DNA of 64,000 bases from an uncultured Chloroflexia bacterium. Lineage in GTDB: Bacteria > Chloroflexota > Anaerolineae > Anaerolineales > UBA4823. The position numbers were made by a program, and so were the translations under genes. Below are positions 1 to 64,000 of the stretch, piece after piece (the stretch's first letter is position 1; each line of letters opens with the position of its first letter). The stretch is from contig CAVPYB010000005.1 of assembly GCA_963709875.1 (NCBI GenBank), positions 56,721 through 120,720 on the forward strand, written 5' to 3'. The notes beneath the pieces are model-generated. The model was not told the origin of the DNA. It did not search any database and saw nothing but the letters and a program-made list of their open reading frames with translations.

Positions 1-363
1 ATGAAACGCCAAAATCGTAGGATAAGGACCCTCCCCCTCGGGGGGAAGGTAAACGTCGAGCACTTGACGCCAATGCCCATCCGGGACGTACGGCTCATTG
101 GAGAAATCTAGCATGGGTTCCTCAATCATCTCGCACGGCTCTTCCACAGCCTCGGTTGGCTCTTCCACGGCTTCGGTTGGTTCTTCTATAACCTCGGTCG
201 GTTCCTCCATGGCCTCGGTCGGTTCCTTTATGACCTCGGTCGGCTCTTCCATCGCCTCAGTAGGCGCGGCAGGCACTTCAGTTGCAGCCGGCTGGCAGGC
301 TCCCAGCACCATGCTGGCTAATAAGACGGTAGCTAGCATGGCATCTCGCGTAATGTGTCGCAT
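1..363 (-). CDS. Lipoprotein alpha/beta hydrolase (esterase-like), 5' part only; runs off the window edge
   Basis: Manual translation (absent from the ORF track): MRHITRDAMLATVLLASMVLGACQP lipobox, acidic PTE(A/V)xEE repeats, then LDVYLPPEGEGPYPTILAFH, typical of the segment before HGG in carboxylesterases; SD AAGGAGG upstream. Confidence 0.8.
   Translation of the reverse strand, partial: MRHITRDAMLATVLLASMVLGACQPAATEVPAAPTEAMEEPTEVIKEPTEAMEEPTEVIEEPTEAVEEPTEAVEEPCEMIEEPMLDFSNEPYVPDGHWRQVLDVYLPPEGEGPYPTILAFH
115..264 (-). repeat. 21-bp tandem repeat encoding 7-aa PTE(A/V)(M/I/V)EE linker units
   Basis: About 7 degenerate copies visible in DNA and translation. Confidence 0.85.
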
Positions 364-582
364 AACCTCCTTCCTTCTTCACAATAAAAATTTTTGGGGA
401 TAATTATTGACATTGCGTTAAGGAATTGTCATATCCAAATCACCTCCTTTCATTCCAGGCTCACCTCACCCGGATGGGTGACCGGACCGGGGGGAGCTCG
501 ATCTCAGCGCGCCTCCTGGTCCAGCTGAACGGCTTTGGTGTACCAGCGTACAGAGCAAGGTTTGGGGATAGTTTTTTAATAC

Positions 583-627
583 TTGACAAATTATATCTTA
601 TTTGCTATTATATCCGCAAGGAATATA
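583..627 (+). promoter_or_regulatory. Sigma70-type promoter of the padR operon with overlapping imperfect palindrome (candidate PadR box)
   Basis: TTGACA 583-588, 17-nt spacer, TATTAT 606-611; tatatcc-gcaag-gaatata follows. Confidence 0.6.
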
Positions 628-639
628 TCCGTGGCAGTA

Positions 640-756
640 GTAATCAGTGAAAAGTAATCAGTAATCTGGGATCAGGACTTGACATAACATCGTTTACCTA
701 ATTGGCTTATTGCCTGATCACCTAATTCCTAACTCGCAACTCGCAACTCGCAACTG
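640..756. repeat. Short 7-bp tandem repeats (GTAATCA; AACTCGC x3) in the padR leader
   Basis: gtaatcag..gtaatcagtaatc and aactcgcaactcgcaactcgcaact. Confidence 0.7.
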
Positions 757-765
757 GAGAATTAT

Positions 766-1125
766 ATGACCAACACAACACCCATGCCCGAAGAAATGCT
801 GCCCCTGACACCGGCGGTGTTCAACATCCTGCTGGCGCTGGCGGATGGCGAGAAGCACGGCTATGCCATCATGCTGGAGGTGGAGGCGAATACCGGCGGC
901 GAGGTCAAGATGGGTCCCGGCACGCTGTACGGCTCGATCAAACGCATGCTGAGGGCCGGGCTGATCGAGGAGACGGACGAGCGCCCCGACCCCGAGCTGG
1001 ACGACGAGCGTCGGCGCTACTACCGGCTGAGCGGCCTAGGGCAGCGGGCGCTGCACGCCGAGGCAGAACGGCTGTCACGCCAGGTGTCGGTTGCCCGGCT
1101 GAAGCACGTCTTGAACTATACCTGA
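766..1125 (+). CDS. PadR family transcriptional regulator
   Basis: ILLAL..GEKHGYAIM, GPGTLYGSIKRM, RRRYYRL motifs; SD GGAG. Confidence 0.93.
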   Translation: MTNTTPMPEEMLPLTPAVFNILLALADGEKHGYAIMLEVEANTGGEVKMGPGTLYGSIKRMLRAGLIEETDERPDPELDDERRRYYRLSGLGQRALHAEAERLSRQVSVARLKHVLNYT

Positions 1126-1137
1126 GGGAGGTAAACC

Positions 1138-2019
1138 ATGCTGGAGCATACGCACGACCCGCAAGCGGTGGCCCGATCGGTGCGCCTGTACCGGCGGCTG
1201 GTATCGGCTTATCCCGCCGATTTCCGGCGTGAGTATGGCGAACCGATGCTGCAGGTGTTTCGCGATAGCTGCCTGCGGGCTATTCTGGAAGGTGGATCAC
1301 AAGCGCTTATCGCCCTGTGGATCCGCACGAGCTACGATTATTTCAAATCAATCATCGAAGAATATGCTCGAGGAGGAACGGAAATGACGTGCGAGAAATT
1401 TTTCAAACTGAGCGGCTGGGCATTGATGCTGGCAGCGGTTGTCTTTGTGGCTGGAGTTAGTATCGGGGGTGGAGAGAAATATTACGATGATCCGCTGGGC
1501 GGGCCGGATGGTTTCTATGAGTACGGCCAGCTCATTCTCATCCCGGTCGCCATGTTATTGTACGCCGTGGGCATGACCGGTCTGCTGGCTCGCTATGGAG
1601 GAATCTCCGGCAGTCTGGGTAAAACCGGATTGGTGATCGCAGTAATCGGCAGCGTGTTGAGCTTTTTCAGCGCCATCCCCCTGTACGCGCTTATGACTCC
1701 CTGGTTAGGAGAGTGGTGGTATTTCATGATTTACAGCATGCTGGCGATGTTGGTGGGTCTATCCTTGTTCGGGCTGATTGCGCTGCGCACAAAGCCGCTG
1801 ATACGCTGGAACGCTCTGCCGCTGCTGACCGCCATCTGGTTCCCATTGGTTTTCATAATCGGATGGATGCTTGAACTATCTGGGATCAGTACGAACGGCA
1901 TCGATGGGTATATGGCGTTCGCGGCGCTGCTGTTCCTGTTCGTCGGCTCGATCGTGTTGGGCTATATACTGCAGAAGGACATTCCGGCAGTGACCCCCGG
2001 CAGCCCGCTTCAGGCTTAA
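1138..2019 (+). CDS. Membrane protein with N-terminal PadR-associated 'YPxxFRxEYGxxM' domain
   Basis: LYRRL..YPADFRREYGEPM, then ~7 hydrophobic helices; SD GGAGGT. Confidence 0.8.
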   Translation: MLEHTHDPQAVARSVRLYRRLVSAYPADFRREYGEPMLQVFRDSCLRAILEGGSQALIALWIRTSYDYFKSIIEEYARGGTEMTCEKFFKLSGWALMLAAVVFVAGVSIGGGEKYYDDPLGGPDGFYEYGQLILIPVAMLLYAVGMTGLLARYGGISGSLGKTGLVIAVIGSVLSFFSAIPLYALMTPWLGEWWYFMIYSMLAMLVGLSLFGLIALRTKPLIRWNALPLLTAIWFPLVFIIGWMLELSGISTNGIDGYMAFAALLFLFVGSIVLGYILQKDIPAVTPGSPLQA

Positions 2020-2022
2020 ACG

Positions 2023-2898
2023 ATGCTCAAAACCTCTCCTGATCCAGGTCTCGTAGCCATATCGATGTCGGTATATCGTGCTATGCTTTCGCTATACCCG
2101 CTGCGGTTCAAAGCGGAATATGGCGAGCCTATGGCACAGGTCTTCTGTGACTGCTGCAAGCGGGCCTACCTGGAAGGCGGTAGGCTGGCGCTGCTGGCTT
2201 TGTGGGCGCGTACGGGGCTGGATTATCTCAAGACACTCATTGAAGAATATGCCAGAGGAGGCACGAACATGACAAGCGAGAAGTTCATCAAATTGAGCAG
2301 CTGGGCGCTGCTGGTCGGCTCATTAGCCATCTTTATCGGCTGGCTGGCAGATTCTCGCCCGGAGTACAACCGGTTCAACGCCGCCAGCCTGCCTATCGAT
2401 CGCTACGCCAACCTGGTCTCGGAACCGCTCGTCATCATGGGGATGCTGCTGGTCAGTCTGGGTATGCTGGGACTGATGGCTCGCTATGGAGAGAAAGCAG
2501 GTGGTATTGGACGCTTAACGCTCGGCCTCGGCGCCCTTTGCGGGTTGGTCAGCGCGATCGGGATGGCAGGTCTGGCGCTCAATGATAGCGGCCCCTGGTG
2601 GTCGATGTTCTGGCTGGGATGGACAGCTCAATACCTGATGCTTTCGCTGTTTGGCGTCGTCTGCCTGCGACGCCGGGTGCTGCCGCGTTGGAACGGCCTG
2701 CCGCTGCTGGTAGGGATCTGGCTGCCCGGCTTTTTCCTGGTGTCCACCGCCTACGAATCGCTGACCGGCACCTGGGTGCCGTGGGGGCAGGCTATATTCA
2801 TCTTTATTTTCTCTGTCGGAGCGGTTGGGTTTGCAGGGCTGGGCTACCTGCTTCAGACGGAGTCGCAGCCTGTCCCGCCGGCAGCAGGAGCTGCCTAG
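2023..2898 (+). CDS. Paralogous membrane protein with N-terminal 'YPxxFxxEYGxxM' domain
   Basis: Colinear with 1138..2019 (YPLRFKAEYGEPM, IEEYARGGTNM, RWNGLPLL). Confidence 0.8.
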   Translation: MLKTSPDPGLVAISMSVYRAMLSLYPLRFKAEYGEPMAQVFCDCCKRAYLEGGRLALLALWARTGLDYLKTLIEEYARGGTNMTSEKFIKLSSWALLVGSLAIFIGWLADSRPEYNRFNAASLPIDRYANLVSEPLVIMGMLLVSLGMLGLMARYGEKAGGIGRLTLGLGALCGLVSAIGMAGLALNDSGPWWSMFWLGWTAQYLMLSLFGVVCLRRRVLPRWNGLPLLVGIWLPGFFLVSTAYESLTGTWVPWGQAIFIFIFSVGAVGFAGLGYLLQTESQPVPPAAGAA

Positions 2899-3063
2899 GT
2901 GATAAAGGTGCCACGCATGTAAATGTGCTTGGCACCAGCTTATTACCACCTGGGAGGTGTATGAACCTAAGTTGAATACCTGGTGCCTTGGCGTCTTAGC
3001 GGTGAGCAAGCCAATGGCAATATCAACAAACTCAGTGGTGGAAAACCGAAAGGAATTACCGTT

Positions 3064-3558
3064 ATGAAAACCATTCAATCTGCTCTATTCAATAGAACAC
3101 TTGCCAGGATACTGGTGACCATCATCGTTATCCTGCTGGTAATGGCATTTGCTATGCCTGTGCTGGCCTCCCGCGCTGAGGTGACCGGCGGGGCATTCCA
3201 CACTTTCGCCTCTGGTGTCGGGCGCGGCTATGCTATCTCCGGTCATGCCCACATGACCCGCACTGCAGACGGCAAGACCATCGTCAGCACGCATGCAGCC
3301 GGGTTGGCGGCGAATACCGCCTACGGCGTGCACGTGCACAACAAAGCCTGCAACGACTCCAACGGCGGCGGGCACTACCAGAACGAGGTCGGCGGCGCGG
3401 TGGACTCATACAACGAGATCTGGCCGCTCTTCACCACCAACGCCGCAGGAGTCGGGAATGGGAAGGCAGTACATGCTTATACTGCCCGTCCGGAAGCCCA
3501 GGCGGTGGTGATCCACGATACGGACGGAGCGCGCATCGCCTGCGCGGATTTGGAGTAA
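3064..3558 (+). CDS. sodC: Secreted Cu/Zn superoxide dismutase-like protein
   Basis: Signal peptide; YGVHVH..C..GGHY, AVVIH, GARIAC motifs; ATG at 3064 chosen for SD AAGGA. Confidence 0.75.
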   Translation: MKTIQSALFNRTLARILVTIIVILLVMAFAMPVLASRAEVTGGAFHTFASGVGRGYAISGHAHMTRTADGKTIVSTHAAGLAANTAYGVHVHNKACNDSNGGGHYQNEVGGAVDSYNEIWPLFTTNAAGVGNGKAVHAYTARPEAQAVVIHDTDGARIACADLE

Positions 3559-3562
3559 AGGG

Positions 3563-3599
3563 ATAAGGCAATAAGGTATAAGGCAATAAGGGATAAGGG
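3563..3599 (+). repeat. ATAAGG(CA) 7/8-mer tandem repeat after stop codon
   Basis: ataaggca ataaggt ataaggca ataaggg ataaggg. Confidence 0.8.
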
Positions 3600-3623
3600 A
3601 GATTTGGGAGTGGAGACTAGAGG

Positions 3624-4370
3624 GTGACGGATTATACGATCGTGACGGCTCGGGATGCCGAGTTCGAGGCACTCAGTAAGCAGGTGCACACCGGCGGGGG
3701 GCCGGTGTGCCTGGATTACGATGCGGCGGTCCAGCGCTGGTGGCCACTGTTGGATGAGACTTTCCCCGAGCACCAGTTCTGCCTGCTGGATGAGGCGAGC
3801 GGGCAGCCGGTCGCCATTGGCAACAGCCTCCCGCTGGCTTTCAGCGGGGTGCTGTCTGAACTGCCTGATGAGGGGCTGGACTGGGTGCTGGAGCAGGGGT
3901 TCTTGGATCGTGAGGCTGGCAGGCAGCCGACCTTGATGAGCGCCTTGTACATCGAGGTGGCCGAGGCGCAGCGCGGCCAGGGCGTCAGCGCGCAGGCGCT
4001 GAGCGTGATGCGGCAGATCGGTAGGCAGAAGGGCTTCCAGCAGCTGATCGCCCCGGTGCGCCCGTCATTGAAGGAGCGCTACCCGCTGATCCCGATGGAA
4101 GAGTATCTACGGTGGCAGACGGCGGAGGGTCTCCCGTTCGACCCGTGGCTGCGGGTGCACGTGCGGGCAGGCGGAAAGATACTGGGAGTCTGCCAGAGGG
4201 CAATGAGCGTGAGTGGGACGGCAGCCCAGTGGGCGGAATGGACCGGCATGGCATTCCCCAGCGATGGCAGCTACGTGATCCCGCACGGGCTGGTGCCTGT
4301 GGATGTGCGCGGCGAGCTTGGGGAATACGTCGAGCCGGGCGTTTGGGTGCTGCACGAGCTTGAGAGATAA
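3624..4370 (+). CDS. GNAT family N-acetyltransferase-like protein
   Basis: QRGQGVS acetyl-CoA loop, LIAPVRP, FDPWLRVHVRAGG, YVEPGVWV family motifs. Confidence 0.8.
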   Translation: MTDYTIVTARDAEFEALSKQVHTGGGPVCLDYDAAVQRWWPLLDETFPEHQFCLLDEASGQPVAIGNSLPLAFSGVLSELPDEGLDWVLEQGFLDREAGRQPTLMSALYIEVAEAQRGQGVSAQALSVMRQIGRQKGFQQLIAPVRPSLKERYPLIPMEEYLRWQTAEGLPFDPWLRVHVRAGGKILGVCQRAMSVSGTAAQWAEWTGMAFPSDGSYVIPHGLVPVDVRGELGEYVEPGVWVLHELER

Positions 4371-4397
4371 GGACTACCAGCCCTGAAGAAGGTTTTT

Positions 4398-4868
4398 ATG
4401 AGTGAGGAACAAATACTAACCCCGACCCTCAATACCCGCCGGTCTGCGCCGGTTGCCAGGCAGCTGATCGCAATCTTAATCGCCTCGCTGGCGGCGACTA
4501 CAGCGAATGTCATCTTGTACTTCATCTTGAAAGACATATTCGGAGTACCGTTCCTTGCGCCGGAACAGTTCCCGCCGCCAGAGCTCAGCCCGCTGCCCGC
4601 CAGCGATGTCATTCTCTTCAGCCTGATATTCTCCGCCGGGGCAAGCCTGGTGTTCCTGGTCGTTGCCAACACCGCCCGCCGGCTTGCCCGGACCTTTGTT
4701 GTCATCAGTACGGTTGTTCTCGTACTGTCCTTCTTGCTGCCGCTGCGCATACCCACGCCACCGGTGCCCATGGCGACTAAATACAGCCTGATGTCCATGC
4801 ACATCCTGGGAGCGGCGGTGTTGGTGCCGCTGCTGATCGCTATCGGCTTGCCTAGAAAAAATGTCTGA
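4398..4868 (+). CDS. 4-TM membrane protein (DUF6069-like)
   Basis: Four hydrophobic helices; VLSFLLP and LMSMHI pattern. Confidence 0.6.
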   Translation: MSEEQILTPTLNTRRSAPVARQLIAILIASLAATTANVILYFILKDIFGVPFLAPEQFPPPELSPLPASDVILFSLIFSAGASLVFLVVANTARRLARTFVVISTVVLVLSFLLPLRIPTPPVPMATKYSLMSMHILGAAVLVPLLIAIGLPRKNV

Positions 4869-5478
4869 TAACCGTTCTTTGCGCTGGACCTGGGTATGTT
4901 TTATCGCCGGGGGTGTACTGATGATCCTGCTGTGGATCATCTATACCACCGTGCACGGACCGACATCTTTCGACCGCACCGGTGTCGTGTTGGGGCGCTC
5001 GACGCTGTTTTGGGGCGGCTTGTTGGGCAGTTTTCCAAACCTGCTGCTTGCCCTGGGATTGATCCTTCTTTATCCCACGTTGGTGAAGTCTGCCGGCTTT
5101 TTGGCTCTAATTGGCTATATCCTCACTTTGATCGGGCTCATCATCCCTGCCGTTATCGATATATTCGCTGGCGGATTAGGACCACCCATATTTGTGCCGC
5201 TCGTTGGGATTGGATTGATTCTGACTGTTGTTGGAAATCGCGGTAACCCAACCATACCAAGGGGGAGCCATTCCCTGCTGATGGTTCTGGGCCTTCTCCA
5301 GATCACTGCCATTGCTTCGGCATTCGTTCCACAAGAAGTGTCCGATGATTTCGGCGGCTACAGGCTGTACGGCATCCTGGCACACTTTGCTTTTGGATTG
5401 GGCTGGATCCTGCTCGGGGTATGGATGTTGCGCAGAGGAGAAGCAAGCGGTGTGAAGCAGATGGTGACCACCGAATGA
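4861..5478 (+). CDS. Hypothetical multi-pass membrane protein
   Basis: ~6 Gly-rich hydrophobic helices; overlaps neighbours as in an operon. Confidence 0.7.
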   Translation: MSDNRSLRWTWVCFIAGGVLMILLWIIYTTVHGPTSFDRTGVVLGRSTLFWGGLLGSFPNLLLALGLILLYPTLVKSAGFLALIGYILTLIGLIIPAVIDIFAGGLGPPIFVPLVGIGLILTVVGNRGNPTIPRGSHSLLMVLGLLQITAIASAFVPQEVSDDFGGYRLYGILAHFAFGLGWILLGVWMLRRGEASGVKQMVTTE

Positions 5479-6059
5479 AAATACTCAGCGCAGTTGGCAT
5501 CGCCGGTGGGGTGGCAGCCTTTGCGGCATTGTTCATTACCGGGGATGTATTCGGTCTCCCGGGCAGCGAAAAGTACCGCATTTACGAGACCTTCAACCGG
5601 GCGATGGGCTTCTTCCTGCTCCTGCAGGTCTGTTCGCTGATCGCGTTCTCCATGGCATACAGCAGGCGCCTGGGTTGGCTGGGCAAAATCGGTCTGGTCG
5701 CGGCTATCCTGGGTTGGATCGGCATGGCTGCCGGGACGGCGGCAGAGTTCTGGCTGTATTCGGATCTGTCTTACGGCGAGCAGAATATGCGCCAGGTGGC
5801 TTTTGGTGTTTTTTCTCTCAGTGGGCTTCTGGTTTGGGTGGGGCTGCTCTTTTTGGGCGTTGACTTGTTCCGCAGCCGGTTCCTTCCGCGTGGCATCTCC
5901 ATAGCGATCATGGCGTACCTGGCGTTCGATATCCTGTTCTTTTTCACGGTTGGTATTTTTCTGGCACCGGCGCTCTGGGCGATACTGATCGGTGCTCTGG
6001 CGCTGCGAGGACAGGGGGATATGCAGCCCGGAGGGCTCTCTGAGCACCTAGAGCGGTAA
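5475..6059 (+). CDS. Hypothetical multi-pass membrane protein
   Basis: ATGA overlap with upstream stop; RLGWLGKIGL motif; ~6 TMs. Confidence 0.7.
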   Translation: MKILSAVGIAGGVAAFAALFITGDVFGLPGSEKYRIYETFNRAMGFFLLLQVCSLIAFSMAYSRRLGWLGKIGLVAAILGWIGMAAGTAAEFWLYSDLSYGEQNMRQVAFGVFSLSGLLVWVGLLFLGVDLFRSRFLPRGISIAIMAYLAFDILFFFTVGIFLAPALWAILIGALALRGQGDMQPGGLSEHLER

Positions 6060-6063
6060 TGTC

Positions 6064-6489
6064 ATGAACTCTATTGCGAAATATTCATGGCTTATCCTCT
6101 TCACAATAGGTTTGGCCCTGCTCTATTATGCGTACGATAACATCGTCGTTATCCCGGCTCTTGATCCGGCTGACCCTGACCGGGGTTGGGCGTGGCTTAC
6201 GTCCGACCCGCAGGTGATCGAGTACATCAAATCCTGGTTCCGCAACTTTGGCATCTGGGTGCTGGCGGTGGCAGTATTCGTGCTGGTCATCTCCGCCACC
6301 GGCTACCGGGAAGGGCAGCGTTGGGCATGGTACAGCCTGCTGTACCTGCCGGTACATATCGCCATCCACATGTTCATCTGGCCGTGGACGATCCCGATCC
6401 TGGCAGTAATGATGATCATGACCCTGATCGGTCTGTTCATGCCGCTGCGAATGTTCTTTCCGCGCGACGATAAAGAAACTGCGCCCTAA
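6064..6489 (+). CDS. Hypothetical 4-TM membrane protein
   Basis: GYREGQRWAWY loop between hydrophobic helices. Confidence 0.7.
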   Translation: MNSIAKYSWLILFTIGLALLYYAYDNIVVIPALDPADPDRGWAWLTSDPQVIEYIKSWFRNFGIWVLAVAVFVLVISATGYREGQRWAWYSLLYLPVHIAIHMFIWPWTIPILAVMMIMTLIGLFMPLRMFFPRDDKETAP

Positions 6490-6508
6490 CTCGCTTCTGA
6501 ATGATTCA

Positions 6509-7072
6509 ATGCTTAAGACGAAAAAGTCGTTGCGAGGAGGGCGCCAGCCCGACGAAGCAATCCGTCTGCTGCTGGTGCTGACCGGCATCCGCCTATTGCA
6601 CCTGAGGCAGCGGGGTGGCTACGGCGGGCTGGGAACAGCCGGATACCGACTGACGATTGCTGGGTATATTTCGATGGTGGTCATCATGCTGCCGGGTGTA
6701 TTTAATATTCAATCCCAGGCGCTCTGGGCTGGTGGTTTCGTGTTTGGGCTGATTGCTGGGCTGCTGGTTTTCACCGGCTGGCTGGTGTGGGGGACTGCCA
6801 GCGCGCGGGCGAAAAGCCTGCCTGGTTGGCGGGTCGTAGTGCCTTTTTACATGGGACTGGCATTCCTGGCCTGGATTAGCGACCCAACCGGTTATGGCTT
6901 GAACCCGGAAACAGTGCGGGTATTCCTGCAAGGAATCGGGTTCATCGTCCTGGGGGCGATATTGTGGGGGAGAATCCGTAAAAGTCCTACCAGTATCCCG
7001 TCAATCTCCGTTATAATTATCGTATTCACACCTATGTGGGATAAATTCATGCAGGTGTCATTGCCATTATGA
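6509..7072 (+). pseudogene. 5'-truncated or rearranged membrane protein gene
   Basis: Body (LHLRQRGGYGGLGTAGY...) resembles neighbouring membrane family, but the N-terminus is encoded by a palindromic repeat. Confidence 0.45.
6527..6563. repeat. GTC(A/G)TTGCGAG...CGACGAAGCAATC-type palindromic element
   Basis: gtcgttgcgaggagggcgccagcccgacgaagcaatc resembles widespread RPE/REP-like intergenic repeats. Confidence 0.55.
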
Positions 7073-7875
7073 CAATTACCGATCCCTGGGAGAGCGGCAG
7101 CCCGTACCAGCGCTTCATGGGCCGCTGGAGCGCCCTGGTGGCGGCTGAATTCCTGAGCTGGCAGCCCGGTAACCCCGGTGATCGCTGGCTGGATGTCGGC
7201 TGCGGTACGGGTACGCTGAGCGAGCTGATCCTGGATACCCAGGAACCAGCCGAGGTCCTGGGCGTGGACCCATCAGCCCAGTTCGTCGAGTACGCCAGGG
7301 GCAATCTCCATGACCCGCGCACGCGCTTCGAGACCGCCGGGGCTGAGGCGATTCCGTCAGATGATGGGCATTTCGATTACACGGTCTCCGGTTTGGTGCT
7401 CAATTTCATCCCCCGACCGGAGGATGCGATCGCGGAGATGAGGCGCGTAACCGGATCCGGCGGGAGTGTGGCAGTGTACGTCTGGGATTACGCCGGCGGC
7501 ATGCAGATGCTGCGCTATTTCTGGGATGCTGCTATCGCCCTGGACCCCCAGGCGCGCCGGTTGGACGAAGGCGAGCGCTTCCCGATATGCGATCCGCAGG
7601 CGCTGACCGAGTTGTTCCTTGAGGGGGGTCTGCAGGATGTGAGCGTCAGGGCGATCGATGCTCAGGCGGTCTTCCGGGATTTCGACGACTACTGGCAGCC
7701 TTTCCTGGGTGCTGTGGGACCCGCGCCAGGTTATGTCGCCGGATTGAGCGATTCCGGCCGCAATGCCCTTGCCGAGCGGCTCAGAGTCACCCTGCCAACC
7801 GCAAAGGACGGCTCGATAACGCTCATCGCGCGCGCCTGGGCGGTAAAAGGGGTAAAGATGCAAGGGCGCCGGTGA
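7069..7875 (+). CDS. Class I SAM-dependent methyltransferase
   Basis: WLDVGCGTG motif I; YQRFMGRWS, YVWDY. Confidence 0.92.
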   Translation: MTITDPWESGSPYQRFMGRWSALVAAEFLSWQPGNPGDRWLDVGCGTGTLSELILDTQEPAEVLGVDPSAQFVEYARGNLHDPRTRFETAGAEAIPSDDGHFDYTVSGLVLNFIPRPEDAIAEMRRVTGSGGSVAVYVWDYAGGMQMLRYFWDAAIALDPQARRLDEGERFPICDPQALTELFLEGGLQDVSVRAIDAQAVFRDFDDYWQPFLGAVGPAPGYVAGLSDSGRNALAERLRVTLPTAKDGSITLIARAWAVKGVKMQGRR

Positions 7876-7960
7876 CACAAAGCCTCGCTGAAAGGGTGTT
7901 CAGTTCTGCACTGGCGATCCGGCTGAGTGCAGCCATAATTTCAACCCTGGAGATCTGAAA

Positions 7961-8818
7961 ATGGACAGCAGCATGGGAGAAGTCCCTTATCATGACGTAG
8001 TTTTACCGGTCACCCGCGTGCTTGCGGTGATCATCGTCCCGGTGCTGGTGGCAGCTTTCATCATGCTGTACTTGTTCCCCAGGAACAGCGGGCAGCTGTT
8101 TGCCTGGCCGGTCAAGCCAATGATGAGCGCCATGATGCTAGGGGCGACCTACATCGGCGGGGCATATTTCTTTTCGATGGTAGTGCTAACCAAGAGATGG
8201 CATACTGTGAGGCTGGGTTTTATCCCGGTGACCACCTTTGCCGCCATCCTGGGCATTTCCACCATCCTGCACTGGGATAAGTTCACCCAGGGGCATATCT
8301 CGTTCATCCTGTGGGCGCTGCTGTATTTCGTGCTGCCCTTCGTCATCCCGGTGGTATGGTATATCAACCAGCGCCACAACCGCGGCGAGCCGGACCCGCG
8401 CCGCGGAGAGCTGCCCCGCGCCCTGACCATGACCTCCGCTGCCCTGGGGGCGGTGATGACTCTGGTCAGCCTGGCGTTGTTCATCTCACCGGGTCTGCTG
8501 GTCCCCACCTGGGGTTGGACTCTCACCCCGCTGACGGCGCGCGTCATGTCAGCCATGTTCGCCCTGTCTGGGTTGGTGGGGATGGAGGTGGGCTACGACC
8601 GCCATTGGAGCTCGATACGCACGATCATGGGGGCACAGGCTATCTCGATCGTGCTCATCTTCGTGGCGATGGTCCCGGCTGCAGGCGATATCCAGTGGGC
8701 GCAGTGGGGCACCTGGCTGTTCGTTGGCGGGATGCTGGGCGCGCTTGGGGTTAATGTCTGGGCTTTTGCTGCGTCTCGTTATGTCGCGCTCAGCGCCGCA
8801 CAGCCTTTGAGCGGGTAA
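7961..8818 (+). CDS. Hypothetical 8-TM membrane protein with internal duplication
   Basis: FAWPVKPMMSAMM and WGWTLTPLTARVM repeated halves. Confidence 0.75.
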   Translation: MDSSMGEVPYHDVVLPVTRVLAVIIVPVLVAAFIMLYLFPRNSGQLFAWPVKPMMSAMMLGATYIGGAYFFSMVVLTKRWHTVRLGFIPVTTFAAILGISTILHWDKFTQGHISFILWALLYFVLPFVIPVVWYINQRHNRGEPDPRRGELPRALTMTSAALGAVMTLVSLALFISPGLLVPTWGWTLTPLTARVMSAMFALSGLVGMEVGYDRHWSSIRTIMGAQAISIVLIFVAMVPAAGDIQWAQWGTWLFVGGMLGALGVNVWAFAASRYVALSAAQPLSG

Positions 8819-8926
8819 GCCACATATGGCGGCACTGCTGGTGTGTTATCCAAGGCCGGCTTTAATATTCCAGCTCTGGATTATTATCGTTAGCCACAAA
8901 GAGAAACGGAAAGCAGATACCTTTCG

Positions 8927-9415
8927 ATGTCGATAAAAGAGCAATATTTAACCCTGTTCGCCTACCACTGGCACACAACCGGCCGGATGATGAAGCGTGC
9001 CGCGCATCTTAACGACGAGGAATACCACGCACACCCGGGCTACGGGCACGGCTCGATCCACGACCTGCTGCTGCATATCCTGCGTGCCGAGAGGAGCTGG
9101 CGTATGGCGCTGCAGACCGGCAGGCAGGTATCGGGGATCGAGGATGAGGATTACCCAGATCTGAGCTCACTTCACACAGGCTTCGCTGAGGAGCAGGCAG
9201 CCTGGGATGCTCTGTTGGAGGGGCTAAGCGGCGAGCAGATCGAAGGGGAGATCGAGCTGGCCAGCTGGCGCGGGGACGTATATACCTTCAAGGTCTGGCG
9301 CATCCTGCAGCACGTGGTGATGCACGGCATGCAGCACCACACCGAGATCGCCCAGCTGCTGACGGCGAAAGGGCAGTCGCCGCGCGATATTGATTTTATA
9401 TTCTACAGGGAATGA
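8927..9415 (+). CDS. DinB family protein
   Basis: SIHDLLLH..AE..W; ILQHVVMHGMQHH. Confidence 0.9.
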   Translation: MSIKEQYLTLFAYHWHTTGRMMKRAAHLNDEEYHAHPGYGHGSIHDLLLHILRAERSWRMALQTGRQVSGIEDEDYPDLSSLHTGFAEEQAAWDALLEGLSGEQIEGEIELASWRGDVYTFKVWRILQHVVMHGMQHHTEIAQLLTAKGQSPRDIDFIFYRE

Positions 9416-9438
9416 ACAAGGCAACAAGGCAACAAGGC
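9415..9438 (+). repeat. AACAAGGC x3 octamer repeat after stop codon
   Basis: Three perfect copies. Confidence 0.85.
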
Positions 9439-9463
9439 GATATGGGGATCAGGTGAATTGGAT

Positions 9464-10105
9464 ATGCTGTTGAGGAAAATTATCAGAGGTTTGCTGGCGG
9501 TACCGCTTGTGGTGCTGGGGTGGCTGGCATTTGTGCGCGTGGTGCGCTATTTCTACAAGTTCCCCATGCCGCAGTTCATGGCACCGCTGATCGATAACCC
9601 CTTCCGGCGCAGGTTCCAACCGCCGGAGGAGATGGCCTGGCGGCACGGCATCCAGGCGGGGATGCGCGTGCTGGAGGTCGGACCCGGCAACGGTCGCTAC
9701 ACACTTGCTGCGGCGCAGGCGGTTGGGGATGACGGGCGTGTGGTGGCAGTGGATATCGAGCCGAAGATGATCCAGCGCCTGCAGCAGACGCTCCTGCAGG
9801 CGGGGATGGGTAATGTGGATGGGCTGATCGCCGACGTATACGCCTTGCCTTTCCGAAACGATACCTTCGATGCCGTTTACCTGATCACGGTGATCGGCGA
9901 GATCCCTGAGCCGGTGCGGGCCATGCAGGAGTTCCGGCGGGCAACAACGTCCGACGGAACATTGGCATTCAGCGAGTTCTTCCCCGACCCGGACTACCCC
10001 ACGCGCGGCGGCCTGGTGCGCAGGGCAGCCCAAGCCGACTTCGTCCCAAGCTACCGGGCAGGGAGCTGGTTCGCCTATACCCAGGTGTTCGTAAAGGAGG
10101 CTTGA
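9464..10105 (+). CDS. Class I SAM-dependent methyltransferase with N-terminal TM helix
   Basis: VLEVGPGNG, VAVDIEPKM, LPF..DTFD. Confidence 0.9.
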   Translation: MLLRKIIRGLLAVPLVVLGWLAFVRVVRYFYKFPMPQFMAPLIDNPFRRRFQPPEEMAWRHGIQAGMRVLEVGPGNGRYTLAAAQAVGDDGRVVAVDIEPKMIQRLQQTLLQAGMGNVDGLIADVYALPFRNDTFDAVYLITVIGEIPEPVRAMQEFRRATTSDGTLAFSEFFPDPDYPTRGGLVRRAAQADFVPSYRAGSWFAYTQVFVKEA

Positions 10106-10109
10106 GCGG

Positions 10110-10679
10110 ATGGATTACTATGAGGATGCAGCCAACGTCGAGGCTTATATCGAGATGGCAGCCGGGTATGACGGTCGCCAGCTGTTGCCCATCTTGCGTG
10201 AACATCTGAAGCCTGGTTCCAGTGTGCTTGAGCTGGGTATGGGCCCCGGCGTGGATCTGGAGCTGCTGGCTAATGAATACCACGTTACCGGATCGGACCA
10301 ATCGGCGCGCTTCCTGGAGCATTACCGTAGAAATCATCCGGATGCAGACCTGGTGCTGCTGGACGCCCGGCGGATGGATATCGAGCGCAGCTTCGACTGC
10401 ATCTATTCGAATAAGGTCCTGCAGCACCTTACGCGCACCGAACTGAGGGAATCGCTGCACAAGCAGTCGCAGGTGCTGCTGCAGGGCGGGATCCTGTTCC
10501 ATACCTTATGGTATGGTGAGGGCGAGGAGGTGCACGCCGGACTGTACAGCGCCTATTATACAGAAGATAGTTTCGAGGCGCTGGTCGGGAGTGAGTACAA
10601 GTTGGTGGAGGTCGGGCGCTACGCAGAGATGGACGAAGGTGACTCGCTTTACGTAGTATTGAAGCAGGTGCAGCCATAG
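10110..10679 (+). CDS. Class I SAM-dependent methyltransferase
   Basis: VLELGMGPG, FDCIYSNKVLQH. Confidence 0.9.
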   Translation: MDYYEDAANVEAYIEMAAGYDGRQLLPILREHLKPGSSVLELGMGPGVDLELLANEYHVTGSDQSARFLEHYRRNHPDADLVLLDARRMDIERSFDCIYSNKVLQHLTRTELRESLHKQSQVLLQGGILFHTLWYGEGEEVHAGLYSAYYTEDSFEALVGSEYKLVEVGRYAEMDEGDSLYVVLKQVQP

Positions 10680-10687
10680 GCGTGCAT

Positions 10688-11575
10688 ATGAACAGTTCTG
10701 GTGACGAACACACGATCCAGCTCTACGACGGGCGCAGGTTGGCTTACGCACGCTACGGGGCTCCGGGCGGGAGGCCGGTCTTCTATTTCACGGGCGGCAA
10801 CAGCTCGCGCATCGAAGGCGAGTGGTTCGCGGAGGCTGCGCAGAAGCTGGGCGTCGACCTTATCGTGCCCGACAGACCCGGTTTCGGTCTGTCCGATTTC
10901 CAGCCCAGGCGCAGGCTGCTGGATTGGCCGGAGGATATCTCCCACCTGGCAGACCGGCTGGCGCTGGAGCGCTTCGCCGTCTTCGGGTTGTCCGGAGGCG
11001 GGCCGCACACATTGGCCGCGGCCTGCAAGCTGCCCGGGCGCATCACCCGCGCCGCAGTGGTCAGCGGCACCGCCCCGCCAGAGATGCCGGATCGCTTCAG
11101 CGGGATGTGGCCTCCCGTGCGGCTGATCTTCCTCACCGCCAGGCATCTTCCATCCGTGAACCGCCTGCTGCTGAAGGCGATGGCGGGCTTCTACAGCAAC
11201 CCGGACGAGATGAAGAAGCGTATGAAGCAGGCCATGCCGCCCCCGGATGTGGAATTGATGGAGCGGCGACCAGAGATCATCGATATATTTGCCCGCGCTG
11301 CGCAGGAAGCTCACCGTAAGGGCCTGGAGGGCGATGCCTGGGAATGGCGCATGTATGTGCATCCCTGGGGCTTCCAGTTGCGCGATATCCGCATCCCGGT
11401 TGATCTGTGGTACGGGCTGCACGACCGCCAGGTGCCGGTTGGCATGGGTCGCTACCTGCACCAGGAGCTGCGCGGCAGCTTCTTGAATGAGGTCGAGGAC
11501 GGCGGGCATTTCTCGACGATCAATAATCATATCGAGGAGATTTTGGACTATCTTGTAGAAGGGGATCAGGTATAA
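10688..11575 (+). CDS. Alpha/beta fold hydrolase
   Basis: DGRRLAY, PDRPGFGLS, GLSGGG nucleophile elbow, GGHF. Confidence 0.92.
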   Translation: MNSSGDEHTIQLYDGRRLAYARYGAPGGRPVFYFTGGNSSRIEGEWFAEAAQKLGVDLIVPDRPGFGLSDFQPRRRLLDWPEDISHLADRLALERFAVFGLSGGGPHTLAAACKLPGRITRAAVVSGTAPPEMPDRFSGMWPPVRLIFLTARHLPSVNRLLLKAMAGFYSNPDEMKKRMKQAMPPPDVELMERRPEIIDIFARAAQEAHRKGLEGDAWEWRMYVHPWGFQLRDIRIPVDLWYGLHDRQVPVGMGRYLHQELRGSFLNEVEDGGHFSTINNHIEEILDYLVEGDQV

Positions 11576-11676
11576 GGATGCCTGGTTGCAACAGCCTTCC
11601 CGCCAACTGCGTAAGCCCTAATTTGTAAGGATTATCGGTTGAGAATCTGTTTGATCGAACGATATTGGAGGTAAAG

Positions 11677-12048
11677 ATGGCAGACAAGACAGTGGATGGT
11701 TATATTGCCGGGCTGGAAAGCTGGCAGGCGGAGATCGTCTCCCAGGTGCGGGGAATCATCCTTCAAGCCGCGCCGCATGCAAAGGAATCGATCAAGTGGG
11801 CGCAGCCGGTGTATGAGAGCGGTGGTCCGTTCGCGTATATGAAAGCCTTCAAGAAGGCGGTCAACTTCGGGTTCTGGCGTGGGATCGACCTGGATGACCC
11901 CAAGGGCATTCTGGAAGGCTCTGGCGATAAGATGCGCCATGTGAAGCTGACCAGCCTGGAGGATATCGATGCAGCGCAGTTTGCAGACTTCGTCAGGCAG
12001 GCGGTAGAGCTGAACCAGGTCAAAGGAGACCCAACAAAGGGCGGATAA
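11677..12048 (+). CDS. DUF1801 (YdhG-like) domain protein
   Basis: ESIKWAQPVY, VNFGFWRG, LEGSGDKMRHVK; SD GGAGGT. Confidence 0.88.
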   Translation: MADKTVDGYIAGLESWQAEIVSQVRGIILQAAPHAKESIKWAQPVYESGGPFAYMKAFKKAVNFGFWRGIDLDDPKGILEGSGDKMRHVKLTSLEDIDAAQFADFVRQAVELNQVKGDPTKGG

Positions 12049-12252
12049 GAGTAGAAAGACGATAAAAAAAATTCGTCGCCATATATTGCTATAAATACTC
12101 CCGTATTTATCATAATATAGGGTATAATTTATTCGCCCCCAGGCGAGCCGGATCATCTTAGCTCCTTTCTTTCAGCGGTATTGGGGATATTCACCCGTGT
12201 TTCAATTCACCGCCGGTAATTTCACATTTGTATAAACCAGAGGAGTAATACC

Positions 12253-12693
12253 ATGATCGAGTTCGAACAAAAAGTTTTTATCAATCGACCCCAGCAGGAT
12301 GTATTTGAAATCATAACCAACCCCGGCAAATCACCTCTATGGCAAGGTGGGACTGAGGCTGCTGAATGGAGCAGTGCGGCTCCCTATGGGGTCGGCTCGA
12401 CCTGGAAATCGCAGAATAAATTCCTGGGGCGCAATCTCGAAGCTGAACTCGTAGTTACCGGCTGGGACTCTCCAAAACTGGTCAGCTTCAAGACTGCCAA
12501 CGGACCGATCCCCATGGAAGTTACCAATGAGCTCGAACCGCAGGATGGTGGAACGAACCTGATCATAAAGGGTCGTGCCGAGTTCGGCGGACTGTTCAAG
12601 CTGGCGGAGGGATTGATCAGTAAACAGCTTGAAAAGCAGATGGATACCGATCACAATACGCTGAAGCTGCTGATGGAATCAAATCAGCTTTAA
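12253..12693 (+). CDS. SRPBCC (START/polyketide cyclase-like) family protein
   Basis: INRPQQDVF..P.WQ, GVGS, terminal LKLLME helix; SD AGGAG. Confidence 0.85.
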   Translation: MIEFEQKVFINRPQQDVFEIITNPGKSPLWQGGTEAAEWSSAAPYGVGSTWKSQNKFLGRNLEAELVVTGWDSPKLVSFKTANGPIPMEVTNELEPQDGGTNLIIKGRAEFGGLFKLAEGLISKQLEKQMDTDHNTLKLLMESNQL

Positions 12694-12836
12694 GGTTTGC
12701 TGCCAGGAGCCAGCTGTGGATTGCTCCGATCTGTTGTATCAGCCCGAGATGATCATAGCCCCAAACGCAATCCTTGATCCAGTCGTTTAACAACCTGTAG
12801 CAGGTGATACGGGAAACCGACACGAGAAATTATCTC

Positions 12837-13452
12837 TCAAGTCGCTGCATCGATTTGCGCTGGGGGCTGCGGGTTGAGCCACTGCCAATCGGCGTAGAAC
12901 AGGCAGGCGATGAGCAGTATGGGCAGGACGAAGAGCAGCAGGTTGGGCAGGGATGAGATGTCGCGCACGAAGAAAAAGGTGAAGATGGCGCCGGCAGCTA
13001 GAAAAGCCACAAACCCCACCGCGGGTCGCTTCCAGGCGATTATCAGCAGAATGAGCATGCCGATTGACGGAATGTTGTGGATCAGGAAGCCGCCCAGCAG
13101 TTCGAGCGGAGCCGCGTCCATCTCGAATACATCCAGGGAAAACAGGCTCACGAAGAAGATGATCAGGATGGCGGCGACGCGCGGCGCCCAGTGAATGATT
13201 CTCAGCCAGCCGCGGGTTGACCTGCCCGAGACTGGAATGCTCCCGCCAGCCGACAGCCAGCACATAGATCGACCCGTACAGCAGCATGAGCGGGATCCCC
13301 AGGATTGGGATGTTGAGCAGCATCATCCACCACTGCATGAATTCCGGGTCGGCAGCCCAGTTGGCGTAGCTGAAGGCGGCGATGGTGAGCACGAACAGGA
13401 GCATCAGGATGATCAGCAGAATACGATTGAACCGAGATTTCTGAGTATTCAT
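12837..13452 (-). CDS. Membrane protein, split by one frameshift near 13200
   Basis: ORFs 12787..13452 (5' part) and 12837..13265 (WAPR..FVSLFSLDVF..FLIHNIPS) join; SD GGGAGG. Confidence 0.65.
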
Positions 13453-13529
13453 AGCAAAACCTCCCTATCGAGTTGCCGCGAATTGCCCAGATGATAGACT
13501 TACACATTTATTATATACCTGTTATCGGG

Positions 13530-13769
13530 TCAATCTCGTAATTTTGCAGGTTGTTGCTGGAGCTCTTCATCCTCACGCTCCGAGCAAGCCAGCCCTTCTA
13601 AATAAGCAATCAATGTGACCAGGTTTGGAAAGCCGTGCAGCTCACCCGTCTGCACCTCTTCCAAAGAGGCGCGCCAGTCGCTCCCCTCTTCGACCTGTAC
13701 CCGCCACATGCGCAGCAGGTAGGAGCGGTAGTCATCGCGGAAAGATTTCATGGTTTGCTCGTTTTGCAT
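13530..13769 (-). CDS. Small conserved hypothetical protein ('YxSYLLRxWR' family)
   Basis: YRSYLLRMWR..WRASLE..TGELHGF..L..L; paralog at 48303..48512. Confidence 0.75.
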   Translation of the reverse strand: MQNEQTMKSFRDDYRSYLLRMWRVQVEEGSDWRASLEEVQTGELHGFPNLVTLIAYLEGLACSEREDEELQQQPAKLRD

Positions 13770-13812
13770 GAGTGGTTAATGATTTGGCAGAGCGCATGCT
13801 CTGATATATTCC

Positions 13813-13844
13813 AGTGTAGCAAATTACTCTCAGTGAAGTCTCAG
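13813..13844 (-). promoter_or_regulatory. SARP/BTAD-type activator site plus -10 box
   Basis: Minus strand CTGAGAC-N4-CTGAGAG-N8-TACACT (11-bp period, 8 nt from -10). Confidence 0.55.
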
Positions 13845-13879
13845 GAAACACACAAGCAATTCTCTACTCATACTCTTTG

Positions 13880-14109
13880 CCCTCAAACTGCTCCCGTTTT
13901 CCTGGCAGGTGCTCTTCAGACTGTTATACCTGCCAGGCTTGCGGGAATTGATTCTGGCTTTGTGCGAAAGGCGCATGCCTGGTTCATTGGGGGCGATCCT
14001 GTGCCGGACACGTTATATCGATGATGTGCTGATCAGGTCACTGCATACTGGCTTAGACCAGCAGGTGATCCTCGGGGCGGGATTCGACCGCCGCTCGCTC
14101 GTCAGTTGA
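13880..14109 (+). pseudogene. Fragment of an LCM/TIGR00027-like SAM methyltransferase
   Basis: CRTRYIDD...QQVILGAGFD, then premature stop. Confidence 0.65.
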
Positions 14110-14207
14110 ACGTATTCGATGGAGAGCGGGCGGCGTATGCCGAGGTCATGGGGAATATGTTTGCCTGAGATAATGTCAATCAGGCACACTTGTGGTGTAA
14201 ACGCCAA

Positions 14208-14240
14208 CCAGGTGGAACACTCTAAAATCGTTCCACCTGG
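14208..14240. repeat. Hairpin (REP-like or terminator downstream of the scyE-like gene)
   Basis: ccaggtggaac...gttccacctgg, 11-bp perfect stem. Confidence 0.6.
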
Positions 14241-14289
14241 CGGCTTGTCATCTGAGTATAAAAACGGGGGGACGCGCCCCTGTTAGCAC

Positions 14290-15324
14290 TTACGGCAGGG
14301 TGATCACCTGGGCTGCGCCAGGAATCAGCGAGCCGATGGCTGCATACAGCGTACCGTCGCGGTGAGCTGCAGCGGCAATCGGCAGCGGCAGCCCGCCAGC
14401 TACGACCGAGCACGTACCTGCGGATAGGTCGCAGGCGTTGACCGTACCGCCCTGAGTGAGACCTGGGATACCGAAGAAGAATTCAAGCTCCACTGCCATG
14501 AAGCTGGCTTCATCGAATTCGACCACGTAGAGCGTGCCATCCGGTCCGAAAGCCAGATCAACGATCGAAGTGAAGCCGCTGGCAACCACACTGCATGCCG
14601 GGCTGCTTCCGCACTGGGCGTGAAGTGTGCCTGGCTCGATACGCCAGATCTGCGACATCCCCAATGGACCGGGGAAGCCTTTCAGCTCGCCTACGTAATA
14701 AGCACCGTCAGGACCTACGGCTACGCTGGTAGCTACCGCCTGGGCGGGCATCATATCGATACCGCACACAAATGCCAGCTCCGGTGGTGCGTTGGGGCAG
14801 TCGAGCAGGTTCTGGATATTATCGGTCGGCACCAGCTCGTCCGGGAAGGTGGCAACCCAATCCACGTTGCCGCGCTGGTCGACCACCAGCAGGGAATTCC
14901 CGGCGGCATCGGCTACAAGGGCTTGCCCGCCATTCAATGCCGCTACATCGAAGGGGTTCGAGTCGATCTCCCCATCATCCGGATTGACATCGGCTTCAAA
15001 AGCAACCAGATCAGCAAGCTGGCGTATGGAGCCCCGCGAGACACGGTAGAGCTGTCCGTTGGCAAGGGCAAACATGTTCCCGCGCCCGATGGAGGCAACA
15101 TCTGCCACGCCAGGCAGCTCCGCAACCAGACTGCCTGCTCCATTACGCAGCTCTACGATGCCTGATCCGCCATCTGCTACCAGCAGGCTGCCGTCGGGAG
15201 CGGCATCCAATCCGAAGAGGGGCGTGGAGAAGTCGAAGCTCGGCACCCCATCGGCGAGTGCCGCTATAGGAAGCGCGACCAGAAGTGCTACAACGATCAA
15301 ACTAACCAATATCTTACGTTTCAT
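14290..15324 (-). CDS. Secreted ScyD/ScyE family beta-propeller protein
   Basis: Signal peptide; DSNPF, VADAAGNSLL, QAVATSVAVGPDGAYYVGELKGFP, SGFTSIVDLAFGPDG. Confidence 0.88.
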   Translation of the reverse strand: MKRKILVSLIVVALLVALPIAALADGVPSFDFSTPLFGLDAAPDGSLLVADGGSGIVELRNGAGSLVAELPGVADVASIGRGNMFALANGQLYRVSRGSIRQLADLVAFEADVNPDDGEIDSNPFDVAALNGGQALVADAAGNSLLVVDQRGNVDWVATFPDELVPTDNIQNLLDCPNAPPELAFVCGIDMMPAQAVATSVAVGPDGAYYVGELKGFPGPLGMSQIWRIEPGTLHAQCGSSPACSVVASGFTSIVDLAFGPDGTLYVVEFDEASFMAVELEFFFGIPGLTQGGTVNACDLSAGTCSVVAGGLPLPIAAAAHRDGTLYAAIGSLIPGAAQVITLP

Positions 15325-15468
15325 GAAACAATCCTCCAGACGAAAAAGTATATGTGCGCGTCTCTCAACGGGCGGCGTCCTGCGTACCTACAGCAGGGAG
15401 ATATAATTTGAAAGACGAGCGCTACGAAGGGAACTGTGAAATACGATAATTACGCCACCCTTTATCCG

Positions 15469-15497
15469 AATATATCACCTGATTGAGCATTTGTCAA
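15469..15497 (-). promoter_or_regulatory. Sigma70-type promoter of the scyE-like gene
   Basis: TTGACA-N17-TATATT on the minus strand, abutting the IS target duplication. Confidence 0.6.
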
Positions 15498-15513
15498 TCC
15501 GTTGAATGGAACT

Positions 15514-17112
15514 TGTTAGCGCAAAGTAGTAGAGTCCCCTAATGGCAAAGTTAAAATGTCCCCTTCGAAAGGGACATAAAAATGGACGAACTACTAACAA
15601 TGAGCAAACGAGAAATCACACGATTGGAAATCATGCAACGTCTGACAGAGAAACGATTGACCCAGAAAGAAGCGGCTCGCATGTTAGGATTGAGCACCCG
15701 GCAAATCAAGCGGCTGTGGCGAGCCTACCGCGAGCAGGGCGCCAAAGGGTTAGTGAGCGGCCGGCGCGGCAAAGCGAGCAACAATCGCCTGGATGCTGGG
15801 GTGGTGCAGCAAGCCCTGGATTTGATCGAGGAGAAGTATCGGGATTTTGGTCCGACACTGGCCCACGAGAAGCTGAGCGAGGCGCATCATCTGGCGATCT
15901 CGCGGGAAAGTGTGCGCCGGATCATGATCGAGGCAGGGATCTGGAAACCGAAGCGAGCCAAACAGCCGAGCGTGCACCAGATGAGGGAACGGCGGGCGTG
16001 TTTTGGGGAACTAGTCCAGATCGATGGGTCCGAGCATGCCTGGTTTGAAGAGCGCGGCCCTAAGTGTACGTTGCTGGTGAATATCGACGATGCGACCGGA
16101 CAGCTGTTGGAGCTGTGGTTCGTGCCCAGCGAGAGCTTTTTCGGCTACTGTGAAGCCACCCGGCATCATGTGGAGCGTTACGGCAAGCCAGTGGCCTTCT
16201 ACAGCGACAAACATGGCATCTTCCGGGTCAACCAGGAGCGACCGTTAGGCTTGAGTAGCGGTTTGACCCAGTTTGGACGTGCGATGCAAGAGCTGGATAT
16301 CCAGATTATCTGTGCCAACAGCCCGCAGGCCAAGGGACGCATTGAGCGGGCCAACCTGACCCTGCAAGATCGCCTGGTGAAAGAACTGCGCCTGCGCGGC
16401 ATCTCCGACATGGAAGCCGGTAACGCTTATCTGCCCGAATTTCGGGAAGATTTCAACCGGCGTTTTGCGGTGGCACCTCGCAGCAACCATGATGCTCACC
16501 GGCCTCTGCTCAAAACCGATCACCTGGATGTCATCCTGACCCACCAGGAAACTCGCACCCTCTCCAAGAACCTGACCGTGCAATTCAAGCACGTCGTCTA
16601 CCAGATCCAAACCAGCCGCCCAGACTACGCCCTGCGCAATGCAAAAGTCACTGTCTGCGAGAACGCCAAGGGAGAAATCACGATCCTCTACAAAAACAAA
16701 CCCCTGGCCTACACCGTCTACCATAAGGCTCCCCGCCAGGCCGAAGTCGCTGACAGCAAATCCATCGACCACCAGATCAAGACCCCCTGGACACCGCCCC
16801 CCGATCACCCCTGGCGGCGTTATGGAAAACATCTCCATGCCAAACCCATTTCAGAGCCAACTCCCCATAGCGCAGATTGAGCCCGATGGGCAGATGAGTT
16901 TTTCGCTTTCGGCCAAAAACTGGGCTGAAAGCAAAGAGCAGAGCGTAACCCGCTCTGCCCAGTTTTCGGCCTCGTGGCGGCGCTCCGGTTGCTCTCCAGC
17001 AGAGCCGTATCCTCCGCACGAGTATGGAGAGTTTAGCATATTTTTTAGCTCCCCTTTCGAAGGGGACATCTCTACTTTGCAGAATAGGGGACATTTCTAC
17101 TTTGCATTGACA
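15514..17112 (+). mobile_element. Complete IS1202-family (ISNCY) insertion sequence, 1599 bp, 16-bp target duplication
   Basis: TGT...ACA ends; imperfect 26-bp IRs with repeated GCAAAGT..GTCCCC submotifs; TCCGTTGAATGGAACT at 15498-15513 and 17113-17128. Confidence 0.9.
15582..16880 (+). CDS. ISNCY/IS1202-family DDE transposase
   Basis: N-terminal HTH, FGPTLAHEKL, GELVQIDGSEHAW, IDDAT, YSDKH, ANSPQAKGRIER, PPPDHPWR. Confidence 0.95.
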   Translation: MDELLTMSKREITRLEIMQRLTEKRLTQKEAARMLGLSTRQIKRLWRAYREQGAKGLVSGRRGKASNNRLDAGVVQQALDLIEEKYRDFGPTLAHEKLSEAHHLAISRESVRRIMIEAGIWKPKRAKQPSVHQMRERRACFGELVQIDGSEHAWFEERGPKCTLLVNIDDATGQLLELWFVPSESFFGYCEATRHHVERYGKPVAFYSDKHGIFRVNQERPLGLSSGLTQFGRAMQELDIQIICANSPQAKGRIERANLTLQDRLVKELRLRGISDMEAGNAYLPEFREDFNRRFAVAPRSNHDAHRPLLKTDHLDVILTHQETRTLSKNLTVQFKHVVYQIQTSRPDYALRNAKVTVCENAKGEITILYKNKPLAYTVYHKAPRQAEVADSKSIDHQIKTPWTPPPDHPWRRYGKHLHAKPISEPTPHSAD

Positions 17113-17148
17113 TCCGTTGAATGGAACTTGTAGCCTGGCATGAAATAA

Positions 17149-17730
17149 ATGAGCATTAATAACGCCATTGTTATTTCTATAATATTTGCGAGCTTGTTGA
17201 GTATTGTCCTGTCCTTCCGCTATTTCTTGTACTACTATAGACTGGCGATGGACCGGAGCCTACGGCTCGAGGATAACGCGCACCGGTACCGGGTCAGCGC
17301 CAGGATCCTGGTGGGTTCCTGCCTGGTTTTGGTCGCCTCCCTGGGCTATATGATCATGAACACAAATGGTGGGAATGAGGTAAGGGCTGCCCCTACTCCA
17401 ACGACTGCGGCGCCGACTGCTCCAACTCTGCAGCAAACCGCTCCTGGAACTACCCTCTCCCCCGGGACAACCACACAGGAGCAAATCCCAACCCAGCCAG
17501 CCACACCTGTATCAATATTCGCGAAAGTGGGCAATACCAGTGGTGCAGGGGTGAATGTGCGCTCCGACCCTGGTCTGGGCGCAACAATTATCGCCCAAAT
17601 ATCTGACGACAGCCGGGTGACATTGTTGGAAGACAGCCAGGATGTGGATGGTTTCACCTGGCAGCTCGTGGTGCTTCCTGATGGTCGCAGGGGCTGGATT
17701 GCTATAAATTTCTTGATCCCCGAAGAATGA
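17149..17730 (+). CDS. Membrane-anchored SH3b domain protein
   Basis: Two TMs, P/T-rich linker, GVNVRSDPG...W..V...GRRGWI. Confidence 0.85.
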   Translation: MSINNAIVISIIFASLLSIVLSFRYFLYYYRLAMDRSLRLEDNAHRYRVSARILVGSCLVLVASLGYMIMNTNGGNEVRAAPTPTTAAPTAPTLQQTAPGTTLSPGTTTQEQIPTQPATPVSIFAKVGNTSGAGVNVRSDPGLGATIIAQISDDSRVTLLEDSQDVDGFTWQLVVLPDGRRGWIAINFLIPEE

Positions 17731-17844
17731 GGTTCGCCGGACGACGATCCCCATTGGCTTGATGTTCTTTGATGACCGGCACTGACTGTGTACCTACCGC
17801 AAATCACCCATCACCTGGCACATGTCACCGGACCAATTGACACT

Positions 17845-18252
17845 CTAACCACCCAGCGGGAAATCCGGGTTCCAGGCCACCTCCCACAGATGCCCGTCGG
17901 GGTCGGCGAAATAGCCCGAATAGCCGCCCCATTCAGCCTCCTCGGCGGGTTTGGTGATCTGCGCCCCGGCGGCGGCAGCCTGCTGCAGGGTGCGGTCGAC
18001 TTCAGCTTTGGAACGCACGTTATGTGCCAGCGTCACACCGGAGAAACCCGATCCCTGCGGGTCCACCTTGGCATCCGCGGCCAGCGCCTGGCGCGGGTAG
18101 AGCGCCAACCAACACCCCTGCAATGGGAAAAAGGCGATATCCATATACTCGGGGTTGTGGGGCAGCCCCAATCCGTCGCGGTAGAAGCGGGTCGAGCGCT
18201 CCAGATCTGCCACGCCAAGTGTGATGATGCTGATCCTGGGTTCCATAGCCAT
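17845..18252 (-). CDS. VOC (glyoxalase) family protein
   Basis: RISIITLGVADLERS..FY, WGGYSGYFADPDGHLWEVAWNP. Confidence 0.93.
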   Translation of the reverse strand: MAMEPRISIITLGVADLERSTRFYRDGLGLPHNPEYMDIAFFPLQGCWLALYPRQALAADAKVDPQGSGFSGVTLAHNVRSKAEVDRTLQQAAAAGAQITKPAEEAEWGGYSGYFADPDGHLWEVAWNPDFPLGG

Positions 18253-18256
18253 GCGC

Positions 18257-18532
18257 TTATCCCAGCTCCAACGGACCGCCGAAGTCGTCGCCTTCGAACC
18301 ACTTGATCTCGACCTCCAGGCTGTACTGGGTGCCTTTGCTCTTCTTGTCCTCTTCTTCTACCTGGATCTCGAGGATCAGGTTGTGCGGCAGGTCCAGGCT
18401 GATCTCCTGTCCGCCCTGACGCAGCACGAGGTTTCCGCCGGCCACTTTTTCGGCGAGCTGCCCCAGGAATGCGCTTACATCCGCCCGGCTGCGGCGTTCT
18501 TCGTTCTTGAATATCTTTTGCTCTTTGCCCAT
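18257..18532 (-). CDS. Amphi-Trp domain protein
   Basis: LFK-like start, LxQLAEKV, SLEVEIKW; SD GGAGGT. Confidence 0.8.
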   Translation of the reverse strand: MGKEQKIFKNEERRSRADVSAFLGQLAEKVAGGNLVLRQGGQEISLDLPHNLILEIQVEEEDKKSKGTQYSLEVEIKWFEGDDFGGPLELG

Positions 18533-18649
18533 TATTACCTCCGTGTAAAAATTATAATCAATTCTATCTGAGGTACTATCATGCTCAGCCCTCAAAAGTT
18601 AAGGTTCATTGGGATCTCCCACATCACGGTAATTCCCGAAGAGCCAAAG

Positions 18650-19534
18650 TTAAAAAGCCGTCATTACGATCCCGGCGATCACTATGATCATTCCAAAGCC
18701 TTGCAGCCGGGTGATCTTTTCGTTCAAAAAGATGACTGCCATGCTGATCGTTACGATGGATAAGGCGGAGGAGATCGGCGTCACCAGGATCGCTTCTCCG
18801 ACCGTCAGCCCCCAGTTTACTACTGCCACAGCGGCTGCTTCCAGAACTCCAGCTAAAAGGATCATTATCAATATTTTCGGAGCGATGTTTGCAAGGCTCA
18901 ACTCTCGTTTTATCAGCAGAGAGAACAGCATCATAAACAGGACGATTCCAACCTTCACAAAAAGCGTTGTCGACACCCAGCCGATATTTTCGGAAATGAT
19001 CTCGCTGAAGATCCAGAATGAACCGAACAGCACTGCCGCCAGGACGGTCTCTTTTACACCCGACAGCAGACCCACATTTCGATCTTTAATATCACTCCAT
19101 TTCAAAGATACTAAGGTGACACCGGCAAGGATCATCACGACGCCCAGGAGCTGGAACCTGGTCAGCCGCTGACCGAGGAAGAGAAACGCGAAAATCATCG
19201 TGAAGACGGCGTATAAATTCATCGTCGCGGAGATGATCGATACATTGCCCAGCTCGAAGCCTCTGAAGAACAGCAGGTACGCGGCGGCATAAATAACCGC
19301 TGCCACAGCAATCATAAAAGCGACCCCAGCGGGGATACTCAATTGAGCGGCAAAGACAAATGTGAGCAGGATAGCGAAAACCAGCCCTGAAAGCTGGGAC
19401 CAAAAAAAAGTCTTGAAATTCCCGATCTGTCTGGAATACAGCCCGCCGAAGAAATCATATAACCCCCATCCGAACATGCCCCCCAGGCCTGCCAGGATGC
19501 TTTGCAAGACGGCGCTCATACATAAAGTATACAC
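18650..19534 (-). CDS. DMT/EamA family transporter
   Basis: 10 TMs in two repeats; FLGQRLT..Q..G and FLNEKIT..QG. Confidence 0.9.
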   Translation of the reverse strand: MYTLCMSAVLQSILAGLGGMFGWGLYDFFGGLYSRQIGNFKTFFWSQLSGLVFAILLTFVFAAQLSIPAGVAFMIAVAAVIYAAAYLLFFRGFELGNVSIISATMNLYAVFTMIFAFLFLGQRLTRFQLLGVVMILAGVTLVSLKWSDIKDRNVGLLSGVKETVLAAVLFGSFWIFSEIISENIGWVSTTLFVKVGIVLFMMLFSLLIKRELSLANIAPKILIMILLAGVLEAAAVAVVNWGLTVGEAILVTPISSALSIVTISMAVIFLNEKITRLQGFGMIIVIAGIVMTAF

Positions 19535-19566
19535 TTATTCAATGGATTAGGAGCGGTTCTCAGCAA

Positions 19567-19613
19567 ACCTCCCGCAGGCTGTCGGAAGAAATGAGACCGG
19601 ACCTGCGGGAGGT
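19567..19613. repeat. ACCTCCCG-type palindromic (REP-like) hairpin
   Basis: acctcccgcagg...cctgcgggaggt; related stem at 31849-31882. Confidence 0.6.
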
Positions 19614-19656
19614 GTTCCCGGCTTAGAAAAGCCTTCGTTTACGGTTTCATACTATC

Positions 19657-20368
19657 TTATTCGGTAATATTTCCAATACTGGCTGCATGAGCGAGCGCCG
19701 ACGGGGTCTGACAGCCGACGATAGCGGGGGCTTCCTGGATCAGATCGTCGTTCTCCAGGGCTGCGACCATGAACAGGGCGTAGTCCACCCGGCGGGTCAT
19801 GTTGCTCTCCAGGATGGGGTCGCCCACATGCCGGCTCCAGACGGGCAATCCCTGGCTCTCGCCCTCTTCGAGGTCGCTGCCGCGCACCACCGTCCAAAGC
19901 CTGTCGCTGGCAAATATCCGCCGGCAGGCTTCGATCTGGTCGTCGATATCCACCATACGGGTCAGCCGCCCGATCCAACGTCCAACCTTCTCCTGAAACT
20001 TTAAAGACGCCGGGTATACGTCCTTGCCATCGCGGGAAATATGCCAGCCGCAGGAGAAGACCAGGCGCGCCTCGGGCTGGGCGTAATCGAGCACGGCCTG
20101 GGCGGTGCCGGTTGAATATTTGTTCATTCCCCAGGGCACCAGCACGGTGAGAACGCCGTCACATCCTGCAGCTGCTTTCTTGATCACTTCCCGGTCATTC
20201 GTTGCACCGGGGATGACTGTGATGCGCCCCTTGAAGCGGTCCAGCTTGCCCACGCTGCTCTCCCGGCACACGCCGACCACTTCGTAGCCGCGCTCTCAGC
20301 GCGTGCTGCACCATGTACTGCCCGAGCTTTCCGGAAGCCCCTACGATACAAACTTTTTTTATTTCCAT
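19657..20368 (-). CDS. NAD(P)H-binding (atypical SDR/flavin reductase-like) protein, frameshift near 20295
   Basis: KVCIVGASGKLGQY joins (ERG)YEVVGVCRE..; WTVVRGSDL. Confidence 0.8.
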
Positions 20369-20463
20369 CTGTACTTCCTCTTTATCCTTTACTGTTTCGA
20401 TATACGGTTCTGAAACCATTGGCCTTTTAATAAACTCTGTCCACGTAGCTGCGCGCCTCTCGA

Positions 20464-20685
20464 TTATACGTCCTCCGGGTCATACGAGAACACTTCCTCC
20501 AACGGCACCTTGAAAACCAGGGCGATGCGAAATGCCAGCTCCAGAGAGGGGGAGTATTTCTCCTGCTCCATGGCGATGATGGTCTGGCGGGTCACGCCCA
20601 CTTTCTCAGCCAGATCTGCCTGGGTCATTTCGTTATGGAAAAAGCGCAGTGTGCGAATATTGTTGCTGATGCGGGATTTGCCCAT
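20464..20685 (-). CDS. XRE family HTH transcriptional regulator
   Basis: MTQADLAEKVGVTRQTIIAME..YSPSLELAFRIA. Confidence 0.93.
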   Translation of the reverse strand: MGKSRISNNIRTLRFFHNEMTQADLAEKVGVTRQTIIAMEQEKYSPSLELAFRIALVFKVPLEEVFSYDPEDV

Positions 20686-20686
20686 C

Positions 20687-21142
20687 TTAAAATCCCCTCC
20701 TGTAAAAGACCAGGCGGGCGATATCACCGATAATCTGCGCCACGACCCCTGCCAGGATGAGCAGGCTGAACATGACCAGCGTCGGCTGCCCCAGGACGTA
20801 GGTAATCATGGCCAGGAATACCCCGATCGAGAAGAAAAAATAGGTCACCCGGGTGCCGCGCAGGTCGATCAGCTTGTCGCGCTCATCTTCGATGTCCTCC
20901 ACCTTCGGATCATCCGTGCCGGTGGAAATGGCCTGGATGATGGCGGAGATGATATGGGTGAGGATGGTAGCGATAATGGTAAAGACTATCGCCAGCACGA
21001 TGATGATCCCCCACAGGCGGAATACATTCGCAGAAGTGAAGCTGTCGCTCGAGATCAATTGGGCCATTCTGACCAGGTAAACAACCAGTATCAGGACGAA
21101 GCTGCCTAAAGAAACGGCGATGTTTTTCTGTTGAAAGGACAT
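20687..21142 (-). CDS. DUF2178-like membrane protein (XRE partner)
   Basis: 4 TMs with EDERDKLI loop; YRRG C-terminus; directly upstream of the XRE gene. Confidence 0.7.
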   Translation of the reverse strand: MSFQQKNIAVSLGSFVLILVVYLVRMAQLISSDSFTSANVFRLWGIIIVLAIVFTIIATILTHIISAIIQAISTGTDDPKVEDIEDERDKLIDLRGTRVTYFFFSIGVFLAMITYVLGQPTLVMFSLLILAGVVAQIIGDIARLVFYRRGF

Positions 21143-21195
21143 TTTGCTCTCCATTTGTCTGTTGTATTTTACTAATAGTAATGTTAGACAGACAT

Positions 21196-21224
21196 ATAGT
21201 AGCATAAATCTTACATAATGTCAA
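21196..21224 (-). promoter_or_regulatory. Sigma70-type promoter of the membrane/XRE operon
   Basis: TTGACA-N17-TACTAT; TGTAA repeats overlap it. Confidence 0.6.
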
Positions 21225-21270
21225 GTAATTTTTACATCAATACTGGAAGATTTGACCGCAAGGGGTCGGT

Positions 21271-22475
21271 TTAGGGGAGTCTATCCGCTTCGATGCGCTG
21301 CAAGCGCCGCATAGCGATGGAGCCAAGCAGCGGACCGATTGCCAGAGCGGCGAAGGCGTAGCGCCAGCCCACGAAATCAACCAGCTCGGGGACCAGGCGG
21401 ATCGAGAAGATGGTGATTGTGAAGCCGATCAGCTGCTGGGTAGTGGCGGCGGTGCCGATGTAGTCGGGCAGGCAGTACTCGGCGACGCTGGCGGAGAACT
21501 GGGCGCTGTCGGCGACCACGCTGAAACCCCATACGAGAAGCAGCGGGACCAGCAGCCAGGGGCTGGCGCCGAACAGGAATCCGACCAACAGGCAGCAGGC
21601 GCCGCTGACTGCCATGGAGGCGATGGTAACGGCAGGGCGCCCGATGCGGTCGGCATAGGCGCCGGCGAGCACCGAGCCCAAGGCGCCGACGCCGATCACC
21701 GCGAAGCTTATCACCCCGGGCAGGACGCTTAGCTGCGCCGGGCTTGCCCCGGAAGCCTCCAGGCTGGCAGCCAGGAAAGCCGGCACCCAGGCCCACATGG
21801 CGTACAGCTCCCACATATGCCCGAAGTAGCCGAAATTGGCCAGCCGCACGCCGGGATCACGGAAGGCTTCGACAGCGTAGCGCCAGCGGAACTCCGCCTG
21901 GGGCTGGCTGTAAGGACCTTCCCGGGTGAGCGTGGCGATCAGGGCTGCGCCAACCAACGCCAGGGCGCTGGTGGCGAGCACCAGTCCTTGCCAGGCGGGC
22001 ATACCCACGACCCGGATGAGCTGGGGTGCAGCCGAGCCGACCACCAGCGCGCCGATCAGGATACCCAGCGCCAGTCCGAAATCGCGCCGGAACCAGGTGC
22101 GTGCCAGTTTGACGGCGGGGCGTAGATGCCCGCCAGGAAGACGCCGGTCAAGGTGCGGTACAGCAGTGCCTGGGCGGCGGAATCGGCTGCCAGCGCTACG
22201 GCGGCATTGGTGGCGGCTGCCAGCAGGGCTGATACCACCATCAGACGGCGGGTGCGGAAGACGTCCGCCAGGTTGAAGATGGCGCTGAGCAGCGAGCCGA
22301 GGATGAACCCTGCCTGCACCGAAATCGTCAGCCTGGCCTGCCCGCCGGCATCCAGTCCCCACAGCGCGGTAAGCTCCGGTACGACCGCCGAAGCTGAGAA
22401 CCACAGGCTGAAGGTCAGCATCACCCCCAGGGAGAGGGCTACCAGCACGCGCCAGCGACCGGCGTCCACACTCAT
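21271..22475 (-). CDS. MFS transporter, frameshift near 22120
   Basis: SLWFSASAV, VQAGF, LAGIY(P)P.VKL, GHMWELYAMW, VVADSAQFS. Confidence 0.85.
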
Positions 22476-22477
22476 GC

Positions 22478-23126
22478 TCAGGTGGGTCTCACCGCGCTGA
22501 AGTAGCCGATCGTCCCGAAGAGGGTGGAAAGACCGCCGTGGTACTGCACGGCATCGAACCCAACATGCTCCATCATATGCGGCAGCAGGCCGCGGACATT
22601 GGCTGCGGTCTCTTCAGAGCGCGCCTGGATGTGCGAGGTCAGGTGCCCCATCTGGCCATCGGGGGTGGAAAAATCAGCAATATGCAGCTCCCCTCCTGGC
22701 TGCAGCACGCGAGTAGACCTCGGCAAATGTGCGCAGCTTGTTCTCGCTGGTCAGGTGGTGCAGCATCAGGGTGGTCAGCACGCGGTCGAAATCCCCGTCC
22801 GGGTAAGGCATATCGAAGGACATAGCCTCGTCGATGGCGATATCGACACCCTGGCGTTCGACCTTCTGGCGGGCGATAACCAGGATCTTCGGGTCGCCGT
22901 CCAGCCCGACCACTCGCGCCCCTGGATAAGCCTGCTTGACCATCATCACCAGCGTCCCCGTTCCGCAACCTACGTCGAGCACGGCGCTGGCGCTCGAGAG
23001 TTTGGCGTTCTGTATCAGGCGGGTTTTGAACTTCTTCTCTCGGATTAAGAGCCGGATCAGCGGGTCGTAGAAGCGCGCCAGGGAGAAATAGCCCATGGCG
23101 GGGATGTAATGGTCTTCATCGGTCAT
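22478..23126 (-). CDS. Class I SAM-dependent methyltransferase, frameshift near 22712
   Basis: VLDVGCGTGT, GLDGDP, then RVLQPGGELHIADF in the next frame. Confidence 0.85.
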
Positions 23127-23136
23127 CGTCATCCTC

Positions 23137-23253
23137 TTAAATCAATATATCTGACGCTCCAGGCTGCCAATTCGTTACTTCTGCCCAGTCTTCGGCGGCC
23201 AGGTAGATCAGGTCTACCGATGGGTCTTTGACGTCCGGGTAGGTGTGGGATGA
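23137..23253 (-). pseudogene. 3' remnant of a GrpB-family gene
   Basis: Manual translation YPDVKDPSVDLIYLAAEDWAEVTNWQPGASDILI*, no start codon. Confidence 0.55.
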
Positions 23254-23267
23254 TCAGCACCATCGGG

Positions 23268-23654
23268 TCATCCGCTCTTCCAATCGCACCAGACGTGCAC
23301 GACCGCCTCCAGTGCACCCCGATGAGCTTCGACATCGGCATCATCATCGAAGCGCATGACCCGTACCAGCGCGCCCTCTCCTTCCAGGTCCGGGTGGCTG
23401 CCGGGGATCTCCGAGCCGCGGTGGAACATCAGGCTGACAAAACGCTTAGATTTCGGCTGGAAGCTGGCCAGGTTGCCTTGATATGTAAAGGTCGGCGCGC
23501 TCCACTTGATCGATTCGGTTATCCGCTCATCAGCACTCAAGATCACCGATCTGACAAGCTGCATGGTGCTTTTCAATGGGTGGTCGAGCTTATCGAACCA
23601 TTCGTCAACCTCTGGGTTGAAATTACCACCGTGCTGCTGCTCGCTAGCTGACAT
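23268..23654 (-). CDS. DUF1801 domain protein
   Basis: ITESIKWSAPTF, LMFHRG..IPG..LEG; SD GGAGG. Confidence 0.85.
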   Translation of the reverse strand: MSASEQQHGGNFNPEVDEWFDKLDHPLKSTMQLVRSVILSADERITESIKWSAPTFTYQGNLASFQPKSKRFVSLMFHRGSEIPGSHPDLEGEGALVRVMRFDDDADVEAHRGALEAVVHVWCDWKSG

Positions 23655-23689
23655 TTACTTCCTCCGGATTTGTAATCGCACGCCAATAA

Positions 23690-24232
23690 TTAACTAACTG
23701 CCATTGCAAACAACGCGTTCACCGTCTTCCAGTTGCGGGTGGTGGCGGGAACACCCAGCTTGCGTTCGAAGTAGTTGTTTGACAGCTTGCTCTTCCCGTA
23801 GCCGCCCGGGCAGAAGAGGTAAATTTCTGCCTCCCCAATATAGAGCTCGTCGCTTGTTCCAGGGGGGATGCTCAGGTCGGTGAGTTTGGTATTCACTGGC
23901 TGGTGGTGTAGAAAAGTGACCAGCAACCGGTTGGGCTCTGCACCAGGGCGATCTACGAAGGGGTTCTCCGCCAGGATGCGTTGGAAATCCTCGGGGCGGC
24001 GGATAAACACGGTCACCGGATATCCATAGACCTGTTCGATCTGGGCTTCGATGCGGTCAGCCAGCTCGCCGGGATCCTGGTGCGGGCACTCAAAGACAAC
24101 GTTGCCGCTCTGCAGGTAGGTGCGCACGTTCGCGAAGCCTAATCCCAGATACAGGGTTTTGAGATCGGCCATCTTGATCAGCTTTTGCCCGCTGACGTTG
24201 ATGCCGCGCAGTAGGGAGATGTAAGTAAGCAT
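23690..24232 (-). CDS. DUF1697 domain protein
   Basis: LLRGINVSG, VRTYLQSGNVVF, ATTRNWKTV. Confidence 0.93.
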   Translation of the reverse strand: MLTYISLLRGINVSGQKLIKMADLKTLYLGLGFANVRTYLQSGNVVFECPHQDPGELADRIEAQIEQVYGYPVTVFIRRPEDFQRILAENPFVDRPGAEPNRLLVTFLHHQPVNTKLTDLSIPPGTSDELYIGEAEIYLFCPGGYGKSKLSNNYFERKLGVPATTRNWKTVNALFAMAVS

Positions 24233-24441
24233 GAATCTATTCTCGTGAGAATGTGTCCTCGTTCACCCAGAAGGGGTTCAAGAGTTCGCTGTTTTATCGA
24301 TGAAATTGATGTCCCCTGCGATCCTGGTTGGCAATGTCGCAGCAGGTAATCCCTACCCGCGGTCAAGTTCCCGTCTGAGCGGTGTAATTCGCGGTAGTAG
24401 TTAACTTCAAGAGCATTATATCCGAGGTCTTTCAGCCAGCA

Positions 24442-25632
24442 ATGTCAACTGTCCCTATGCCTTCCGATGCTGAGCAGCTCCAGCAGCGCAACCGCGAGCT
24501 CTCGATCCTGAATGCCTTCGCCGAGGCGCTCAACCGCTCGGTGGACCTGCAGGGAGCGCTGGAGATGGCGCTTTCCAAAGCCGGCGAGGTTTTCGACCTG
24601 CACACCGGCTGGGTGTGGCTGCTGGAGGAAGGCGGTGGCGGCACCTACCTGGCCGCGGCGCAGAACCTGCCGCCGGCGCTTGTGCGCCAGCCGGAGCTGA
24701 TGCAGGGCTCGTGCTACTGCCTGGATACCTACCATGCGGGTGATATGGGCGGCGCGGCGAATGTCAACGTGATCACCTGCAGCCGGTTGAAGAAGCTGGT
24801 CGACGGTACGGACGGGCTGCGCTACCATGCCAGCGTGCCGCTGTACGCGCATGGACGGGAGCTGGGTGTGCTGAACGTCGCCAGCGCTGACTGGCGCGAG
24901 CTGACGGTTGACGACCTGCGCCTGCTCTATACGATGGGCGATATGCTCGGCATCGCCATCGAGCGCGCCCGCCTGTTTGCCCGCCAGGCAGAGGCCGGAG
25001 CGTTGGTAGAGCGCAACCGGCTGGCGCGCGAGATCCACGACACATTGGCGCAGAGCCTGGCAGGCATCACCCTGCAGTTGGAGAGCGCCGAGGCGCTGCT
25101 TGAATCCAACCAGGACACCCAGGCAGCGCGGCGTTCGATCTCCCGGGCGCTGGAGCAGGCGCGCCGCAGCCTGGAGGATGCACGCCGCTCGGTGCTGGAC
25201 CTGCGCGCCGCCCCGCTGGAAGGGCGCAGCCTGCCAGGGGCGCTTACCGCCCTGGCGGCATCGGCAGCCACCGAGCAGGGGTTGAGCATCCACTTCCAGG
25301 TGGACGGTGTGGAGCAGCCGCTGCCGGCGCGGCTGGAGGCCGGTCTGTACCGCATCGCCCAGGAAGGGCTGGCAAATATCGCCCGGCATGCAGGGGCTGT
25401 ACAGGCGGGAATGCGCCTGGAGTTCGCTCCAGGTCGGGTACGGCTGGTTATCACTGACAATGGGCAGGGTTTTGATCCGGGCACGATCCCGCCGGGGCGA
25501 TACGGGCTGGTGGGCATGAACGAGCGCGCCCGCCTGCTGGGCGGCGAGCTGCTGATCGAGAGCAGCCCGGGCGAGGGCACGCGTATCGATGTCCGGGTGC
25601 CTTACGATGCCCAAGGAATGGGGAATGGATGA
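24442..25632 (+). CDS. Soluble GAF sensor histidine kinase (HisKA_3)
   Basis: GAF with CYC and CSRL; ERNRLAREIHDTLAQ; QEGLANIARHA; DNGQGF; GLVGMNER. Confidence 0.93.
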   Translation: MSTVPMPSDAEQLQQRNRELSILNAFAEALNRSVDLQGALEMALSKAGEVFDLHTGWVWLLEEGGGGTYLAAAQNLPPALVRQPELMQGSCYCLDTYHAGDMGGAANVNVITCSRLKKLVDGTDGLRYHASVPLYAHGRELGVLNVASADWRELTVDDLRLLYTMGDMLGIAIERARLFARQAEAGALVERNRLAREIHDTLAQSLAGITLQLESAEALLESNQDTQAARRSISRALEQARRSLEDARRSVLDLRAAPLEGRSLPGALTALAASAATEQGLSIHFQVDGVEQPLPARLEAGLYRIAQEGLANIARHAGAVQAGMRLEFAPGRVRLVITDNGQGFDPGTIPPGRYGLVGMNERARLLGGELLIESSPGEGTRIDVRVPYDAQGMGNG

Positions 25633-26267
25633 GCGATAGGATACGCATTTTGATCGCCGACGACCACCCGGTGGTGCGGGATGGGCTCTCGGCGATCCTG
25701 AGCACTCAGGCCGATTTCCTGGTGGTGGGCGAAGCTGCGGATGGCCAACGGGCGTACCAGATGGTCATCGATCTGCAGCCGGACGTGATCCTGCTCGACC
25801 TGGAGATGCCCGGGATGGATGGCGTCGAAGTGCTGCGCAGGGTGCGGGAATCGCAGCTAGAAGCACAGGCGATCGTCTTCACCGCTTTCGATACGGATGA
25901 GCGCATCATGGGGGCGGTCAGAGCGGGCGCTGCCGGCTACCTGCTCAAGGGGGCGCCGCGCGAGGAAGTGTTCGCTGCCATCCGGGTGGTCAGCCAGGGC
26001 GGCTCGCTGCTCCAGCCGCTGGTGGCTTCGCGGCTGCTGGCGCACGTGGCAGGGGAGGTCCCGGAGCCGCCTGAGCTAACGCAGCGGGAGGGGGAGGTGC
26101 TCGCCTTACTGGCTCGCGGGTTGACCAATAAAGAGATCGCCGAAGAGCTGGTGGTGACCGAGCGCACGGTCAAGTTCCACGTCAGCTCGCTGCTCAGGAA
26201 GCTGGGCGCGGGGAACCGCACCGAGGCGGTGACCATCGCCGCGCAGTTGGGATTGGTGGATTTATAA
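25629..26267 (+). CDS. NarL/LuxR family response regulator
   Basis: IADDHPVVR, LLDLEMP, LTQRE..VL, TVKFHV. Confidence 0.95.
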   Translation: MSDRIRILIADDHPVVRDGLSAILSTQADFLVVGEAADGQRAYQMVIDLQPDVILLDLEMPGMDGVEVLRRVRESQLEAQAIVFTAFDTDERIMGAVRAGAAGYLLKGAPREEVFAAIRVVSQGGSLLQPLVASRLLAHVAGEVPEPPELTQREGEVLALLARGLTNKEIAEELVVTERTVKFHVSSLLRKLGAGNRTEAVTIAAQLGLVDL

Positions 26268-26312
26268 AATTGCGATAAAATCTATCCAAATTGATCACCT
26301 GATTGAAGGCAA

Positions 26313-27761
26313 ATGGGAGCAAAATCCATGAAACGTGGAAACCCGGTGGAACATGAAACCGTAACCGAGGGCGCCATCTTTCAGGACGGGACTATACTGG
26401 TTCAGACTGACTACCTGGTCGTCGGCGCAGGTGCTGCAGGCATGGCTTTCGTGGATTCCCTCATCCACAACGCCGACGTCCATGTGGCCTTACTGGACCG
26501 ACGCCACAGCGCTGGCGGTCACTGGCTCGACGCCTATCCGTTCGTCAGGCTGCATCAGGCATCCGAGTTCTATGGCGTAGTCTCGACCCCGCTGGGCAAT
26601 GGGACGCTGCAGGCTGACGGTCCTGAGGCCGGAATGCATGAGCGGGCTGCCGCCCCAGACATCGTGGCCTACTATGACCGCGTACTGGAGAGCATGGTCG
26701 CCAGTGGCAAGGTCACCTTCTACCCCAACAGCGAGTACCTCGGCGGACGACGCTGGACTTCTCGGCTGTCGGGACAGCAATTCGCTGTGCCGGATGGCTG
26801 CCGGGTCGTCAACGCCCACTATCTGGCACCGGACATTCCGGCCCAAACCCCCGCACCCTTCGGCGTTGCAGACGGCGTACAGGTGATCCCGGTCAACGAT
26901 CTGGTCCGGCTGTCTGAGATACCCGGCCAGTTCGTGATCGTGGGTTCTGGCAAGACCGCCACAGACGCCATCGTCTGGCTGCTCGACAACGGGGTGGATC
27001 CGGACGCGGTCTGCTGGCTGCGCCCACGAGACCCCTGGATGTTCAACCGCGCGGTTGTGCAGCCCGATCCGGCCATCAATTTGGGCATGGTTGCCGACGT
27101 CCTGGAGGCGGCCAGCGAGGCGACGTCGCCGGACGAACTCTTCCTGCGCATGGAGGCGGCAGGCGTGATGCTGCGTGTCGATCCGCGGGTAACTCCCAGC
27201 ATGGCGAAGACCCCGACATTGGCGCATTGGGAGCTGGACCGCCTGAGGACTGTTGAGAATGTGGTGCGGTTGGGCCACGTCCACCACGTGGAGCCGGGTC
27301 GAGTCGTGTGTGCGGGTGGCGAGGCCGCGATCGACCGAGATGCGCTGGTGGTTCACTGCGCCGCCTCGGGTCTGCAGTACCCGCCCCTGGTGCCGGTCTG
27401 GGGACCTGAGGCGATCACGCTTCAGTGCGTTGCAACCGGGCCGATCTTTGGTGCCGCGCTCGCAGGCTACGTGGAAGCGACCCGAGAAGACGACGCCGAG
27501 AAAAACCGGCTATGCCCGCCGCATCCCCTCCCGAACACGCCGGCTGACTGGCCCCGGGTGATCGTCCAGGGTGCCCAAGGATCAAAGGCGCTGGCCATGG
27601 AACCGGATGTCAAGCACTGGTCGCATGCGACCAGCCTGTACCGGTCTCGCATCCCGGCTGAGCGGGCCAGCGACCCTGACGTTGTGGATGCCGCTGCTCG
27701 CGTTGAGGCTGTAGCGGAGATCGGCATGGCCAAGCTGGCCGAACTGGGCAGGATGCAGTAG
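26313..27761 (+). CDS. NAD(P)/FAD-dependent oxidoreductase
   Basis: DYLVVGAGAAG, GGHW.DAYPFVRLHQ, IVGSGKTA. Confidence 0.88.
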   Translation: MGAKSMKRGNPVEHETVTEGAIFQDGTILVQTDYLVVGAGAAGMAFVDSLIHNADVHVALLDRRHSAGGHWLDAYPFVRLHQASEFYGVVSTPLGNGTLQADGPEAGMHERAAAPDIVAYYDRVLESMVASGKVTFYPNSEYLGGRRWTSRLSGQQFAVPDGCRVVNAHYLAPDIPAQTPAPFGVADGVQVIPVNDLVRLSEIPGQFVIVGSGKTATDAIVWLLDNGVDPDAVCWLRPRDPWMFNRAVVQPDPAINLGMVADVLEAASEATSPDELFLRMEAAGVMLRVDPRVTPSMAKTPTLAHWELDRLRTVENVVRLGHVHHVEPGRVVCAGGEAAIDRDALVVHCAASGLQYPPLVPVWGPEAITLQCVATGPIFGAALAGYVEATREDDAEKNRLCPPHPLPNTPADWPRVIVQGAQGSKALAMEPDVKHWSHATSLYRSRIPAERASDPDVVDAAARVEAVAEIGMAKLAELGRMQ

Positions 27762-27871
27762 CCTGTCAGGCGTAATAATAATGATCGCTTAACTTCTACG
27801 CTTATTGCGGGTGTCGCCTGCCTGTACCATCGTACAGGCTCTAATTTTCCCCAAGGTCCAGATTGAATACT

Positions 27872-27904
27872 GACCCGCCGCACGATGCGGCGGGTGTGTT
27901 TTTT
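27872..27904 (+). terminator. Rho-independent terminator
   Basis: acccgccgca-cga-tgcggcgggt followed by gtgtttttt. Confidence 0.75.
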
Positions 27905-28040
27905 AACTATACTGGTAGCATCTGATAGGTCTGGCTGTCATGCTTAGTTTTATCTTTGGCATTGATTACGTCGGGTGCAAGAAATTCTTTACAATCCTAC
28001 ATGTTGGTATGACTGCCAGCCCTGAATAAAGGAGGACAAA

Positions 28041-28747
28041 ATGTCTCGAAGCCAATCAAAAACCGCCCTGATCACCGGTGCCTCGCTGGGCTGGGGCTGG
28101 CGCTGGCGACCGCGCTGGCGCAAAACGGCTGGAAGCTGATCATAGACGCCCGCGAGCCAGGAGCGTTGGAAGAAGCGCGCCGGGAGCTCGCACAGTGGAC
28201 GGATGTTATCGCCATTCCCGGAGACGTGAGTGACCCGCTGCACCGGAATGAGCTGGCACAGGCAGCGGAGGAGATGGGCGGGCTGGATGCGCTGGTCAAC
28301 AACGCCAGCAGCCTGGGTCCCAGCCCGATGCCGAGGCTGCTGGAATACCCACTGGACGAGCTGGAGGCGGTGTTCCAGGTGAACCTCTTCGCCATCCTGG
28401 GCTTGCTTCAGGAGCTGCAGACGTGGATCAAACCCAAGGGACGGGTGATCAACGTGACCAGCGACGCCGGGGTGGAGCCTTATGAAGGTTGGGGCGGCTA
28501 CGGCTCCAGCAAGGCCGCACTGGAGCAGCTCAGCGCCATACTGGCGCAGGAGAACCCGCAATGGCAGGTGTACTGGGTCGACCCGGGCGATATGCGCACC
28601 CAGATGCACCAGGACGCCTTCCCGGGCGAGGATATCAGCGACCGCCCGCTGCCCAAGGTAAGCGTGCCGGTCTTCATAGCGCTGGTGGATGGTGAGCTGC
28701 CCGGTGGACGCTACCAGGTGCAGGCAATCCTGGCGGAGAGCGCCTGA
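28041..28747 (+). CDS. SDR family oxidoreductase, frameshift near 28085
   Basis: SD AAAGGAGG; KTALITGAS; LVNNAS; YGSSK catalytic motif; VDPGDMRT. Confidence 0.88.
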
Positions 28748-29901
28748 TGCTGTTATCCAGCCCTACAGACCTGCGGGCCGTTCAGACGGCCTTGCTGCCG
28801 GCAGTCAAGACGGCAGGCTTCGAGTTCGAGCTGCCCGCGCACCTGGAAGCCGGCGAGCCGCCTGAAGCGCGCGGTCTGCGGCGCGACCAGGTGCGCCTGA
28901 TGGTGACTTCTTACCTCACCGGGCACGTGGAGCACACACGCTTTACCTCGCTGGGGGATTATCTGCGGGCTGGGGATGTGCTGGTGGTCAATACCAGCGG
29001 CACGCTGAACGCGGCGCTGCCGGCGGTCGCAGGGACCGGCGCACAGCTCGAGCTGCACCTGTCCACCCACCTGCCCGGTGACCTGTGGGTCGTGGAGCTG
29101 CGCAAGCCGGCGCCAACCGGAAGCGAGCCGTATTTAGCAGCCAGTGCCGGCGAGAGCTATTCATTGCCAGGCGGTGGCGAGGTCACCTTGCTGCTGCCCT
29201 ACCGCAGCGACCTCCGAGTTAGCAAACAGCGATACTTTGGAGAAGACCCCGGACGTATACGCCTGTGGCTCAGCCACCTGGATATCCCCACAGCGCTGGA
29301 AGGCTATCTGGAAGAGTACGGTCACCCGATCCGCTATAAATACGTGCGCGATGAGTGGCCACCGGCGTACTACCAGACGGTTTACACGACCGAGAAGGGC
29401 AGCGCCGAGATGCCCTCGGCAGGCAGGGCTTTTACAGCAGAACTGATCACACGTCTGGTGGCGAGTGGTGTGCAGGTCGCTCCGCTCCTGCTGCACACCG
29501 GGGTTGCCAGCCTGGAGGAGCATGAACCGCCCTATGAGGAATACTACCGTGTGCCGGCGGGTACTGCGCGTGCTGTCAACCAGGCGCGCCAGGATGGGCG
29601 GCGGGTGATCGCGGTAGGGACGACCTCGGTGCGCGCCCTGGAGAGCGTGACCGGCGAAGACGGCATCGTGCACCCAGGCGACGGCTGGACAGAACTGATC
29701 ATCACCCCGCAGCGCGGTCTGCGGGCGGTGGAAGGCCTGCTGACCGGCTTCCACGAGCCGAAATCCAGCCATTTGGCGATGCTGGCTGCTTTAGCGGGCT
29801 ACGAGCACCTGGAGCTGGCTTATTGCGAGGCGCTGCACGATGGGTACCTATGGCACGAGTTCGGCGACCTGCACTTGATCCTGCCGGGGGAACCCCTTTA
29901 A
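28747..29901 (+). CDS. QueA-like (SAM:tRNA ribosyltransferase-isomerase family) protein, non-canonical clade
   Basis: VVNTS, YQTVY, AVGTTSVRALE, LLTGFH.P present, but GSAEMPSAGR and YLWHEFGD differ from canonical QueA. Confidence 0.85.
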   Translation: MLLSSPTDLRAVQTALLPAVKTAGFEFELPAHLEAGEPPEARGLRRDQVRLMVTSYLTGHVEHTRFTSLGDYLRAGDVLVVNTSGTLNAALPAVAGTGAQLELHLSTHLPGDLWVVELRKPAPTGSEPYLAASAGESYSLPGGGEVTLLLPYRSDLRVSKQRYFGEDPGRIRLWLSHLDIPTALEGYLEEYGHPIRYKYVRDEWPPAYYQTVYTTEKGSAEMPSAGRAFTAELITRLVASGVQVAPLLLHTGVASLEEHEPPYEEYYRVPAGTARAVNQARQDGRRVIAVGTTSVRALESVTGEDGIVHPGDGWTELIITPQRGLRAVEGLLTGFHEPKSSHLAMLAALAGYEHLELAYCEALHDGYLWHEFGDLHLILPGEPL

Positions 29902-29905
29902 AGTG

Positions 29906-29940
29906 TTGCCAAAAGGCACACATTGTGATATTATCAGAGA
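29906..29940 (+). promoter_or_regulatory. Promoter/operator of the TA operon (likely leaderless)
   Basis: TTGCCA-N17-TATTAT-N6-ATG; TGCC-N4-GGCA and CACA-N3-TGTG palindromes. Confidence 0.6.
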
Positions 29941-30222
29941 ATGAAATTCTTTTCTTGGAATGATGAAAAGAATTTGTTATTGAAAGCTAAGCGGAATATT
30001 ACATTCGAAGAAGTTGTATTTTTTATCGAGAAAGGCAAATTACTGGATATACTCGAACACCCGAACCAGGAAAGATACCAGGGCCAGAAGCTTTTCGTCG
30101 TCGATATTAATGATTATGCCTATCTGGTGCCTTTCCTCGAGACTGAAGAGACCATATTTCTCATAACCATTATCCCTAGCAGAAAAGCCACCAGAGATTA
30201 CATAAGAGGCGAGCATGAATGA
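29941..30222 (+). CDS. BrnT-family toxin
   Basis: FSWNDEKN..LK..R.ITFEEV, HPNQ, YLVPF, TIIPSRKAT. Confidence 0.88.
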   Translation: MKFFSWNDEKNLLLKAKRNITFEEVVFFIEKGKLLDILEHPNQERYQGQKLFVVDINDYAYLVPFLETEETIFLITIIPSRKATRDYIRGEHE

Positions 30223-30493
30223 CAGGAAAAATGATCCAGAAGACCAGGATGTCCTGAATAGCTACGAGCGAGGTGAGTGGAAGTCCACTGGGATTCTGGA
30301 TGGTGAACTAAACCGGTATCGAGAGTATGCACGCGAGACATTTCGTAAAGATGCGCGGATCAATATTCGCATCTCATCCAAAGATTTGGTAGCAATTCAA
30401 ACCAGAGCGCTGGAGGAGGGAATACCATACCAAACTTTAATTGCCAGCGTGCTGCATAAGTACATCACCGGCAGGCTGGTTGAAAGCGGCTAA
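30215..30493 (+). CDS. Antitoxin with RHH/CopG-like C-terminus
   Basis: KDARINIRIS..D..A.EEGIPYQTLI.SVLHKY. Confidence 0.88.
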   Translation: MNDRKNDPEDQDVLNSYERGEWKSTGILDGELNRYREYARETFRKDARINIRISSKDLVAIQTRALEEGIPYQTLIASVLHKYITGRLVESG

Positions 30494-30496
30494 GCT

Positions 30497-30865
30497 TTAT
30501 TGGCGCACGAGCAGGTAGACTATCAGGACGATACCTAACAGTAAGACCAGCCCGCCAATCAGGATGGCGATCATGGGAGAATTTCTCCTGCCTGGGAGGT
30601 CATCTGAAGAAGAACTGCGTCGCTGGCTCATGCCCGCGCCGATGGCGACCCCAATAGCCACCCCGATACCAATCCCCAGAGCCAGATTGTCGAATACAAG
30701 CCCCAAAGCCACCCCAAGACCGGCCCCGATGGCGATCCCAACGCCGGTCATGTTCTTCGAATTCGTATCGGGCTGCGGTTCCGGGAGGGAATGGGAGTTG
30801 TCAGCAGGCTCCATGTCCTCACTGGAGGTCCGTTCGGTAATGCGCTCGTCCTGATCTGAGTCCAT
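30497..30865 (-). CDS. Small glycine-zipper membrane protein
   Basis: GxxxG repeats GVGIAIGAGLGVALG..GIGIGVAIG; SD AAAGGA. Confidence 0.7.
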   Translation of the reverse strand: MDSDQDERITERTSSEDMEPADNSHSLPEPQPDTNSKNMTGVGIAIGAGLGVALGLVFDNLALGIGIGVAIGVAIGAGMSQRRSSSSDDLPGRRNSPMIAILIGGLVLLLGIVLIVYLLVRQ

Positions 30866-31317
30866 CTGTGTTCCTTTCTGCGGGGGAGTATTGTTGAAGC
30901 TGATGTCAGGCAATTCGCTGAAAGAAATACGACAAACTCTGTTGCTATTACCAGCGAAATGCTGGCAAAAGGTCATTTTCGAGCAAATCGCCGTTCAAGT
31001 TGGCGCCTATAGTTAAGATTTTTTCGGCGGTTTGCCAATAATATCTTGCGAGAATTATACCAGTCAGGTCTGCTGATGGAATATTGCGTTCCCCCCTTTG
31101 AGCAGTATTTGAAATCCCCAATTTGCGTATAGACATGCGTTTCAGCCAATATGGACAATACTCTTCCGCCTGAGAAGGGTGGGTCATTGGGAGTTGCCGT
31201 GACAGGTGGCAGATGAATCCCTGCACCACGGTGATTCCCAGAGAGCCAGAAGGGTCTCCATCTCATCACGAATACGTGTATAATATTGGTACACTTTGTC
31301 TGGATTTGGAGGGGTCT

Positions 31318-31806
31318 ATGCTCGGTCGCTGGTTTCTATTCATCCACGTTCTTTCCGCGATCACTTTTTTCCTTGCGCACGGTGCCTCAGCTGCGATGAT
31401 CTTCCGCATCCGCAAGGAGATCAACCTGGACCGCATCCGCGCCATGCTGGATCTCTCGGGCGCGCCGACGATGGTTTATATGATCTCCTTTGTGCTGCTG
31501 GTCCTATCCGGTATTGTGATGACCTTCCAGCTGCGGTTGTGGGCGAAAGGCTGGATCTGGGCATCGATTATCTTGCTCGGGTTCGTGTTCTTCTGGATGG
31601 TGCGCATCAGCGAGCCGTATAAGGTGCTGCGCAAGCTGGTCGGGCTGCCGTATATGGTGGGCAACAAGGAGCAGCCGGCAGAGACGCCCGCCAGCGACGA
31701 GGAGATCGCCGAGCACGTGCGCAGTCTGGACGTCAGGCCGGCGGTGGTCGTCGGCTATATCCTGCCTGTCATCGTGCTGTGGCTGATGTTCTTCCGCCCA
31801 TTTTAG
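31318..31806 (+). CDS. DUF2269-like 4-TM membrane protein
   Basis: FLFIHVLSA..HG, WLMFFRPF C-terminus; SD GGAGG. Confidence 0.7.
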   Translation: MLGRWFLFIHVLSAITFFLAHGASAAMIFRIRKEINLDRIRAMLDLSGAPTMVYMISFVLLVLSGIVMTFQLRLWAKGWIWASIILLGFVFFWMVRISEPYKVLRKLVGLPYMVGNKEQPAETPASDEEIAEHVRSLDVRPAVVVGYILPVIVLWLMFFRPF

Positions 31807-32002
31807 CTGGTCATAGTTACTCAGGATAAGTGATGGATTACTGCAGCCAACCTCCCGAAGATATAGATTCCCGTGGGAGGTTTTGCTTAAACACCAGATG
31901 AAAGGAGGCTGTATCGGAGAATTGGAGGTGAAGTGGAGATCGAACGGCATTTGATAGACGAACGGTCGAGATAGAATCATATTTCAGCCAAAGGAGTTAC
32001 AG

Positions 32003-32368
32003 ATGGAGTTTCTAAATATTGGCGGCTTTGACATCCCCCCTGGAAAGAACCGAGAGTTTCAAGCCTGGGTGAGGGAGAATTTCGATGCATTTGCCGCAGC
32101 GATGCCGGAAGGAAACCAATTGGTTGGCATCTATGCATCCATTTTCTCTTCCGAGAAAGAGAGTGGCAGCTATAAAATCGTGGTGCGCCTGGACAACTAC
32201 GGAGCGATGGACACATTCGCCAGTGCGGCAGGGAAAAATCCACAGCTGGCGCGCCTGCTGGAGGAGTTCAGCTCCTTTGGTGATGTGCGCCTGGGTGCCA
32301 ATTTCAGCAACGAGCTGTTGAAATCCGTATCCGATATCACCATCTGGGCGGATAATCCCGAGGAATAA
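32003..32368 (+). CDS. Hypothetical protein (possible dimeric alpha-beta barrel fold)
   Basis: Intact 121-aa ORF with SD AAAGGAG. Confidence 0.65.
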   Translation: MEFLNIGGFDIPPGKNREFQAWVRENFDAFAAAMPEGNQLVGIYASIFSSEKESGSYKIVVRLDNYGAMDTFASAAGKNPQLARLLEEFSSFGDVRLGANFSNELLKSVSDITIWADNPEE

Positions 32369-32462
32369 CAGAAGTCTGCCAGAATAGGCTGCCAGTTGGC
32401 ACAGGTGACGGTGTAATCACGCTGTCACCTGTCACCGGCTGTACAGGAAAAGGAGGACAGCT

Positions 32463-32570
32463 ATGGCGAAGATACTGGTCCATTTAACCCACGGTCCTGA
32501 GCATCCCACACGGGCCGCGCTGGCTTTCCTGGTTCGGATAAAACTTGACCTTCAACGATCAATTCTCTGA
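32463..32570 (+). pseudogene. 5' remnant of a DsrE-family gene
   Basis: SD AGGAGG then MAKILVHLTHGPEHPTRAALAFLV, cut off after ~24 codons. Confidence 0.6.
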
Positions 32571-33303
32571 GCTGGCTGGGGAATATTCGCGCTACCGGCC
32601 CGGCTATCCTCGAGAGCTCTTCAAATATCTGGCTTCGATCAGTCCTTCAAATGATCTGGCCTGGGATTGCGGCACCGGGAGCGGGCAGGCAGCCGTGGCA
32701 CTTGCCGGTCATTTCCGGCGCGTGATCGCCACCGACGCTAGTCGGGAGCAAATTGCCAACGCGTTCCAGCACCCAATGGTGGACTACCGAGTGGAGCCTG
32801 CTGAGAATACGTCAATCGAGCGTGGCTCGGTTGACCTGGTGACTGTAGGAACGGCGGTTCACTGGTTCGATTTCGATGCTTTCTATGCCGAAGTGCGCCG
32901 TGTCGCCAGGCCGGGTGCAGTCATAGCAGTATGGACGTATTACTTTCCGAGAATTACACCTGGTCTGGTGCGCCTGCTGGATCGCTACTACCGCGAGACC
33001 CTGGGTGGATACTGGGACGACCGGCTGCACTATCTGGACGAGCACTACCGGACACTGCCTTTCCCTTTCGATGAAATACAGCCACCAGTTTTCGAAATGC
33101 AAGCGGACTGGGACTTGCGCATGCTGCTGGGGTTCCTGGCAAGCTGGTCCGCCACGCTGAAGTTCATCGCCGCTAAAGGTGTGCATCCGATAGAGCTGAT
33201 CATAGATGACCTGAGGGCGGAATGGGGGGATGATGAACAAGTACGCCGGATAATATGGCCGATGCATCTCAGGGTTGGTATAATATCCCCCGATGACAGC
33301 TAA
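32545..33303 (+). CDS. Class I SAM-dependent methyltransferase
   Basis: YSRYRPGYP, AWDCGTGSGQAA, AVHWFD. Confidence 0.92.
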   Translation: MTFNDQFSELAGEYSRYRPGYPRELFKYLASISPSNDLAWDCGTGSGQAAVALAGHFRRVIATDASREQIANAFQHPMVDYRVEPAENTSIERGSVDLVTVGTAVHWFDFDAFYAEVRRVARPGAVIAVWTYYFPRITPGLVRLLDRYYRETLGGYWDDRLHYLDEHYRTLPFPFDEIQPPVFEMQADWDLRMLLGFLASWSATLKFIAAKGVHPIELIIDDLRAEWGDDEQVRRIIWPMHLRVGIISPDDS

Positions 33304-33637
33304 AGTGACCCTGTACGGCCACACTACCTGCCCTTATGTACCCCCGGTGCGCGGCATGCTCTCCCAGGCGAATGTGGATTACGAATATATCAATATCCGC
33401 CAGCACCCAGAGGCGGCACTGCGAGTGCGCGAGATCAACAGCGGCTACGAAAGCGTGCCAACCCTGGTCTTCCCGGACGGCAGCACGCTGACCGAGCCCT
33501 CCGCCGGGCAGCTCAGGAACAAGCTCGAGTCACTCGGCTATCGCGTTGGACCTCTGGCCTGGCTTGTTGGGAACTTGTGGGTTGTGCTGGTCGTGCTGGC
33601 TGTTATACTGGCGATTTTACGGATGCTGGCGATTTAG
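33293..33637 (+). CDS. Glutaredoxin/mycoredoxin-like protein with C-terminal TM helix
   Basis: TLYG...CPYV, SVPTLVFPDGSTLTEPS; hydrophobic tail. Confidence 0.8.
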   Translation: MTAKVTLYGHTTCPYVPPVRGMLSQANVDYEYINIRQHPEAALRVREINSGYESVPTLVFPDGSTLTEPSAGQLRNKLESLGYRVGPLAWLVGNLWVVLVVLAVILAILRMLAI

Positions 33638-33640
33638 GGG

Positions 33641-33688
33641 ATAAGGCAACTAGGCAATAAGGCAAGAAGGCTACAAGGCAACAAGGAG
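33641..33688 (+). repeat. Six degenerate AnAAGGCA octamers after stop codon
   Basis: ataaggca actaggca ataaggca agaaggct acaaggca acaaggag. Confidence 0.8.
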
Positions 33689-33810
33689 ATCAGGGAGGTA
33701 GGGGAAAAGGGAATTCGCCGCCAGGTGAACTATGTAGTTCCTTTTTATGGTTTCCTGGGTGCCTCGTTCCTTGGTAACCAATTTACCTAATTGCCCAAAG
33801 ACCCAATTGC

Positions 33811-34575
33811 CTACTTCCTACTTCCTAATTCCTCCTCACTCGCCCCTTTACGCCCCAGGAATACCACGTCCCCCGGAGGCACTTCGCTGTGCACGAAGGG
33901 TCTGGTCTCCGCCTGGAAGCCGGCTTCGGCGATCAGGCGCAGCCAGGTCTCGGTGGAGAACAGCCCGAACTCGTGCCGGTCGTGCTCGCAGCGTATCGAG
34001 CCATCCGCTTCACGCAGCAGGTAAGCGAAATCCACCTGGTAGGTGCTGTCCGCAGGGTCGGGATCCCAGGTCCACTCCAGGTAGCGCATTGAGCGCTCTG
34101 GTCCATCGTGACCGCCCTTATCCGTGCTGAGCTTGAAGTTCTCCAGGGTGGTGTCGGGGTGGAATAGCGCTGTTCCATCTGGGCGGCAATGCGTATAGGC
34201 AGTAATTAGCGCCTGCAGAAGGTCCTCTTCGCTGGTCAGGTAGACGATGGCGTCGTGGATGAAGACGGCGTCGAACTGGCGCTCCAGGCGCACGCTGCGC
34301 ATGTCGCCCTGGATGTGCTCCAGCTCGGGGTTGAGCGCCTGGCTGACGGCCAGCATTCCCGGCGAGAGATCGACCAGGGTCATCCGGAAGTGCTGCTTCA
34401 AGTGGCTGGCGTTGTTCCCGCCGCCGGAGCCCAGCTCCAGCAGGCTGCTGCCTGCGGGGATGCCGGTTTCCAACAGTATATTGCGATAGAATGCGGCCTC
34501 TTCTGCGTATTCCTCCGGTGAGGAGAGCAGCGGCCACCAGGGAGCCAGGTCAGCGTATAGTCGCGGGGGTGTCAT
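33811..34575 (-). CDS. Class I SAM-dependent methyltransferase
   Basis: LY.DLAPWWPL, LLELGSGGG, QGDMR, FDAVFIHDA. Confidence 0.92.
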   Translation of the reverse strand: MTPPRLYADLAPWWPLLSSPEEYAEEAAFYRNILLETGIPAGSSLLELGSGGGNNASHLKQHFRMTLVDLSPGMLAVSQALNPELEHIQGDMRSVRLERQFDAVFIHDAIVYLTSEEDLLQALITAYTHCRPDGTALFHPDTTLENFKLSTDKGGHDGPERSMRYLEWTWDPDPADSTYQVDFAYLLREADGSIRCEHDRHEFGLFSTETWLRLIAEAGFQAETRPFVHSEVPPGDVVFLGRKGASEEELGSRK

Positions 34576-34600
34576 AATCTTCGGCATCCTGAATTGAGGA

Positions 34601-35864
34601 TCACAGATAGCGCAGCCACACATAAACGCTGGCGATGATCAGCGACACGAACGTTGTCACCAGACCATAGCGCAGGAAGGTACCAAAGCCGATCTGGTAT
34701 CCGCTGCGGGTGGCCAGGTTGGCGACGACCACATTGGCAGATGCCCCGACCAGGGTGGCATTGCCGCCCAGGCAGGCGCCCAATGCCAGCGACCACCACA
34801 GTGGCATGATGGGCATGGCACTCCCGAGATTTTCAACGATCGGTATCATCGTGGCAGTATAGGGGATGTTATCGATAATGCCGGAAGCAATGGAGGACAT
34901 CCAGATCAGCAGCATGGATGTGTACGCCAGGTTACCACCCGTGAACTCCAGGAGAGCCAGGCTGACTGTATCGATGATCCCCACAGTCACCACCGCCTCA
35001 ACCATGATGAACAATCCGATAAAGAAGAACAGCGTTGTCCACTCCACATCCCGTAGCGCATGGTGGACATCGCTGCGAGCCCACAGCAGCAGCAGCGTCG
35101 CGCCGGTCAGGGCGATCGTGGCCGGCTCGATATGCAATGCACCGTGGAACAGAAAGCCGAAGATCATCATAAAGGTGATCACTGCGCCTTTAGCAAGCAG
35201 CTTTTTATCGGTGATCAATGCTGTCGTATCCAGGGCGTTGATATCCAGCGAAACAGCCCCGTTTATGCTCAGATTCGCGCCGGAATAAGAACCAGCTCAG
35301 GCCGACGAATACCACCAGGATGGCAATTGCTGGCGGCGCCATATTCAATGCAAATGTAGAAAATGGGATATCAGCCGCACTGCCGATAAGGATGTTCGGT
35401 GGGTCGCCGATGAGTGTGGCAGACCCACCGATATTCGAGGCCAGGATCTCTGCGATGAGGAATGGCACCGGGCTGACTTTTAAGCTGGCGGCAGTAAATA
35501 GAGTTACCGGGGCTACCAGGATCACGATGGTCACGTTATCCAGCAGCGCAGACGCGACTGCTGTCACCAGGGATAAGATCACCAGGATGCGGAAGGGCTG
35601 GCCGCGCCCCAGCTGGACCGCTTTAACCGCGATCCATTGGAATATGCCGGTCTCTCGCAGCAGGTTGGCGATAATCATCATACCTGCCAGCAAGAAGATC
35701 ACGTTCAAGTCGATGGAATGGAAGGCGGTCTCCTGGTCGATTGCACCGATCAGGATCATCATGATCCCCCCTAACAAGGCTATGACAGTACGGTCGATAC
35801 GTTCTGAGACGATGACTGCATATGTCGCCAGGAAAATTCCTCCGACAATCCAGACCAGGCTCAT
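34601..35864 (-). CDS. ArsB/NhaD (P-protein-like) family transporter, frameshift near 35275
   Basis: SALLDNVT, ASNIGGSATLIGDPPN, VEWTTLFFF, IIDNIPY, LGGNATLVGASAN. Confidence 0.9.
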
Positions 35865-36760
35865 TCTTCGCCCTCTTCCGGAAAGGCATCCTGGTCGAAC
35901 TCCAGGCATACCGCCATTAATTCCAGCAGATTGACATAACCGATGATGTGATACTGGTCATCGACAACCGGCAGCCCCGGGACGCGATTTTCGTGCATGC
36001 GTTCGAAGGCTTCTTTGATCCGATCATCCATTTTTACCCAGACCGGGTCCTGCATGGAGTCTGCCGCAGTTCGCTTACGGCTCTCATCGGCATAGCGCAT
36101 AACGTCCTCGAGAGAGGTGATCTCGCTGAGGAATTCTTCCGGGTCGATATGGAAGAAGACGTCATTGGCAAGCTCGTTGAGGTTGAGCAGACCGAGCAGC
36201 CGTCCATTCTTGTCCACGACACAGGCGACGTGTGTTGTGGGGTGCAAGAACATCTCTTTCGCCACGTCCTGCAGGGATGTATCAGGGCTCACGATGGTTG
36301 GTGCTAGCGTGAGGCAATCCAGCACTTCAGACACCTTGGTATTGCGGTGTAGAGACCAGCTTGATTGCAGGATCGGGGCTGGCTCGACCACCTTCTGCTT
36401 GGGTCTGGTTTTGTATATGCCGCGGGTCAGGTGGATGGGCAGCACCATGATTATGCCGCTGTTTGGTCGGTCGAGCCCATCCATGACCCGTTCTGCCTCG
36501 GCGACTGCCTGCTCCATCAGGCTCTCCTCCTCGATTGCCGCCATCAGCGTCCGGCGGGTGAGCTCCTCAGTCTCGAACAGCCGGTCCAAGAAATCCAGAC
36601 CGACCTGGCTGAGCCAGGAGGTCGTCCGGTAGCCGCCGGTGCTCTCCAGGATCGTCACACCTGGCACACCAATCTCCCGCCAGACCTTCAAGATCTGTGG
36701 TAGGCGGTTAACGTCGTCCAATATGAGCATGACTAAATATGACATAAGCTTGATCTCCAT
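35861..36760 (-). CDS. PII-like domain fused to CBS domain pair
   Basis: N-terminal W..IGVPGVTILESTG...LDRPNSGI; C-terminal VVD..GRLLG and LPVVD..IIG. Confidence 0.8.
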   Translation of the reverse strand: MEIKLMSYLVMLILDDVNRLPQILKVWREIGVPGVTILESTGGYRTTSWLSQVGLDFLDRLFETEELTRRTLMAAIEEESLMEQAVAEAERVMDGLDRPNSGIIMVLPIHLTRGIYKTRPKQKVVEPAPILQSSWSLHRNTKVSEVLDCLTLAPTIVSPDTSLQDVAKEMFLHPTTHVACVVDKNGRLLGLLNLNELANDVFFHIDPEEFLSEITSLEDVMRYADESRKRTAADSMQDPVWVKMDDRIKEAFERMHENRVPGLPVVDDQYHIIGYVNLLELMAVCLEFDQDAFPEEGEE

Positions 36761-36782
36761 CGAATTGTAAGATGGTTCCGGG

Positions 36783-37868
36783 TTAGTCCTCGGGTATCTT
36801 TTGCAGGTAATCAGTAGCGATGCGGTTGGAAAGCACCAGGATCAGCGCAGTGATGATTGTGGCAACAACGACTAAAATCGGCTGCTCGAGAGCATCCCGC
36901 GGCCAGAGCAGCAGAGCCGGCAGCAGGAATACAGCCACACGTACGACTGCCTGCCACAGGGATTTTAGATGTATGAAAGAGGGCAATCCCAGCCGCATGC
37001 CAACCCAGATAGCGAGGACGCCCATTAGCAGGCCGATTGCAAGCTCGATGAGCAGCCGAATCGAGAGAGCCTGATGGGTCTGCCAGCCCAAGAACAAGAA
37101 CAGGATCAGCAGCGAGCCGAAGCCTGCCCACGAGTTCAGCGGCTGTGGGGTCAGCCTTCCTTGACCCCAAAACCCTTTGTATAGACCTATTCCCACGAAG
37201 CAGATGAGAGCGACCAGGGTCGCGCTCACCGCAGAAGCACCCATCAGGTATGCCAGCCAGTAGGCGGCATACAACTGACCAAGCGCCAGCCAATTGCGGA
37301 TGGCGGGCGGACGGTCCCTGGAGAGGTAGTATGCAAGCAAGGCGATTGCGACACCAATAGCAGCTCCGCTGAAGACATTTCCGAGGTATTGCCCTGGAGT
37401 TTCCAAAGTAGGTACAGTTTCTACCAATAAGATAATCAAGATCAATGGGCCGACCTGGCTGAAGTAGCTGGAAGAGCTCTCGGATTCCCCAGCCCGCCAG
37501 ATTACACTGGCGACGATCAAGCCGAAGAGCATGGCACCTGGCCAGAGCCGCACGTCACCGATGGCAAACAGCAGGCTGTACAGGCTTACGAGGATCAGCC
37601 AATAGAGTACACCGATATAGCTGCTCTGCCAGTCGCTGTAGAAGATGCGGCGGGCATTCTGCCAGAGCAGAAGCGGGATGCTAAACCCAATGATCATGTC
37701 CCAGGGGAGATTTACCTTAATTTGCGAGGGGATGAAGGCAAGCAGCAGCCCCACGGCGATTAAAATGATGGACAGCAATCGGTTGGGTGGTTTGGCGTTG
37801 ATCAGTCCCAAAAGGATTAGCAGTAAGAACAACGATATCGACAGGTCAACCATGCCATCTCCAGCCAA
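36783..37868 (-). CDS. Multi-pass membrane protein, distantly CPA1 antiporter-like
   Basis: ~12 TMs; IPLLLW, YWLAY.MGAS pattern. Confidence 0.55.
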   Translation of the reverse strand: MAGDGMVDLSISLFLLLILLGLINAKPPNRLLSIILIAVGLLLAFIPSQIKVNLPWDMIIGFSIPLLLWQNARRIFYSDWQSSYIGVLYWLILVSLYSLLFAIGDVRLWPGAMLFGLIVASVIWRAGESESSSSYFSQVGPLILIILLVETVPTLETPGQYLGNVFSGAAIGVAIALLAYYLSRDRPPAIRNWLALGQLYAAYWLAYLMGASAVSATLVALICFVGIGLYKGFWGQGRLTPQPLNSWAGFGSLLILFLFLGWQTHQALSIRLLIELAIGLLMGVLAIWVGMRLGLPSFIHLKSLWQAVVRVAVFLLPALLLWPRDALEQPILVVVATIITALILVLSNRIATDYLQKIPED

Positions 37869-37938
37869 TATTGATATTGCCAGATAGTTTCCACCCTATT
37901 GTATTATAGAATTAGATCGAACGAAATAACCGCGGAAG

Positions 37939-37974
37939 AAGCCCCTCTCTTGATCTATATCAGGAGAGGGGCTT
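37939..37974. terminator. Hairpin terminator after the multiheme gene
   Basis: aagcccctctcttgat..atcaggagaggggctt. Confidence 0.7.
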
Positions 37975-37978
37975 GGGT

Positions 37979-40379
37979 TCACCGGACGGTGGGCTGATGA
38001 GGGCGGCGCCATGTGGGGGGCGGCTCGTCGTCTTTCCAGCTCGAATTGTAGCTCGTCAAGATCAGGCGCATCGTCTGGTCAAACACACGTGTGATGACCT
38101 GCAGATAGCTCTCCCCAGGTGGTGTCCCGGAGCCGGCCAGCGGTGCCGGGGTGAGCCCGGACAGGCAGATCGTGCTCACGGGCAGCGGCAGGGGGGTCAG
38201 ACCTGGCCGCGGCATGATCCCGGGCTGGGGGGTCGGGGTGGGTATGAGTTTCGGGTCCCGCGGCTGCAAGGCGGGTGTCTGCGTGGGGTAGGCGGTCAGG
38301 GTGGTGACAGGGTCCGGCTGCAGGGTGCCGACGACCGGCGTCAGCGCTGCCGTGGGATCGACGTCCGATGGCGGGAGCGTTGGTGTGCTGGCAAGCCCCA
38401 GGGTGGGCGTGGGCTGTGGCGTCGGTGTGGCAGTCTGCTGCGGTGTGGCAGTTGGCGCGGGGGTGGCGGACTGACCGGGCTTCGTCCTCGGGGTAGGCGT
38501 GTTGGTATAGGTCGGCGATACCGACAGCGTTGCGGTAGGTGTGAGGATGATCCGCCAGGTATCGGTGGTGTGGCATTTCGAGCACTGGCCGCGCGGGTGC
38601 CCTTGCGGGTGTGCGTGGCAGGCGTTGCAGGTGGTGTAGCCGGTGTGGTTGAAAGTGTAGTCCGACCAATCTGTGGTGGTGTGGCAGTCGCTGCAGGCTC
38701 CAGGCCAGTGCCCGCTGGGGGCGGTATGGCAGGTGCTGCATTGGGTATAACCGGAATGGTCGAATTCGACGGCATACCACTCAACTGTATTATGGCACTT
38801 GGAGCACTGCCCGCCGTAGTGCCCGGCGGGTGGCGCATGGCATGCAAAGCAGTCGCTGGTGCTGGAGTGGTAGCGGGAGGCATTCTCCCAACTGTTCACG
38901 TCGTGACAGGCGTAGCAGTCGTCGCTGTAGTGGCTGTCCGGCTCGTCTGCGGCATGGCAGTCGATGCAGTACAGGTAGCCAAGGTGGTCGAAGCTGGTTG
39001 CACCCCAATCCTCGAAGTTGTGGCAGGTGGAACAGGTCCCCGGGTAGTGTCCACCAGGAGGATTGTGGCAGGTGGCGCACTCCCTGACCTCCGAATGGTT
39101 GTAAGAGATCAGCCGCCAGCCACGGGTGGTGTGGCAGGTAGAACAGCTGCCGCTGTAATGGTTATCCGGGCTGGAGTGGCATCCCTGGCAGTCACCGGCA
39201 TTGCTGTGGTAGAAATCATCCGGCACCCAAGTGCGGGTGTTGTGGCACTGGCTGCAGTCCCCGCTGTAGTGCCCGGAGGGTTTGGAGTGGCAGGTGGTGC
39301 AGGATATTGGCAATACATGGTTGTAGCGGTGTACTTCCCATGCAACGGTGGTGTGGCAGAGCGAGCACTGGCCCGGCTGGCTGCCCAGGATATGACCGTC
39401 CGGCACTTGCGTGCTGTGGCAGAGCAGGCAGTCTTCCAGGTGCTCGTGGTTGACGATGGCATCCGGCCAGTAGTCGTAGTTCGAGTGGCAGTCCGTGCAG
39501 CGCCCCGGATAGTGGTTCTCAGGCAGCTGGTCCAGGTGGCAGGATTCGCATTCCAGGACGTATTCATGCCCGAAGTAGGCCTCGCTCCAATCGGTGGTGC
39601 TGGTATGGCATAGCTGGCAGTCGCCGGGGTAGTGGTCGGGGTCGTGGATGACCTCCACGAAGCTCAGCATCTCATACAGCGACAGGAAGATCGGGTCCGG
39701 CTCGATGCGCACCAGGGGGATATCCCCGGCGTGGCATGAGATGCACTCATAAATCCCCTTATGGTCGAAGGAGACCGGCTTCCAGCTTCCGGAGTCGTGG
39801 CATTCTTCACAGCGATCGCCGAAGTGGTCTGGATATAAGTCGTTGGCCAGAGCGGGATCCGGCTGCTCGACCCGCTTGTAAATCTCGACGAAAGCGCGGT
39901 CGAGCAGCTCATCGGCGGTGAGCGGGATGCCGTGGCAGGATTCACAGGTAGAACTGGTGCCCGTGTAGCGCCCATCGCCGTGGCAGTTCAGGCATTGCGA
40001 ATCGTCGTGACTTCCGTCCAGCGGGAAGTCTTGATGGGAGACCGGTTTATCCAGGAAGGGGACCACCTCGGGTGAGACGTTGGGCGGTGACTCGCCCAAC
40101 GGGCTGGCCGGAGTGCCGGTGGGGATAGCCGGTCCGCCATCCCCACTGCCTGACTGGAGCAGGTCGCCGGAGGTGCTGACCAGACCTGCGAGGCGCAGTG
40201 TGGATGAGCGCGATCTGAGCAGACGCCGGACTGCCGCTGGAGGCTGCCAGCATCTGCGGGCTGTCACTGGAGGCATTCAGACCGTCGATGATATTACACA
40301 GGCGTTCTGTCCAGCCGGCTGCCAGCAGGGCAGTGACCAGCAGGAACAGGATCAACCAGATGATAAGCGGGTGTTTCAT
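37979..40379 (-). CDS. Large multiheme c-type cytochrome (23 CxxCH) with N-terminal anchor and Pro/Thr-rich tail; frameshift near 40200
   Basis: 23 CxxCH counted in ORF 37979..40276; N-terminal TM/signal in ORF 40047..40379. Confidence 0.9.
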
Positions 40380-40385
40380 GGCAGC

Positions 40386-41269
40386 TTACCTCCTCACTTT
40401 GCTGACCGGAAAGGCGGGGATCAACCCACTCGCCAGGCTGTCCTCTAACGGATTGCCGCTGGTTCCGATCAGACCTTCGACCATCAGCCGCTCAGCCTCA
40501 CCAGACTGCCCAGTGGGGTGGCAATCTGCGCAGGCCTGGTAATCGAGGATGTCCTGCGCCAGGTGGACTTCTTCCATCGGCTGCGGCTGGTGGTCGTGGC
40601 ATTCATAACAGGTATGGGTGTAGTAGTTCTCGACATGGCAGGTCTGGCAATCCACCTTACCCTGACCGCCGTGATCTAGATAGAAAGTATGCCGGGTGAG
40701 ATAAGCCGGAGTCCAGGCGACGGTGGTGTGGCAGCGCTCGCAGCTCAGCCCGAAGGTGCCCAGGTGGATGGGCGGATCTTCGTGGCAGGCGACGCAGTCG
40801 TGTGGGGCGACTTCCAGGTATGCCTCACCCATCTCGTAGGCGGTCGGCACGAGCTCGAGCGGGCCGGCTTGCTCGGCGATCTGTGCTGCCAGGTCCCAGT
40901 CGGCGTAGCGGATGAAATCGACCAATTCGGAGATCTGGTAATCGTTGAGCATGCCGCCTTCGTCTATGTGCCAGGCAGCCATCTCCGAGCCGTGGGCGGC
41001 GCGGGCGATGGTGCGGAAGAGCAGGTCGGGGTCGACTTCGGTCAGAGCGCGAGGTTGTCCAGACCGGGCATTGCGCCTACTCCCTGACCGTCGTCCCCGT
41101 GGCACAGACGGCAGTGATTGGTGTAGATTTGTGCGCCTTCCACAACCGCCTGCTGGCGGTATACCCCCTGGACGGACTGCATGCGTGCGTCCTCTTGCAG
41201 GGCATATACCGGCAGGGCAATGATGAAAACGACCAGGGCGATCAGTGTAATGAAGGTGTAGCGGTTCAT
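40386..41269 (-). CDS. Membrane-anchored hexaheme cytochrome c (class I domain plus 5-heme domain); frameshift near 41043
   Basis: GAQIY..HCRLCHG..G.G and M.AW...GG.L..QI; then CVACH, CERCH, CQTCH, CYECH, CADCH. Confidence 0.85.
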
Positions 41270-41290
41270 GATGATCTGCTCGCTTCCCGG

Positions 41291-41819
41291 CTAACCGTAG
41301 ACCAGTTGGTCTGGGGAGTAGCTCTCCCGGCGCTGGAGCTGGCTGGTATCCACCTTCACCACCGCCGAGTCGATGCGTACCGGGAAGATATCCAGGGCAC
41401 GCGGTACAGGTTTGCTCTCGAAATCGCCGTAAACATCGAAGCTGGAGGCATGGCACGGGCACAGAGAATCGCTCGTTCGCACCGTCCCATTTGACGCTGC
41501 AGCCCAGATGCGGGCAGCGGCGGTAGATGGCCAGGAAGCCGCCTCCCTGCTCGCGGACCAGGTAGAAGTTCTCTTCAGGAAACTCGGTCACCGTACCGGG
41601 CGGGAAATTCTCGACCGGACCGGCTTTGATCGTACCGCCGAACTCTCCCTCCAGGCTGCGCGAACGCAGGAACATGAATCCGGCTGCACCGGTCTCCACG
41701 ACAGCCAAAGCTCCCAACGCTCCCAGGCCAATGCGCAGGAAATTGCGCCGGGTGAGCGGTGAAGGCTGTGCCTCCTCGACCGGTTGAGCCCTGTTTCCAG
41801 ATGATCTTTTCTTATTCAT
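41291..41819 (-). CDS. Rieske 2Fe-2S protein with Tat signal; frameshift near 41463
   Basis: TRRNFL, CPHLGC, CPCHASSFD, PRALD. Confidence 0.9.
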
Positions 41820-41869
41820 TGCAGTCTCTCCCAGAATTTCAGCAACATTATCCAGTCTCTCGTCAATGC

Positions 41870-43225
41870 TCAAAACGGCAGGATCAAAGCCATATTCTCA
41901 CCGCGTAGGAAGATACCGATCAGGGTCAGCACAACCAGGCTGGCTGCCAGGAAGCTGACCAGGCCGACCATCGCTTCGCTGTGACCCGCTTCTCGACCAG
42001 TAACGTGCAGGACCAGGCGGATCAGGGCGTAGACCAGCGCCAGAGCTGCCAGTGTGAGCGCCAATGGCAGCACGATATCGTTCACAGCCGGCGCCAGAGC
42101 GGGCAGCCAGGTCTCGGGGTCGAGCCAGTATTCATCGGCAGCCACTGCCAGTGGTACGGCAACCAACGCGAGCAGGCTGCCCATCAGCGCAGCCCAGCGC
42201 CCTCCAGTTGAGCGAAAATAGACGCCGATATCCTCTGATTTGCGGTCGATATACGGGACAGCCAGGATTAATCCTGTCAGCAGCCCAACCAGCAGGATCG
42301 CTGCCAGCGGGTGCATGTGCAGCAGCAGCTCCTGCAAGCCCATAAAGTACCAGGCAGCTTTAGCCGGGTTGGGCAACTCGAAGGAGTCTGCCAGATCGCC
42401 CAGTGGCGCAGGTCGCAGCATCGTCCAGATCAGGACCGCGATCAGCACCACCAATGCCACGGCGATCTCCCTCTCCACCAGGTGCGGCAGGGTGGTCAGA
42501 CGTTCCTGGCGCTCCCCGGGCACCCCGATTGGCTGGGAGATGCCGCCGTTCTTGCGCACCTTCCAGAAATGGTAAGCGCTCATGCCCACCAGCAGCAAGG
42601 GGATGAAGACCACGTGCAGGGCGTAGAAGTTGCTCAATGCCCCCTGCCCGACGGTATAGCCGCCCAGCAGCAGGCTGCGCAAGCCGATCCCGGCAGCCGG
42701 GATGTACGACAGCAGGCTGGTGCTGACCGTGATCGCCCAGTAGGCCAGCTGGTCCCAGGGCAGCAGGTAGCCGGTGAAGTTGGCTCCTAACACGAGCAGC
42801 AGCAGGGCAACACCGACCATCCAGTTCATTGTGCGACCAGCCTTATAGCCGCCGGTGAAGAAAACCCGCAGCAGGTGCAGGAATACGGATACCACAAGCA
42901 GGTTGGCAGACCAGTGGTGCACGCCGCGCACCAGCGAGCCGAAGGCCACCTGCAACTCGATCTGCTGGATGCTGATATAGGCGTAGTCAACACGCGCGTC
43001 GTAGCGGAAGATCAGCAGTAGACCGGTGATCCCCAGCAGGAGCCCCAGCACCGCCGATATGCCGCCCAGCCCCCAGGTATAGGTGAAGCGCAGCGCCCTG
43101 GCGGGCACATTGACCGGGTGCAGGTGCAGCACCAGGTTGTTAGCGACCAGCTGCAGGTTGCTCCGGTCGCCCTTGTCCGTATAGATCAAGCGTTGCTTCC
43201 AGTTTGTTCGTGCTCTCTCAGCCAT
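41870..43225 (-). CDS. Cytochrome b (fused b6 plus subunit IV type) of a Rieske/cytb complex
   Basis: RGVHHW, FLHLLRVF, FTGYLLPWDQ.AYWA, FYALH, YHFW; PAKAAWYF. Confidence 0.93.
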   Translation of the reverse strand: MAERARTNWKQRLIYTDKGDRSNLQLVANNLVLHLHPVNVPARALRFTYTWGLGGISAVLGLLLGITGLLLIFRYDARVDYAYISIQQIELQVAFGSLVRGVHHWSANLLVVSVFLHLLRVFFTGGYKAGRTMNWMVGVALLLLVLGANFTGYLLPWDQLAYWAITVSTSLLSYIPAAGIGLRSLLLGGYTVGQGALSNFYALHVVFIPLLLVGMSAYHFWKVRKNGGISQPIGVPGERQERLTTLPHLVEREIAVALVVLIAVLIWTMLRPAPLGDLADSFELPNPAKAAWYFMGLQELLLHMHPLAAILLVGLLTGLILAVPYIDRKSEDIGVYFRSTGGRWAALMGSLLALVAVPLAVAADEYWLDPETWLPALAPAVNDIVLPLALTLAALALVYALIRLVLHVTGREAGHSEAMVGLVSFLAASLVVLTLIGIFLRGENMALILPF

Positions 43226-43250
43226 TGGACTCTCCCCAGAATCATTTCTT

Positions 43251-44744
43251 TCAGTTCTCTAAATGGATGAATGGTAAGTACAGCGGATATACAGGGGGCT
43301 GCTCCACGCCTTCCAGTCCGTGGTAGACAAATACTCGCCCCATGATGGTCTTTTCATCCCTGCGGTACAGCGGTGCACCGACCAGCAGGTCGGCGAAGCC
43401 GTCCTGGTTCACGTCACCGGCATTTGCAGCCGAGAAGCCGAACCAGGAATCGTTCTTATTGCCCTCCACCAGCCAATGCGGGGATGTGTCCAAACCCGCC
43501 GGGCTGCCTTTGTAGATAAAAGCTGCACCTTCGTAGGGCTGGTCCTGCGTGTAGTGATGCGCGCCGACGATCACCTCGTCACAGCCGTCGCCGTCCAGGT
43601 CGGCAGCAGAGGCGACCGAGACGCCGAATCCCGAGCCTGCCTGCCCGCTGTAGCCGATCCAGCGATTTGAAGCGGACAACCCCCCAGAAGAGCCAAAATA
43701 TACGATGGCAGCGCCCTCATCACCTAGACCGGACGGGTTGTCGTATCCCGGTGCACCGATGACGATATCGGCGTAGCCGTCGTTGTTGATGTCACCGGCG
43801 GTCGAGACCGCCTCGCCCAACCGGGCGTAGCTTTGCTCTCCGTTGACTACCAGTGCCGGTAGAGCAGACAGACCGCTCGCAGAGCCAAGGAAGACCAACG
43901 CCTGGCCTTCCTCGACCTGTACGGTCTCGTGCAGCGGAGCACCGATGACCACGTCATCATAGCCATCGCCGTTCACATCCCTGGCGCGGCTGACCGCGCT
44001 GCCGAGCAGGGCTTCACCCTGATCGCCTTCGATAGTCCACGCCGGCACAGTCCCCAGCCCGGCTGGAGAGCCGAGATAGAGGAAAACTGCCCCTTCGGAG
44101 GCCTGCCCGTTGCTGTAGTACGGAGCACCGGCGAGCAGGTCATCGCAGCCATCGCCGTTCACGTCCCCGGCGCTGCTGACCGAAGCGCCAAGCTGGGCGC
44201 TTTTCTGGTCGCTCTGGACGCTCCAATCCGGCAGCAAGGATAGACCGGCTGGCGAGCCGTAGTAGACGTATACAGCGCCTTCTTCGGGATGGTCCTGGTT
44301 AAAGCGCGGCGCACCGATCACAACGTCGGCGTAGCCATCGCAGTTCACATCCCCGGCAGTGGAGACGGAATGCCCAAAGCGCGAGCCTTTGAGCCCGCCG
44401 CCGGCGGACCAAACCGGGTCCTCCGACAGCCCTTGCGGGTTGCCTTTAAACAGGAATGCCACCCCTTCACGGTAGACATCGAGCGAATACTGTGAGGAAC
44501 CGATGATGACATCCTGGTAGCCATCGCCATCCACGTCCCCGGCGCTGCTGACCGAGTAGCCATATTCGGCGCTCTGCTGCACGCCATCGGTGATCCAGTC
44601 CGGGTAGAGGGTCATGATATTAGAAACGAATGATTGCGGGTTTACCGGTGGATGAGCGAGTGCAGGCGTAGCGAAGCTGCCGGTCAGCCCGACCGGGAGC
44701 AGCAGCATGAGGATGAGTGCGGATAGCGTCAGTGTGCGAGACAT
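43251..44744 (-). CDS. Secreted FG-GAP/integrin-alpha repeat protein
   Basis: Signal peptide; 7 repeats (F/L)G.SV..AGDVNGDG..D...GAP; C-terminal LYLPFI. Confidence 0.92.
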   Translation of the reverse strand: MSRTLTLSALILMLLLPVGLTGSFATPALAHPPVNPQSFVSNIMTLYPDWITDGVQQSAEYGYSVSSAGDVDGDGYQDVIIGSSQYSLDVYREGVAFLFKGNPQGLSEDPVWSAGGGLKGSRFGHSVSTAGDVNCDGYADVVIGAPRFNQDHPEEGAVYVYYGSPAGLSLLPDWSVQSDQKSAQLGASVSSAGDVNGDGCDDLLAGAPYYSNGQASEGAVFLYLGSPAGLGTVPAWTIEGDQGEALLGSAVSRARDVNGDGYDDVVIGAPLHETVQVEEGQALVFLGSASGLSALPALVVNGEQSYARLGEAVSTAGDINNDGYADIVIGAPGYDNPSGLGDEGAAIVYFGSSGGLSASNRWIGYSGQAGSGFGVSVASAADLDGDGCDEVIVGAHHYTQDQPYEGAAFIYKGSPAGLDTSPHWLVEGNKNDSWFGFSAANAGDVNQDGFADLLVGAPLYRRDEKTIMGRVFVYHGLEGVEQPPVYPLYLPFIHLEN

Positions 44745-44782
44745 ATTTCTTTCCTAGACCCTCAGGGTCTGGGTAGGTATTT

Positions 44783-44917
44783 GGGTGCCCGCTCGCCTGG
44801 AGAGAGACTGAGCCTGCTGGACCAGGCTGTTTCGAGATCGGGGAGAAGATCTGCGAGCGGGCACCCCCGGTTAGTTGCCTGAGGACTGGCAGTCCATCAA
44901 AGAGGACTGCCAGTCCT
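44783..44917. repeat. Two 14-bp inverted repeats in the intergenic region
   Basis: gggtgcccgctcgc/gcgagcgggcaccc (44783-44866); aggactggcagtcc/ggactgccagtcct (44882-44917). Confidence 0.75.
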
Positions 44918-44928
44918 GGTAGGTACTA

Positions 44929-47900
44929 TTAACGTACGATGGTTGGCAGGTGGATCTGGTACAGGCTCTCCAGCACAACCACCTTGGTGACCTGGTCTAC
45001 AGACCAGTTGCCTTCATTGTCCTTGACCTTGAAGGTGATGGTATGCGTGCCAAGGCTGAGGCTGGTGACCGGGATGCGGATTACCTTCTCGCCGCCCAGC
45101 ACGCCTTGCAGGTCGGAGTTCCACTGGATCTCGACGATGCCGTCGCCGATATGGTCGAGGTCCCTGCCGGTGCCTGCCAGCACCAGGTCGCCGCCGCGGC
45201 TGTGGGCAACCACGCCGTCGCTGACATACAAAATGCCGGCGATGGGCATGTAGTCCTGGGTGGAGCCATCCGGGAGATACAGCATGCGGCGGAAGATGAT
45301 GTCGCTGTCGTAGATCAGCTCGTGACCGTCCTCGTCGATCTCCTCTTTCCACTGGTTCCAGACCGCGTACATGAAGGTGCCGCCGGGGTTGGCGAGCATG
45401 CTGGCTTCGCCGGACAGCTCGTCGGATTTGTTCTCCAGCCACGGCCAGCGGTCGATCAGGTCATCATCGTTTGTGGTGGTGTAATCCATCAGCTCATACT
45501 CGTCGCCGAAGATCGTCGCCCGGCTGTAGTACAGATCGAGCGGTACGGCTTCGCCCTCGGCTACGGTGGTGTTGTCGCCGGTCTCATAGACCATGAAGAA
45601 CTTATCCGGGGCGCGCACTGCATCATCCGTGTACGGCAGATCGGTAAAGGAAATGCCGTTGTCCGTCAGCCAGTCTGTGCTGATGGTGCTGTACAGCTTA
45701 AGACCGCCGGTAGGTGAATAGCGCGGGTCGAGGATTGTGATCTTGTTGCCGATGAGCTGCGAGACGTTGCGCCCCTGCTCGAAGGCGCCGGCCGCGTAGG
45801 TGAAATCGGTGCCCACGCAGTCGCCGGACGCAGTGCTAACGCAGTAGTTCTCGGTGGTGGTGACGCCGGCACCGCCTAACGAGCCAGGTGTGGTGGTCCA
45901 GGTCAGACCGCCGTCGAAGGAGCGGCGCACGTACAGGTTGTAGTGGTCGTTGCCGACCGAGTTGGCCTTCCAGTTAGGCGACCAGGCGTACATGATCATA
46001 ACGATGTCGCCGTCCAGGAAGCCGCGGTGCCCCTTGGCAACGTCGAAAGGATTCTCCCAGGGCTGGTCGTCCAGGTCGCTGTCACCTTCGCAGCCCGCTA
46101 TCGCCCCGCTGCCATCGCACTGCCGCCATTCGGTCACCTTCGGGAAGCTGGTCGTCCCGCCGAGCCAGGGGAAGATCGCCGCGCAGGGATCGTTGCCGCT
46201 GGCGCCGTCGCAGGTGACGATGGTGCTTCCGGAGATGCTGATGGCCGGGTCGAGGCACACGCCCTGCAGGTAGTTGGGGTTCAAGCCGTCGTCGTAAACC
46301 CAGTTCCCGCACTCCATATTCTCGAAGGCATAGGGGTTATCAACCGCAGGATCGAAGCCGACCGGTACGAGCACGCGGCGCAGCATGATGTCCGCCGGAC
46401 CACCCTGGTTGATGATGCCCTGCTTGTAGATCAGCATGGCAGACAGACCGCTGGTCGAATTGTAGGCTGCATCTACCGAGTTAGTGGTCAGTGCAAAGCG
46501 GCGTGAGATCTCGGTCAGATAGTACTCATAACCACGCGTATCGACTTCGACCGGGAAGAAATCGTCGGTGGTCATGTCGATTGCGGGCTGGTTCAGCATT
46601 CCGCCCTGGGCGACGAAGTCGTGATCGAACATGTCGAAGCTGTGATACCAGACGTCCTTGCCGATATCGATCGGCTCGAGAGTGGTCGGGTCGACGATAT
46701 CACCGAGGGCTTTTGTCTCTTCGTAGGCCATCACCACCCAGGCGCTCTTTTCCACATTCCCGTCACCATCCTCATCCACAGCACCCACCGGGGTGTAGGG
46801 CTTGAGGTTCAGGCGCACGCGCGTAGAAGCCACACGGCCGTTCAGCAGGCGGTTATCATCCGTTTCGCACAGGATCAGTGATGTGCCGCCTGGATTGGTC
46901 CAGGATACCTGGGTCGTGCAGAAGTCCGAAGTCGCCGGTAGGCGCATCGGGCAGGGCGAGCGGATCGAGAGAAGCCAGGTCGTCGAAATCGACGTAGCAG
47001 TACGGGTCGCTGCCGGTTGCCTTGCACATATTATTATCCGTCAGGCGTACCGGCATGGCCATCGGTACGTAGGACTTGGGCATGGTCGTGCCCAGGTAGT
47101 CTTCCATAGCAACTGCACCGACAACGTTATCGACTTCGAATACCTCGTCGAAGTCAGCGTAGCTGATATAGGAATACCAGATATCAGTCTTCTGGTTGGC
47201 GATGGCGCCGCTCCAGCCCTCGCCCGGTCCTAACCCCTGACCGGGGCGCAGACCCTCGGGGTCTTCCTGCCAGGTGAGGATGCAGCCGGCGTCCTTGGCG
47301 CAGTCCACCGCGGGCAGGTTGGCGTCCCGCCGCCCGGAGGTCAGCCGCTCGGGCTTGGCCCACATCACGTAGCTGGATTCAACCGCGCCTGTGGAGGGGT
47401 CATCGCCTGCCAGCAGCTTGCCGCGGGTAGTCCAGATGCAGGAGAAGGGGATCTCGCCGATCTCGGGGAATCCCAGCTCGGTATAGTCCACCGAGCGCTG
47501 GGTTCCAGCGATCCCAAACAAGTCGTACAGGTACATCTCATCCACCCCGTAGGTGACCTTCAGGTCATCCAGGTATGCAGCCTCTGCAGCCGGATCGACG
47601 GTGTAGAGCGGAGTGCCGCCATCGCAGTACTTGCTTGCCCAGGCGATGAAGATACGGTCGCCGGCAACCTGGTGGACGACGTTATGCACGTCGCCCGGGT
47701 AGGGGTGGCCGTTCTGCAGGGTAAACGAGGTCAGGTCAGCAGAACGCGATAGGTTGGTAGTCTTCCAGCTGGTGCCGTCATCCAGCGAGACGCCGACATA
47801 GGCATCAAACTCCCCGAAGCTGATGCCACCCATGATGGAATTCCCAAGTGGCTCTTCATGAGGCATGTCGTCGATATACACCGAGATGAGCGGCTTGGCG

Positions 47901-48160
47901 AAATCGCGCGCCGGGTAGTCAATGGCAGCGCTCCCATCAGCCAGCAGATAATTATCCACCGGGCCGACGGTGCCATCCGACGCCTGGGCGGGGACGTAGA
48001 AGTCCATCATGTAGATGGCAGCCTTCTCCGTCTCGCCTTCCGGCGTCTTGGAAATATTGCGGCGGAACAGCAGTCCATCCTCAGCCAGCACCGTAGTAGT
48101 GATCAAGCCGAGGACGGCGATAACCGCCAGGATTATGATGAATTTCTTTTTTGCATCCAT
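44929..48160 (-). CDS. Large secreted acidic protein, choice-of-anchor O-like, with PKD-like C-terminal domain; frameshift near 46945
   Basis: Signal peptide; SLDDG.SW..TNLSRSA, WQEDPEGLRPG.G.GPGEGWSGA..KTDIWYS, AKGHRGFLDGD, RRSFDGG.TW; GTHTITFKVKDN.GNWS; ends IHLPTIVR. Family name from recall. Confidence 0.72.
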
Positions 48161-48302
48161 TGAACTTCCTCCACGATCTGATAATCAAGCCTTATATATG
48201 GTCAGGTTTGGAATTGAAGCAGGCAGCCCGGTTGGGTCTCCTCATAAGCCCTCCTTGTCCAGGTAAGACAATTTGCGAAATTGTCCTACGTAGGTTATAT
48301 CT

Positions 48303-48512
48303 TCAGCGATCAACAGATAATTCATCCTCAAGCCATGCGCGTCCTGGCTCCTCAGAGCATTCTTCCAGGAAGCTGCACAGCTGTGGCAAGCTCGAAAAAT
48401 ATTGGCACTGACCGGTTGAAATGTTTTGCAGCGAAGCCCGCCATTCCCCATCAATGGTTTCTCTCCACAGGCGTAAAAGGTAGGATTGGTACAGCCAGAG
48501 ATTTGATCTCAT
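48303..48512 (-). CDS. Small conserved hypothetical protein ('YxSYLLRLWR' family)
   Basis: YQSYLLRLWR..EWRASLQ..TG...F.SL..L..FL; paralog of 13530..13769. Confidence 0.72.
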   Translation of the reverse strand: MRSNLWLYQSYLLRLWRETIDGEWRASLQNISTGQCQYFSSLPQLCSFLEECSEEPGRAWLEDELSVDR

Positions 48513-48561
48513 TGTCAGGTTTCCATGCCCTGGAGACGTACATACAAGTACGGCTGAATTG

Positions 48562-48615
48562 ATTATCCTCATGCCGCGTGAATGCTGTGTTATAAAGGCG
48601 TGAAATTAGCGTGAA
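48562..48615 (-). promoter_or_regulatory. SARP/BTAD-type activator site plus -10 box of the cytochrome unit
   Basis: GCGTGAA at 48576, 48598, 48609 (22- and 11-bp spacing); proximal copy 8 nt from GATAAT on the minus strand. Confidence 0.65.
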
Positions 48616-48705
48616 AATAATCACGGATTCTGTTGTACAATATATGTGATACAGTTTGCGCTTTGGCACATTGATAGAGCGGCAGCGAGGTATTTTGGCG
48701 GGGAA

Positions 48706-50988
48706 ATGGACCGACTCTCGATTTATTTATTGGGACCTTTTGACGTACAACTCGGGGATAAGAGCCTTGCGCGGGCATTCCGCACGCGCAAAGAGCGCGC
48801 CCTGCTGGCATATCTTGCTGTCGAGCAGCGCCAGCAGCACCGTCGTGAGGCTGTGGCAGAGCTGCTCTGGCCGGAGAGACCGGAGGGCTACGCCCGCACA
48901 AACCTGCGCCAGGCGCTCCTCGGGTTGCGCAGGGCGATCGGTGAGGGATTTATCCGTGTCTCGGATGAAATGATCCAGGTCGAGCCTTCGCAAACGATCT
49001 GGCTGGATGCGGATGCCTTCCGGACCAGCTACCGGCAGACCCTCAGCCACGCCCATCGCAGTGTGGACAGCTGCCCGGAGTGTGCCAACAGCCTTCAGGC
49101 GGCTGTCGAGTTCTACCGCGGGGATTTCATGGCGGATGTCTACCTGGGGGATGCGCAGGGATTCCAGGAATGGTGCGTGTTCAACCGCGAGCAGCATTTC
49201 CGCTATCTGCTGTCTTCCCTGCAGAGTCTGAGCGCTTTCCACCAGGGAAAGCGTGATTACGAGCTTGCGCACCAGTATGCCTGGCGGTATGTCAACCTGG
49301 CTCCACTGGAGGAGGCCGCCCACCGGCAGCTGATGACCGTCCTGGCGCTGAGCGGCAGGCGCACCGCGGCCCTGGAGCAGTTCCATGCCTGCAGCAGCCT
49401 GCTATCGAAGGAGCTGGCGGTTGAGACTTCGGCAGAGACGCAGGCATTGTACGAAAAGATCCGCGATGGGAAGCCGGTCATCGAGGCGCCAGGCAGCGGA
49501 AGTCTGAGGATCCCGAACAACCTGCCCGCCGGGCTGACATCTATTTTTGGCAGGGATGATGAGCTGGATGCGCTCGACGACTGTCTCGTCAAGCCTGCCT
49601 GCCGGCTGATCACGCTGGTGGGCATGCCCGGCGCCGGCAAGACACGCCTGGCTTTGCAGACCGCCCGGCAGAGGTTGGATAGTTTCCCGGATGGGGTCTG
49701 GTACACTGCCCCGGGCAGCCGCCATCCCGAAGGTACCCTGGCGGATAAGCTGCTCGCCAGCCAGGGCATCACCGTCCAGCTCCAGCTTTCACCCAAGGAA
49801 CAGCTGCTCACCAGGCTGCGTTCGATGCGCTGCCTGCTGGTGCTGGATAATTTCGAGCTGCACCTGGATGAGACCGGGCTGCTGATCGAGCTGCTGCAGC
49901 ACGCGCCGCGGGTAAAGATTCTGCTGACCACCCAGGAAAGGCTCAACTACCAGGCTGCCTGTGTCTTCCAGATCGCAGGATTGCCGTGCGGGGAGGCGCC
50001 ACCCACGGGCGCAGCTCATGAGACCCCCTCGGTAAACCTTTTTCTGGCGCGGGCGCAGCACAGCCGCAGCGGATTTACGCTGAGCGATGAAAACGCCGGC
50101 TATATCGCGGACATTTGCAGGAAAGTGGAGGGCCTGCCGCTGGCGATCGAGCTGGCGGCGGCAGCGCTGCGGGATCACAGGTGTGAGGAGATCGCCGCCA
50201 GCCTGGACGAGGGGCTGGGTATGCTGAGCACCTCCATGCTGGATGTACCTGCCGTGCATAGAAGCATGCGCAGCGCGTTCGAACGCCCGTGGGGCCGGCT
50301 GAGCCGGGGGCAGCAGGACCTGATCGTCCGCCTGGCCAGTTGTACCGGCGAGTTTACTCCCTCGGAAAGCGGCGCCAGCCAGGCAGAGCTGGATGAGCTG
50401 CTGGACCGCAGTCTGCTCGAGACGCGTGCTCCAGGGCGTTTCCGCATGCACCCGCTTGTGCGGCTGTTCCTGCTGGAAAAAACAGCCTCGAGCAATGCTC
50501 TGTTGACGCCCGGTCCGGCAGAGCTTCCGGGCAGGCATATGTTCTGGGACCGGCTGGAGCACATGCTCGCACGGGCTAGGCGTTACGCGCAGACCGCGGC
50601 GGTCATCCTGCTCACCACTGCAGATGTGGGCGGGCAAGCCGACATGGCTGGCAGCCAGGACCAGAAGGTGCTGCGGCAGTTATTACGCTGCCTGCGCAAG
50701 AGCGATACTGCTGTCCTGCTGGATCGCGGCCTATATGGGATTATCCTGGAGGATCTCTCAAGGGCGGAGGACAGCCTGCTGGTGGGCGATAAGTTCACCA
50801 AGGCGCTGAGTCCATCGCCTGGCTCTGACGATCCTATGATGCCTCGGTTCCATATGGGGATCAGCATCTACCCGCGCGATGGGCAGGAAGCTCGGATGCT
50901 GGTCGAGCGCGCAGAATCCGCCATGCAGCAGGCGGCAGAGACGGGCGAGTGCTGCAGGATGTATGGGGGAATAGAGAGTAGAGAGTAG
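48706..50988 (+). CDS. SARP-family regulator: wHTH-BTAD, NB-ARC-like NTPase, degenerate GGDEF
   Basis: RALLAYLA, LLWP..ARTNLRQAL, YRGDF, PLEEAAHRQLM; GMPGAGKT, LLVLDNFE, GLPLAIELAA; MGISIYPRDG..L...AESAM. Confidence 0.9.
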   Translation: MDRLSIYLLGPFDVQLGDKSLARAFRTRKERALLAYLAVEQRQQHRREAVAELLWPERPEGYARTNLRQALLGLRRAIGEGFIRVSDEMIQVEPSQTIWLDADAFRTSYRQTLSHAHRSVDSCPECANSLQAAVEFYRGDFMADVYLGDAQGFQEWCVFNREQHFRYLLSSLQSLSAFHQGKRDYELAHQYAWRYVNLAPLEEAAHRQLMTVLALSGRRTAALEQFHACSSLLSKELAVETSAETQALYEKIRDGKPVIEAPGSGSLRIPNNLPAGLTSIFGRDDELDALDDCLVKPACRLITLVGMPGAGKTRLALQTARQRLDSFPDGVWYTAPGSRHPEGTLADKLLASQGITVQLQLSPKEQLLTRLRSMRCLLVLDNFELHLDETGLLIELLQHAPRVKILLTTQERLNYQAACVFQIAGLPCGEAPPTGAAHETPSVNLFLARAQHSRSGFTLSDENAGYIADICRKVEGLPLAIELAAAALRDHRCEEIAASLDEGLGMLSTSMLDVPAVHRSMRSAFERPWGRLSRGQQDLIVRLASCTGEFTPSESGASQAELDELLDRSLLETRAPGRFRMHPLVRLFLLEKTASSNALLTPGPAELPGRHMFWDRLEHMLARARRYAQTAAVILLTTADVGGQADMAGSQDQKVLRQLLRCLRKSDTAVLLDRGLYGIILEDLSRAEDSLLVGDKFTKALSPSPGSDDPMMPRFHMGISIYPRDGQEARMLVERAESAMQQAAETGECCRMYGGIESRE

Positions 50989-50991
50989 TAA

Positions 50992-51442
50992 TCAGCGATC
51001 CACCGGCGGCAGCCGGGCGGCGTTCAGCCAGTAGATCCCAATCGCATTCATTACTTCCAATAATCCCGTGAAGCTGACCGGCTTGGGGATATAGCCGCTG
51101 ATGCCGATGTCGTAGGTGCGCAGCACATCTTCCTCGGCGCGGGAGGTGGTCAGGACGACCACTGGTATGCGGCGCAGCTCAGGGTGGGCTTTGATCTCCT
51201 GCAGCGCCTCGCGGCCATCCATACGGGGCATATTTAAATCCAACAAAATTGAAATCGGGCAGCGGCCAGTCTGCCCGGTCTTCGTATTTCCCACGCTGGA
51301 GCAGATAATCGAGCAGCTCTTCGCCGTCCTCGACGACGTACAGCCGGACGTTGAGCTGGTTCTCATCGATCGCCTCGCCGATCAAATAGCGGTCGTCCGG
51401 GTCGTCCTCAGCAAGCAATATTCTTATCGGTTTGGCGTTCAT
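50992..51442 (-). CDS. Single-domain response regulator (Rcp-like), frameshift near 51255
   Basis: ILLAEDDPDD; ILLDLNMP.MDGRE.L, IPVVVLTTS, KPV. Confidence 0.88.
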
Positions 51443-53271
51443 AGGGGCAAATCTCCGCTTTTCTGGCTGGTGGGCAGGTCGATAATGAAGGTCGTCCCCG
51501 CACCCGGGCTGCTGCGGGCGGTAATACTGCCACCGTGGCGCTCTACGATCTTGCGACAGATGGCAAGCCCCATGCCGGTGCCCTCGTACTCGTCGCGCCC
51601 GTGCAGGCGTTGGAAGGGCTGGAAGATGCGGTCCAGGTATTTCTCATCGAAGCCGATGCCGTTGTCGCGAACCTGGATCTGGTAGGTCCCGTTCTCACCG
51701 CTGTCCGGGCTGGCGATCTCGATGACCGGCTCCACGCCCGGCTGCTGGTATTTCAGGGCGTTGGAGACCAGGTTCTGCAGCAGCTGGTACATCTGGGTGG
51801 GGTCGGCTTCCAACGTGGGCAGGCTGGCGAGGTCGATGCTGGCGTGACTCTGCTCGATCTGCAGGTCCAGGTCGTTGAGCACCTTGCGGGCAACCTCGTT
51901 CAGGTCGACCTGGGTGAAGGGGCGTGCGCGGGTGGTCACGCGCGAATATGCCAGCAGGTCGTTGATCAGGTCGTAAAGCCGGTGGGCAGAGTAGTCCATG
52001 CGGTCGAGATAATCCTGCCCGCGCTCATCGATCACGCCAGCGTAGCGCTTCTGCAGCAGCTCGCTGAAGGTGAGGATCTTACGCAGCGGTTCCTGCATAT
52101 CGTGGGAAGCAATATTGGCGAAGTCCTGCAGCTCGCGGTTGCTGCGTTCCAGCTCGGCAGCGTATTCCTGCATTGCATTCTCGGCGCGGTCGCGCTCCAG
52201 CTTGCGCTGCTCCAGAGCGGCAGCCATCTGGTCAAAGGAGGCGGCGAGCTGCCCGAGCTCGCCCTGGTCGTGCGGGATAGTGGTGCGGGCGCTGAGATCG
52301 CCGTCTGCGAGCTGCTGGGTGGTCTGCAGCAGGGAGCGGGTCTGGCGCATGATGATCAGCTCCGCCAGGACGAAGGCTGCTGCGGCTGCCAGCAGGGTGG
52401 CGATTCCTAGGAAGATCAGGTTGCGCATCAGGGTGCGGTTGGCTTCGGCGTACGCCACCTGGGTGGGGATGCCCATGATCACCTTTACGCTGCCATCGCC
52501 GCTTTGCATAGGTGTCATTGCGTAGAGGCGCGGGATGCCGTCCGGTCCATCCGCAACCAGGGAGCCCTCTCCCTGGATATATAACGGGAAGAGCGGCGAA
52601 TCTTGTTCCAGGGTTTCTCCAGTCCACTGTCTTGGATCGGGATAGTGAGTCAGGTAGTTGCTCTCATCATCGAGCACAGCCAGGGTCGAACCCGGGGGCA
52701 GCTTCGCCTGGGAGGCCACCTCGTTAAGCCAGGTCAGGTCCATACTGATGTTAATGATACGGATGAACTCCCCCTGGTCATCATCGACCGGGTAGGCCAT
52801 CGCAAGGATCGCCTTGCCGGTGCCGCGGCAGATATGGTAATTGCTGACTACGAAATCGTGGGTGGCGAGAGCCATTTTATAATGGTCGCACTCATCCAGA
52901 TTGTCGGGAACATGGGTGTTCGGAGCGCTGCAGACGACATTGGCGTTCAAGTCGGCGACGTAAAATGAGGCATACTGCGGGTAGTGTTCGGTGAATAAAT
53001 GGGTGAATAACTCCTGGCATTCGTCGAGATCGGCGGCGCGCATGGCGGGCATGTGGGAGAGGGCGACCAGGAAGACACGCGTGTTCTCAACGAATGTCTC
53101 CTGGTTGATGGTTGCCAGGTGTGCCAGGTGCAGGACTTCGGACTGGACGGTGGCAGTAGCCTGCCTGCGCTGCTCCATCCCTGAGTAGATCATCAGTGCC
53201 AGGGCGGGCAGCGCGGCGATCAAGACAAACACTACCAAACGGACGCGCAGGCTTGTAAACAGTTTCTGCAT
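51439..53271 (-). CDS. Membrane sensor histidine kinase (Cache-HAMP-HisKA-HATPase)
   Basis: Two TMs, GELGQLA..FD.M, ASHDMQEPLRK, NLVSNALK, DNGIG, GTGMGL. Confidence 0.93.
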   Translation of the reverse strand: MQKLFTSLRVRLVVFVLIAALPALALMIYSGMEQRRQATATVQSEVLHLAHLATINQETFVENTRVFLVALSHMPAMRAADLDECQELFTHLFTEHYPQYASFYVADLNANVVCSAPNTHVPDNLDECDHYKMALATHDFVVSNYHICRGTGKAILAMAYPVDDDQGEFIRIINISMDLTWLNEVASQAKLPPGSTLAVLDDESNYLTHYPDPRQWTGETLEQDSPLFPLYIQGEGSLVADGPDGIPRLYAMTPMQSGDGSVKVIMGIPTQVAYAEANRTLMRNLIFLGIATLLAAAAAFVLAELIIMRQTRSLLQTTQQLADGDLSARTTIPHDQGELGQLAASFDQMAAALEQRKLERDRAENAMQEYAAELERSNRELQDFANIASHDMQEPLRKILTFSELLQKRYAGVIDERGQDYLDRMDYSAHRLYDLINDLLAYSRVTTRARPFTQVDLNEVARKVLNDLDLQIEQSHASIDLASLPTLEADPTQMYQLLQNLVSNALKYQQPGVEPVIEIASPDSGENGTYQIQVRDNGIGFDEKYLDRIFQPFQRLHGRDEYEGTGMGLAICRKIVERHGGSITARSSPGAGTTFIIDLPTSQKSGDLPL

Positions 53272-53381
53272 AAATCCCCTCGAAGAGGCCGACCCCGTCA
53301 AGTATTTTGGTATAGAATGACGTTATCGCCTCATATATGATTATATAGGAAAAATTGGGAAATCGATATAGCGATTCGGGG

Positions 53382-54191
53382 CTATCTTACCTGCATTACT
53401 CTGACTTCGAATGGGGCGCTTTTCCCTTTCAGTTCTAAATTTCTCTTTTCCAAATTCGACCCATCCAATTCTGCCACATGTATGGTTGCCTCACTCAACA
53501 AGATTTCGCCTGTTTTGGCGTGTGAAGCCAGCCTGGCGGCGACATTTACTGTGTCGCCTAGAGCAGTGATATCAATTATTCCATCCAAAGTGCCAACAGC
53601 GCCTACAAATGCTACCCCCGTGTGGACACCAATGCCGACCGGTGCCCAGGGTCCGTTTGGGTCTTGATGTCCTGTCTCGACCAAGATTTCTTCTGCGGCG
53701 CGGACAGCCAAACCCGCATAATCCTGACCGGCGACGCCGGGAAAGTAAAAGGCGATTACTTCATCCCCGATCAGTTTGTCGACAAATCCATCTGTCTTGA
53801 TGAATATGCTGGTGGAAACCCGGTAAAAGCGGTCGATCAAATTCTTGAAATCTGCGGTGTTCATATTTTCTGCCAGGGATGTGGAGCCGCGAATGTCTGC
53901 AAAAACCATCGAAAGCTCGATCTCTGCACCGCCTTGATATTTCATGGCAAAATCCTCGCAAACGTTGCAAAATCGAGGGTTATGCAAGGAGGGTTTTTTC
54001 TTAAACATGGTATGGATAAGCGAAGACGCCGGGTGGTCAAAAGGTAAATCGCACCACTTACATTTCGTTTTCGAAGGAAACAATCTGAATATCCTGCGGT
54101 TGCGTTTCTCTTTCTCAGATTCACCCAGAGTCAGCAGATCACGCCAGGTATTTTCAATAAAGAGATCATGCTCGGATTTTTCTACAGACAT
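53382..54191 (-). CDS. Class III adenylate/guanylate cyclase with N-terminal Cys4 motif
   Basis: FADIRGST, DKLIGDEV, GIGVHTG, DITALGDTVNVAARL; CKWC...CNVC. Confidence 0.92.
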   Translation of the reverse strand: MSVEKSEHDLFIENTWRDLLTLGESEKEKRNRRIFRLFPSKTKCKWCDLPFDHPASSLIHTMFKKKPSLHNPRFCNVCEDFAMKYQGGAEIELSMVFADIRGSTSLAENMNTADFKNLIDRFYRVSTSIFIKTDGFVDKLIGDEVIAFYFPGVAGQDYAGLAVRAAEEILVETGHQDPNGPWAPVGIGVHTGVAFVGAVGTLDGIIDITALGDTVNVAARLASHAKTGEILLSEATIHVAELDGSNLEKRNLELKGKSAPFEVRVMQVR

Positions 54192-54273
54192 GTTGTTCTT
54201 CCTTATATGGATGCTGTTTTGCGGTGGCGCCACCACAAAACAGCATCCATATCACTTGATGTTGATAAAACTT

Positions 54274-57200
54274 CTAGTAATGGCGGGCATCGTCATGCTG
54301 AGTTGCCCTTTGCAAGCGCTCACATAACATTCGCATCACTGCCAGGCTGACTTCCGGTCGCTCACGGAGCAACCCCTCGAAGCTCTTCTGATCCAGGCAA
54401 AGCAGTTGCACGTCTCCCACGGCGATCAGCGTTGCGCTGCGCAAGTTGCCGCTAATCACAGACATCTCGCCAACCGGTTCGCCGGGTTTTCGTCGTGCCA
54501 CTTCCACATCATCATGATCCTCGTGTTTGACTATAACGCGCACTTCTCCTGAGGCGACAACGTACATCTCGTCCCCTGGTTCATCCTGCTCGAAGATGAT
54601 CTCCCCGTCTAAGTAGTGCTGCTCGGTTGCAATTGAGGCAACGCGCTTCAGATCAACCGGAGAAAGATCGGCCAGGAGGGATACGCGGCGGAGCAGCAAG
54701 ATGCGCTCCATCATTGAAAGCGTAGCGGGTGTGCTCATCGGTTCACCATTTCCCAGGGATAAGGCGGCAACTTCACGGACAAAATCGTCTGTGTCCGTTT
54801 GCGCTAAATGAGAGAGTAATTCGTTTACCTTCGGATCAGAGGCCGGACCGGATGCAAATGCGGCGCAGGCACGCAGCCAGCCATCTGTCTCGCTTTCCAG
54901 CATATTTATTATAATTTCGTCTAAAGGGTGTTTTTCCGGTGTAGTTTCAAGTGGTTCCCAGAGATCCAGCATGGGTCGAATGAGGCTGGCATCACGGACG
55001 GTTTCGAGTGTCTCGATAGCATAGGCGCGCTGGTTGGCGTTGCGGCTTTTCAGGTTGTCCACTGCCTCATGAATGGCATCCCGATCGTTCAGCAAGCCCA
55101 GAGCCTTGACTGCATTTAAGCTGTCATGGCGGGCGCGATCGCGGAGCAATTCGGCGAGCAGCTGCAATGGGCCGTCACCGGCGTGCGCGTCGATTGACCG
55201 CCAGAGATCGTGATAGCGCAAGGCACTTGAAATGCGATCCTGTGCATACACGTGCAGATTAGTCGCAAACTGGCGGGGTGAAAACAGCTCCAGCACCTGC
55301 AAAGCGCCGTCTTCTGAGGCAGGATCGTCCAGTTTTATTAATACGCCGTCCAGCATCTGGGTACCGATGCGGGATAGCCCCAAAACCACACCCTCGCGCA
55401 CTCCCAGATCATTATCCGAAAGGCAATCGAGCAACACCGTGGTGGCGTTGCTTCCATATGAGCCCAGGGAGACAGCCGCCGCACGACGAATTGGCGAGGG
55501 GGCAGTTTGGTCGGTCAGTTCAGCCTCGATGAGCGGGTAATCTCCCATGTCGCCCCACTCCGCCAGCGCCTGAATGGCATGAATACGGTCATCACGCTCC
55601 GCCGTGATGGCCATCGAGCGCAGCATTTCATGGGCGTCTGATTGACTGCCAAGTCTCAGCAGCTCTAATGCTGCCCGGCTGCGTACGTACCCATCCGGAT
55701 CAGCCAGAACTGGCTCCAGATGAACGCTCAAAGCGCGTGAACCTAGGGTCAGTGTGCGCAGGGTTTCGATCGCTTCTGCACGCACTTCGGCGTCGGGGTC
55801 ATGCAGCAGCGACGAGGACCTCCAGAATGGCTGATGATGCACCCTGGCGCGCCAGGGACTTCAATGAGGCTGCCTTCACTTCGCTTTGTGAATCATCTAA
55901 TGCAGCTAACAATGCCTCTTGTGCTTGGGGTTCATCCAGGTAGCCGAGCACTTCCGCGGATGTGCGGCGGACCAGCGATTCCGCATGTGCCATACCATGT
56001 AATGCCACATCGACAGTTGTGGCATCCTGACGGAACACGTCAAATGATCCTTGCTCGGCTGCAAACAGAGTTGGGCGACCTAACTGCAGGGCATCTACAA
56101 GGGCACGTTTGTAGGCACGGCTCGCACGCCAAATGACAAAACAGGTGCCTATCGCCGTCCCCAGGCCAACCAGGTAGAGCTGCTGCGGCAAAAATGCTTG
56201 TTCGCCCACCAACAGGATTGCTCCGGCGATGAAGGTGCCTGCTTGCGATGGCACACCGTTTATGAATGCCTGTACCTGGGCGCGGCGCTCTATCGGAACG
56301 GGATTGAACATAGCCTGCCAGGCAGAAGCAGCAATACCGGTTAACCAGAGCATATTGATGAAGCGGAAGGCAGCGATGGCAGCAAATACTTCATAGGCAG
56401 CCAGCACGCCAAAGCCGATCATGTAGATGACCGGTAAGACCAGGATCATCGACATGATGCCGAAGCGTGCAAACAGCCGGTTAGCCAGGAACAGCGAGAC
56501 CAGGAAAGCTCCGCCTGTGGTCAAGGCGTTGAATAACCCTAAGAAGCTGGCCAGGGCATCTTCATCTACAAATTGAGCGGCTGCTCCCTTGGAGAATGGC
56601 AGCGCAATCGAGAAGAATAGGATCGAAAACAAGATTGCAGAGACCGAAACCAGACGCATGAGTTCCGAGCGACGGACGTAGGTGTAGCCTTTCTGCATCT
56701 CGGCGATAAAGCCGGGCTGATTTCGTCGAGCTCGTCTGGAGCGGATCGCTTGCTGCGTGCCTTGACTCACCAGCGCTCTCCCTAAAACTGAGGCGAGCAA
56801 CATGGCTCCAGCCATGACCAGCAGTAATATCTCACTACCCATCCATCTGACCAGCAGGCTGGTGCCCAATCCTCCCAGCACCGCGCCGAGGATGCGTCCG
56901 GTATTGAACAGCGGGAACAGGCGCTTGATCTGGCGGGTATCACACATCAGGCTGGCAAGTCCCCAGACGACCAGGTTGATCAGCGAATCGATCACAGCCA
57001 TACCCAGCCACAACGCCGGGTAAATCGCATTCACTTGCGTATAAAGCAAAGCCCAGCCACCGACGAGAACCACCGCGGTCACAACCGGCACGACCACGAA
57101 AAGCTTTTCCTGCTGAACGCGCCCCAGCAGAGCGGTGATCCCAAGCGTAATGAAGAATGAAAGCACGCCAAGCGCCATATACATATATGGCAGGAATTCC

Positions 57201-57346
57201 ACCCCAAATCGTGCGAAGAACAGGGCCTCAGCGCCTGTAGTACCTAAGGTGAAGCCAGCTGAGGTAACCAGCATAATACCGATCAGGAGGGAGGCCATCC
57301 GCTCCTCTCCCGGGCGTATTTTTAATACCGCAGCTATTCTGATCAT
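54274..57346 (-). CDS. Npt1/Npt2-like (TLC/MFS) transporter fused to HEAT repeats and a cNMP-binding domain; frameshift near 55803
   Basis: ALF..RFGVEFLPYMY, RQIKRLFP; HEAT repeats; IFEQDEPGDEMY..SG.V, GEMS..RSAT. Confidence 0.88.
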
Positions 57347-57451
57347 ATTCTTACATCAGGCAGGCATCACAGGCCAAGAACATATGGGTTCCGTATCATG
57401 CGTCTTGGTGATTAGATGAACTTGAGAAGATTTTATCAGTTTCGAGTGGGA

Positions 57452-58048
57452 TTAAGGCGTTACGATTACCCCGTAATTTTCGAGCAGTTCCACAAGGTCG
57501 AGGATCTCTGGCGAGAAGGATGCCTCGATATCTGCCTTCTCCATGATGTCAGCAATGCTCAGCGGCCTGGCATTCGGGAACGGCAAGTGGAACAGGAATC
57601 GGCCTTGCGGCTGGGTCAGGCTGATGCGGCGCTCTTTACGGTCCCTGCCGTTGCCGGACCAGATGGTGACGACGCTGATCGCCTGTCCGCCGCGGGCAGT
57701 GGTGAAATTGGCGCCCGAATTCTGCTTCTCCCTTATCTTGCGCTCCTGCTCACCGGGAGGGCCATCCCGCCGGACCAGTTCCAGGTCGATATCCAGGTGG
57801 ATATGCCTTTTTGTGAGTGTGTAGCGGTAATACGGTCGCTTCTTCTCGTAGACCTCTGTCTTGGATATGATGCCTAGAGATGCCATTGCTTCCAAGAAAT
57901 CCTGGGAGGTCTGGATGTGCAGCCCCAGCCGGGAGGCAGCTTCGGAGGCGGAGATATCCTGGTAGTTGACCAGCAAGCTGAAGAAATCCTCGGCGTAATC
58001 TTTCGCCAGGAAATTTCCAAGTAGGGCGGCGGTCTTGAAATCAGACAT
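57452..58048 (-). CDS. Winged-HTH (ArsR-like) regulator with uncharacterised C-terminal domain
   Basis: SASEAASRLGLHIQT.QDFLE..LGI..RPYYRY. Confidence 0.75.
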   Translation of the reverse strand: MSDFKTAALLGNFLAKDYAEDFFSLLVNYQDISASEAASRLGLHIQTSQDFLEAMASLGIISKTEVYEKKRPYYRYTLTKRHIHLDIDLELVRRDGPPGEQERKIREKQNSGANFTTARGGQAISVVTIWSGNGRDRKERRISLTQPQGRFLFHLPFPNARPLSIADIMEKADIEASFSPEILDLVELLENYGVIVTP

Positions 58049-58057
58049 ACTATGCTC

Positions 58058-58870
58058 CTACGAGAAGGCGCTAAGACCCAGGGCATCCATGCGGTCGATG
58101 ATGCGCACACCCTCGCCGCGCCTGAACAGCTCGAAGAATTCAATGAACAAACCACCCAACGATTCGCAGAGCTGGTTGAAGGACAGGTCCTCCTGGTAGG
58201 TGAGGTAATCATTCATCGCAATATTCACCGCCACATTGCCGTCCAGATCGAAAGAGACCCAGGTCTTTTCATCGTGACCGGCACGCAGGTCGAAGAGCAG
58301 GCTGTATTCCCGACCGGACATAACCGGTAGGAAGAACACCTTCTCAGGTTCGATACGGGTGACGGCGATCAGATTTTTTGAAGCGAATTGCGCAAACTCC
58401 AGGATTTCCTTACGGGAGCCTTCGATGCTGCCGGCAGGGTAAGGCCGTCCGGTGTAGCCATCCGCAGATTCCTCAACCGGCATGGCCGCAAGCTCCAGGA
58501 TCTCACGGCCGCGCCACTTGCTTCTTTTATTGATCGCCAGGTTGACTGCCCAAATGCCGAAGAACAGCGCCGAGAGCAAGAAGATTGTGGATGGAAGGAA
58601 GTTCTCGCGCGGCATTCCGTAGGCGATGCTGGTGCACAACATCGCCATCGAGAACTGGAACAGGCTGATAACCAGATAGCCTGTATTGCGGGTCAGGAAG
58701 TACATAAAGAGGGAATACAGACCGTAGATGAAGACCAGAGCACCCATTACGAGTAAAGCAGTCTCGAACCCGGTGAAGATCAATGTCACGAAGGAGATCA
58801 AGTAGATCGCACCGATCAGCATTAGATCAGTGAAAGACTGGCTGGTTTTGAGCTTTCTATAGTAAAACAT
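58058..58870 (-). CDS. Hypothetical membrane protein (paralog B)
   Basis: 4 TMs then KWRGREILELAA.PV, GYTGRP, DLSFNQLC, GEGVRIID. Confidence 0.8.
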   Translation of the reverse strand: MFYYRKLKTSQSFTDLMLIGAIYLISFVTLIFTGFETALLVMGALVFIYGLYSLFMYFLTRNTGYLVISLFQFSMAMLCTSIAYGMPRENFLPSTIFLLSALFFGIWAVNLAINKRSKWRGREILELAAMPVEESADGYTGRPYPAGSIEGSRKEILEFAQFASKNLIAVTRIEPEKVFFLPVMSGREYSLLFDLRAGHDEKTWVSFDLDGNVAVNIAMNDYLTYQEDLSFNQLCESLGGLFIEFFELFRRGEGVRIIDRMDALGLSAFS

Positions 58871-58880
58871 TAATCCCTTC

Positions 58881-59693
58881 CTAGGAGAATGGGTTCAAGC
58901 CTACGGCGTCCATGTGGTCGATGATGCGCACACCCTCGCCGCGCCTGAACAGTTCAAGGAACTCCACGAACAGTTTGCCCATAGAATCGCAGAGCTGGTC
59001 GAAGGATAGATTTTCTTTGTACGTCAGGTAATCCTCTCTCGAGATGTTCACGGTGACATTGCCATCGAAATCGATGGCTACCCAGGTATCCTGTGAGTAG
59101 TCCTGGTGCAGCCCGACGGCGATGCCAAATTCCCTGCCCATCTTGACTGGCACGAAGACGACTTTGTCCTTTTCGACGTATGTTGCGGCGATCATATTGC
59201 GGGTGACAAACTCAGCGAACGCCAGTATCTCTCTATCATGGAAATCTTCTTTTCCTGCGGGGAGAGGACGACCGGTGAAGCCATTCTGTAATTCGTCCAC
59301 AGGGATCGCAGCCAGTTCAAGGATCTCTCGTCCACGCCATTTGGTGCGTTTATTGATGGTCAGGTACGCCAGCCACAGACCAAAAAAAATGAAGCTGATG
59401 AGGAAAATTAAGTGAAGTCGGGAAGAAGGGTTGTTAATTGAACCGGCGAAGGTCCAGCAGAATAACGCCATCGAGATCTGATAGAGGCTGGCTATCAGGT
59501 AGCCGGTAGACCTGGTGTTCGAATAGGCTATAAAGGAATAGACAGCATAAGTGAAGACCAGGATTCCAATGACACGGAATCCTGTCTCCCAGCCAAAGAT
59601 CACTGCTGAGATGGCGAAGATGGTCAGGATTGCAAGGGCTGGAATTAACCCAGTGATAGACCGGTCGGGTTTTAGTTTATGACTGAGATACAT
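58881..59693 (-). CDS. Hypothetical membrane protein (paralog A)
   Basis: Same length (270 aa) and motifs as 58058..58870; SD GGAGG. Confidence 0.8.
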   Translation of the reverse strand: MYLSHKLKPDRSITGLIPALAILTIFAISAVIFGWETGFRVIGILVFTYAVYSFIAYSNTRSTGYLIASLYQISMALFCWTFAGSINNPSSRLHLIFLISFIFFGLWLAYLTINKRTKWRGREILELAAIPVDELQNGFTGRPLPAGKEDFHDREILAFAEFVTRNMIAATYVEKDKVVFVPVKMGREFGIAVGLHQDYSQDTWVAIDFDGNVTVNISREDYLTYKENLSFDQLCDSMGKLFVEFLELFRRGEGVRIIDHMDAVGLNPFS

Positions 59694-59737
59694 TTGATTT
59701 CCCTCCCAAGATAATCAACGACTTAGTACGATATGTA

Positions 59738-59785
59738 TATACTTCAATTTAATTGAAGTATACAATTTAATGTTTCGTTTGTCAA
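59738..59785 (-). promoter_or_regulatory. Sigma70 promoter with perfect 12-1-12 palindromic operator
   Basis: TTGACA-N17-TATACT; TATACTTCAATT-T-AATTGAAGTATA at 59738-59762. Confidence 0.75.
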
Positions 59786-59797
59786 GCGTTAAACTTA

Positions 59798-61228
59798 GTG
59801 GTGATTACCCACAACTATTGGAAAAAGAAAAGCTCTGCCCAGATGTGGTAAAGTGAGTTTGCAGAAACCACTACCGACAAAGGAGCAGAGCTACGATGAC
59901 TCTAACATTAGAAACGATCCTTGCCAAGTTGCCAATTGGGAAACTGAACGAAACAATTGAAATGCATATTCGCCCGTTAGCTCGATTATTACCGGATAAG
60001 CGTTTAGGGGCAGTGGCCCAGTGCATCATTCTAGGCATATTGGGAGGCCAAACGCCGGTGATCACGGAAATGGCACGGGCGAATTCGAAGGCAGATGGAG
60101 AAACTTGGCCGGTAGCGAAGCGCATATATCGGTTTATGTGCAATAAGCGCGTGAAAAGCGAAATCTTGTATGAAGGTTTGTATCAGATCGGGCAAGGGGT
60201 GGTGGAGCAAGAAAGCCCAGCATACCTGGTTGTGGCGGTGGACCCGGTCAATTTTGAGAAGCCATATGCCGAAGCAATTGAAGGAGTGAGCGTAGTACAT
60301 AAAGCCACGCCACCGGGACTGGATGGCAAAGCACGGCTGGCCCATGGCTATCCAGCGATTACCGCGACGGTGGTCAACACACAAGTACCTGTGACAACTT
60401 ATGCCAACTGGTTTTCTTACAAAACGGTCGACTTTATCAGTCAAAACAAAGAGATCCAGCAGGCATTTGAAACCACTGACCGGTTGTACCCTCAATACAA
60501 AGTGCGTTTTGTAGGCGATTCCGGACTGGATGACCAGAAAATGTTCGTTCAGGTGCAAACTTTGGAACAGGAATTCGTCTTTCGTATCAGCCACCTGGAG
60601 CGGATCGTGGAAGTTTACAACGAACGGTTAGATCGTTGGGAAACAGAGACGCTCAAAGACTTAGTCGAGGTTGTTCCGTATCAGGCTACCTTCCAAGTAT
60701 TGTTCACCCATGCTGGACAAACTCACTGGGACACGATCCAATTCGGCTGGTTCAAGGTGCGAATTCCAGGAACTACTCAACCTTTGTGGATATTGGTAGC
60801 AGATGACCAAACCATCATCCGGCAGTTGGTTTTGATCACCAATATCCCCTTGATAAACATAAGTATCGTCCAGCAGGTTTATAACGACTGGCGTTTGCGG
60901 ACGCGGATTGAGCATGGTTATCGGTTTGATCAGGAACAAGGGCTCGATGTTGAAGATATGCGCGTCCATACCGTGGATCGCATGCGTCGCATATTTGCCC
61001 TTGTTTTACTGGCTGCCCAACTCGTTTTTGTGATTTCTGAACATTGGCCACCAAAAGCCGTGCTCTGGTTACGCCAATTGGGCGGCAAGCTCGGTTTATC
61101 TTGTGACCGGGATGGCCCTTATTGGCTTCTTCAAGGCATTGCCGCTGTCATCTCCACTGCTATGACTTTGTCTTTCGCTTTTTTGCATCCCTTCCCTTTT
61201 GGGGAGAATACTTATGGGTAATCACCAG
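59798..61228 (+). mobile_element. Complete IS4-like insertion sequence, 1431 bp, 9-bp target duplication
   Basis: IRs gtggtgattacccacaactatt / aatacttatgggtaatcaccag; TTAAACTTA at 59789-59797 and 61229-61237. Confidence 0.88.
59896..61221 (+). CDS. DDE transposase (IS4-like superfamily)
   Basis: VAVDP, VGDSGLD, LITN, WRLRTRIEHGYR..Q (YREK-like); stop codon inside the right IR. Confidence 0.88.
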   Translation: MTLTLETILAKLPIGKLNETIEMHIRPLARLLPDKRLGAVAQCIILGILGGQTPVITEMARANSKADGETWPVAKRIYRFMCNKRVKSEILYEGLYQIGQGVVEQESPAYLVVAVDPVNFEKPYAEAIEGVSVVHKATPPGLDGKARLAHGYPAITATVVNTQVPVTTYANWFSYKTVDFISQNKEIQQAFETTDRLYPQYKVRFVGDSGLDDQKMFVQVQTLEQEFVFRISHLERIVEVYNERLDRWETETLKDLVEVVPYQATFQVLFTHAGQTHWDTIQFGWFKVRIPGTTQPLWILVADDQTIIRQLVLITNIPLINISIVQQVYNDWRLRTRIEHGYRFDQEQGLDVEDMRVHTVDRMRRIFALVLLAAQLVFVISEHWPPKAVLWLRQLGGKLGLSCDRDGPYWLLQGIAAVISTAMTLSFAFLHPFPFGENTYG

Positions 61229-61244
61229 TTAAACTTAATAATTT

Positions 61245-61285
61245 GAAACAGCGCACCGTGATCACCCATTGCAGTGCGCTGTTTC
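61245..61285. terminator. Hairpin downstream of the SLC13 gene
   Basis: gaaacagcgcac...gtgcgctgtttc. Confidence 0.6.
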
Positions 61286-61309
61286 GCTGTTTTGGGTGTA
61301 GATGCGAGC

Positions 61310-63089
61310 TTAAAACGGCCAGAAGATCGGCAGAAAGATCATCGAAACGATAAAGAGAAGCACGGTGAGCAGGACGCCGACGCGGGTGTAATCGAAGAAG
61401 CGATAGCCGCCAGGTCCGAAGACCAGCACGTTGGCTTTGTGCCCAACCGGGGTGAGGAAGCTGGTCGCCGCGCCGATGACGACTGCCATGGTCAGGGTCA
61501 GGTGGTTCACCTCCAGCGCCAGAGCGGTATCCACGGCGATGGGCACCATCAGCACAATGGCAGCCGCGTTCGACATCGGCTGGGTGATCAACGCGGAGAG
61601 CAGGTATATGCCCGCCAGCACGCCGTAAGGTCCAAGATCGCCGAGGACTGTCAGCAGGAGATCGGCCAGATACTGGGCGGTGCCGGTGTTCTCCATGGCG
61701 ATGCCCAGTGAAAGCATGCCGCCTACCAGGAAGACGGTGCGCCAGTCGATGCTCTCGTAGGCTTCATCCATGGACAGGCAGCGGGTGAGCACCATCAGCA
61801 CCGAGCCGACCACCATAGCCGTGGCAATCCCCAGATCGGAAAGCATCGCCAACAGGATGACCAGGATCATGATTCCTGCCGCGATGGGCGCCTTGCGGGT
61901 GCGCTTCTGCTGCAGCTCGACCGGCTCGAGCACCAGGAATTCATTGCCTTCCTGGAGAGTGCGCACCTTGCCTGGTGGCCCTTGCAGCAGCAGGGCGTCG
62001 CCGAACTGCAGTTTGACATCCCGCAAGCGGTCGGTGATCACATCACCGTGCCGCCAGATGGCGATGGCGGTGAAGCCGAAGCGATCGCGGAAGCGTACCT
62101 CCCTCAGCGTGCGCTCGACCATGGTCGAGCGCGGTGCCAGGGTGGCCTCGAAGATATGCGATTGGTCAGTATCCAGGCTGGATAGGTCAATTTTTTGGTC
62201 GCCGACGATGGAAAAGTTCAGCACGTCCCGGGCTTTCTTCAGGTTTACCAGCGATCCTTCGACGATCAGGTGGTCATCCTCCTGGAAGACATAATCGCGG
62301 TGCAGACCGATTTTGGGTTGGCCATCCTGGATGACCGAAAGGACGGTCAGGTCGTATTCAGCGCCCAGACCAGACTGATAGAGCGTCTCGTCCGTTCAGC
62401 AGGCTGTCGGCGCTGATCTGGATATCGCTGATGTATTCCTTGAGCTGGGCGCCAAGCTGTGGGTCGGAGGGAGTTTCCCGGACCGGCAAGAAGTGGCGCC
62501 CGATGAATACCATATAAACGATGCCGGTGGTGAGCACTACGGCACCCATGGGTGTGATCTCGAAAAAGCCGAAAGCGGGCAGCCCTTTGGAGACCAGGAT
62601 GCCCTGCGCCAGGATGTTGGCGGGAGTGCCGATCAGGGTCATCTTGCCGCCCAGCAGAGAGGAAAATGCCAGCGGGATGAGCAGCCTGGAGGCCGGTATC
62701 TTGGTCTGGCGGGCGATGCCGATCACCGCCGGCATGAGCACGGCTACCGCGCCGACGTTGTTCATAAAGGCAGACATCGTTCCGCAGACCAGCATGATCA
62801 CCGCGATCAGCCGGGCCTCGCTGGCGCCGGATAGGCGCAGGATCAGCGATCCGATAATGTCCGCCACACCGGTCTTGAACAGACCGCCGGAGACGATATA
62901 GACTGCCCAGATCGTGATCACCGCCGAGTTGGCGAAGCCCAGGAAGACGTCATCCTTGCTGACCAGCCCGGTGATGGAAACCGCCAGCAGGACCAGCAGG
63001 GCGATGAGATCGACGCGCAGCTTCTCCGTGGCAAATAAAATGATTGCCATCAGGATAATACCCAGGGTCAGTGCGATATCAGGCGTCAT
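61310..63089 (-). CDS. SLC13/DASS family permease with TrkA-C (RCK_C) domains; frameshift near 62385
   Basis: SAFMNN.GAV, TLIGTPAN, L.FGDALLLQG, QPMSNAA, SFLTPVGH.AN.LV.GPGGYRF.D. Confidence 0.9.
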
Positions 63090-63272
63090 GGATCGATGTC
63101 TCCTTTAGTTTTTCTATCTGTTCTAATACTGCCCTTGGTTGGATGCCGGACATTAATTGTCTATTTTACACGAAAAAAGATCAGGGTGGAGAGTCCTGAT
63201 CTTATGTAGGGCAGGTGTCATTATAACCTGCTTATAGGAGTGTAGTTCTAAAAATTATCGGTGGCTGCGCAG

Positions 63273-63998
63273 CTACTCAAGAGATTCGGCCATCCGGATG
63301 ATCTCTTCCAGCGGCAGGCTGCTGTACATCCCATACAGGATACCATCTTCTTCCCACAGGATTGCCCTGTGAGAGATGTCGGGGTTGCTGGTATGTAACG
63401 CCACACCTGGTACCCCATTGATGATGACACCTTCGGCAGAATCCATGTCTGAAGGCGGCAGGGCAAGGAACGAAGCCCAGTTCATATCCTGGCTGAGCTG
63501 GGCTGCCTGTTCCCAGGTCAGGCCCAGGTACTGCCAGCTCAGCCTGCCCAACTCTTCAAGCAGGTAGGGGTCAACCTCTGCTGGAACCTCGTACGAAGGA
63601 TTACGCGACTGCAAGAATGTGACAAAGTGTTGGTCTGTGTCCGTGTAGGTCCCCACACCGGGCGAAACGACAGCCTCGACCTGGATTTGCTCCAAAGCAG
63701 TGGGCAGGTTGTCGATGGGTATGCCAGCGGATTGGAGCAGGACGCGGGCGGTATTCAAATTCACGATAATCTGGTAAGCGTGCGGCTGCGAGGTATCGAT
63801 TTTATCGATTGTCTCAAGGCCTTGCGGCAGGTAGGCCGGCAGGCGGACAGGGAAGCCGACCTGCTGGCTGGCTTCCGCTGCACTGGTCACTTGCTGCTCT
63901 TTGATCGCTTCGACCCTGGTTTTTGCATACACACGCCCGAAGAAGTCGCTGGCATTCTTCGCGGTGGGGTATGCCTTATAGTCAACCCTTTCGAAGGG
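63273..63998 (-). CDS. Hypothetical protein, 3' part only; DUF4367-like C-terminus
   Basis: Frame open to the window edge; GFPVRLPAYLP, ILWEEDGILY..LPLEEIIRMAESL. Confidence 0.65.
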   Translation of the reverse strand, partial: PFERVDYKAYPTAKNASDFFGRVYAKTRVEAIKEQQVTSAAEASQQVGFPVRLPAYLPQGLETIDKIDTSQPHAYQIIVNLNTARVLLQSAGIPIDNLPTALEQIQVEAVVSPGVGTYTDTDQHFVTFLQSRNPSYEVPAEVDPYLLEELGRLSWQYLGLTWEQAAQLSQDMNWASFLALPPSDMDSAEGVIINGVPGVALHTSNPDISHRAILWEEDGILYGMYSSLPLEEIIRMAESLE

Positions 63999-64000
63999 CA

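What the first reader, a model, noticed from the sequence alone, without database searches (positions are those of the whole stretch)
37979..48615. Candidate quinol-to-surface electron conduit: Rieske/cytb, hexaheme and 23-heme cytochromes plus two surface proteins in one unit
Seen: seven co-oriented genes (small leader protein, ~1070-aa secreted protein, FG-GAP propeller, cytochrome b, Tat Rieske, 6-heme cytochrome, 23-heme cytochrome), 29 CxxCH in total, closed by a terminator at 37939. No terminal oxidase, porin, molybdoenzyme or NrfA/HAO-type catalytic subunit lies in the unit. Established: Rieske/cytb complexes oxidise quinol and reduce cytochrome c, and bis-His multihemes carry electrons over long distances. 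Inference: a dedicated bc-type complex feeds a heme wire across the envelope of a probably monoderm Chloroflexota cell, with the secreted proteins as scaffold, adhesin or terminal catalyst. This would be a porin-free extracellular electron transfer architecture, unlike Mtr/Pcc.
Basis: partly seen in the sequence, partly recalled or inferred. Interest (0 to 1): 0.88.

Follow-up and report, generated by a model that had tools for sequence, protein, structure and literature searches.

The report
Quinol-fed multiheme wire operon, Anaerolineales
A sediment Chloroflexota genome carries an operon, conserved in relatives and probably intact, that joins a quinol-oxidising Rieske/cytochrome b complex to a 6-heme and a 23-heme cytochrome and two secreted propeller proteins, which makes it a testable candidate for how these outer-membrane-less bacteria pass electrons to or from their surroundings.

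Summary
Seven co-oriented minus-strand genes lie at 37979-48572, carry 29 CxxCH motifs (23+6) and end in a strong hairpin at 37974-37939.

The four frameshifts look like assembly insertions, not decay.
- Independent short-read contigs lack exactly the extra bases at three of the four sites.
- Removing those bases restores full-length frames.
- A same-genus genome has the cytochrome b, Rieske and both cytochrome genes intact.
- Other genes in this genome are split in the same way.

A Ccm haem-maturation system is present. No Omp85, LpxC or MtrB was found (genome 88% complete).

The main new result is modular. Choice-of-anchor O propeller, FG-GAP propeller, a 12-heme cytochrome and a 23-29-heme cytochrome form a conserved surface module. 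In the window's GTDB family, all 20 choice-of-anchor O loci with downstream sequence are followed by cytochrome genes. Nine carry a cytochrome b/Rieske/hexaheme set, complete in seven; ten do not.

The hexaheme is a class-I haem domain fused to the pentaheme end of the 12-heme protein.

Large Anaerolineae multihemes have already been proposed for porin-free electron transfer. My four searches aimed at this operon architecture found no description of it. Direction and electron acceptor are untested.

The parts
48303..48572 (-). Small conserved protein. The ORF is 89 aa, but homology starts near residue 20, so the product is about 69 aa. No signal peptide, function unknown.
   Evidence: Homologues lie just upstream of choO in L034 and L033. 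Two paralogues occur in G000. The nearest ESM Atlas clusters are about 70-aa Chloroflexota hypotheticals scoring 0.91-0.92. No Pfam or NCBIfam hit.
44929..48160 (-). Choice-of-anchor O protein, about 1076 aa once an assembly insertion near 46929 is discounted. It has an N-terminal signal or anchor helix, one very large beta-propeller, a C-terminal PKD/FN3-like domain and a short C-terminal ...HLPTIVR tag.
   Evidence: NF040591 scores 317.4 and 371.2 bits against a cut-off of 125, over profile positions 3-250 and 255-670. One contig of run X1, about 95% identical, lacks one base at 46929. Removing that base gives an open 1076-aa frame with 728/1057 identity to the G011 orthologue. AF2 model of an orthologue: pLDDT 81.5, pTM 0.82. 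Fold matches.
43251..44744 (-). Secreted FG-GAP protein of 497 aa with seven repeats, expected to form a seven-bladed propeller. It ends ...YLPFIHLEN.
   Evidence: PF01839, E 1.1e-62, seven stretches. Signal-like N-terminus. Orthologues sit in the same position in most loci.
41870..43225 (-). Cytochrome b of 451 aa, a fused b6-like N-terminal half and subunit-IV-like C-terminal half.
   Evidence: PF00033 E 2.9e-42 and PF13631 E 3.7e-38. Best solved relatives are cytochrome b6 chains, E 3e-41. Four conserved His and the motif NPAKAAWYF in the alignment. ExtP-like 256.9 bits and ExtQ-like 56.4 bits, both below cut-off.
41291..41819 (-). Rieske 2Fe-2S subunit of about 175 aa with a twin-arginine signal (TRRNFL). 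The frame is broken near 41464 by one extra base.
   Evidence: The CPHLGC box lies in one frame and the CPCH box in the next. The intact 175-aa orthologue in G001 scores PF00355 E 1.7e-12. Removing one base at 41464-41466 gives 175 aa with 135/175 identity and restores CPCH. No read covers this site.
40386..41269 (-). Hexaheme cytochrome c of 293 aa: an N-terminal membrane helix, a class-I monoheme domain and a pentaheme c7/c3-like module. The frame is broken near 41043 by two extra bases.
   Evidence: One CxxCH plus five in two frames. One X1 contig lacks two bases at 41043. Removing them gives 293 aa, six CxxCH and 239/293 identity to G001. Pfam Cytochrome_CBB3/Cytochrom_C over residues 41-120 and c7/CIII over 168-255 in the G001 orthologue.
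37979..40379 (-). 23-heme cytochrome of about 799 aa: an N-terminal membrane helix, a haem domain of about 475 aa built from 37-residue dihaem repeats, and a Pro/Thr/Ser-rich tail of about 200 aa. The frame is broken near 40217 by one extra base.
   Evidence: 23 CxxCH. Motif spacing alternates 22/15, with 28 non-motif His and one Met in the haem domain. Contigs of X1 and X4 lack one base at 40217; the X4 contig is otherwise identical over 179 nt. Removing the base gives 799 aa with 23 CxxCH. Pfam c7/c3.
37939..37974 (-). GC-rich hairpin directly after the stop codon. It is terminator-like but has no adjacent U-run.
   Evidence: Sequence. Folding (-35.3 kcal/mol, z -3.25). Not called by the consensus scan.
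48646..50988 (+). Divergently transcribed regulator of 780 aa with BTAD, NB-ARC/AAA and GGDEF domains.
   Evidence: Pfam BTAD 4.4e-20, GGDEF 3.8e-9, NB-ARC 1.2e-6. Homologues lie in the same divergent position in L034 and L033, with a weak match in L037.

Best explanation
Shown:
- The locus is a probably intact operon, conserved in relatives, in an Anaerolineae (Chloroflexota) genome with no detectable outer-membrane machinery.
- It encodes a Rieske/cytochrome b quinol oxidoreductase.
- The c-type subunit of that complex is a class-I haem domain fused to a pentaheme module.
- A membrane-anchored 23-heme cytochrome follows, with enough conserved histidines for bis-His ligation of every haem.
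- Two secreted beta-propeller proteins precede it.
- Pieces identical to the locus occur in contigs from sediment RNA libraries.

Inferred mechanism:
1. Menaquinol is oxidised at the Qo site.
2. One electron passes through the Rieske cluster to the class-I haem.
3. It moves along the five c7-like haems into the 23-heme chain.
4. That chain extends from its membrane anchor across the wall, roughly 20 nm if linear. This estimate uses haem spacings recalled from solved multihemes.
5. The electron reaches an extracellular acceptor such as Fe(III) or Mn(IV) minerals, humics, an electrode or a partner cell.

The two propellers carry the same short C-terminal tag as about 30 other large proteins of this genome. 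I take them to be wall or surface proteins that hold or cap the cytochromes, in the way NHL propellers are proposed to do for outer-surface cytochromes of Desulfovibrio ferrophilus and Geobacter.

The propeller-plus-multiheme set is an autonomous module. In this lineage a dedicated bc front end has been inserted into it.
For: Gene content and motifs.

Intactness:
- G001 (same genus) has all four redox genes and the FG-GAP fragment open.
- Short-read contigs lack 1, 2 and 1 bases at 40217, 41043 and 46929.
- Those deletions give open frames of 799, 293 and 1076 aa with 23, 6 and 0 CxxCH.
- CitMHS, CcmF and CcmC are split in the same way elsewhere in the genome.

Synteny:
- The full cluster is present in G011 (= L033), L034, L036, L037, G536, G464, G445, G447 and G503:C123.
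- L035 has it without FG-GAP.

Module association:
- 15 of 137 genomes in the family hold 21 choO loci above cut-off.
- 20 of these have downstream sequence, and 20 of 20 are followed by multiheme or cytochrome b genes.

Fusion origin of the hexaheme:
- Its pentaheme part aligns at 48-52% identity to the C-terminal end of the 12-heme protein.
- Plain bc operons of relatives have a 3-heme subunit instead.

Export and maturation:
- Twin-arginine Rieske signal and N-terminal helices.
- CcmE, F, H and A plus a thioredoxin-like (CcmG-type) protein by Pfam, and a split Cytochrom_C_asm match taken to be CcmC.

Envelope: no Omp85, LpxC or MtrB in G000.

Bis-His ligation: 27-35 non-motif His for 23-29 haems, with conserved HY and F-x-H positions in each repeat.

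RNA libraries: contigs identical to the locus in runs X1-X3, including one that spans the whole choO/FG-GAP spacer.

Precedent: NHL propellers next to surface cytochromes (passages read).
Against: - No experiment or computation here shows location, direction of electron flow or the acceptor.
- RNA-library contigs cannot prove transcription, strand or expression level (tool caveat).
- The deletion at 41043 rests on one contig of depth 2.4. The one at 46929 rests on a contig only about 95% identical, so from a relative. The Rieske site is not covered at all.
- The Qo motif reads AAWY, not PEWY. Quinol chemistry may therefore be unusual.
- choO also occurs with no cytochrome within 40 kb in G187 (two paralogues). 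It is not obligately a cytochrome partner.
- The AF2 model of the 23-heme protein is unusable (pLDDT 51.6), so the linear-wire geometry and length are assumed.
- The propeller folds carry no recognisable cofactor or active site. Their role is a guess.
Confidence: 0.55

Rival explanations
1. The hardware is the same but runs inward or both ways. The haem chain takes electrons from Fe(II), a reduced mineral, a cathode or a partner cell. It delivers them to the bc complex, either in reverse to the quinone pool or onward to terminal reductases or oxidases encoded elsewhere.
For: Bis-His multiheme chains are reversible (established knowledge). The cultured Chloroflexota bacterium Ardenticatena maritima shows both anodic and cathodic currents (abstract and passages). 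Nothing in the locus fixes a direction.
Against: No Cyc2-like or other known iron oxidase lies in the unit. Reverse flow through a bc complex needs an energised membrane. No partner reductase is encoded nearby.
Confidence: 0.2
2. The propellers and cytochromes form an enzyme-like or storage complex in the wall space. It would act on a soluble substrate or buffer electrons as a haem capacitor, and would not wire to solids. Here the propellers are structural subunits of a catalytic haem complex, as the beta subunit is in hydrazine synthase.
For: Propeller-plus-haem enzyme complexes exist, for example hydrazine synthase and its homologues, some with a neighbouring FG-GAP gene (passages read). The most conserved stretch of choO is a glycine-rich loop, W-Q-E-D-P...G-W-S-G-A (invariant columns). 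It could be a functional site and is modelled with low confidence (residues 291-300).
Against: No penta-coordinate or catalytic haem signature was identified, and non-motif His suffice for every haem. No hit to NrfA, HAO or cd1-type families. The fold matches are to generic propellers.
Confidence: 0.15
3. choO and FG-GAP are ordinary surface or sheath proteins that are merely co-located or co-regulated with the cytochromes and do not interact with them physically.
For: choO occurs without cytochromes in G187. Both proteins carry a C-terminal tag shared with about 30 unrelated large proteins. The spacers around choO are longer (142 and 184 nt) than those between the redox genes (6-50 nt) (coordinates).
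Against: 20 of 20 family loci keep choO directly upstream of the cytochromes. The whole four-gene cassette is duplicated in tandem as a unit, four times in G493.
Confidence: 0.1
4. The locus is a decaying pseudogene cluster in this strain.
For: Four of the seven genes are frameshifted as assembled.
Against: Independent contigs lack the extra bases at three of the four sites, and frames are restored exactly. Unrelated genes are also split. No premature stops, deletions or elevated divergence are seen otherwise. Orthologues are intact.
Confidence: 0.03

Closest known systems
Rieske/cytochrome b complexes with multiheme c subunits (Geobacter Cbc/ExtOPQ-type; anammox Rieske/cytochrome b complexes with hexa- or octaheme subunits)
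   Same: A cytochrome b with a b6-like half and a subunit-IV-like half, a Tat-exported Rieske protein, and a multiheme rather than monoheme c subunit. The best NCBIfam match of the cytochrome b is ExtP/ExtQ of the Geobacter ext cluster.
   Different: The scores are below the ExtP and ExtQ cut-offs (256.9 < 290; 56.4 < 150). The two halves are fused here. The c subunit is a class-I domain plus a pentaheme. The complex is embedded in a propeller/multiheme module in a genome where no outer-membrane machinery was found. The anammox and Geobacter details are recalled, not tested here.
Large (>20-heme) membrane-anchored multihemes of Anaerolineae proposed for porin-free extracellular electron transfer (Arbour et al. 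2020, PMC7399161; West-Roberts et al. 2021, bioRxiv 10.1101/2021.08.23.457424)
   Same: The same kind of protein in the same lineage: 20 or more CxxCH, a transmembrane helix, variable haem number among close relatives, and no porin-cytochrome genes (passages read).
   Different: The passages I read do not mention linkage to a Rieske/cytochrome b complex, to choice-of-anchor O or FG-GAP propellers, or a four-gene module.
Monoderm electron-transfer chains of Thermincola potens and Carboxydothermus ferrireducens, and the surface cytochromes of Ardenticatena maritima
   Same: The concept is the same: multiheme cytochromes relay electrons from the membrane through a wall with no outer membrane. Ardenticatena is a cultured Chloroflexota bacterium with bidirectional electrode activity and a surface seven-heme protein.
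   Different: Homology was not tested here. Those systems use several smaller cytochromes. No dedicated bc complex or propeller partners appear in the passages I read for Ardenticatena. The Thermincola and Carboxydothermus details are recalled.
NHL beta-propeller proteins in outer-surface cytochrome clusters (Desulfovibrio ferrophilus DFE_0451/0463, Geobacter metallireducens Gmet_0556, Ca. Tenderia UetH/I)
   Same: Secreted propeller proteins encoded beside extracellular multihemes, proposed to stabilise or attach the cytochrome complexes (passages read).
   Different: The propeller families differ: an Asp-box-bearing choice-of-anchor O propeller and an FG-GAP propeller rather than NHL. Those hosts are diderms.
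Porin-cytochrome conduits (MtrCAB, Pcc)
   Same: A haem chain carries respiratory electrons across the envelope to the outside.
   Different: No MtrB/PioB porin, Omp85 or LpxC was found in G000. The haem chain is anchored by its own membrane helix, and the entry point is a bc complex rather than CymA, ImcH or CbcL.

Membership tests
Rieske/cytochrome b (bc1/b6f superfamily) complex | Cytochrome b with two pairs of His haem ligands in helices B and D | tested here: met
   VHHW...FLHLL and ALHVV...AYHFW are conserved in all 10 aligned sequences. Pfam PF00033 E 2.9e-42. Cytochrome b6 chains at E 3e-41. The assignment of these His as haem ligands is recalled knowledge.
Rieske/cytochrome b (bc1/b6f superfamily) complex | Rieske protein with both cluster-binding boxes (C-x-H-x-G-C and C-x-C-H) | tested here: met
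   CPHLGC and CPCH are both present, but in two frames in the window. They lie in one frame in G001 (PF00355 47.6 bits) and after discounting one base. No read supports the correction at this site.
Rieske/cytochrome b (bc1/b6f superfamily) complex | Canonical Qo-site P-E-W-Y motif | tested here: not met
   The motif reads N-P-A-K-A-A-W-Y-F in the multiheme-linked clade and P-A-K-A-P-W-Y-F in the plain bc clade. The canonical motif and its known variants are recalled.
Geobacter ExtP/ExtQ cytochrome b pair (NF040969, NF040970) | Score above the curated equivalog cut-off | tested here: not met
   256.9 bits against 290, and 56.4 bits against 150.
Choice-of-anchor O (NF040591) | Score above the curated cut-off over the full profile | tested here: met
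   317.4 bits (profile 3-250) and 371.2 bits (profile 255-670) against a cut-off of 125. The two pieces form one gene split by the frameshift.
FG-GAP (integrin-alpha-like) seven-bladed propeller | Seven FG-GAP repeats | tested here: met
   PF01839, E 1.1e-62, seven matched stretches. The fold of this protein was not modelled.
Porin-cytochrome conduit (Mtr/Pcc) | Outer-membrane beta-barrel partner (MtrB/PioB-type) and the machinery to insert it | tested here: not met
   No PF11854, PF01103 or PF03331 match in G000, which is 88% complete. The PF11854 control search rang in only one of 14 control genomes, below cut-off, so its sensitivity is uncertain.
Cytochrome nanowire filaments (OmcS/OmcE/OmcZ type) | Sequence or fold likeness to a filament-forming cytochrome | tested here: inconclusive
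   A sequence search of solved structures matched a GSU1996 fragment (3ouq, E 0.0014; the GSU1996 identity is recalled) and small tetrahaem cytochromes, plus a stronger off-target hit, 8zvk AaBgIC (E 4.3e-07), on the Pro/Thr tail and a DnaJ hit. The AF2 model was too poor for a fold search.
NapC/NirT/CymA quinol dehydrogenase (for the 12-heme protein of related loci) | Match to the Cytochrom_NNT family (PF03264) | tested here: not met
   A Pfam scan of the G011 12-heme protein lists c3_2, c7, CIII, MtrC/F and Paired_CXXCH, but not PF03264 at E <= 0.01.

The most novel reading that the evidence does not exclude
Anaerolineales have a modular 'propeller-cytochrome' surface complex that is the monoderm counterpart of porin-cytochrome conduits.
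- It consists of the choice-of-anchor O propeller, the FG-GAP propeller, a 12-heme cytochrome and a 23-29-heme cytochrome.
- The cassette is duplicated in tandem in some genomes.
- In several lineages it has captured its own quinol oxidase, by inserting a Rieske/cytochrome b operon and fusing that operon's cytochrome c to the pentaheme docking end of the 12-heme protein.
- The propellers are integral structural subunits that carry the haem chain through the wall. They are sorted by a previously undescribed eight-residue C-terminal tag, (Y/F/H)-(L/I/V)-P-x-(L/I/V)-x-x.
Probability: 0.35. Interest if true: 0.82.

Novelty: new variant of a known kind. Interest (0 to 1): 0.64.

Why it matters
Anaerolineae are among the most abundant bacteria in sediments, aquifers, anode biofilms and activated sludge. 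Papers repeatedly note their very large multiheme cytochromes without a pathway model.

This locus gives a complete, testable chain from the quinone pool to a 23-heme protein. It defines a recurring four-gene module, of which choO alone has more than 1000 relatives in public data. Ca. Leptovillus affinis from activated sludge carries the full operon and may be easier to obtain than the other carriers.

If the propellers prove to be structural partners of the haem chain, that would be a new way to build an electron conduit without an outer membrane.

The C-terminal tag shared by about 30 large secreted proteins may also point to an unrecognised sorting route in Chloroflexota.

Tried and rejected
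- AF2 model of the 23-heme protein (G001 orthologue, 42-row alignment). It came out at pLDDT 51.6 and pTM 0.24, so I ran no fold search and took no length estimate from it.
- Fold searches with the choO model. They gave only generic propellers: Foldseek best hits were sialidases at E about 5e-7 with TM 0.1-0.3, and VIA-align gave Z about 14 to WD40/BamB-type propellers plus Z about 11 for the PKD/FN3-like end. No function follows. A sequence search of solved structures with choO found nothing at E <= 1.
- Consensus promoter/terminator scan. It found 2 promoter-like sites where 3.7 are expected and 8 terminator-like sites where 6.0 are expected, so nothing above chance. It did not call the hairpin at 37939.
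- Read depth. I did not use contig depth to rank genes. I did not use the lack of cover outside 38268-48635 or at the Rieske site as evidence.
- Small share runs. X3 and X4 each held 0.06 of the sampled words. Once laid, they were used only where a contig matched.
- Pairing of the small protein with BTAD regulators. It holds at this locus, at L034 and L033, and for one of two G000 paralogues. The window paralogue near 13.6 kb has no BTAD neighbour. I report it as a weak observation only.
- Literature. Searches found no paper describing this operon architecture. Of these, targeted the operon architecture directly. These are word searches of open-access text only, and supplements were closed. 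The supplementary tables of the two Chloroflexi papers might list these genes.
- Complex prediction was not used. Haem-free predictions of cytochrome-propeller pairs would probably give no verdict, and choO plus FG-GAP exceeds the size limit.
- The look-up of encoding contigs was stated to be closed and was not called.

Full report
**What is there**

The window is G000:C5:56721-120720, from a 5.2-Mb assembly of 14 contigs that is 88% complete. Seven genes lie head to tail on the minus strand:
- a small ORF, 48572-48303
- a choice-of-anchor O protein (choO), 48160-44929; NF040591 scores 317 and 371 bits against a cut-off of 125
- an FG-GAP protein with seven repeats, 44744-43251; E 1.1e-62
- a 451-aa cytochrome b, 43225-41870; PF00033 E 2.9e-42, with cytochrome b6 chains as its best solved relatives at E 3e-41
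- a Rieske protein with a TRRNFL twin-arginine signal, 41819-41291
- a hexaheme cytochrome, 41269-40386
- a 23-heme cytochrome, 40379-37979

The CxxCH count is 29: 23, plus one, plus five. Spacers are 6-50 nt between the five genes from FG-GAP to the 23-heme cytochrome, and 142 and 184 nt on either side of choO.

An 11-12-pair GC-rich hairpin at 37974-37939 follows the last stop codon. It folds at -35.3 kcal/mol, z -3.25. It has no adjacent U-run and the consensus scan did not call it.

The flanking genes are a divergent BTAD/NB-ARC/GGDEF regulator, sensor kinases, a cyclase, a CBS protein and a CitMHS transporter. None is an oxidase, reductase or porin.

**The frameshifts**

As assembled, choO, Rieske, the hexaheme and the 23-heme gene each change frame once. 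Several results point to assembly insertions rather than decay.
- The same-genus genome G001 has the 817-aa multiheme, the 293-aa hexaheme, the 175-aa Rieske protein and the 452-aa cytochrome b all open.
- Logan contigs of four public runs were laid on the locus.
  - One base is missing at 40217 in an RNA-library contig (X1) and in a contig of a run on record as probably DNA (X4). The X4 contig is otherwise identical over 179 nt.
  - Two bases are missing at 41043 in one X1 contig of depth 2.4.
  - One base is missing at 46929 in one X1 contig with 20 other differences in 386 nt, so it comes from a relative.
- Removing exactly those bases in a script gives uninterrupted frames of 799 aa (23 CxxCH), 293 aa (6 CxxCH) and 1076 aa. 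Identity to intact orthologues is 554/791, 239/293 and 728/1057.
- The Rieske site is not covered by any contig. Removing one base at 41464-41466 gives a 175-aa product with 135/175 identity to G001 and brings the CPCH box into frame.
- Unrelated genes are split in the same way: CitMHS in the window, and CcmF and CcmC on contig C1.

I put the chance of a decaying locus at about 3%.

**Maturation, export and envelope**

A Ccm system I cluster lies at C1:357-366 kb. It holds CcmE, CcmF, CcmH, a thioredoxin-like protein (probably CcmG), an ABC ATPase and a split Cytochrom_C_asm match that I take to be CcmC. ResB was not found.

Both cytochromes, choO and FG-GAP start with a hydrophobic helix.

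No Omp85, LpxC or MtrB/PioB match was found in G000. With an 88% complete genome this is consistent with a monoderm envelope but does not prove one.

The genome holds 17 open frames with four or more CxxCH. These include a second cluster on C14 with frames of 18 and 26 motifs.

**Who has it**

Record titles of related loci place the lineage in Chloroflexota, Anaerolineae/Anaerolineales.

The complete order choO, FG-GAP, cytochrome b, Rieske, hexaheme, [12-heme], large multiheme recurs in several named records:
- G011, the same contig as L033, an Anaerolineales MAG
- L034, HGW-Chloroflexi-10
- L035, an Anaerolineae MAG that lacks FG-GAP
- L036, and L037 (Ca. Leptovillus affinis), where the 12-heme gene precedes cytochrome b

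Haem counts of the large cytochrome are 23, 24 or 29.

I then searched all 137 genomes of the window's GTDB family.
- choO is above cut-off in 15 genomes, at 21 loci. One of these sits at a contig edge.
- For the other 20 I examined the downstream DNA. All 20 are followed on the same strand by cytochrome genes.
- Nine carry cytochrome b, with Rieske and the hexaheme also present in seven: G000, G011, G536, G464, G445, G447 and G503:C123. In G502:C19 and G502:C56 only the start of cytochrome b is seen before the contig ends.
- Ten run choO, [FG-GAP], 12-heme, large multiheme with no bc genes: four tandem copies in G493, and G016, G545, G446, G015, G448:C121 and G503:C472.
- One (G503:C723) ends inside the 12-heme gene.
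- Two loci begin with the end of a preceding large multiheme, so they too are tandem arrays.

Across a 401-genome sample of the phylum, choO is above cut-off in only two genomes, G000 and G187. In G187 two paralogues lie with no CxxCH-bearing frame of 150 aa or more within 40 kb. That is the one clear exception.

In public protein data, choO has 1030 relatives at E <= 1e-5 and the large multiheme has 1141 at E <= 1e-10. In both cases only the 8000 candidates sharing most words were scored. The named ones are mostly Chloroflexota.

**The bc front end is an insertion**

Relatives with a plain operon have cytochrome b, Rieske and a 399-456-aa subunit with three CxxCH. These are G012, G009, G002:C165, G004 and the Chloroflexales records L038-L040; the 3-CxxCH subunit itself was read only in L012 (G012) and L038.

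In the multiheme-linked form the c subunit keeps one class-I domain (Pfam Cytochrome_CBB3/Cytochrom_C over residues 41-120). It continues into five c7/c3-like haems. That part aligns at 48-52% identity to the C-terminal end of the 12-heme protein.

The simplest reading is that a bc operon was inserted into the propeller/multiheme module, and its cytochrome c acquired the 12-heme protein's connecting end.

The cytochrome b keeps its four His. It reads N-P-A-K-A-A-W-Y-F where PEWY is expected. The plain clade reads A-P-W-Y. The canonical motif is recalled.

**The proteins**

The large multiheme has four parts:
- an N-terminal membrane helix in all seven orthologues examined
- a spacer
- a haem domain in which CxxCH spacing alternates 22 and 15 residues
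- a Pro/Thr/Ser-rich tail of 60-220 residues

The repeat consensus is C-x2-C-H-x2-P-x2-H-Y-x-G-x-C-x2-C-H-x-T-x2-W-x4-F-x-H. It carries 27-35 non-motif His for 23-29 haems and few Met. This fits bis-His ligation throughout.

Its AF2 model was too poor to use. The figure of about 20 nm is therefore an inference from haem spacings in solved multihemes, which I recall rather than computed.

An AF2 model of a 1050-aa choO orthologue is good (pLDDT 81.5, pTM 0.82). It shows one very large propeller over residues about 28-940, with long insertions, and a PKD/FN3-like domain at 942-1040. An Asp-box is weakly detected. No cofactor site is evident.

**Expression**

Three sediment RNA libraries from three studies hold parts of the locus, with word shares of 0.28, 0.22 and 0.06. 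Several contigs are identical to the window. Examples are 39819-39998 in the 23-heme gene, 44782-45601, and 44717-44960, which covers the whole choO/FG-GAP spacer.

The tool warns that DNA can contaminate such libraries and that contigs show neither strand nor level. I treat this as suggestive only.

**What is known**

I read passages, not whole texts, of the papers cited here.
- Multihemes with 20 or more haems are concentrated in Anaerolineae and have been proposed to serve extracellular electron transfer.
- Anaerolineales MAGs from bioanode reactors carry large multihemes of variable haem number and no porin-cytochrome genes, probably because they lack a Gram-negative envelope.
- Ardenticatena maritima, a cultured Chloroflexota bacterium, shows anodic and cathodic currents and has a surface seven-heme protein.
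- NHL propellers beside surface cytochromes have been noted in Desulfovibrio ferrophilus, Geobacter metallireducens and Ca. Tenderia.

The general idea is therefore in print. Four of my word searches targeted the linkage to a Rieske/cytochrome b complex, the choO/FG-GAP partners or the four-gene module, and none of them, nor the other three, found it. Supplements were closed.

**Verdict**

The locus is a real, conserved, probably intact and probably expressed operon. The best reading, at confidence about 0.55, is a menaquinol-fed haem chain to the cell exterior, with the propellers as wall or surface partners.

Inward or bidirectional flow is the main rival at about 0.2. An enzyme-like or storage role follows at about 0.15.

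I class it as a new variant of a known kind.

Noticed in passing
G000 genome-wide; in the window, the last residues of choO (about 44932-44960) and of FG-GAP (about 43254-43290): 32 of 5500 stop-to-stop frames of 200 aa or more carry [YHF][LIV]P[LIVMTFA][LIVM] within their last 14 residues, against 5 in an internal control window. Typical endings are ...YLPLIxR and ...FLPLVIR. Most carriers are large proteins. Both propellers of the locus and most of their orthologues end this way. It looks like a very short C-terminal sorting or anchoring tag with no membrane helix after it.
   Followed up: partly
window 34601-35909 (-); L020 (G000:C1:350000-369999) 7582-9717 and about 15382-15655: The CitMHS transporter gene is split into two overlapping frames (Pfam profile 1-187 and 197-336). 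CcmF is split into 509 and 177 aa, and a Cytochrom_C_asm match that I take to be CcmC into two frames. Indel errors appear to be spread across this assembly.
   Followed up: partly
L042 and L043 (G493:C11:46000-85999): Four tandem copies of the cassette choO, [FG-GAP], 12-heme, large multiheme lie within 40 kb, and some choO copies are themselves frameshifted. G502:C56 and G503:C123 also begin with the end of a preceding large multiheme. The cassette seems to amplify as a unit.
   Followed up: partly
G000:C14:178965-186694: A second multiheme cluster in the same genome has open frames with 18, 26, 8 and 10 CxxCH. Two of them contain the same pentaheme module as the hexaheme.
   Followed up: no
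window 48303-48572, window about 13578-13805, and G000:C1:250582-250788: The small protein has two paralogues in the genome. One lies about 1 kb from a paralogue of the BTAD regulator. The one in the window does not. It may be a small regulatory partner, but the evidence is thin.
   Followed up: partly
L012 (G012:C52) 12718-16555: In a relative with the plain bc operon, the bc genes are followed by a molybdopterin-type oxidoreductase-like gene (780 aa with an N-terminal Cys cluster), a ferredoxin-like gene and a membrane protein. I identified these from the printed sequence starts only, with no family search.
   Followed up: no
L036 12553-16285 and L037 17843-20801: A few genes downstream of the operon in these two relatives lie a 485-aa octahaem protein and a 6-7-haem protein whose C-terminal end looks like a membrane domain. 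No family search was run.
   Followed up: no
choO alignment A2, columns matching P0001 residues 279-301: The most conserved stretch of choO is a glycine-rich loop, W-Q-E-D-P-x-G-x2-P-G-x3-G-P-G-x-G-W-S-G-A, invariant across 49 sequences. Part of it (residues 291-300) is modelled at pLDDT below 50. It is a candidate functional or contact site.
   Followed up: no

Follow-up and report, generated by a model that had tools for sequence, protein, structure and literature searches.

The Geobacter ext cluster, with ExtP and ExtQ, is a Rieske/cytochrome b-type module with multiheme c subunits. Catalytic multiheme enzymes such as NrfA, HAO, the octaheme reductases and MccA have a heme that lacks a protein sixth ligand, or a special heme-binding motif (CxxCK, CX15CH). 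Sediments, aquifers, anode biofilms and activated sludge all harbour abundant Anaerolineae; to our knowledge no protein of this class with at least 20 hemes has been characterised, and we know of no mechanism by which electrons cross the Anaerolineae envelope. The best solved match to the protein described here is GSU1996 of Geobacter sulfurreducens (Desulfuromonadia), a "nanowire of hemes" in which a single chain of four c7-type triheme domains has 12 hemes in 318 residues. The parts of PMC10138318 that deal with it describe a linear heme array with edge-to-edge distances of 3-5 Å and one His-Met heme in each domain, and discuss the protein as a periplasmic electron reservoir or capacitor, not as a conduit. 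Published work already notes large cytochromes of Anaerolineales whose heme number varies (PMC7399161, Figure 5 legend and discussion). In the relevant survey passages, large multiheme cytochromes are concentrated in Anaerolinea, with extracellular electron transfer as the proposed role (bioRxiv 10.1101/2021.08.23.457424; PMC7399161), and 88 of the 124 Chloroflexota proteins with at least 20 hemes are from Anaerolineae (bioRxiv 10.1101/2021.08.23.457424). The family studied here likely belongs to these surveyed cytochromes, which it resembles, by description and not by a comparison of sequences, in taxon, size class (at least 20 CxxCH), varying heme number and proposed role. The portion of PMC7399161 considered does not describe the diheme repeat and contains 0 instances of the words "repeat", "duplication" or "indel". 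Nor do the survey passages describe the one-to-one distal histidines, the layout of a head followed by diheme units, the cytochrome b/Rieske operon or the conserved neighbourhood of surface protein genes reported below.

The gene lies in a 64,000-nucleotide stretch of DNA from an uncultured Anaerolineales bacterium, analysed as a whole and hereafter called the window. As assembled, it is broken: the minus-strand ORF 37979..40276 encodes 765 aa, and the N-terminal hydrophobic stretch MKHPLIIWLILF... is in a different frame beginning at 40379. Contigs from two public sequencing runs (X1, an RNA library, and X2, DNA; one contig each over this position) have one base fewer at 40217 and otherwise 0 differences from the window. 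Deleting that base gives one 799-aa ORF, 40379..37979, with 23 motifs and one hydrophobic segment, at residues ~1-28. An earlier sequence-only reading had placed a gene in need of frame correction at 37979-40379, and this is right, since dropping base 40217 joins both frames. Orthologues in two genomes assembled from short reads (G001 and G002) are unbroken, with open frames of 819 and 806 aa. The single frameshift is thus an assembly error and the gene is intact. Fractions of only 0.19 and 0.11 of the stretch's words are present in the two runs, and the read contigs cover parts of it, leaving most of the repeat array and the Pro/Thr tail outside that cover. The gene and the parts of its product are as follows.

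37979..40379, minus strand: 23-heme c-type cytochrome gene, split as assembled into ORFs 40047..40379 and 37979..40276
40311..40373, minus strand: N-terminal hydrophobic segment, residues ~3-23; signal anchor or signal peptide
39551..39994, minus strand: irregular five-heme head (hemes 1-5), spacings 16, 45, 22, 42 and 23; family pattern "aLbLb"
38552..39550, minus strand: array of nine diheme units (hemes 6-23), 37-43 aa per unit
38117..38551, minus strand: Pro/Thr-rich linker after the last heme, from tail composition and AlphaFold2 pLDDT <50 (model residues 548-690)
38039..38113, minus strand: predicted C-terminal amphipathic helix (AlphaFold2 model residues 690-714, pLDDT ~63-65)

The count of 23 hemes made at first sight holds: the protein has 23 CxxCH motifs, while its residues shuffled 2000 times give 0.19 on average and never more than 3, and a motif count of the ORF found no CxxxCH, CxxxxCH or CxxCK. 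The spacings between successive motifs are 16, 45, 22, 42, 23, 17, 23 and 21, followed by an alternation of 22 and 15 (with one 17), from which it follows that hemes 6-23 fall into nine diheme units, with lengths of 40, 43, 37, 37, 37, 39, 37, 37 and 37 aa. The proposed unit CxxCH-x2-P-xx-H-(Y/W)-x-G-x-CxxCH-x4-W-x4-(F/Y)-x-H is present as described, but its period is 37 aa and not ~33 aa, both by spacing and by residue autocorrelation, which has its maxima at lag 37 (0.30) and lag 74 (0.22); the shorter figure arises because the span of the motif was counted without the 5-residue linker. Each heme takes up 18.5 aa in the 37-aa units, the median for the family being 20.2. A globular enzyme would need more polypeptide than these roughly 20 residues per heme, which suggests that the protein amounts to little more than a string of hemes packed close together. 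The units share 32-57% of their amino acids and 43-60% of their nucleotides with one another and thus appear to be old; recent slippage was rejected as the origin of the repeat on account of this low nucleotide identity.

The earlier observation of about one extra histidine per heme and no evident catalytic heme is borne out in a stricter form. The protein has 28 histidines outside the motifs, and in an alignment of 71 sequences 23 of these are conserved for the 23 hemes (21 at ≥93% and two at 77-79%), whereas the remaining five are conserved in ≤4% of the rows. There is no conserved methionine, the single one of the heme region being kept in 1% of the 71 rows. Since conserved histidines equal hemes in number, and neither CxxCK nor a conserved methionine is present, all hemes are likely to have bis-His ligation, and a catalytic heme is likely absent. 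Pfam and NCBIfam searches match the protein to no enzyme family, and NCBIfam to no family at all. It therefore lacks the features that mark NrfA, HAO, the octaheme reductases and MccA, the last of which (4rkm) appears in the search with the family profile only as a weak row (E 7.4e-5).

Does the number of units vary, as the suggestion of an extensible chain would have it? Among the best 120 homologues the number of CxxCH motifs ranges from 18 to 37. Their commonest layout is the head "aLbLb" followed by (ab)n, which implies that heme number varies mostly through the number of diheme units. The comparison of repeat counts that had been proposed as a check on this suggestion therefore comes out in its favour, with no fixed heme number among the homologues. 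That length is "tuned" by repeat number should, however, be read as a statement about evolution only. ORFs at the same position in other species have 12-43 motifs, the lowest counts probably being broken long-read ORFs. A count of 23 hemes is shared by the five closest homologue entries, which are not independent, because two translated loci are possibly the same proteins as database matches. In a phylum-wide sample, one further genome of 200 has a match at E ≤ 1e-30 when the five best candidates per genome are scored, so that the family was not found in most of the Chloroflexota sampled with the 23-heme query.

Both ends of the chain have features beyond the hemes. The hydrophobic N-terminus noted earlier is present and is the sole hydrophobic segment of the corrected 799-aa protein: the Kyte-Doolittle mean over 19 residues exceeds 1.6 only in windows starting from residues 1-10. 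A hydrophobic segment occurs within the first 50 residues of 117 of the best 120 homologues. It probably tethers the protein at the cytoplasmic membrane, although cleavage as a signal peptide would leave the protein unattached. We also considered a lipoprotein and rejected it, since the cysteine that follows the segment (RLC) is not lipobox-like by eye and is missing in the G001 orthologue, P0001. As to the tail, described before as ~190 aa and Pro/Thr-rich, 197 aa follow the last motif, with 41 prolines and 40 threonines, but the last ~45 residues are not Pro/Thr-rich. Tails of at least 30 aa occur in 100 of the best 120 homologues, and in 82 of those 100 proline and threonine make up ≥35%, which suggests that such tails are a family trait. 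The earlier reading proposed that the tail may be glycosylated or wall-associated. The motif of the predicted C-terminal helix is shared with the orthologues from G001 and G002 (P0001 and P0003) and was found in none of the other homologue tails listed, so that it seems confined to close orthologues.

Turning to structural relatives, Pfam matches PF14522 (Cytochrome_C7, 43.3 bits, cut-off 24.8) and PF14537 (Cytochrom_c3_2, 40.2 bits, cut-off 25) place the protein among the multiheme c-type cytochromes of the c3/c7 superfamily. When 71 family members are combined into a profile, its top solved match is GSU1996 (3ov0_A, E 1.1e-15; 282 profile positions, 345-626, aligned with chain residues 20-318), followed by OmcA, the 16-heme Hmc, MtrA (6r2q_A) and small tetraheme cytochromes; with the single sequence as query the best match is a hexaheme fragment of GSU1996 (3ouq, E 0.0032). 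Like GSU1996, the protein is a single chain of repeated small c3/c7-type multiheme modules. In place of the triheme domains of GSU1996 it has a 37-aa diheme unit, giving four hemes per 74 aa, and in the printed alignment with 3ov0 some of its CxxCH motifs face chain positions without one. Further differences from GSU1996 are the conserved histidine for all 23 hemes and the lack of a conserved methionine, in contrast to the His-Met heme reported for each GSU1996 domain, as well as the N-terminal hydrophobic segment (the proposed tether), the Pro/Thr-rich tail, the cytochrome b/Rieske operon and the origin in Anaerolineae. Because the profile resembles that of a protein whose hemes are linear, we infer a linear heme geometry for the 23-heme chain by analogy.

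Fold comparison adds little to this. AlphaFold2 models, built without hemes, have a mean pLDDT of 56.8 and a pTM of 0.28 for the whole protein, and 74.3 and 0.38 for hemes 9-23. Foldseek against the PDB found nothing at E ≤ 10 with the whole model (0 rows) and three non-significant rows for hemes 9-23, the best being MtrA (6r2q_A, E 1.3). VIA-align over 48,161 chains matched the whole model by its C-terminal helix only (best Z 3.1) and gave no row with Z ≥ 2 for hemes 9-23. Heme-free models have almost no secondary structure, and these blank searches are therefore uninformative about the fold. MtrA and the members of PF09699 (Paired_CXXCH_1, a 41-position model) are similar in being heme-dense chains with paired CxxCH motifs ~40 aa apart, and MtrA matches the family profile at E 9.2e-8. 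MtrA, however, has 10 hemes and a porin sheath, whereas the present protein has 23 and no porin sheath partner. PF09699 itself has no match to the 23-heme protein at E ≤ 0.01; it is annotated in two of the best 120 homologues in a precomputed list, and scores 35.1 bits (cut-off 20.6) in the organism's own 26-heme paralogue (C14).

The gene is the last of an operon ordered cytochrome b, Rieske protein, hexaheme cytochrome and 23-heme cytochrome, with two further genes upstream on the same strand.

40386..41269, minus strand: cytochrome c with six CxxCH motifs and an N-terminal hydrophobic segment; assembly frameshift near 41043
41291..41819, minus strand: Rieske iron-sulfur protein with an RR N-terminus (TRRNFL) and CPHLGC and CPCHAS boxes; assembly frameshift near 41462
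41870..43225, minus strand: cytochrome b, b6-like and subunit-IV-like parts fused, 451 aa; Pfam Cytochrome_B 145.1 bits
43251..44744, minus strand: secreted FG-GAP repeat protein, 497 aa; Pfam FG-GAP 207.5 bits over seven stretches
44929..48160, minus strand: BNR/Asp-box and PKD-like surface protein, ~1,050-1,090 aa; Asp-box motifs by eye

The gaps are short: 6 bases between the hexaheme and 23-heme genes, 21 bases between the Rieske and hexaheme genes, and ~50 bases from the end of the cytochrome b gene (41870) to the Rieske ATG (41819). One operon thus combines a cytochrome b, a two-box Rieske protein and cytochromes of six and 23 CxxCH motifs, as would befit a quinol-oxidising module. At 41043 an X1 contig is 2 letters shorter than the window, and the hexaheme ORF corrected in this way has 293 aa from its Met and 6 motifs; the gene is unbroken in G001 and G002. 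Pfam Rieske scores 19.9 bits (cut-off 20.3) on the broken ORF. The cytochrome b is closest to the NCBIfam equivalog models for ExtP and ExtQ (NF040969 and NF040970), but with 256.9 bits (cut-off 290) and 56.4 bits (cut-off 150), respectively, it falls below both cut-offs and is therefore not ExtP or ExtQ. In addition, the locus differs from the Geobacter ext cluster in having no porin or outer-membrane part and a 23-heme chain as the partner. The genome contains four cytochrome b loci, and the one described here is hence a dedicated module and not the sole bc-type complex. A cytochrome c assembly gene is also present in the genome (PF01578, 131.7 bits) and, together with the N-terminal hydrophobic segment, lends indirect support to export and covalent heme attachment. 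Contigs from the RNA library that match the window exactly overlap, in part, the genes for cytochrome b and the hexaheme and 23-heme cytochromes; as DNA may occur in such libraries, they do no more than hint at transcription. A promoter and terminator scan of 37600-48800 showed no excess over shuffled sequence (2 and 8 hits against 4.2 and 5.1), with none at the borders of the operon.

We next compare the locus with 38 related loci whose flank reaches at least 7 kb upstream. On the same strand as the large cytochrome and upstream of it, a cytochrome b gene is found in 20, a Rieske gene in 19 and a hexaheme-type gene in 21, and the corresponding numbers for the BNR/PKD and FG-GAP genes are 37 and 27. 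Of all neighbours of the large cytochrome, the BNR/PKD gene is therefore the most constant, and the arrangement of FG-GAP and BNR/PKD genes with a large cytochrome recurs across Anaerolineae. As 18 of the 38 loci are without the cytochrome b/Rieske module, the large-cytochrome family does not depend on it. A frameshift within 46856-46947 divides the BNR/PKD gene of the window into two ORFs (434 and 672 aa); in a related locus (L027) it is one ORF of 1053 aa. Pfam BNR is weak on the protein (19 bits, cut-off 27), and its ESM Atlas leads are BNR/PKD clusters at 0.77-0.83. A downstream gene for a 361-aa membrane protein was considered as a constant partner and rejected, since it adjoins the orthologue in L007 and not in L008.

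Taken with the operon, the anatomy of the chain leads us to favour, by a little over an even chance, a membrane-held, bis-His electron conduit that runs outward from a quinol-oxidising module. The 799-aa protein would be extracytoplasmic, held by its one N-terminal hydrophobic anchor, with 23 covalently bound, low-spin bis-His hemes. Menaquinol would be oxidised at the cytochrome b/Rieske module, and electrons would pass through the membrane-anchored hexaheme cytochrome to the head of the 23-heme chain, and then hop from heme to heme through the envelope of a probably monoderm, filamentous Anaerolineae cell, "monoderm" being taken from the description of a relative in part of PMC5808234. A wall-distal or extracellular acceptor could lie at the end of the route, perhaps in association with the co-conserved FG-GAP and BNR/PKD surface proteins. 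With a Rieske/cytochrome b donor, the acceptor should be of fairly high potential, and soluble oxidants fit as well as minerals. Ardenticatena maritima, the sole cultured electroactive relative discussed in that part of PMC5808234, has at most seven hemes per protein and so provides no experimental link between the 23-heme family and extracellular electron transfer.

The 23 hemes could instead mainly buffer electrons from the quinol module when acceptors are scarce. The reservoir or capacitor role described for GSU1996, the best solved match, agrees with this, as does the large heme pool of the genome, in which 17 open frames (stop to stop) with at least four CxxCH hold 165 motifs in total. 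A store, however, would need neither the N-terminal segment nor the Pro/Thr-rich linker, both of which are widespread in the family and resemble devices for spacing and positioning, nor would it need the near-universal pairing with the BNR/PKD and FG-GAP genes. We regard storage as the main function as unlikely, while noting that storage and conduction are not mutually exclusive.

Flow along the chain could also be inward, with Fe(II), a cathode, a partner cell or another external donor supplying electrons to a reversed Rieske/cytochrome b complex or an oxidase. Bc-type complexes do run uphill in iron oxidisers, and the same anatomy suits both directions. Exchange of electrons with electrodes in both directions is described for a related filamentous Chloroflexota isolate (PMC5808234, in the part considered). 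The sequence itself gives no direction, but a Rieske/cytochrome b complex normally operates as a quinol oxidation, and the general annotation of the neighbourhood shows no recognised iron-oxidation marker beside the operon. Inward flow as the main role thus seems distinctly unlikely to us.

A third alternative is that the protein is the subunit of a polymeric filament, with chains stacked head to tail as in OmcS, OmcE and OmcZ to give a wire longer than one chain. The family profile has a weak match to 7lq5 ("Cytochrome c", E 0.0013), which we take to be OmcZ, and the predicted C-terminal helix conserved in the orthogroup could serve for docking. The N-terminal tether and the ~140-aa linker predicted to be disordered are ill-suited to a stacking subunit, however, and with as many conserved distal histidines as hemes, no heme is short of a ligand that a neighbouring subunit would supply, making a filament highly improbable. 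Finally, we discount almost entirely the reading that the operon is dead and the gene a decaying pseudogene. Five genes, those for the 23-heme and hexaheme cytochromes, the Rieske and BNR/PKD proteins and the CitMHS transporter (break at 35205-35218), are indeed split as assembled, but the breaks at 40217 and 41043 (two of the five, those in the Rieske, BNR/PKD and CitMHS genes lying outside the read check) are missing from otherwise identical public-run contigs, their deletion restores full ORFs, the orthologues in the two short-read genomes are intact, and the pattern of breaks fits indel errors in a long-read assembly with 14 contigs, so that for the 23-heme gene this reading is already contradicted.

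With the outward conduit as the preferred reading, a broader and more tentative one may be considered, which we think possible but would not bet on. The locus may represent an undescribed, Anaerolineae-specific apparatus for crossing the envelope, in which a tethered chain has its reach set by the number of units, the BNR/PKD protein and the FG-GAP propeller hold or end it at the surface, and about half of the lineages supply their own Rieske/cytochrome b quinol oxidase, wired directly to the chain. In monoderm, filamentous bacteria this would be the counterpart of the porin-cytochrome conduits of Gram-negative metal reducers. In any case the locus provides a testable wiring diagram: a cytochrome b/Rieske module, a hexaheme adaptor, a single-chain heme strand and two surface proteins. 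The strand has about the lowest protein-to-heme ratio among the comparators, which by chain length are GSU1996 (3ov0_A, 318 aa for 12 hemes) and a tetraheme cytochrome (1m1p_A, 91 aa for 4 hemes). If it is linear and packed as in GSU1996, we estimate by inference that it would reach ~2x as far, about 20 nm, which is on the scale of the cell wall. The 37-aa diheme unit would then be an attractive minimal block for engineered protein wires.

The open frame at 37979..40276 on the minus strand (765 aa) contains 23 CxxCH motifs, the number given by the sequence-only reading; 2000 residue shuffles gave a mean of 0.19 and at most 3, and 46 of the 48 cysteines lie inside the motifs. A motif scan of this frame returned no CxxxCH, CxxxxCH or CxxCK. 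The inter-motif spacings (16, 45, 22, 42, 23, 17, 23, 21, then alternating 22 and 15) divide the heme region into a five-heme head of irregular spacing and, after it, nine diheme units measuring 40, 43, 37, 37, 37, 39, 37, 37 and 37 aa, and the autocorrelation of residues peaks at lags 37 (0.30) and 74 (0.22). The repeat motif reported earlier is genuine, but its period is 37 aa; the ~33 aa given before corresponds to how far the motif itself extends. The six 37-aa units are only 32-57% identical in residues and 43-60% in bases, so the diheme array is old; recent slippage as the origin of the repeats is ruled out by the same low nucleotide identity. Heme density amounts to 18.5 residues per heme in the 37-aa units and 20.7 between first and last motif (family median 20.2); among solved comparators, 3ov0_A spreads 12 hemes over 318 residues and the small tetraheme cytochrome 1m1p_A spreads its 4 over 91.

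In an alignment of the window protein with 70 homologues (71 rows), 23 non-motif histidines are conserved for the 23 hemes, 21 of them in 93-100% of rows and two in 77-79%, matching the earlier estimate of about one extra His per heme. The remaining five are conserved in no more than 4% of rows, and the sole Met of the heme region in 1%. Searches of Pfam and NCBIfam yielded no enzyme family match. One conserved His per heme, together with the lack of a conserved Met, of CxxCK and of an enzyme family match, argues for 23 bis-His hemes and the absence of a catalytic site, as had been proposed.

Searching 5.8 billion protein clusters, with 8000 candidates scored, turned up 1636 matches at E <= 1e-3. 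Named matches, from Anaerolineae or Chloroflexi MAGs, are all 'hypothetical protein', with one 'DUF5667 domain-containing protein'. Matches at this threshold occur in 25 of 40 related genomes, among them 16 of the 24 that belong to its own family; with the window protein as query, 1 of 200 genomes in an even phylum sample has a match at E <= 1e-30. The best 120 of the 1636 proteins carry 18-37 CxxCH motifs, most often 23 (25 proteins), 25 (21), 27 (15), 22 (13), 29 (12), 21 (9), 26 (8) and 24 (7), other counts being less frequent. Their spacing strings are mostly 'aLbLb' or near variants followed by (ab)n, and heme number, which is not fixed, therefore varies mostly through the number of diheme units, in keeping, in an evolutionary sense, with the earlier idea of a length tuned by repeats.

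Among these 120 homologues, 117 have an N-terminal hydrophobic segment, and in 106 the first heme is preceded by 185-205 residues, in some cases annotated as DUF5667 (PF18915). Tails of at least 30 aa are present in 100, with a P+T content of at least 35% in 82 of those. The window orthogroup has a shorter head (120-138 residues in the database homologues P0001-P0003), in which Pfam finds no DUF5667, and a much longer tail (194-216 aa) that ends in a conserved helix-forming segment. The window protein's own tail runs 197 residues beyond the last motif, with 41 P and 40 T, close to the ~190-aa PT-rich tail described before, and includes the following element.

38039-38113, minus strand: predicted amphipathic helix ending the PT-rich tail

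The helix recurs in close orthologues, and the Pro-rich end after it (PPPTWRRP) is conserved in the closest; the wider family has neither. All of the five nearest homologue entries (database proteins P0001-P0003, translated loci L007 and L008), which may include duplicates, have 23 hemes and are 50-71% identical to the window protein. P0002 (71% identical) has a non-PT, His-rich tail that looks like the PT tail in the wrong frame, i.e. a frameshift in the record.

Where would the electrons for such a chain come from? On the same strand, the gene order is cytochrome b, Rieske protein, six-CxxCH (hexaheme) cytochrome and 23-heme cytochrome, with 6 bases between the last two. The genes upstream are:

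44929-48160, minus strand: BNR/Asp-box and PKD-like protein, ~1,050-1,090 aa, its N-terminus carrying a hydrophobic segment
43251-44744, minus strand: secreted FG-GAP protein with seven repeats, flanked by the BNR/PKD and cytochrome b genes
41870-43225, minus strand: cytochrome b with fused b6-like and subunit-IV-like parts (Pfam, 145.1 bits)
41291-41819, minus strand: Rieske protein with an RR motif and both cluster boxes
40386-41269, minus strand: six-CxxCH (hexaheme) cytochrome

The NCBIfam models nearest to the cytochrome b are ExtP and ExtQ, both with scores under their cut-offs. The BNR/PKD protein has no Pfam family above cut-off, and its gene is unsplit in another genome (1053-aa ORF, L027:4119-7280). 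We searched the window proteins against 76 related loci. Of these, 38 come from genome contigs and extend at least 7 kb beyond the large cytochrome on its upstream side; they were chosen by one family peptide pattern, with one genome per species, and are mutually related. In them, same-strand upstream genes encode BNR/PKD in 37, FG-GAP in 27, the hexaheme type in 21, cytochrome b in 20 and Rieske in 19. Of these neighbours, the BNR/PKD protein accompanies the large cytochrome most consistently and may merit separate study. ORFs at the syntenic position in other species have 12-43 motifs, the lowest counts probably being broken ORFs in long-read MAGs. The conserved pairing of the large cytochrome with two secreted repeat proteins (BNR/PKD and FG-GAP) suggests that they may belong to a larger surface apparatus.

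A divergent BTAD/NB-ARC/GGDEF regulator (48646-50988, plus strand) lies upstream of the window cluster, and at L027 BTAD/PAS regulators (113-1255 and 2851-4020) lie on both sides of the FG-GAP gene of the equivalent cluster, a hint that the two clusters share a type of regulator. Downstream of the 23-heme gene, after 110 bases, comes a 361-aa polytopic membrane protein with no Pfam family (36783-37868, minus strand); it adjoins the orthologue in L007 (85% identity) and was not found in L008.

With moderate confidence, we favour a tethered single-chain heme conduit, fed by cytochrome b/Rieske via the hexaheme cytochrome and carrying electrons off the membrane. Menaquinol would be oxidised at the dedicated cytochrome b/Rieske module, and electrons would pass to the hexaheme cytochrome and on to the tethered 23-heme chain, which would take them away from the membrane. 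The overall interpretation of the sequence-only reading is partly supported.

The family profile matches GSU1996 (3ov0; E 1.1e-15), OmcA (E 1.8e-13), two entries of 16-heme Hmc (E 2.9e-12 and 1.4e-11), MtrA (6r2q_A; E 9.2e-8) and small tetraheme cytochromes (E ~1e-6). In GSU1996, one polypeptide carries four triheme c7-type domains, each with one His-Met heme, and the heme array is linear and crescent-shaped with edge-to-edge gaps of 3-5 Å (PMC10138318, in part). A storage role has already been proposed for GSU1996, and the 23-heme protein could also be an electron store, which we consider unlikely; somewhat more doubtful is the same heme chain running inward, and a polymerising filament subunit seems highly improbable. 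AlphaFold2 models were built without hemes. From residue 33 onwards (71-row alignment), mean pLDDT was 56.8 and pTM 0.28; ten-residue blocks of the heme region mostly scored 50-80, the PT linker stayed under 50, and model residues 690-714 formed a helix. The second model, of hemes 9-23 (115-row alignment), reached pLDDT 74.3 and pTM 0.38 and had hardly any regular secondary structure. Fold searches with these models produced no usable match.

In the assembly, the hydrophobic start of the protein (MKHPLIIWLILF...) at 40379 is in a different frame from 37979..40276. Two further genomes of the genus carry orthologues 70% and 50% identical to the window protein, each an uninterrupted frame (819 and 806 aa between stops) with the same start. 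We aligned Logan contigs from the public runs X1 (RNA) and X2 (DNA) to window positions 37900-43300. The base at 40217 is missing from one X1 and one X2 contig, each with 0 other differences. One X1 contig also lacks two bases at 41043, which lies in the adjacent upstream gene. Without the extra base, the 23-heme gene is a single 799-aa ORF (40379..37979), bearing out the extent originally assigned to it; the corrected upstream gene encodes a 293-aa cytochrome with six CxxCH. The 23-heme frameshift is an assembly error, and a pseudogene, contradicted by these reads, has next to no probability. X1 is a sediment metatranscriptome library, and within 39819-42700 its contigs are identical to the window over portions of the genes for cytochrome b, the hexaheme protein and the 23-heme protein, which is a hint and not proof of expression in nature because DNA can occur in RNA libraries.

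Five genes (CitMHS, Rieske, hexaheme, 23-heme and BNR/PKD) are split by frameshifts within ~13 kb of this 14-contig assembly, three of them as follows.

34601-35909: split CitMHS transporter gene
break near 41462, minus strand: split Rieske gene
break within 46856-46947, minus strand: split BNR/PKD gene

Long-read assembly indels are the simplest reading of these remaining splits, the read check having covered 40217 and 41043; as those two breaks are absent from otherwise identical public contigs, frameshift-tolerant gene reading is needed in this genome.

We regard the protein as a probable heme wire of the c3/c7 superfamily, modular and made of one chain, whose family has probably been noticed before in surveys. 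Anaerolinea hold 88 of the 124 proteins with at least 20 hemes in the Chloroflexi supergroup (bioRxiv 10.1101/2021.08.23.457424, in part). An alignment of large Anaerolineales cytochromes shows differing heme numbers, a variation called unexplored, and extracellular electron transfer has been suggested for them (PMC7399161, in part); the words 'repeat', 'duplication' and 'indel' are absent from that paper. Ardenticatena maritima exchanges electrons with an electrode, and its largest cytochrome has 7 hemes (PMC5808234, in part). Chloroflexota are not among the heme-rich MAGs listed in the accessible part of PMC11495043. Titles and abstracts gave no description of the diheme unit, the one-to-one His pattern, the operon or the synteny, which may be in print in subscription journals and supplements, mostly outside this survey.

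The source genome (G000) has 17 CxxCH-rich open frames (stop to stop, at least 4 motifs) and a cytochrome c assembly gene. A 26-heme paralogue lies on contig 14, near frames with 8, 10 and 18 CxxCH.

G000:C14:178968-186694, one strand: second cytochrome cluster (L018), stop-to-stop frames with 18, 26, 8 and 10 CxxCH

A split pyridine-nucleotide-disulfide oxidoreductase lies in between and a two-component system adjoins; the ORFs scanned in this cluster include no cytochrome b. Cytochrome b loci number four in the genome, including the window's. One on contig 1 (G000:C1:346877-352078) stands beside 10-CxxCH and 4-CxxCH open frames, with cytochrome c assembly genes (C1:357920-365655) a few kb away.
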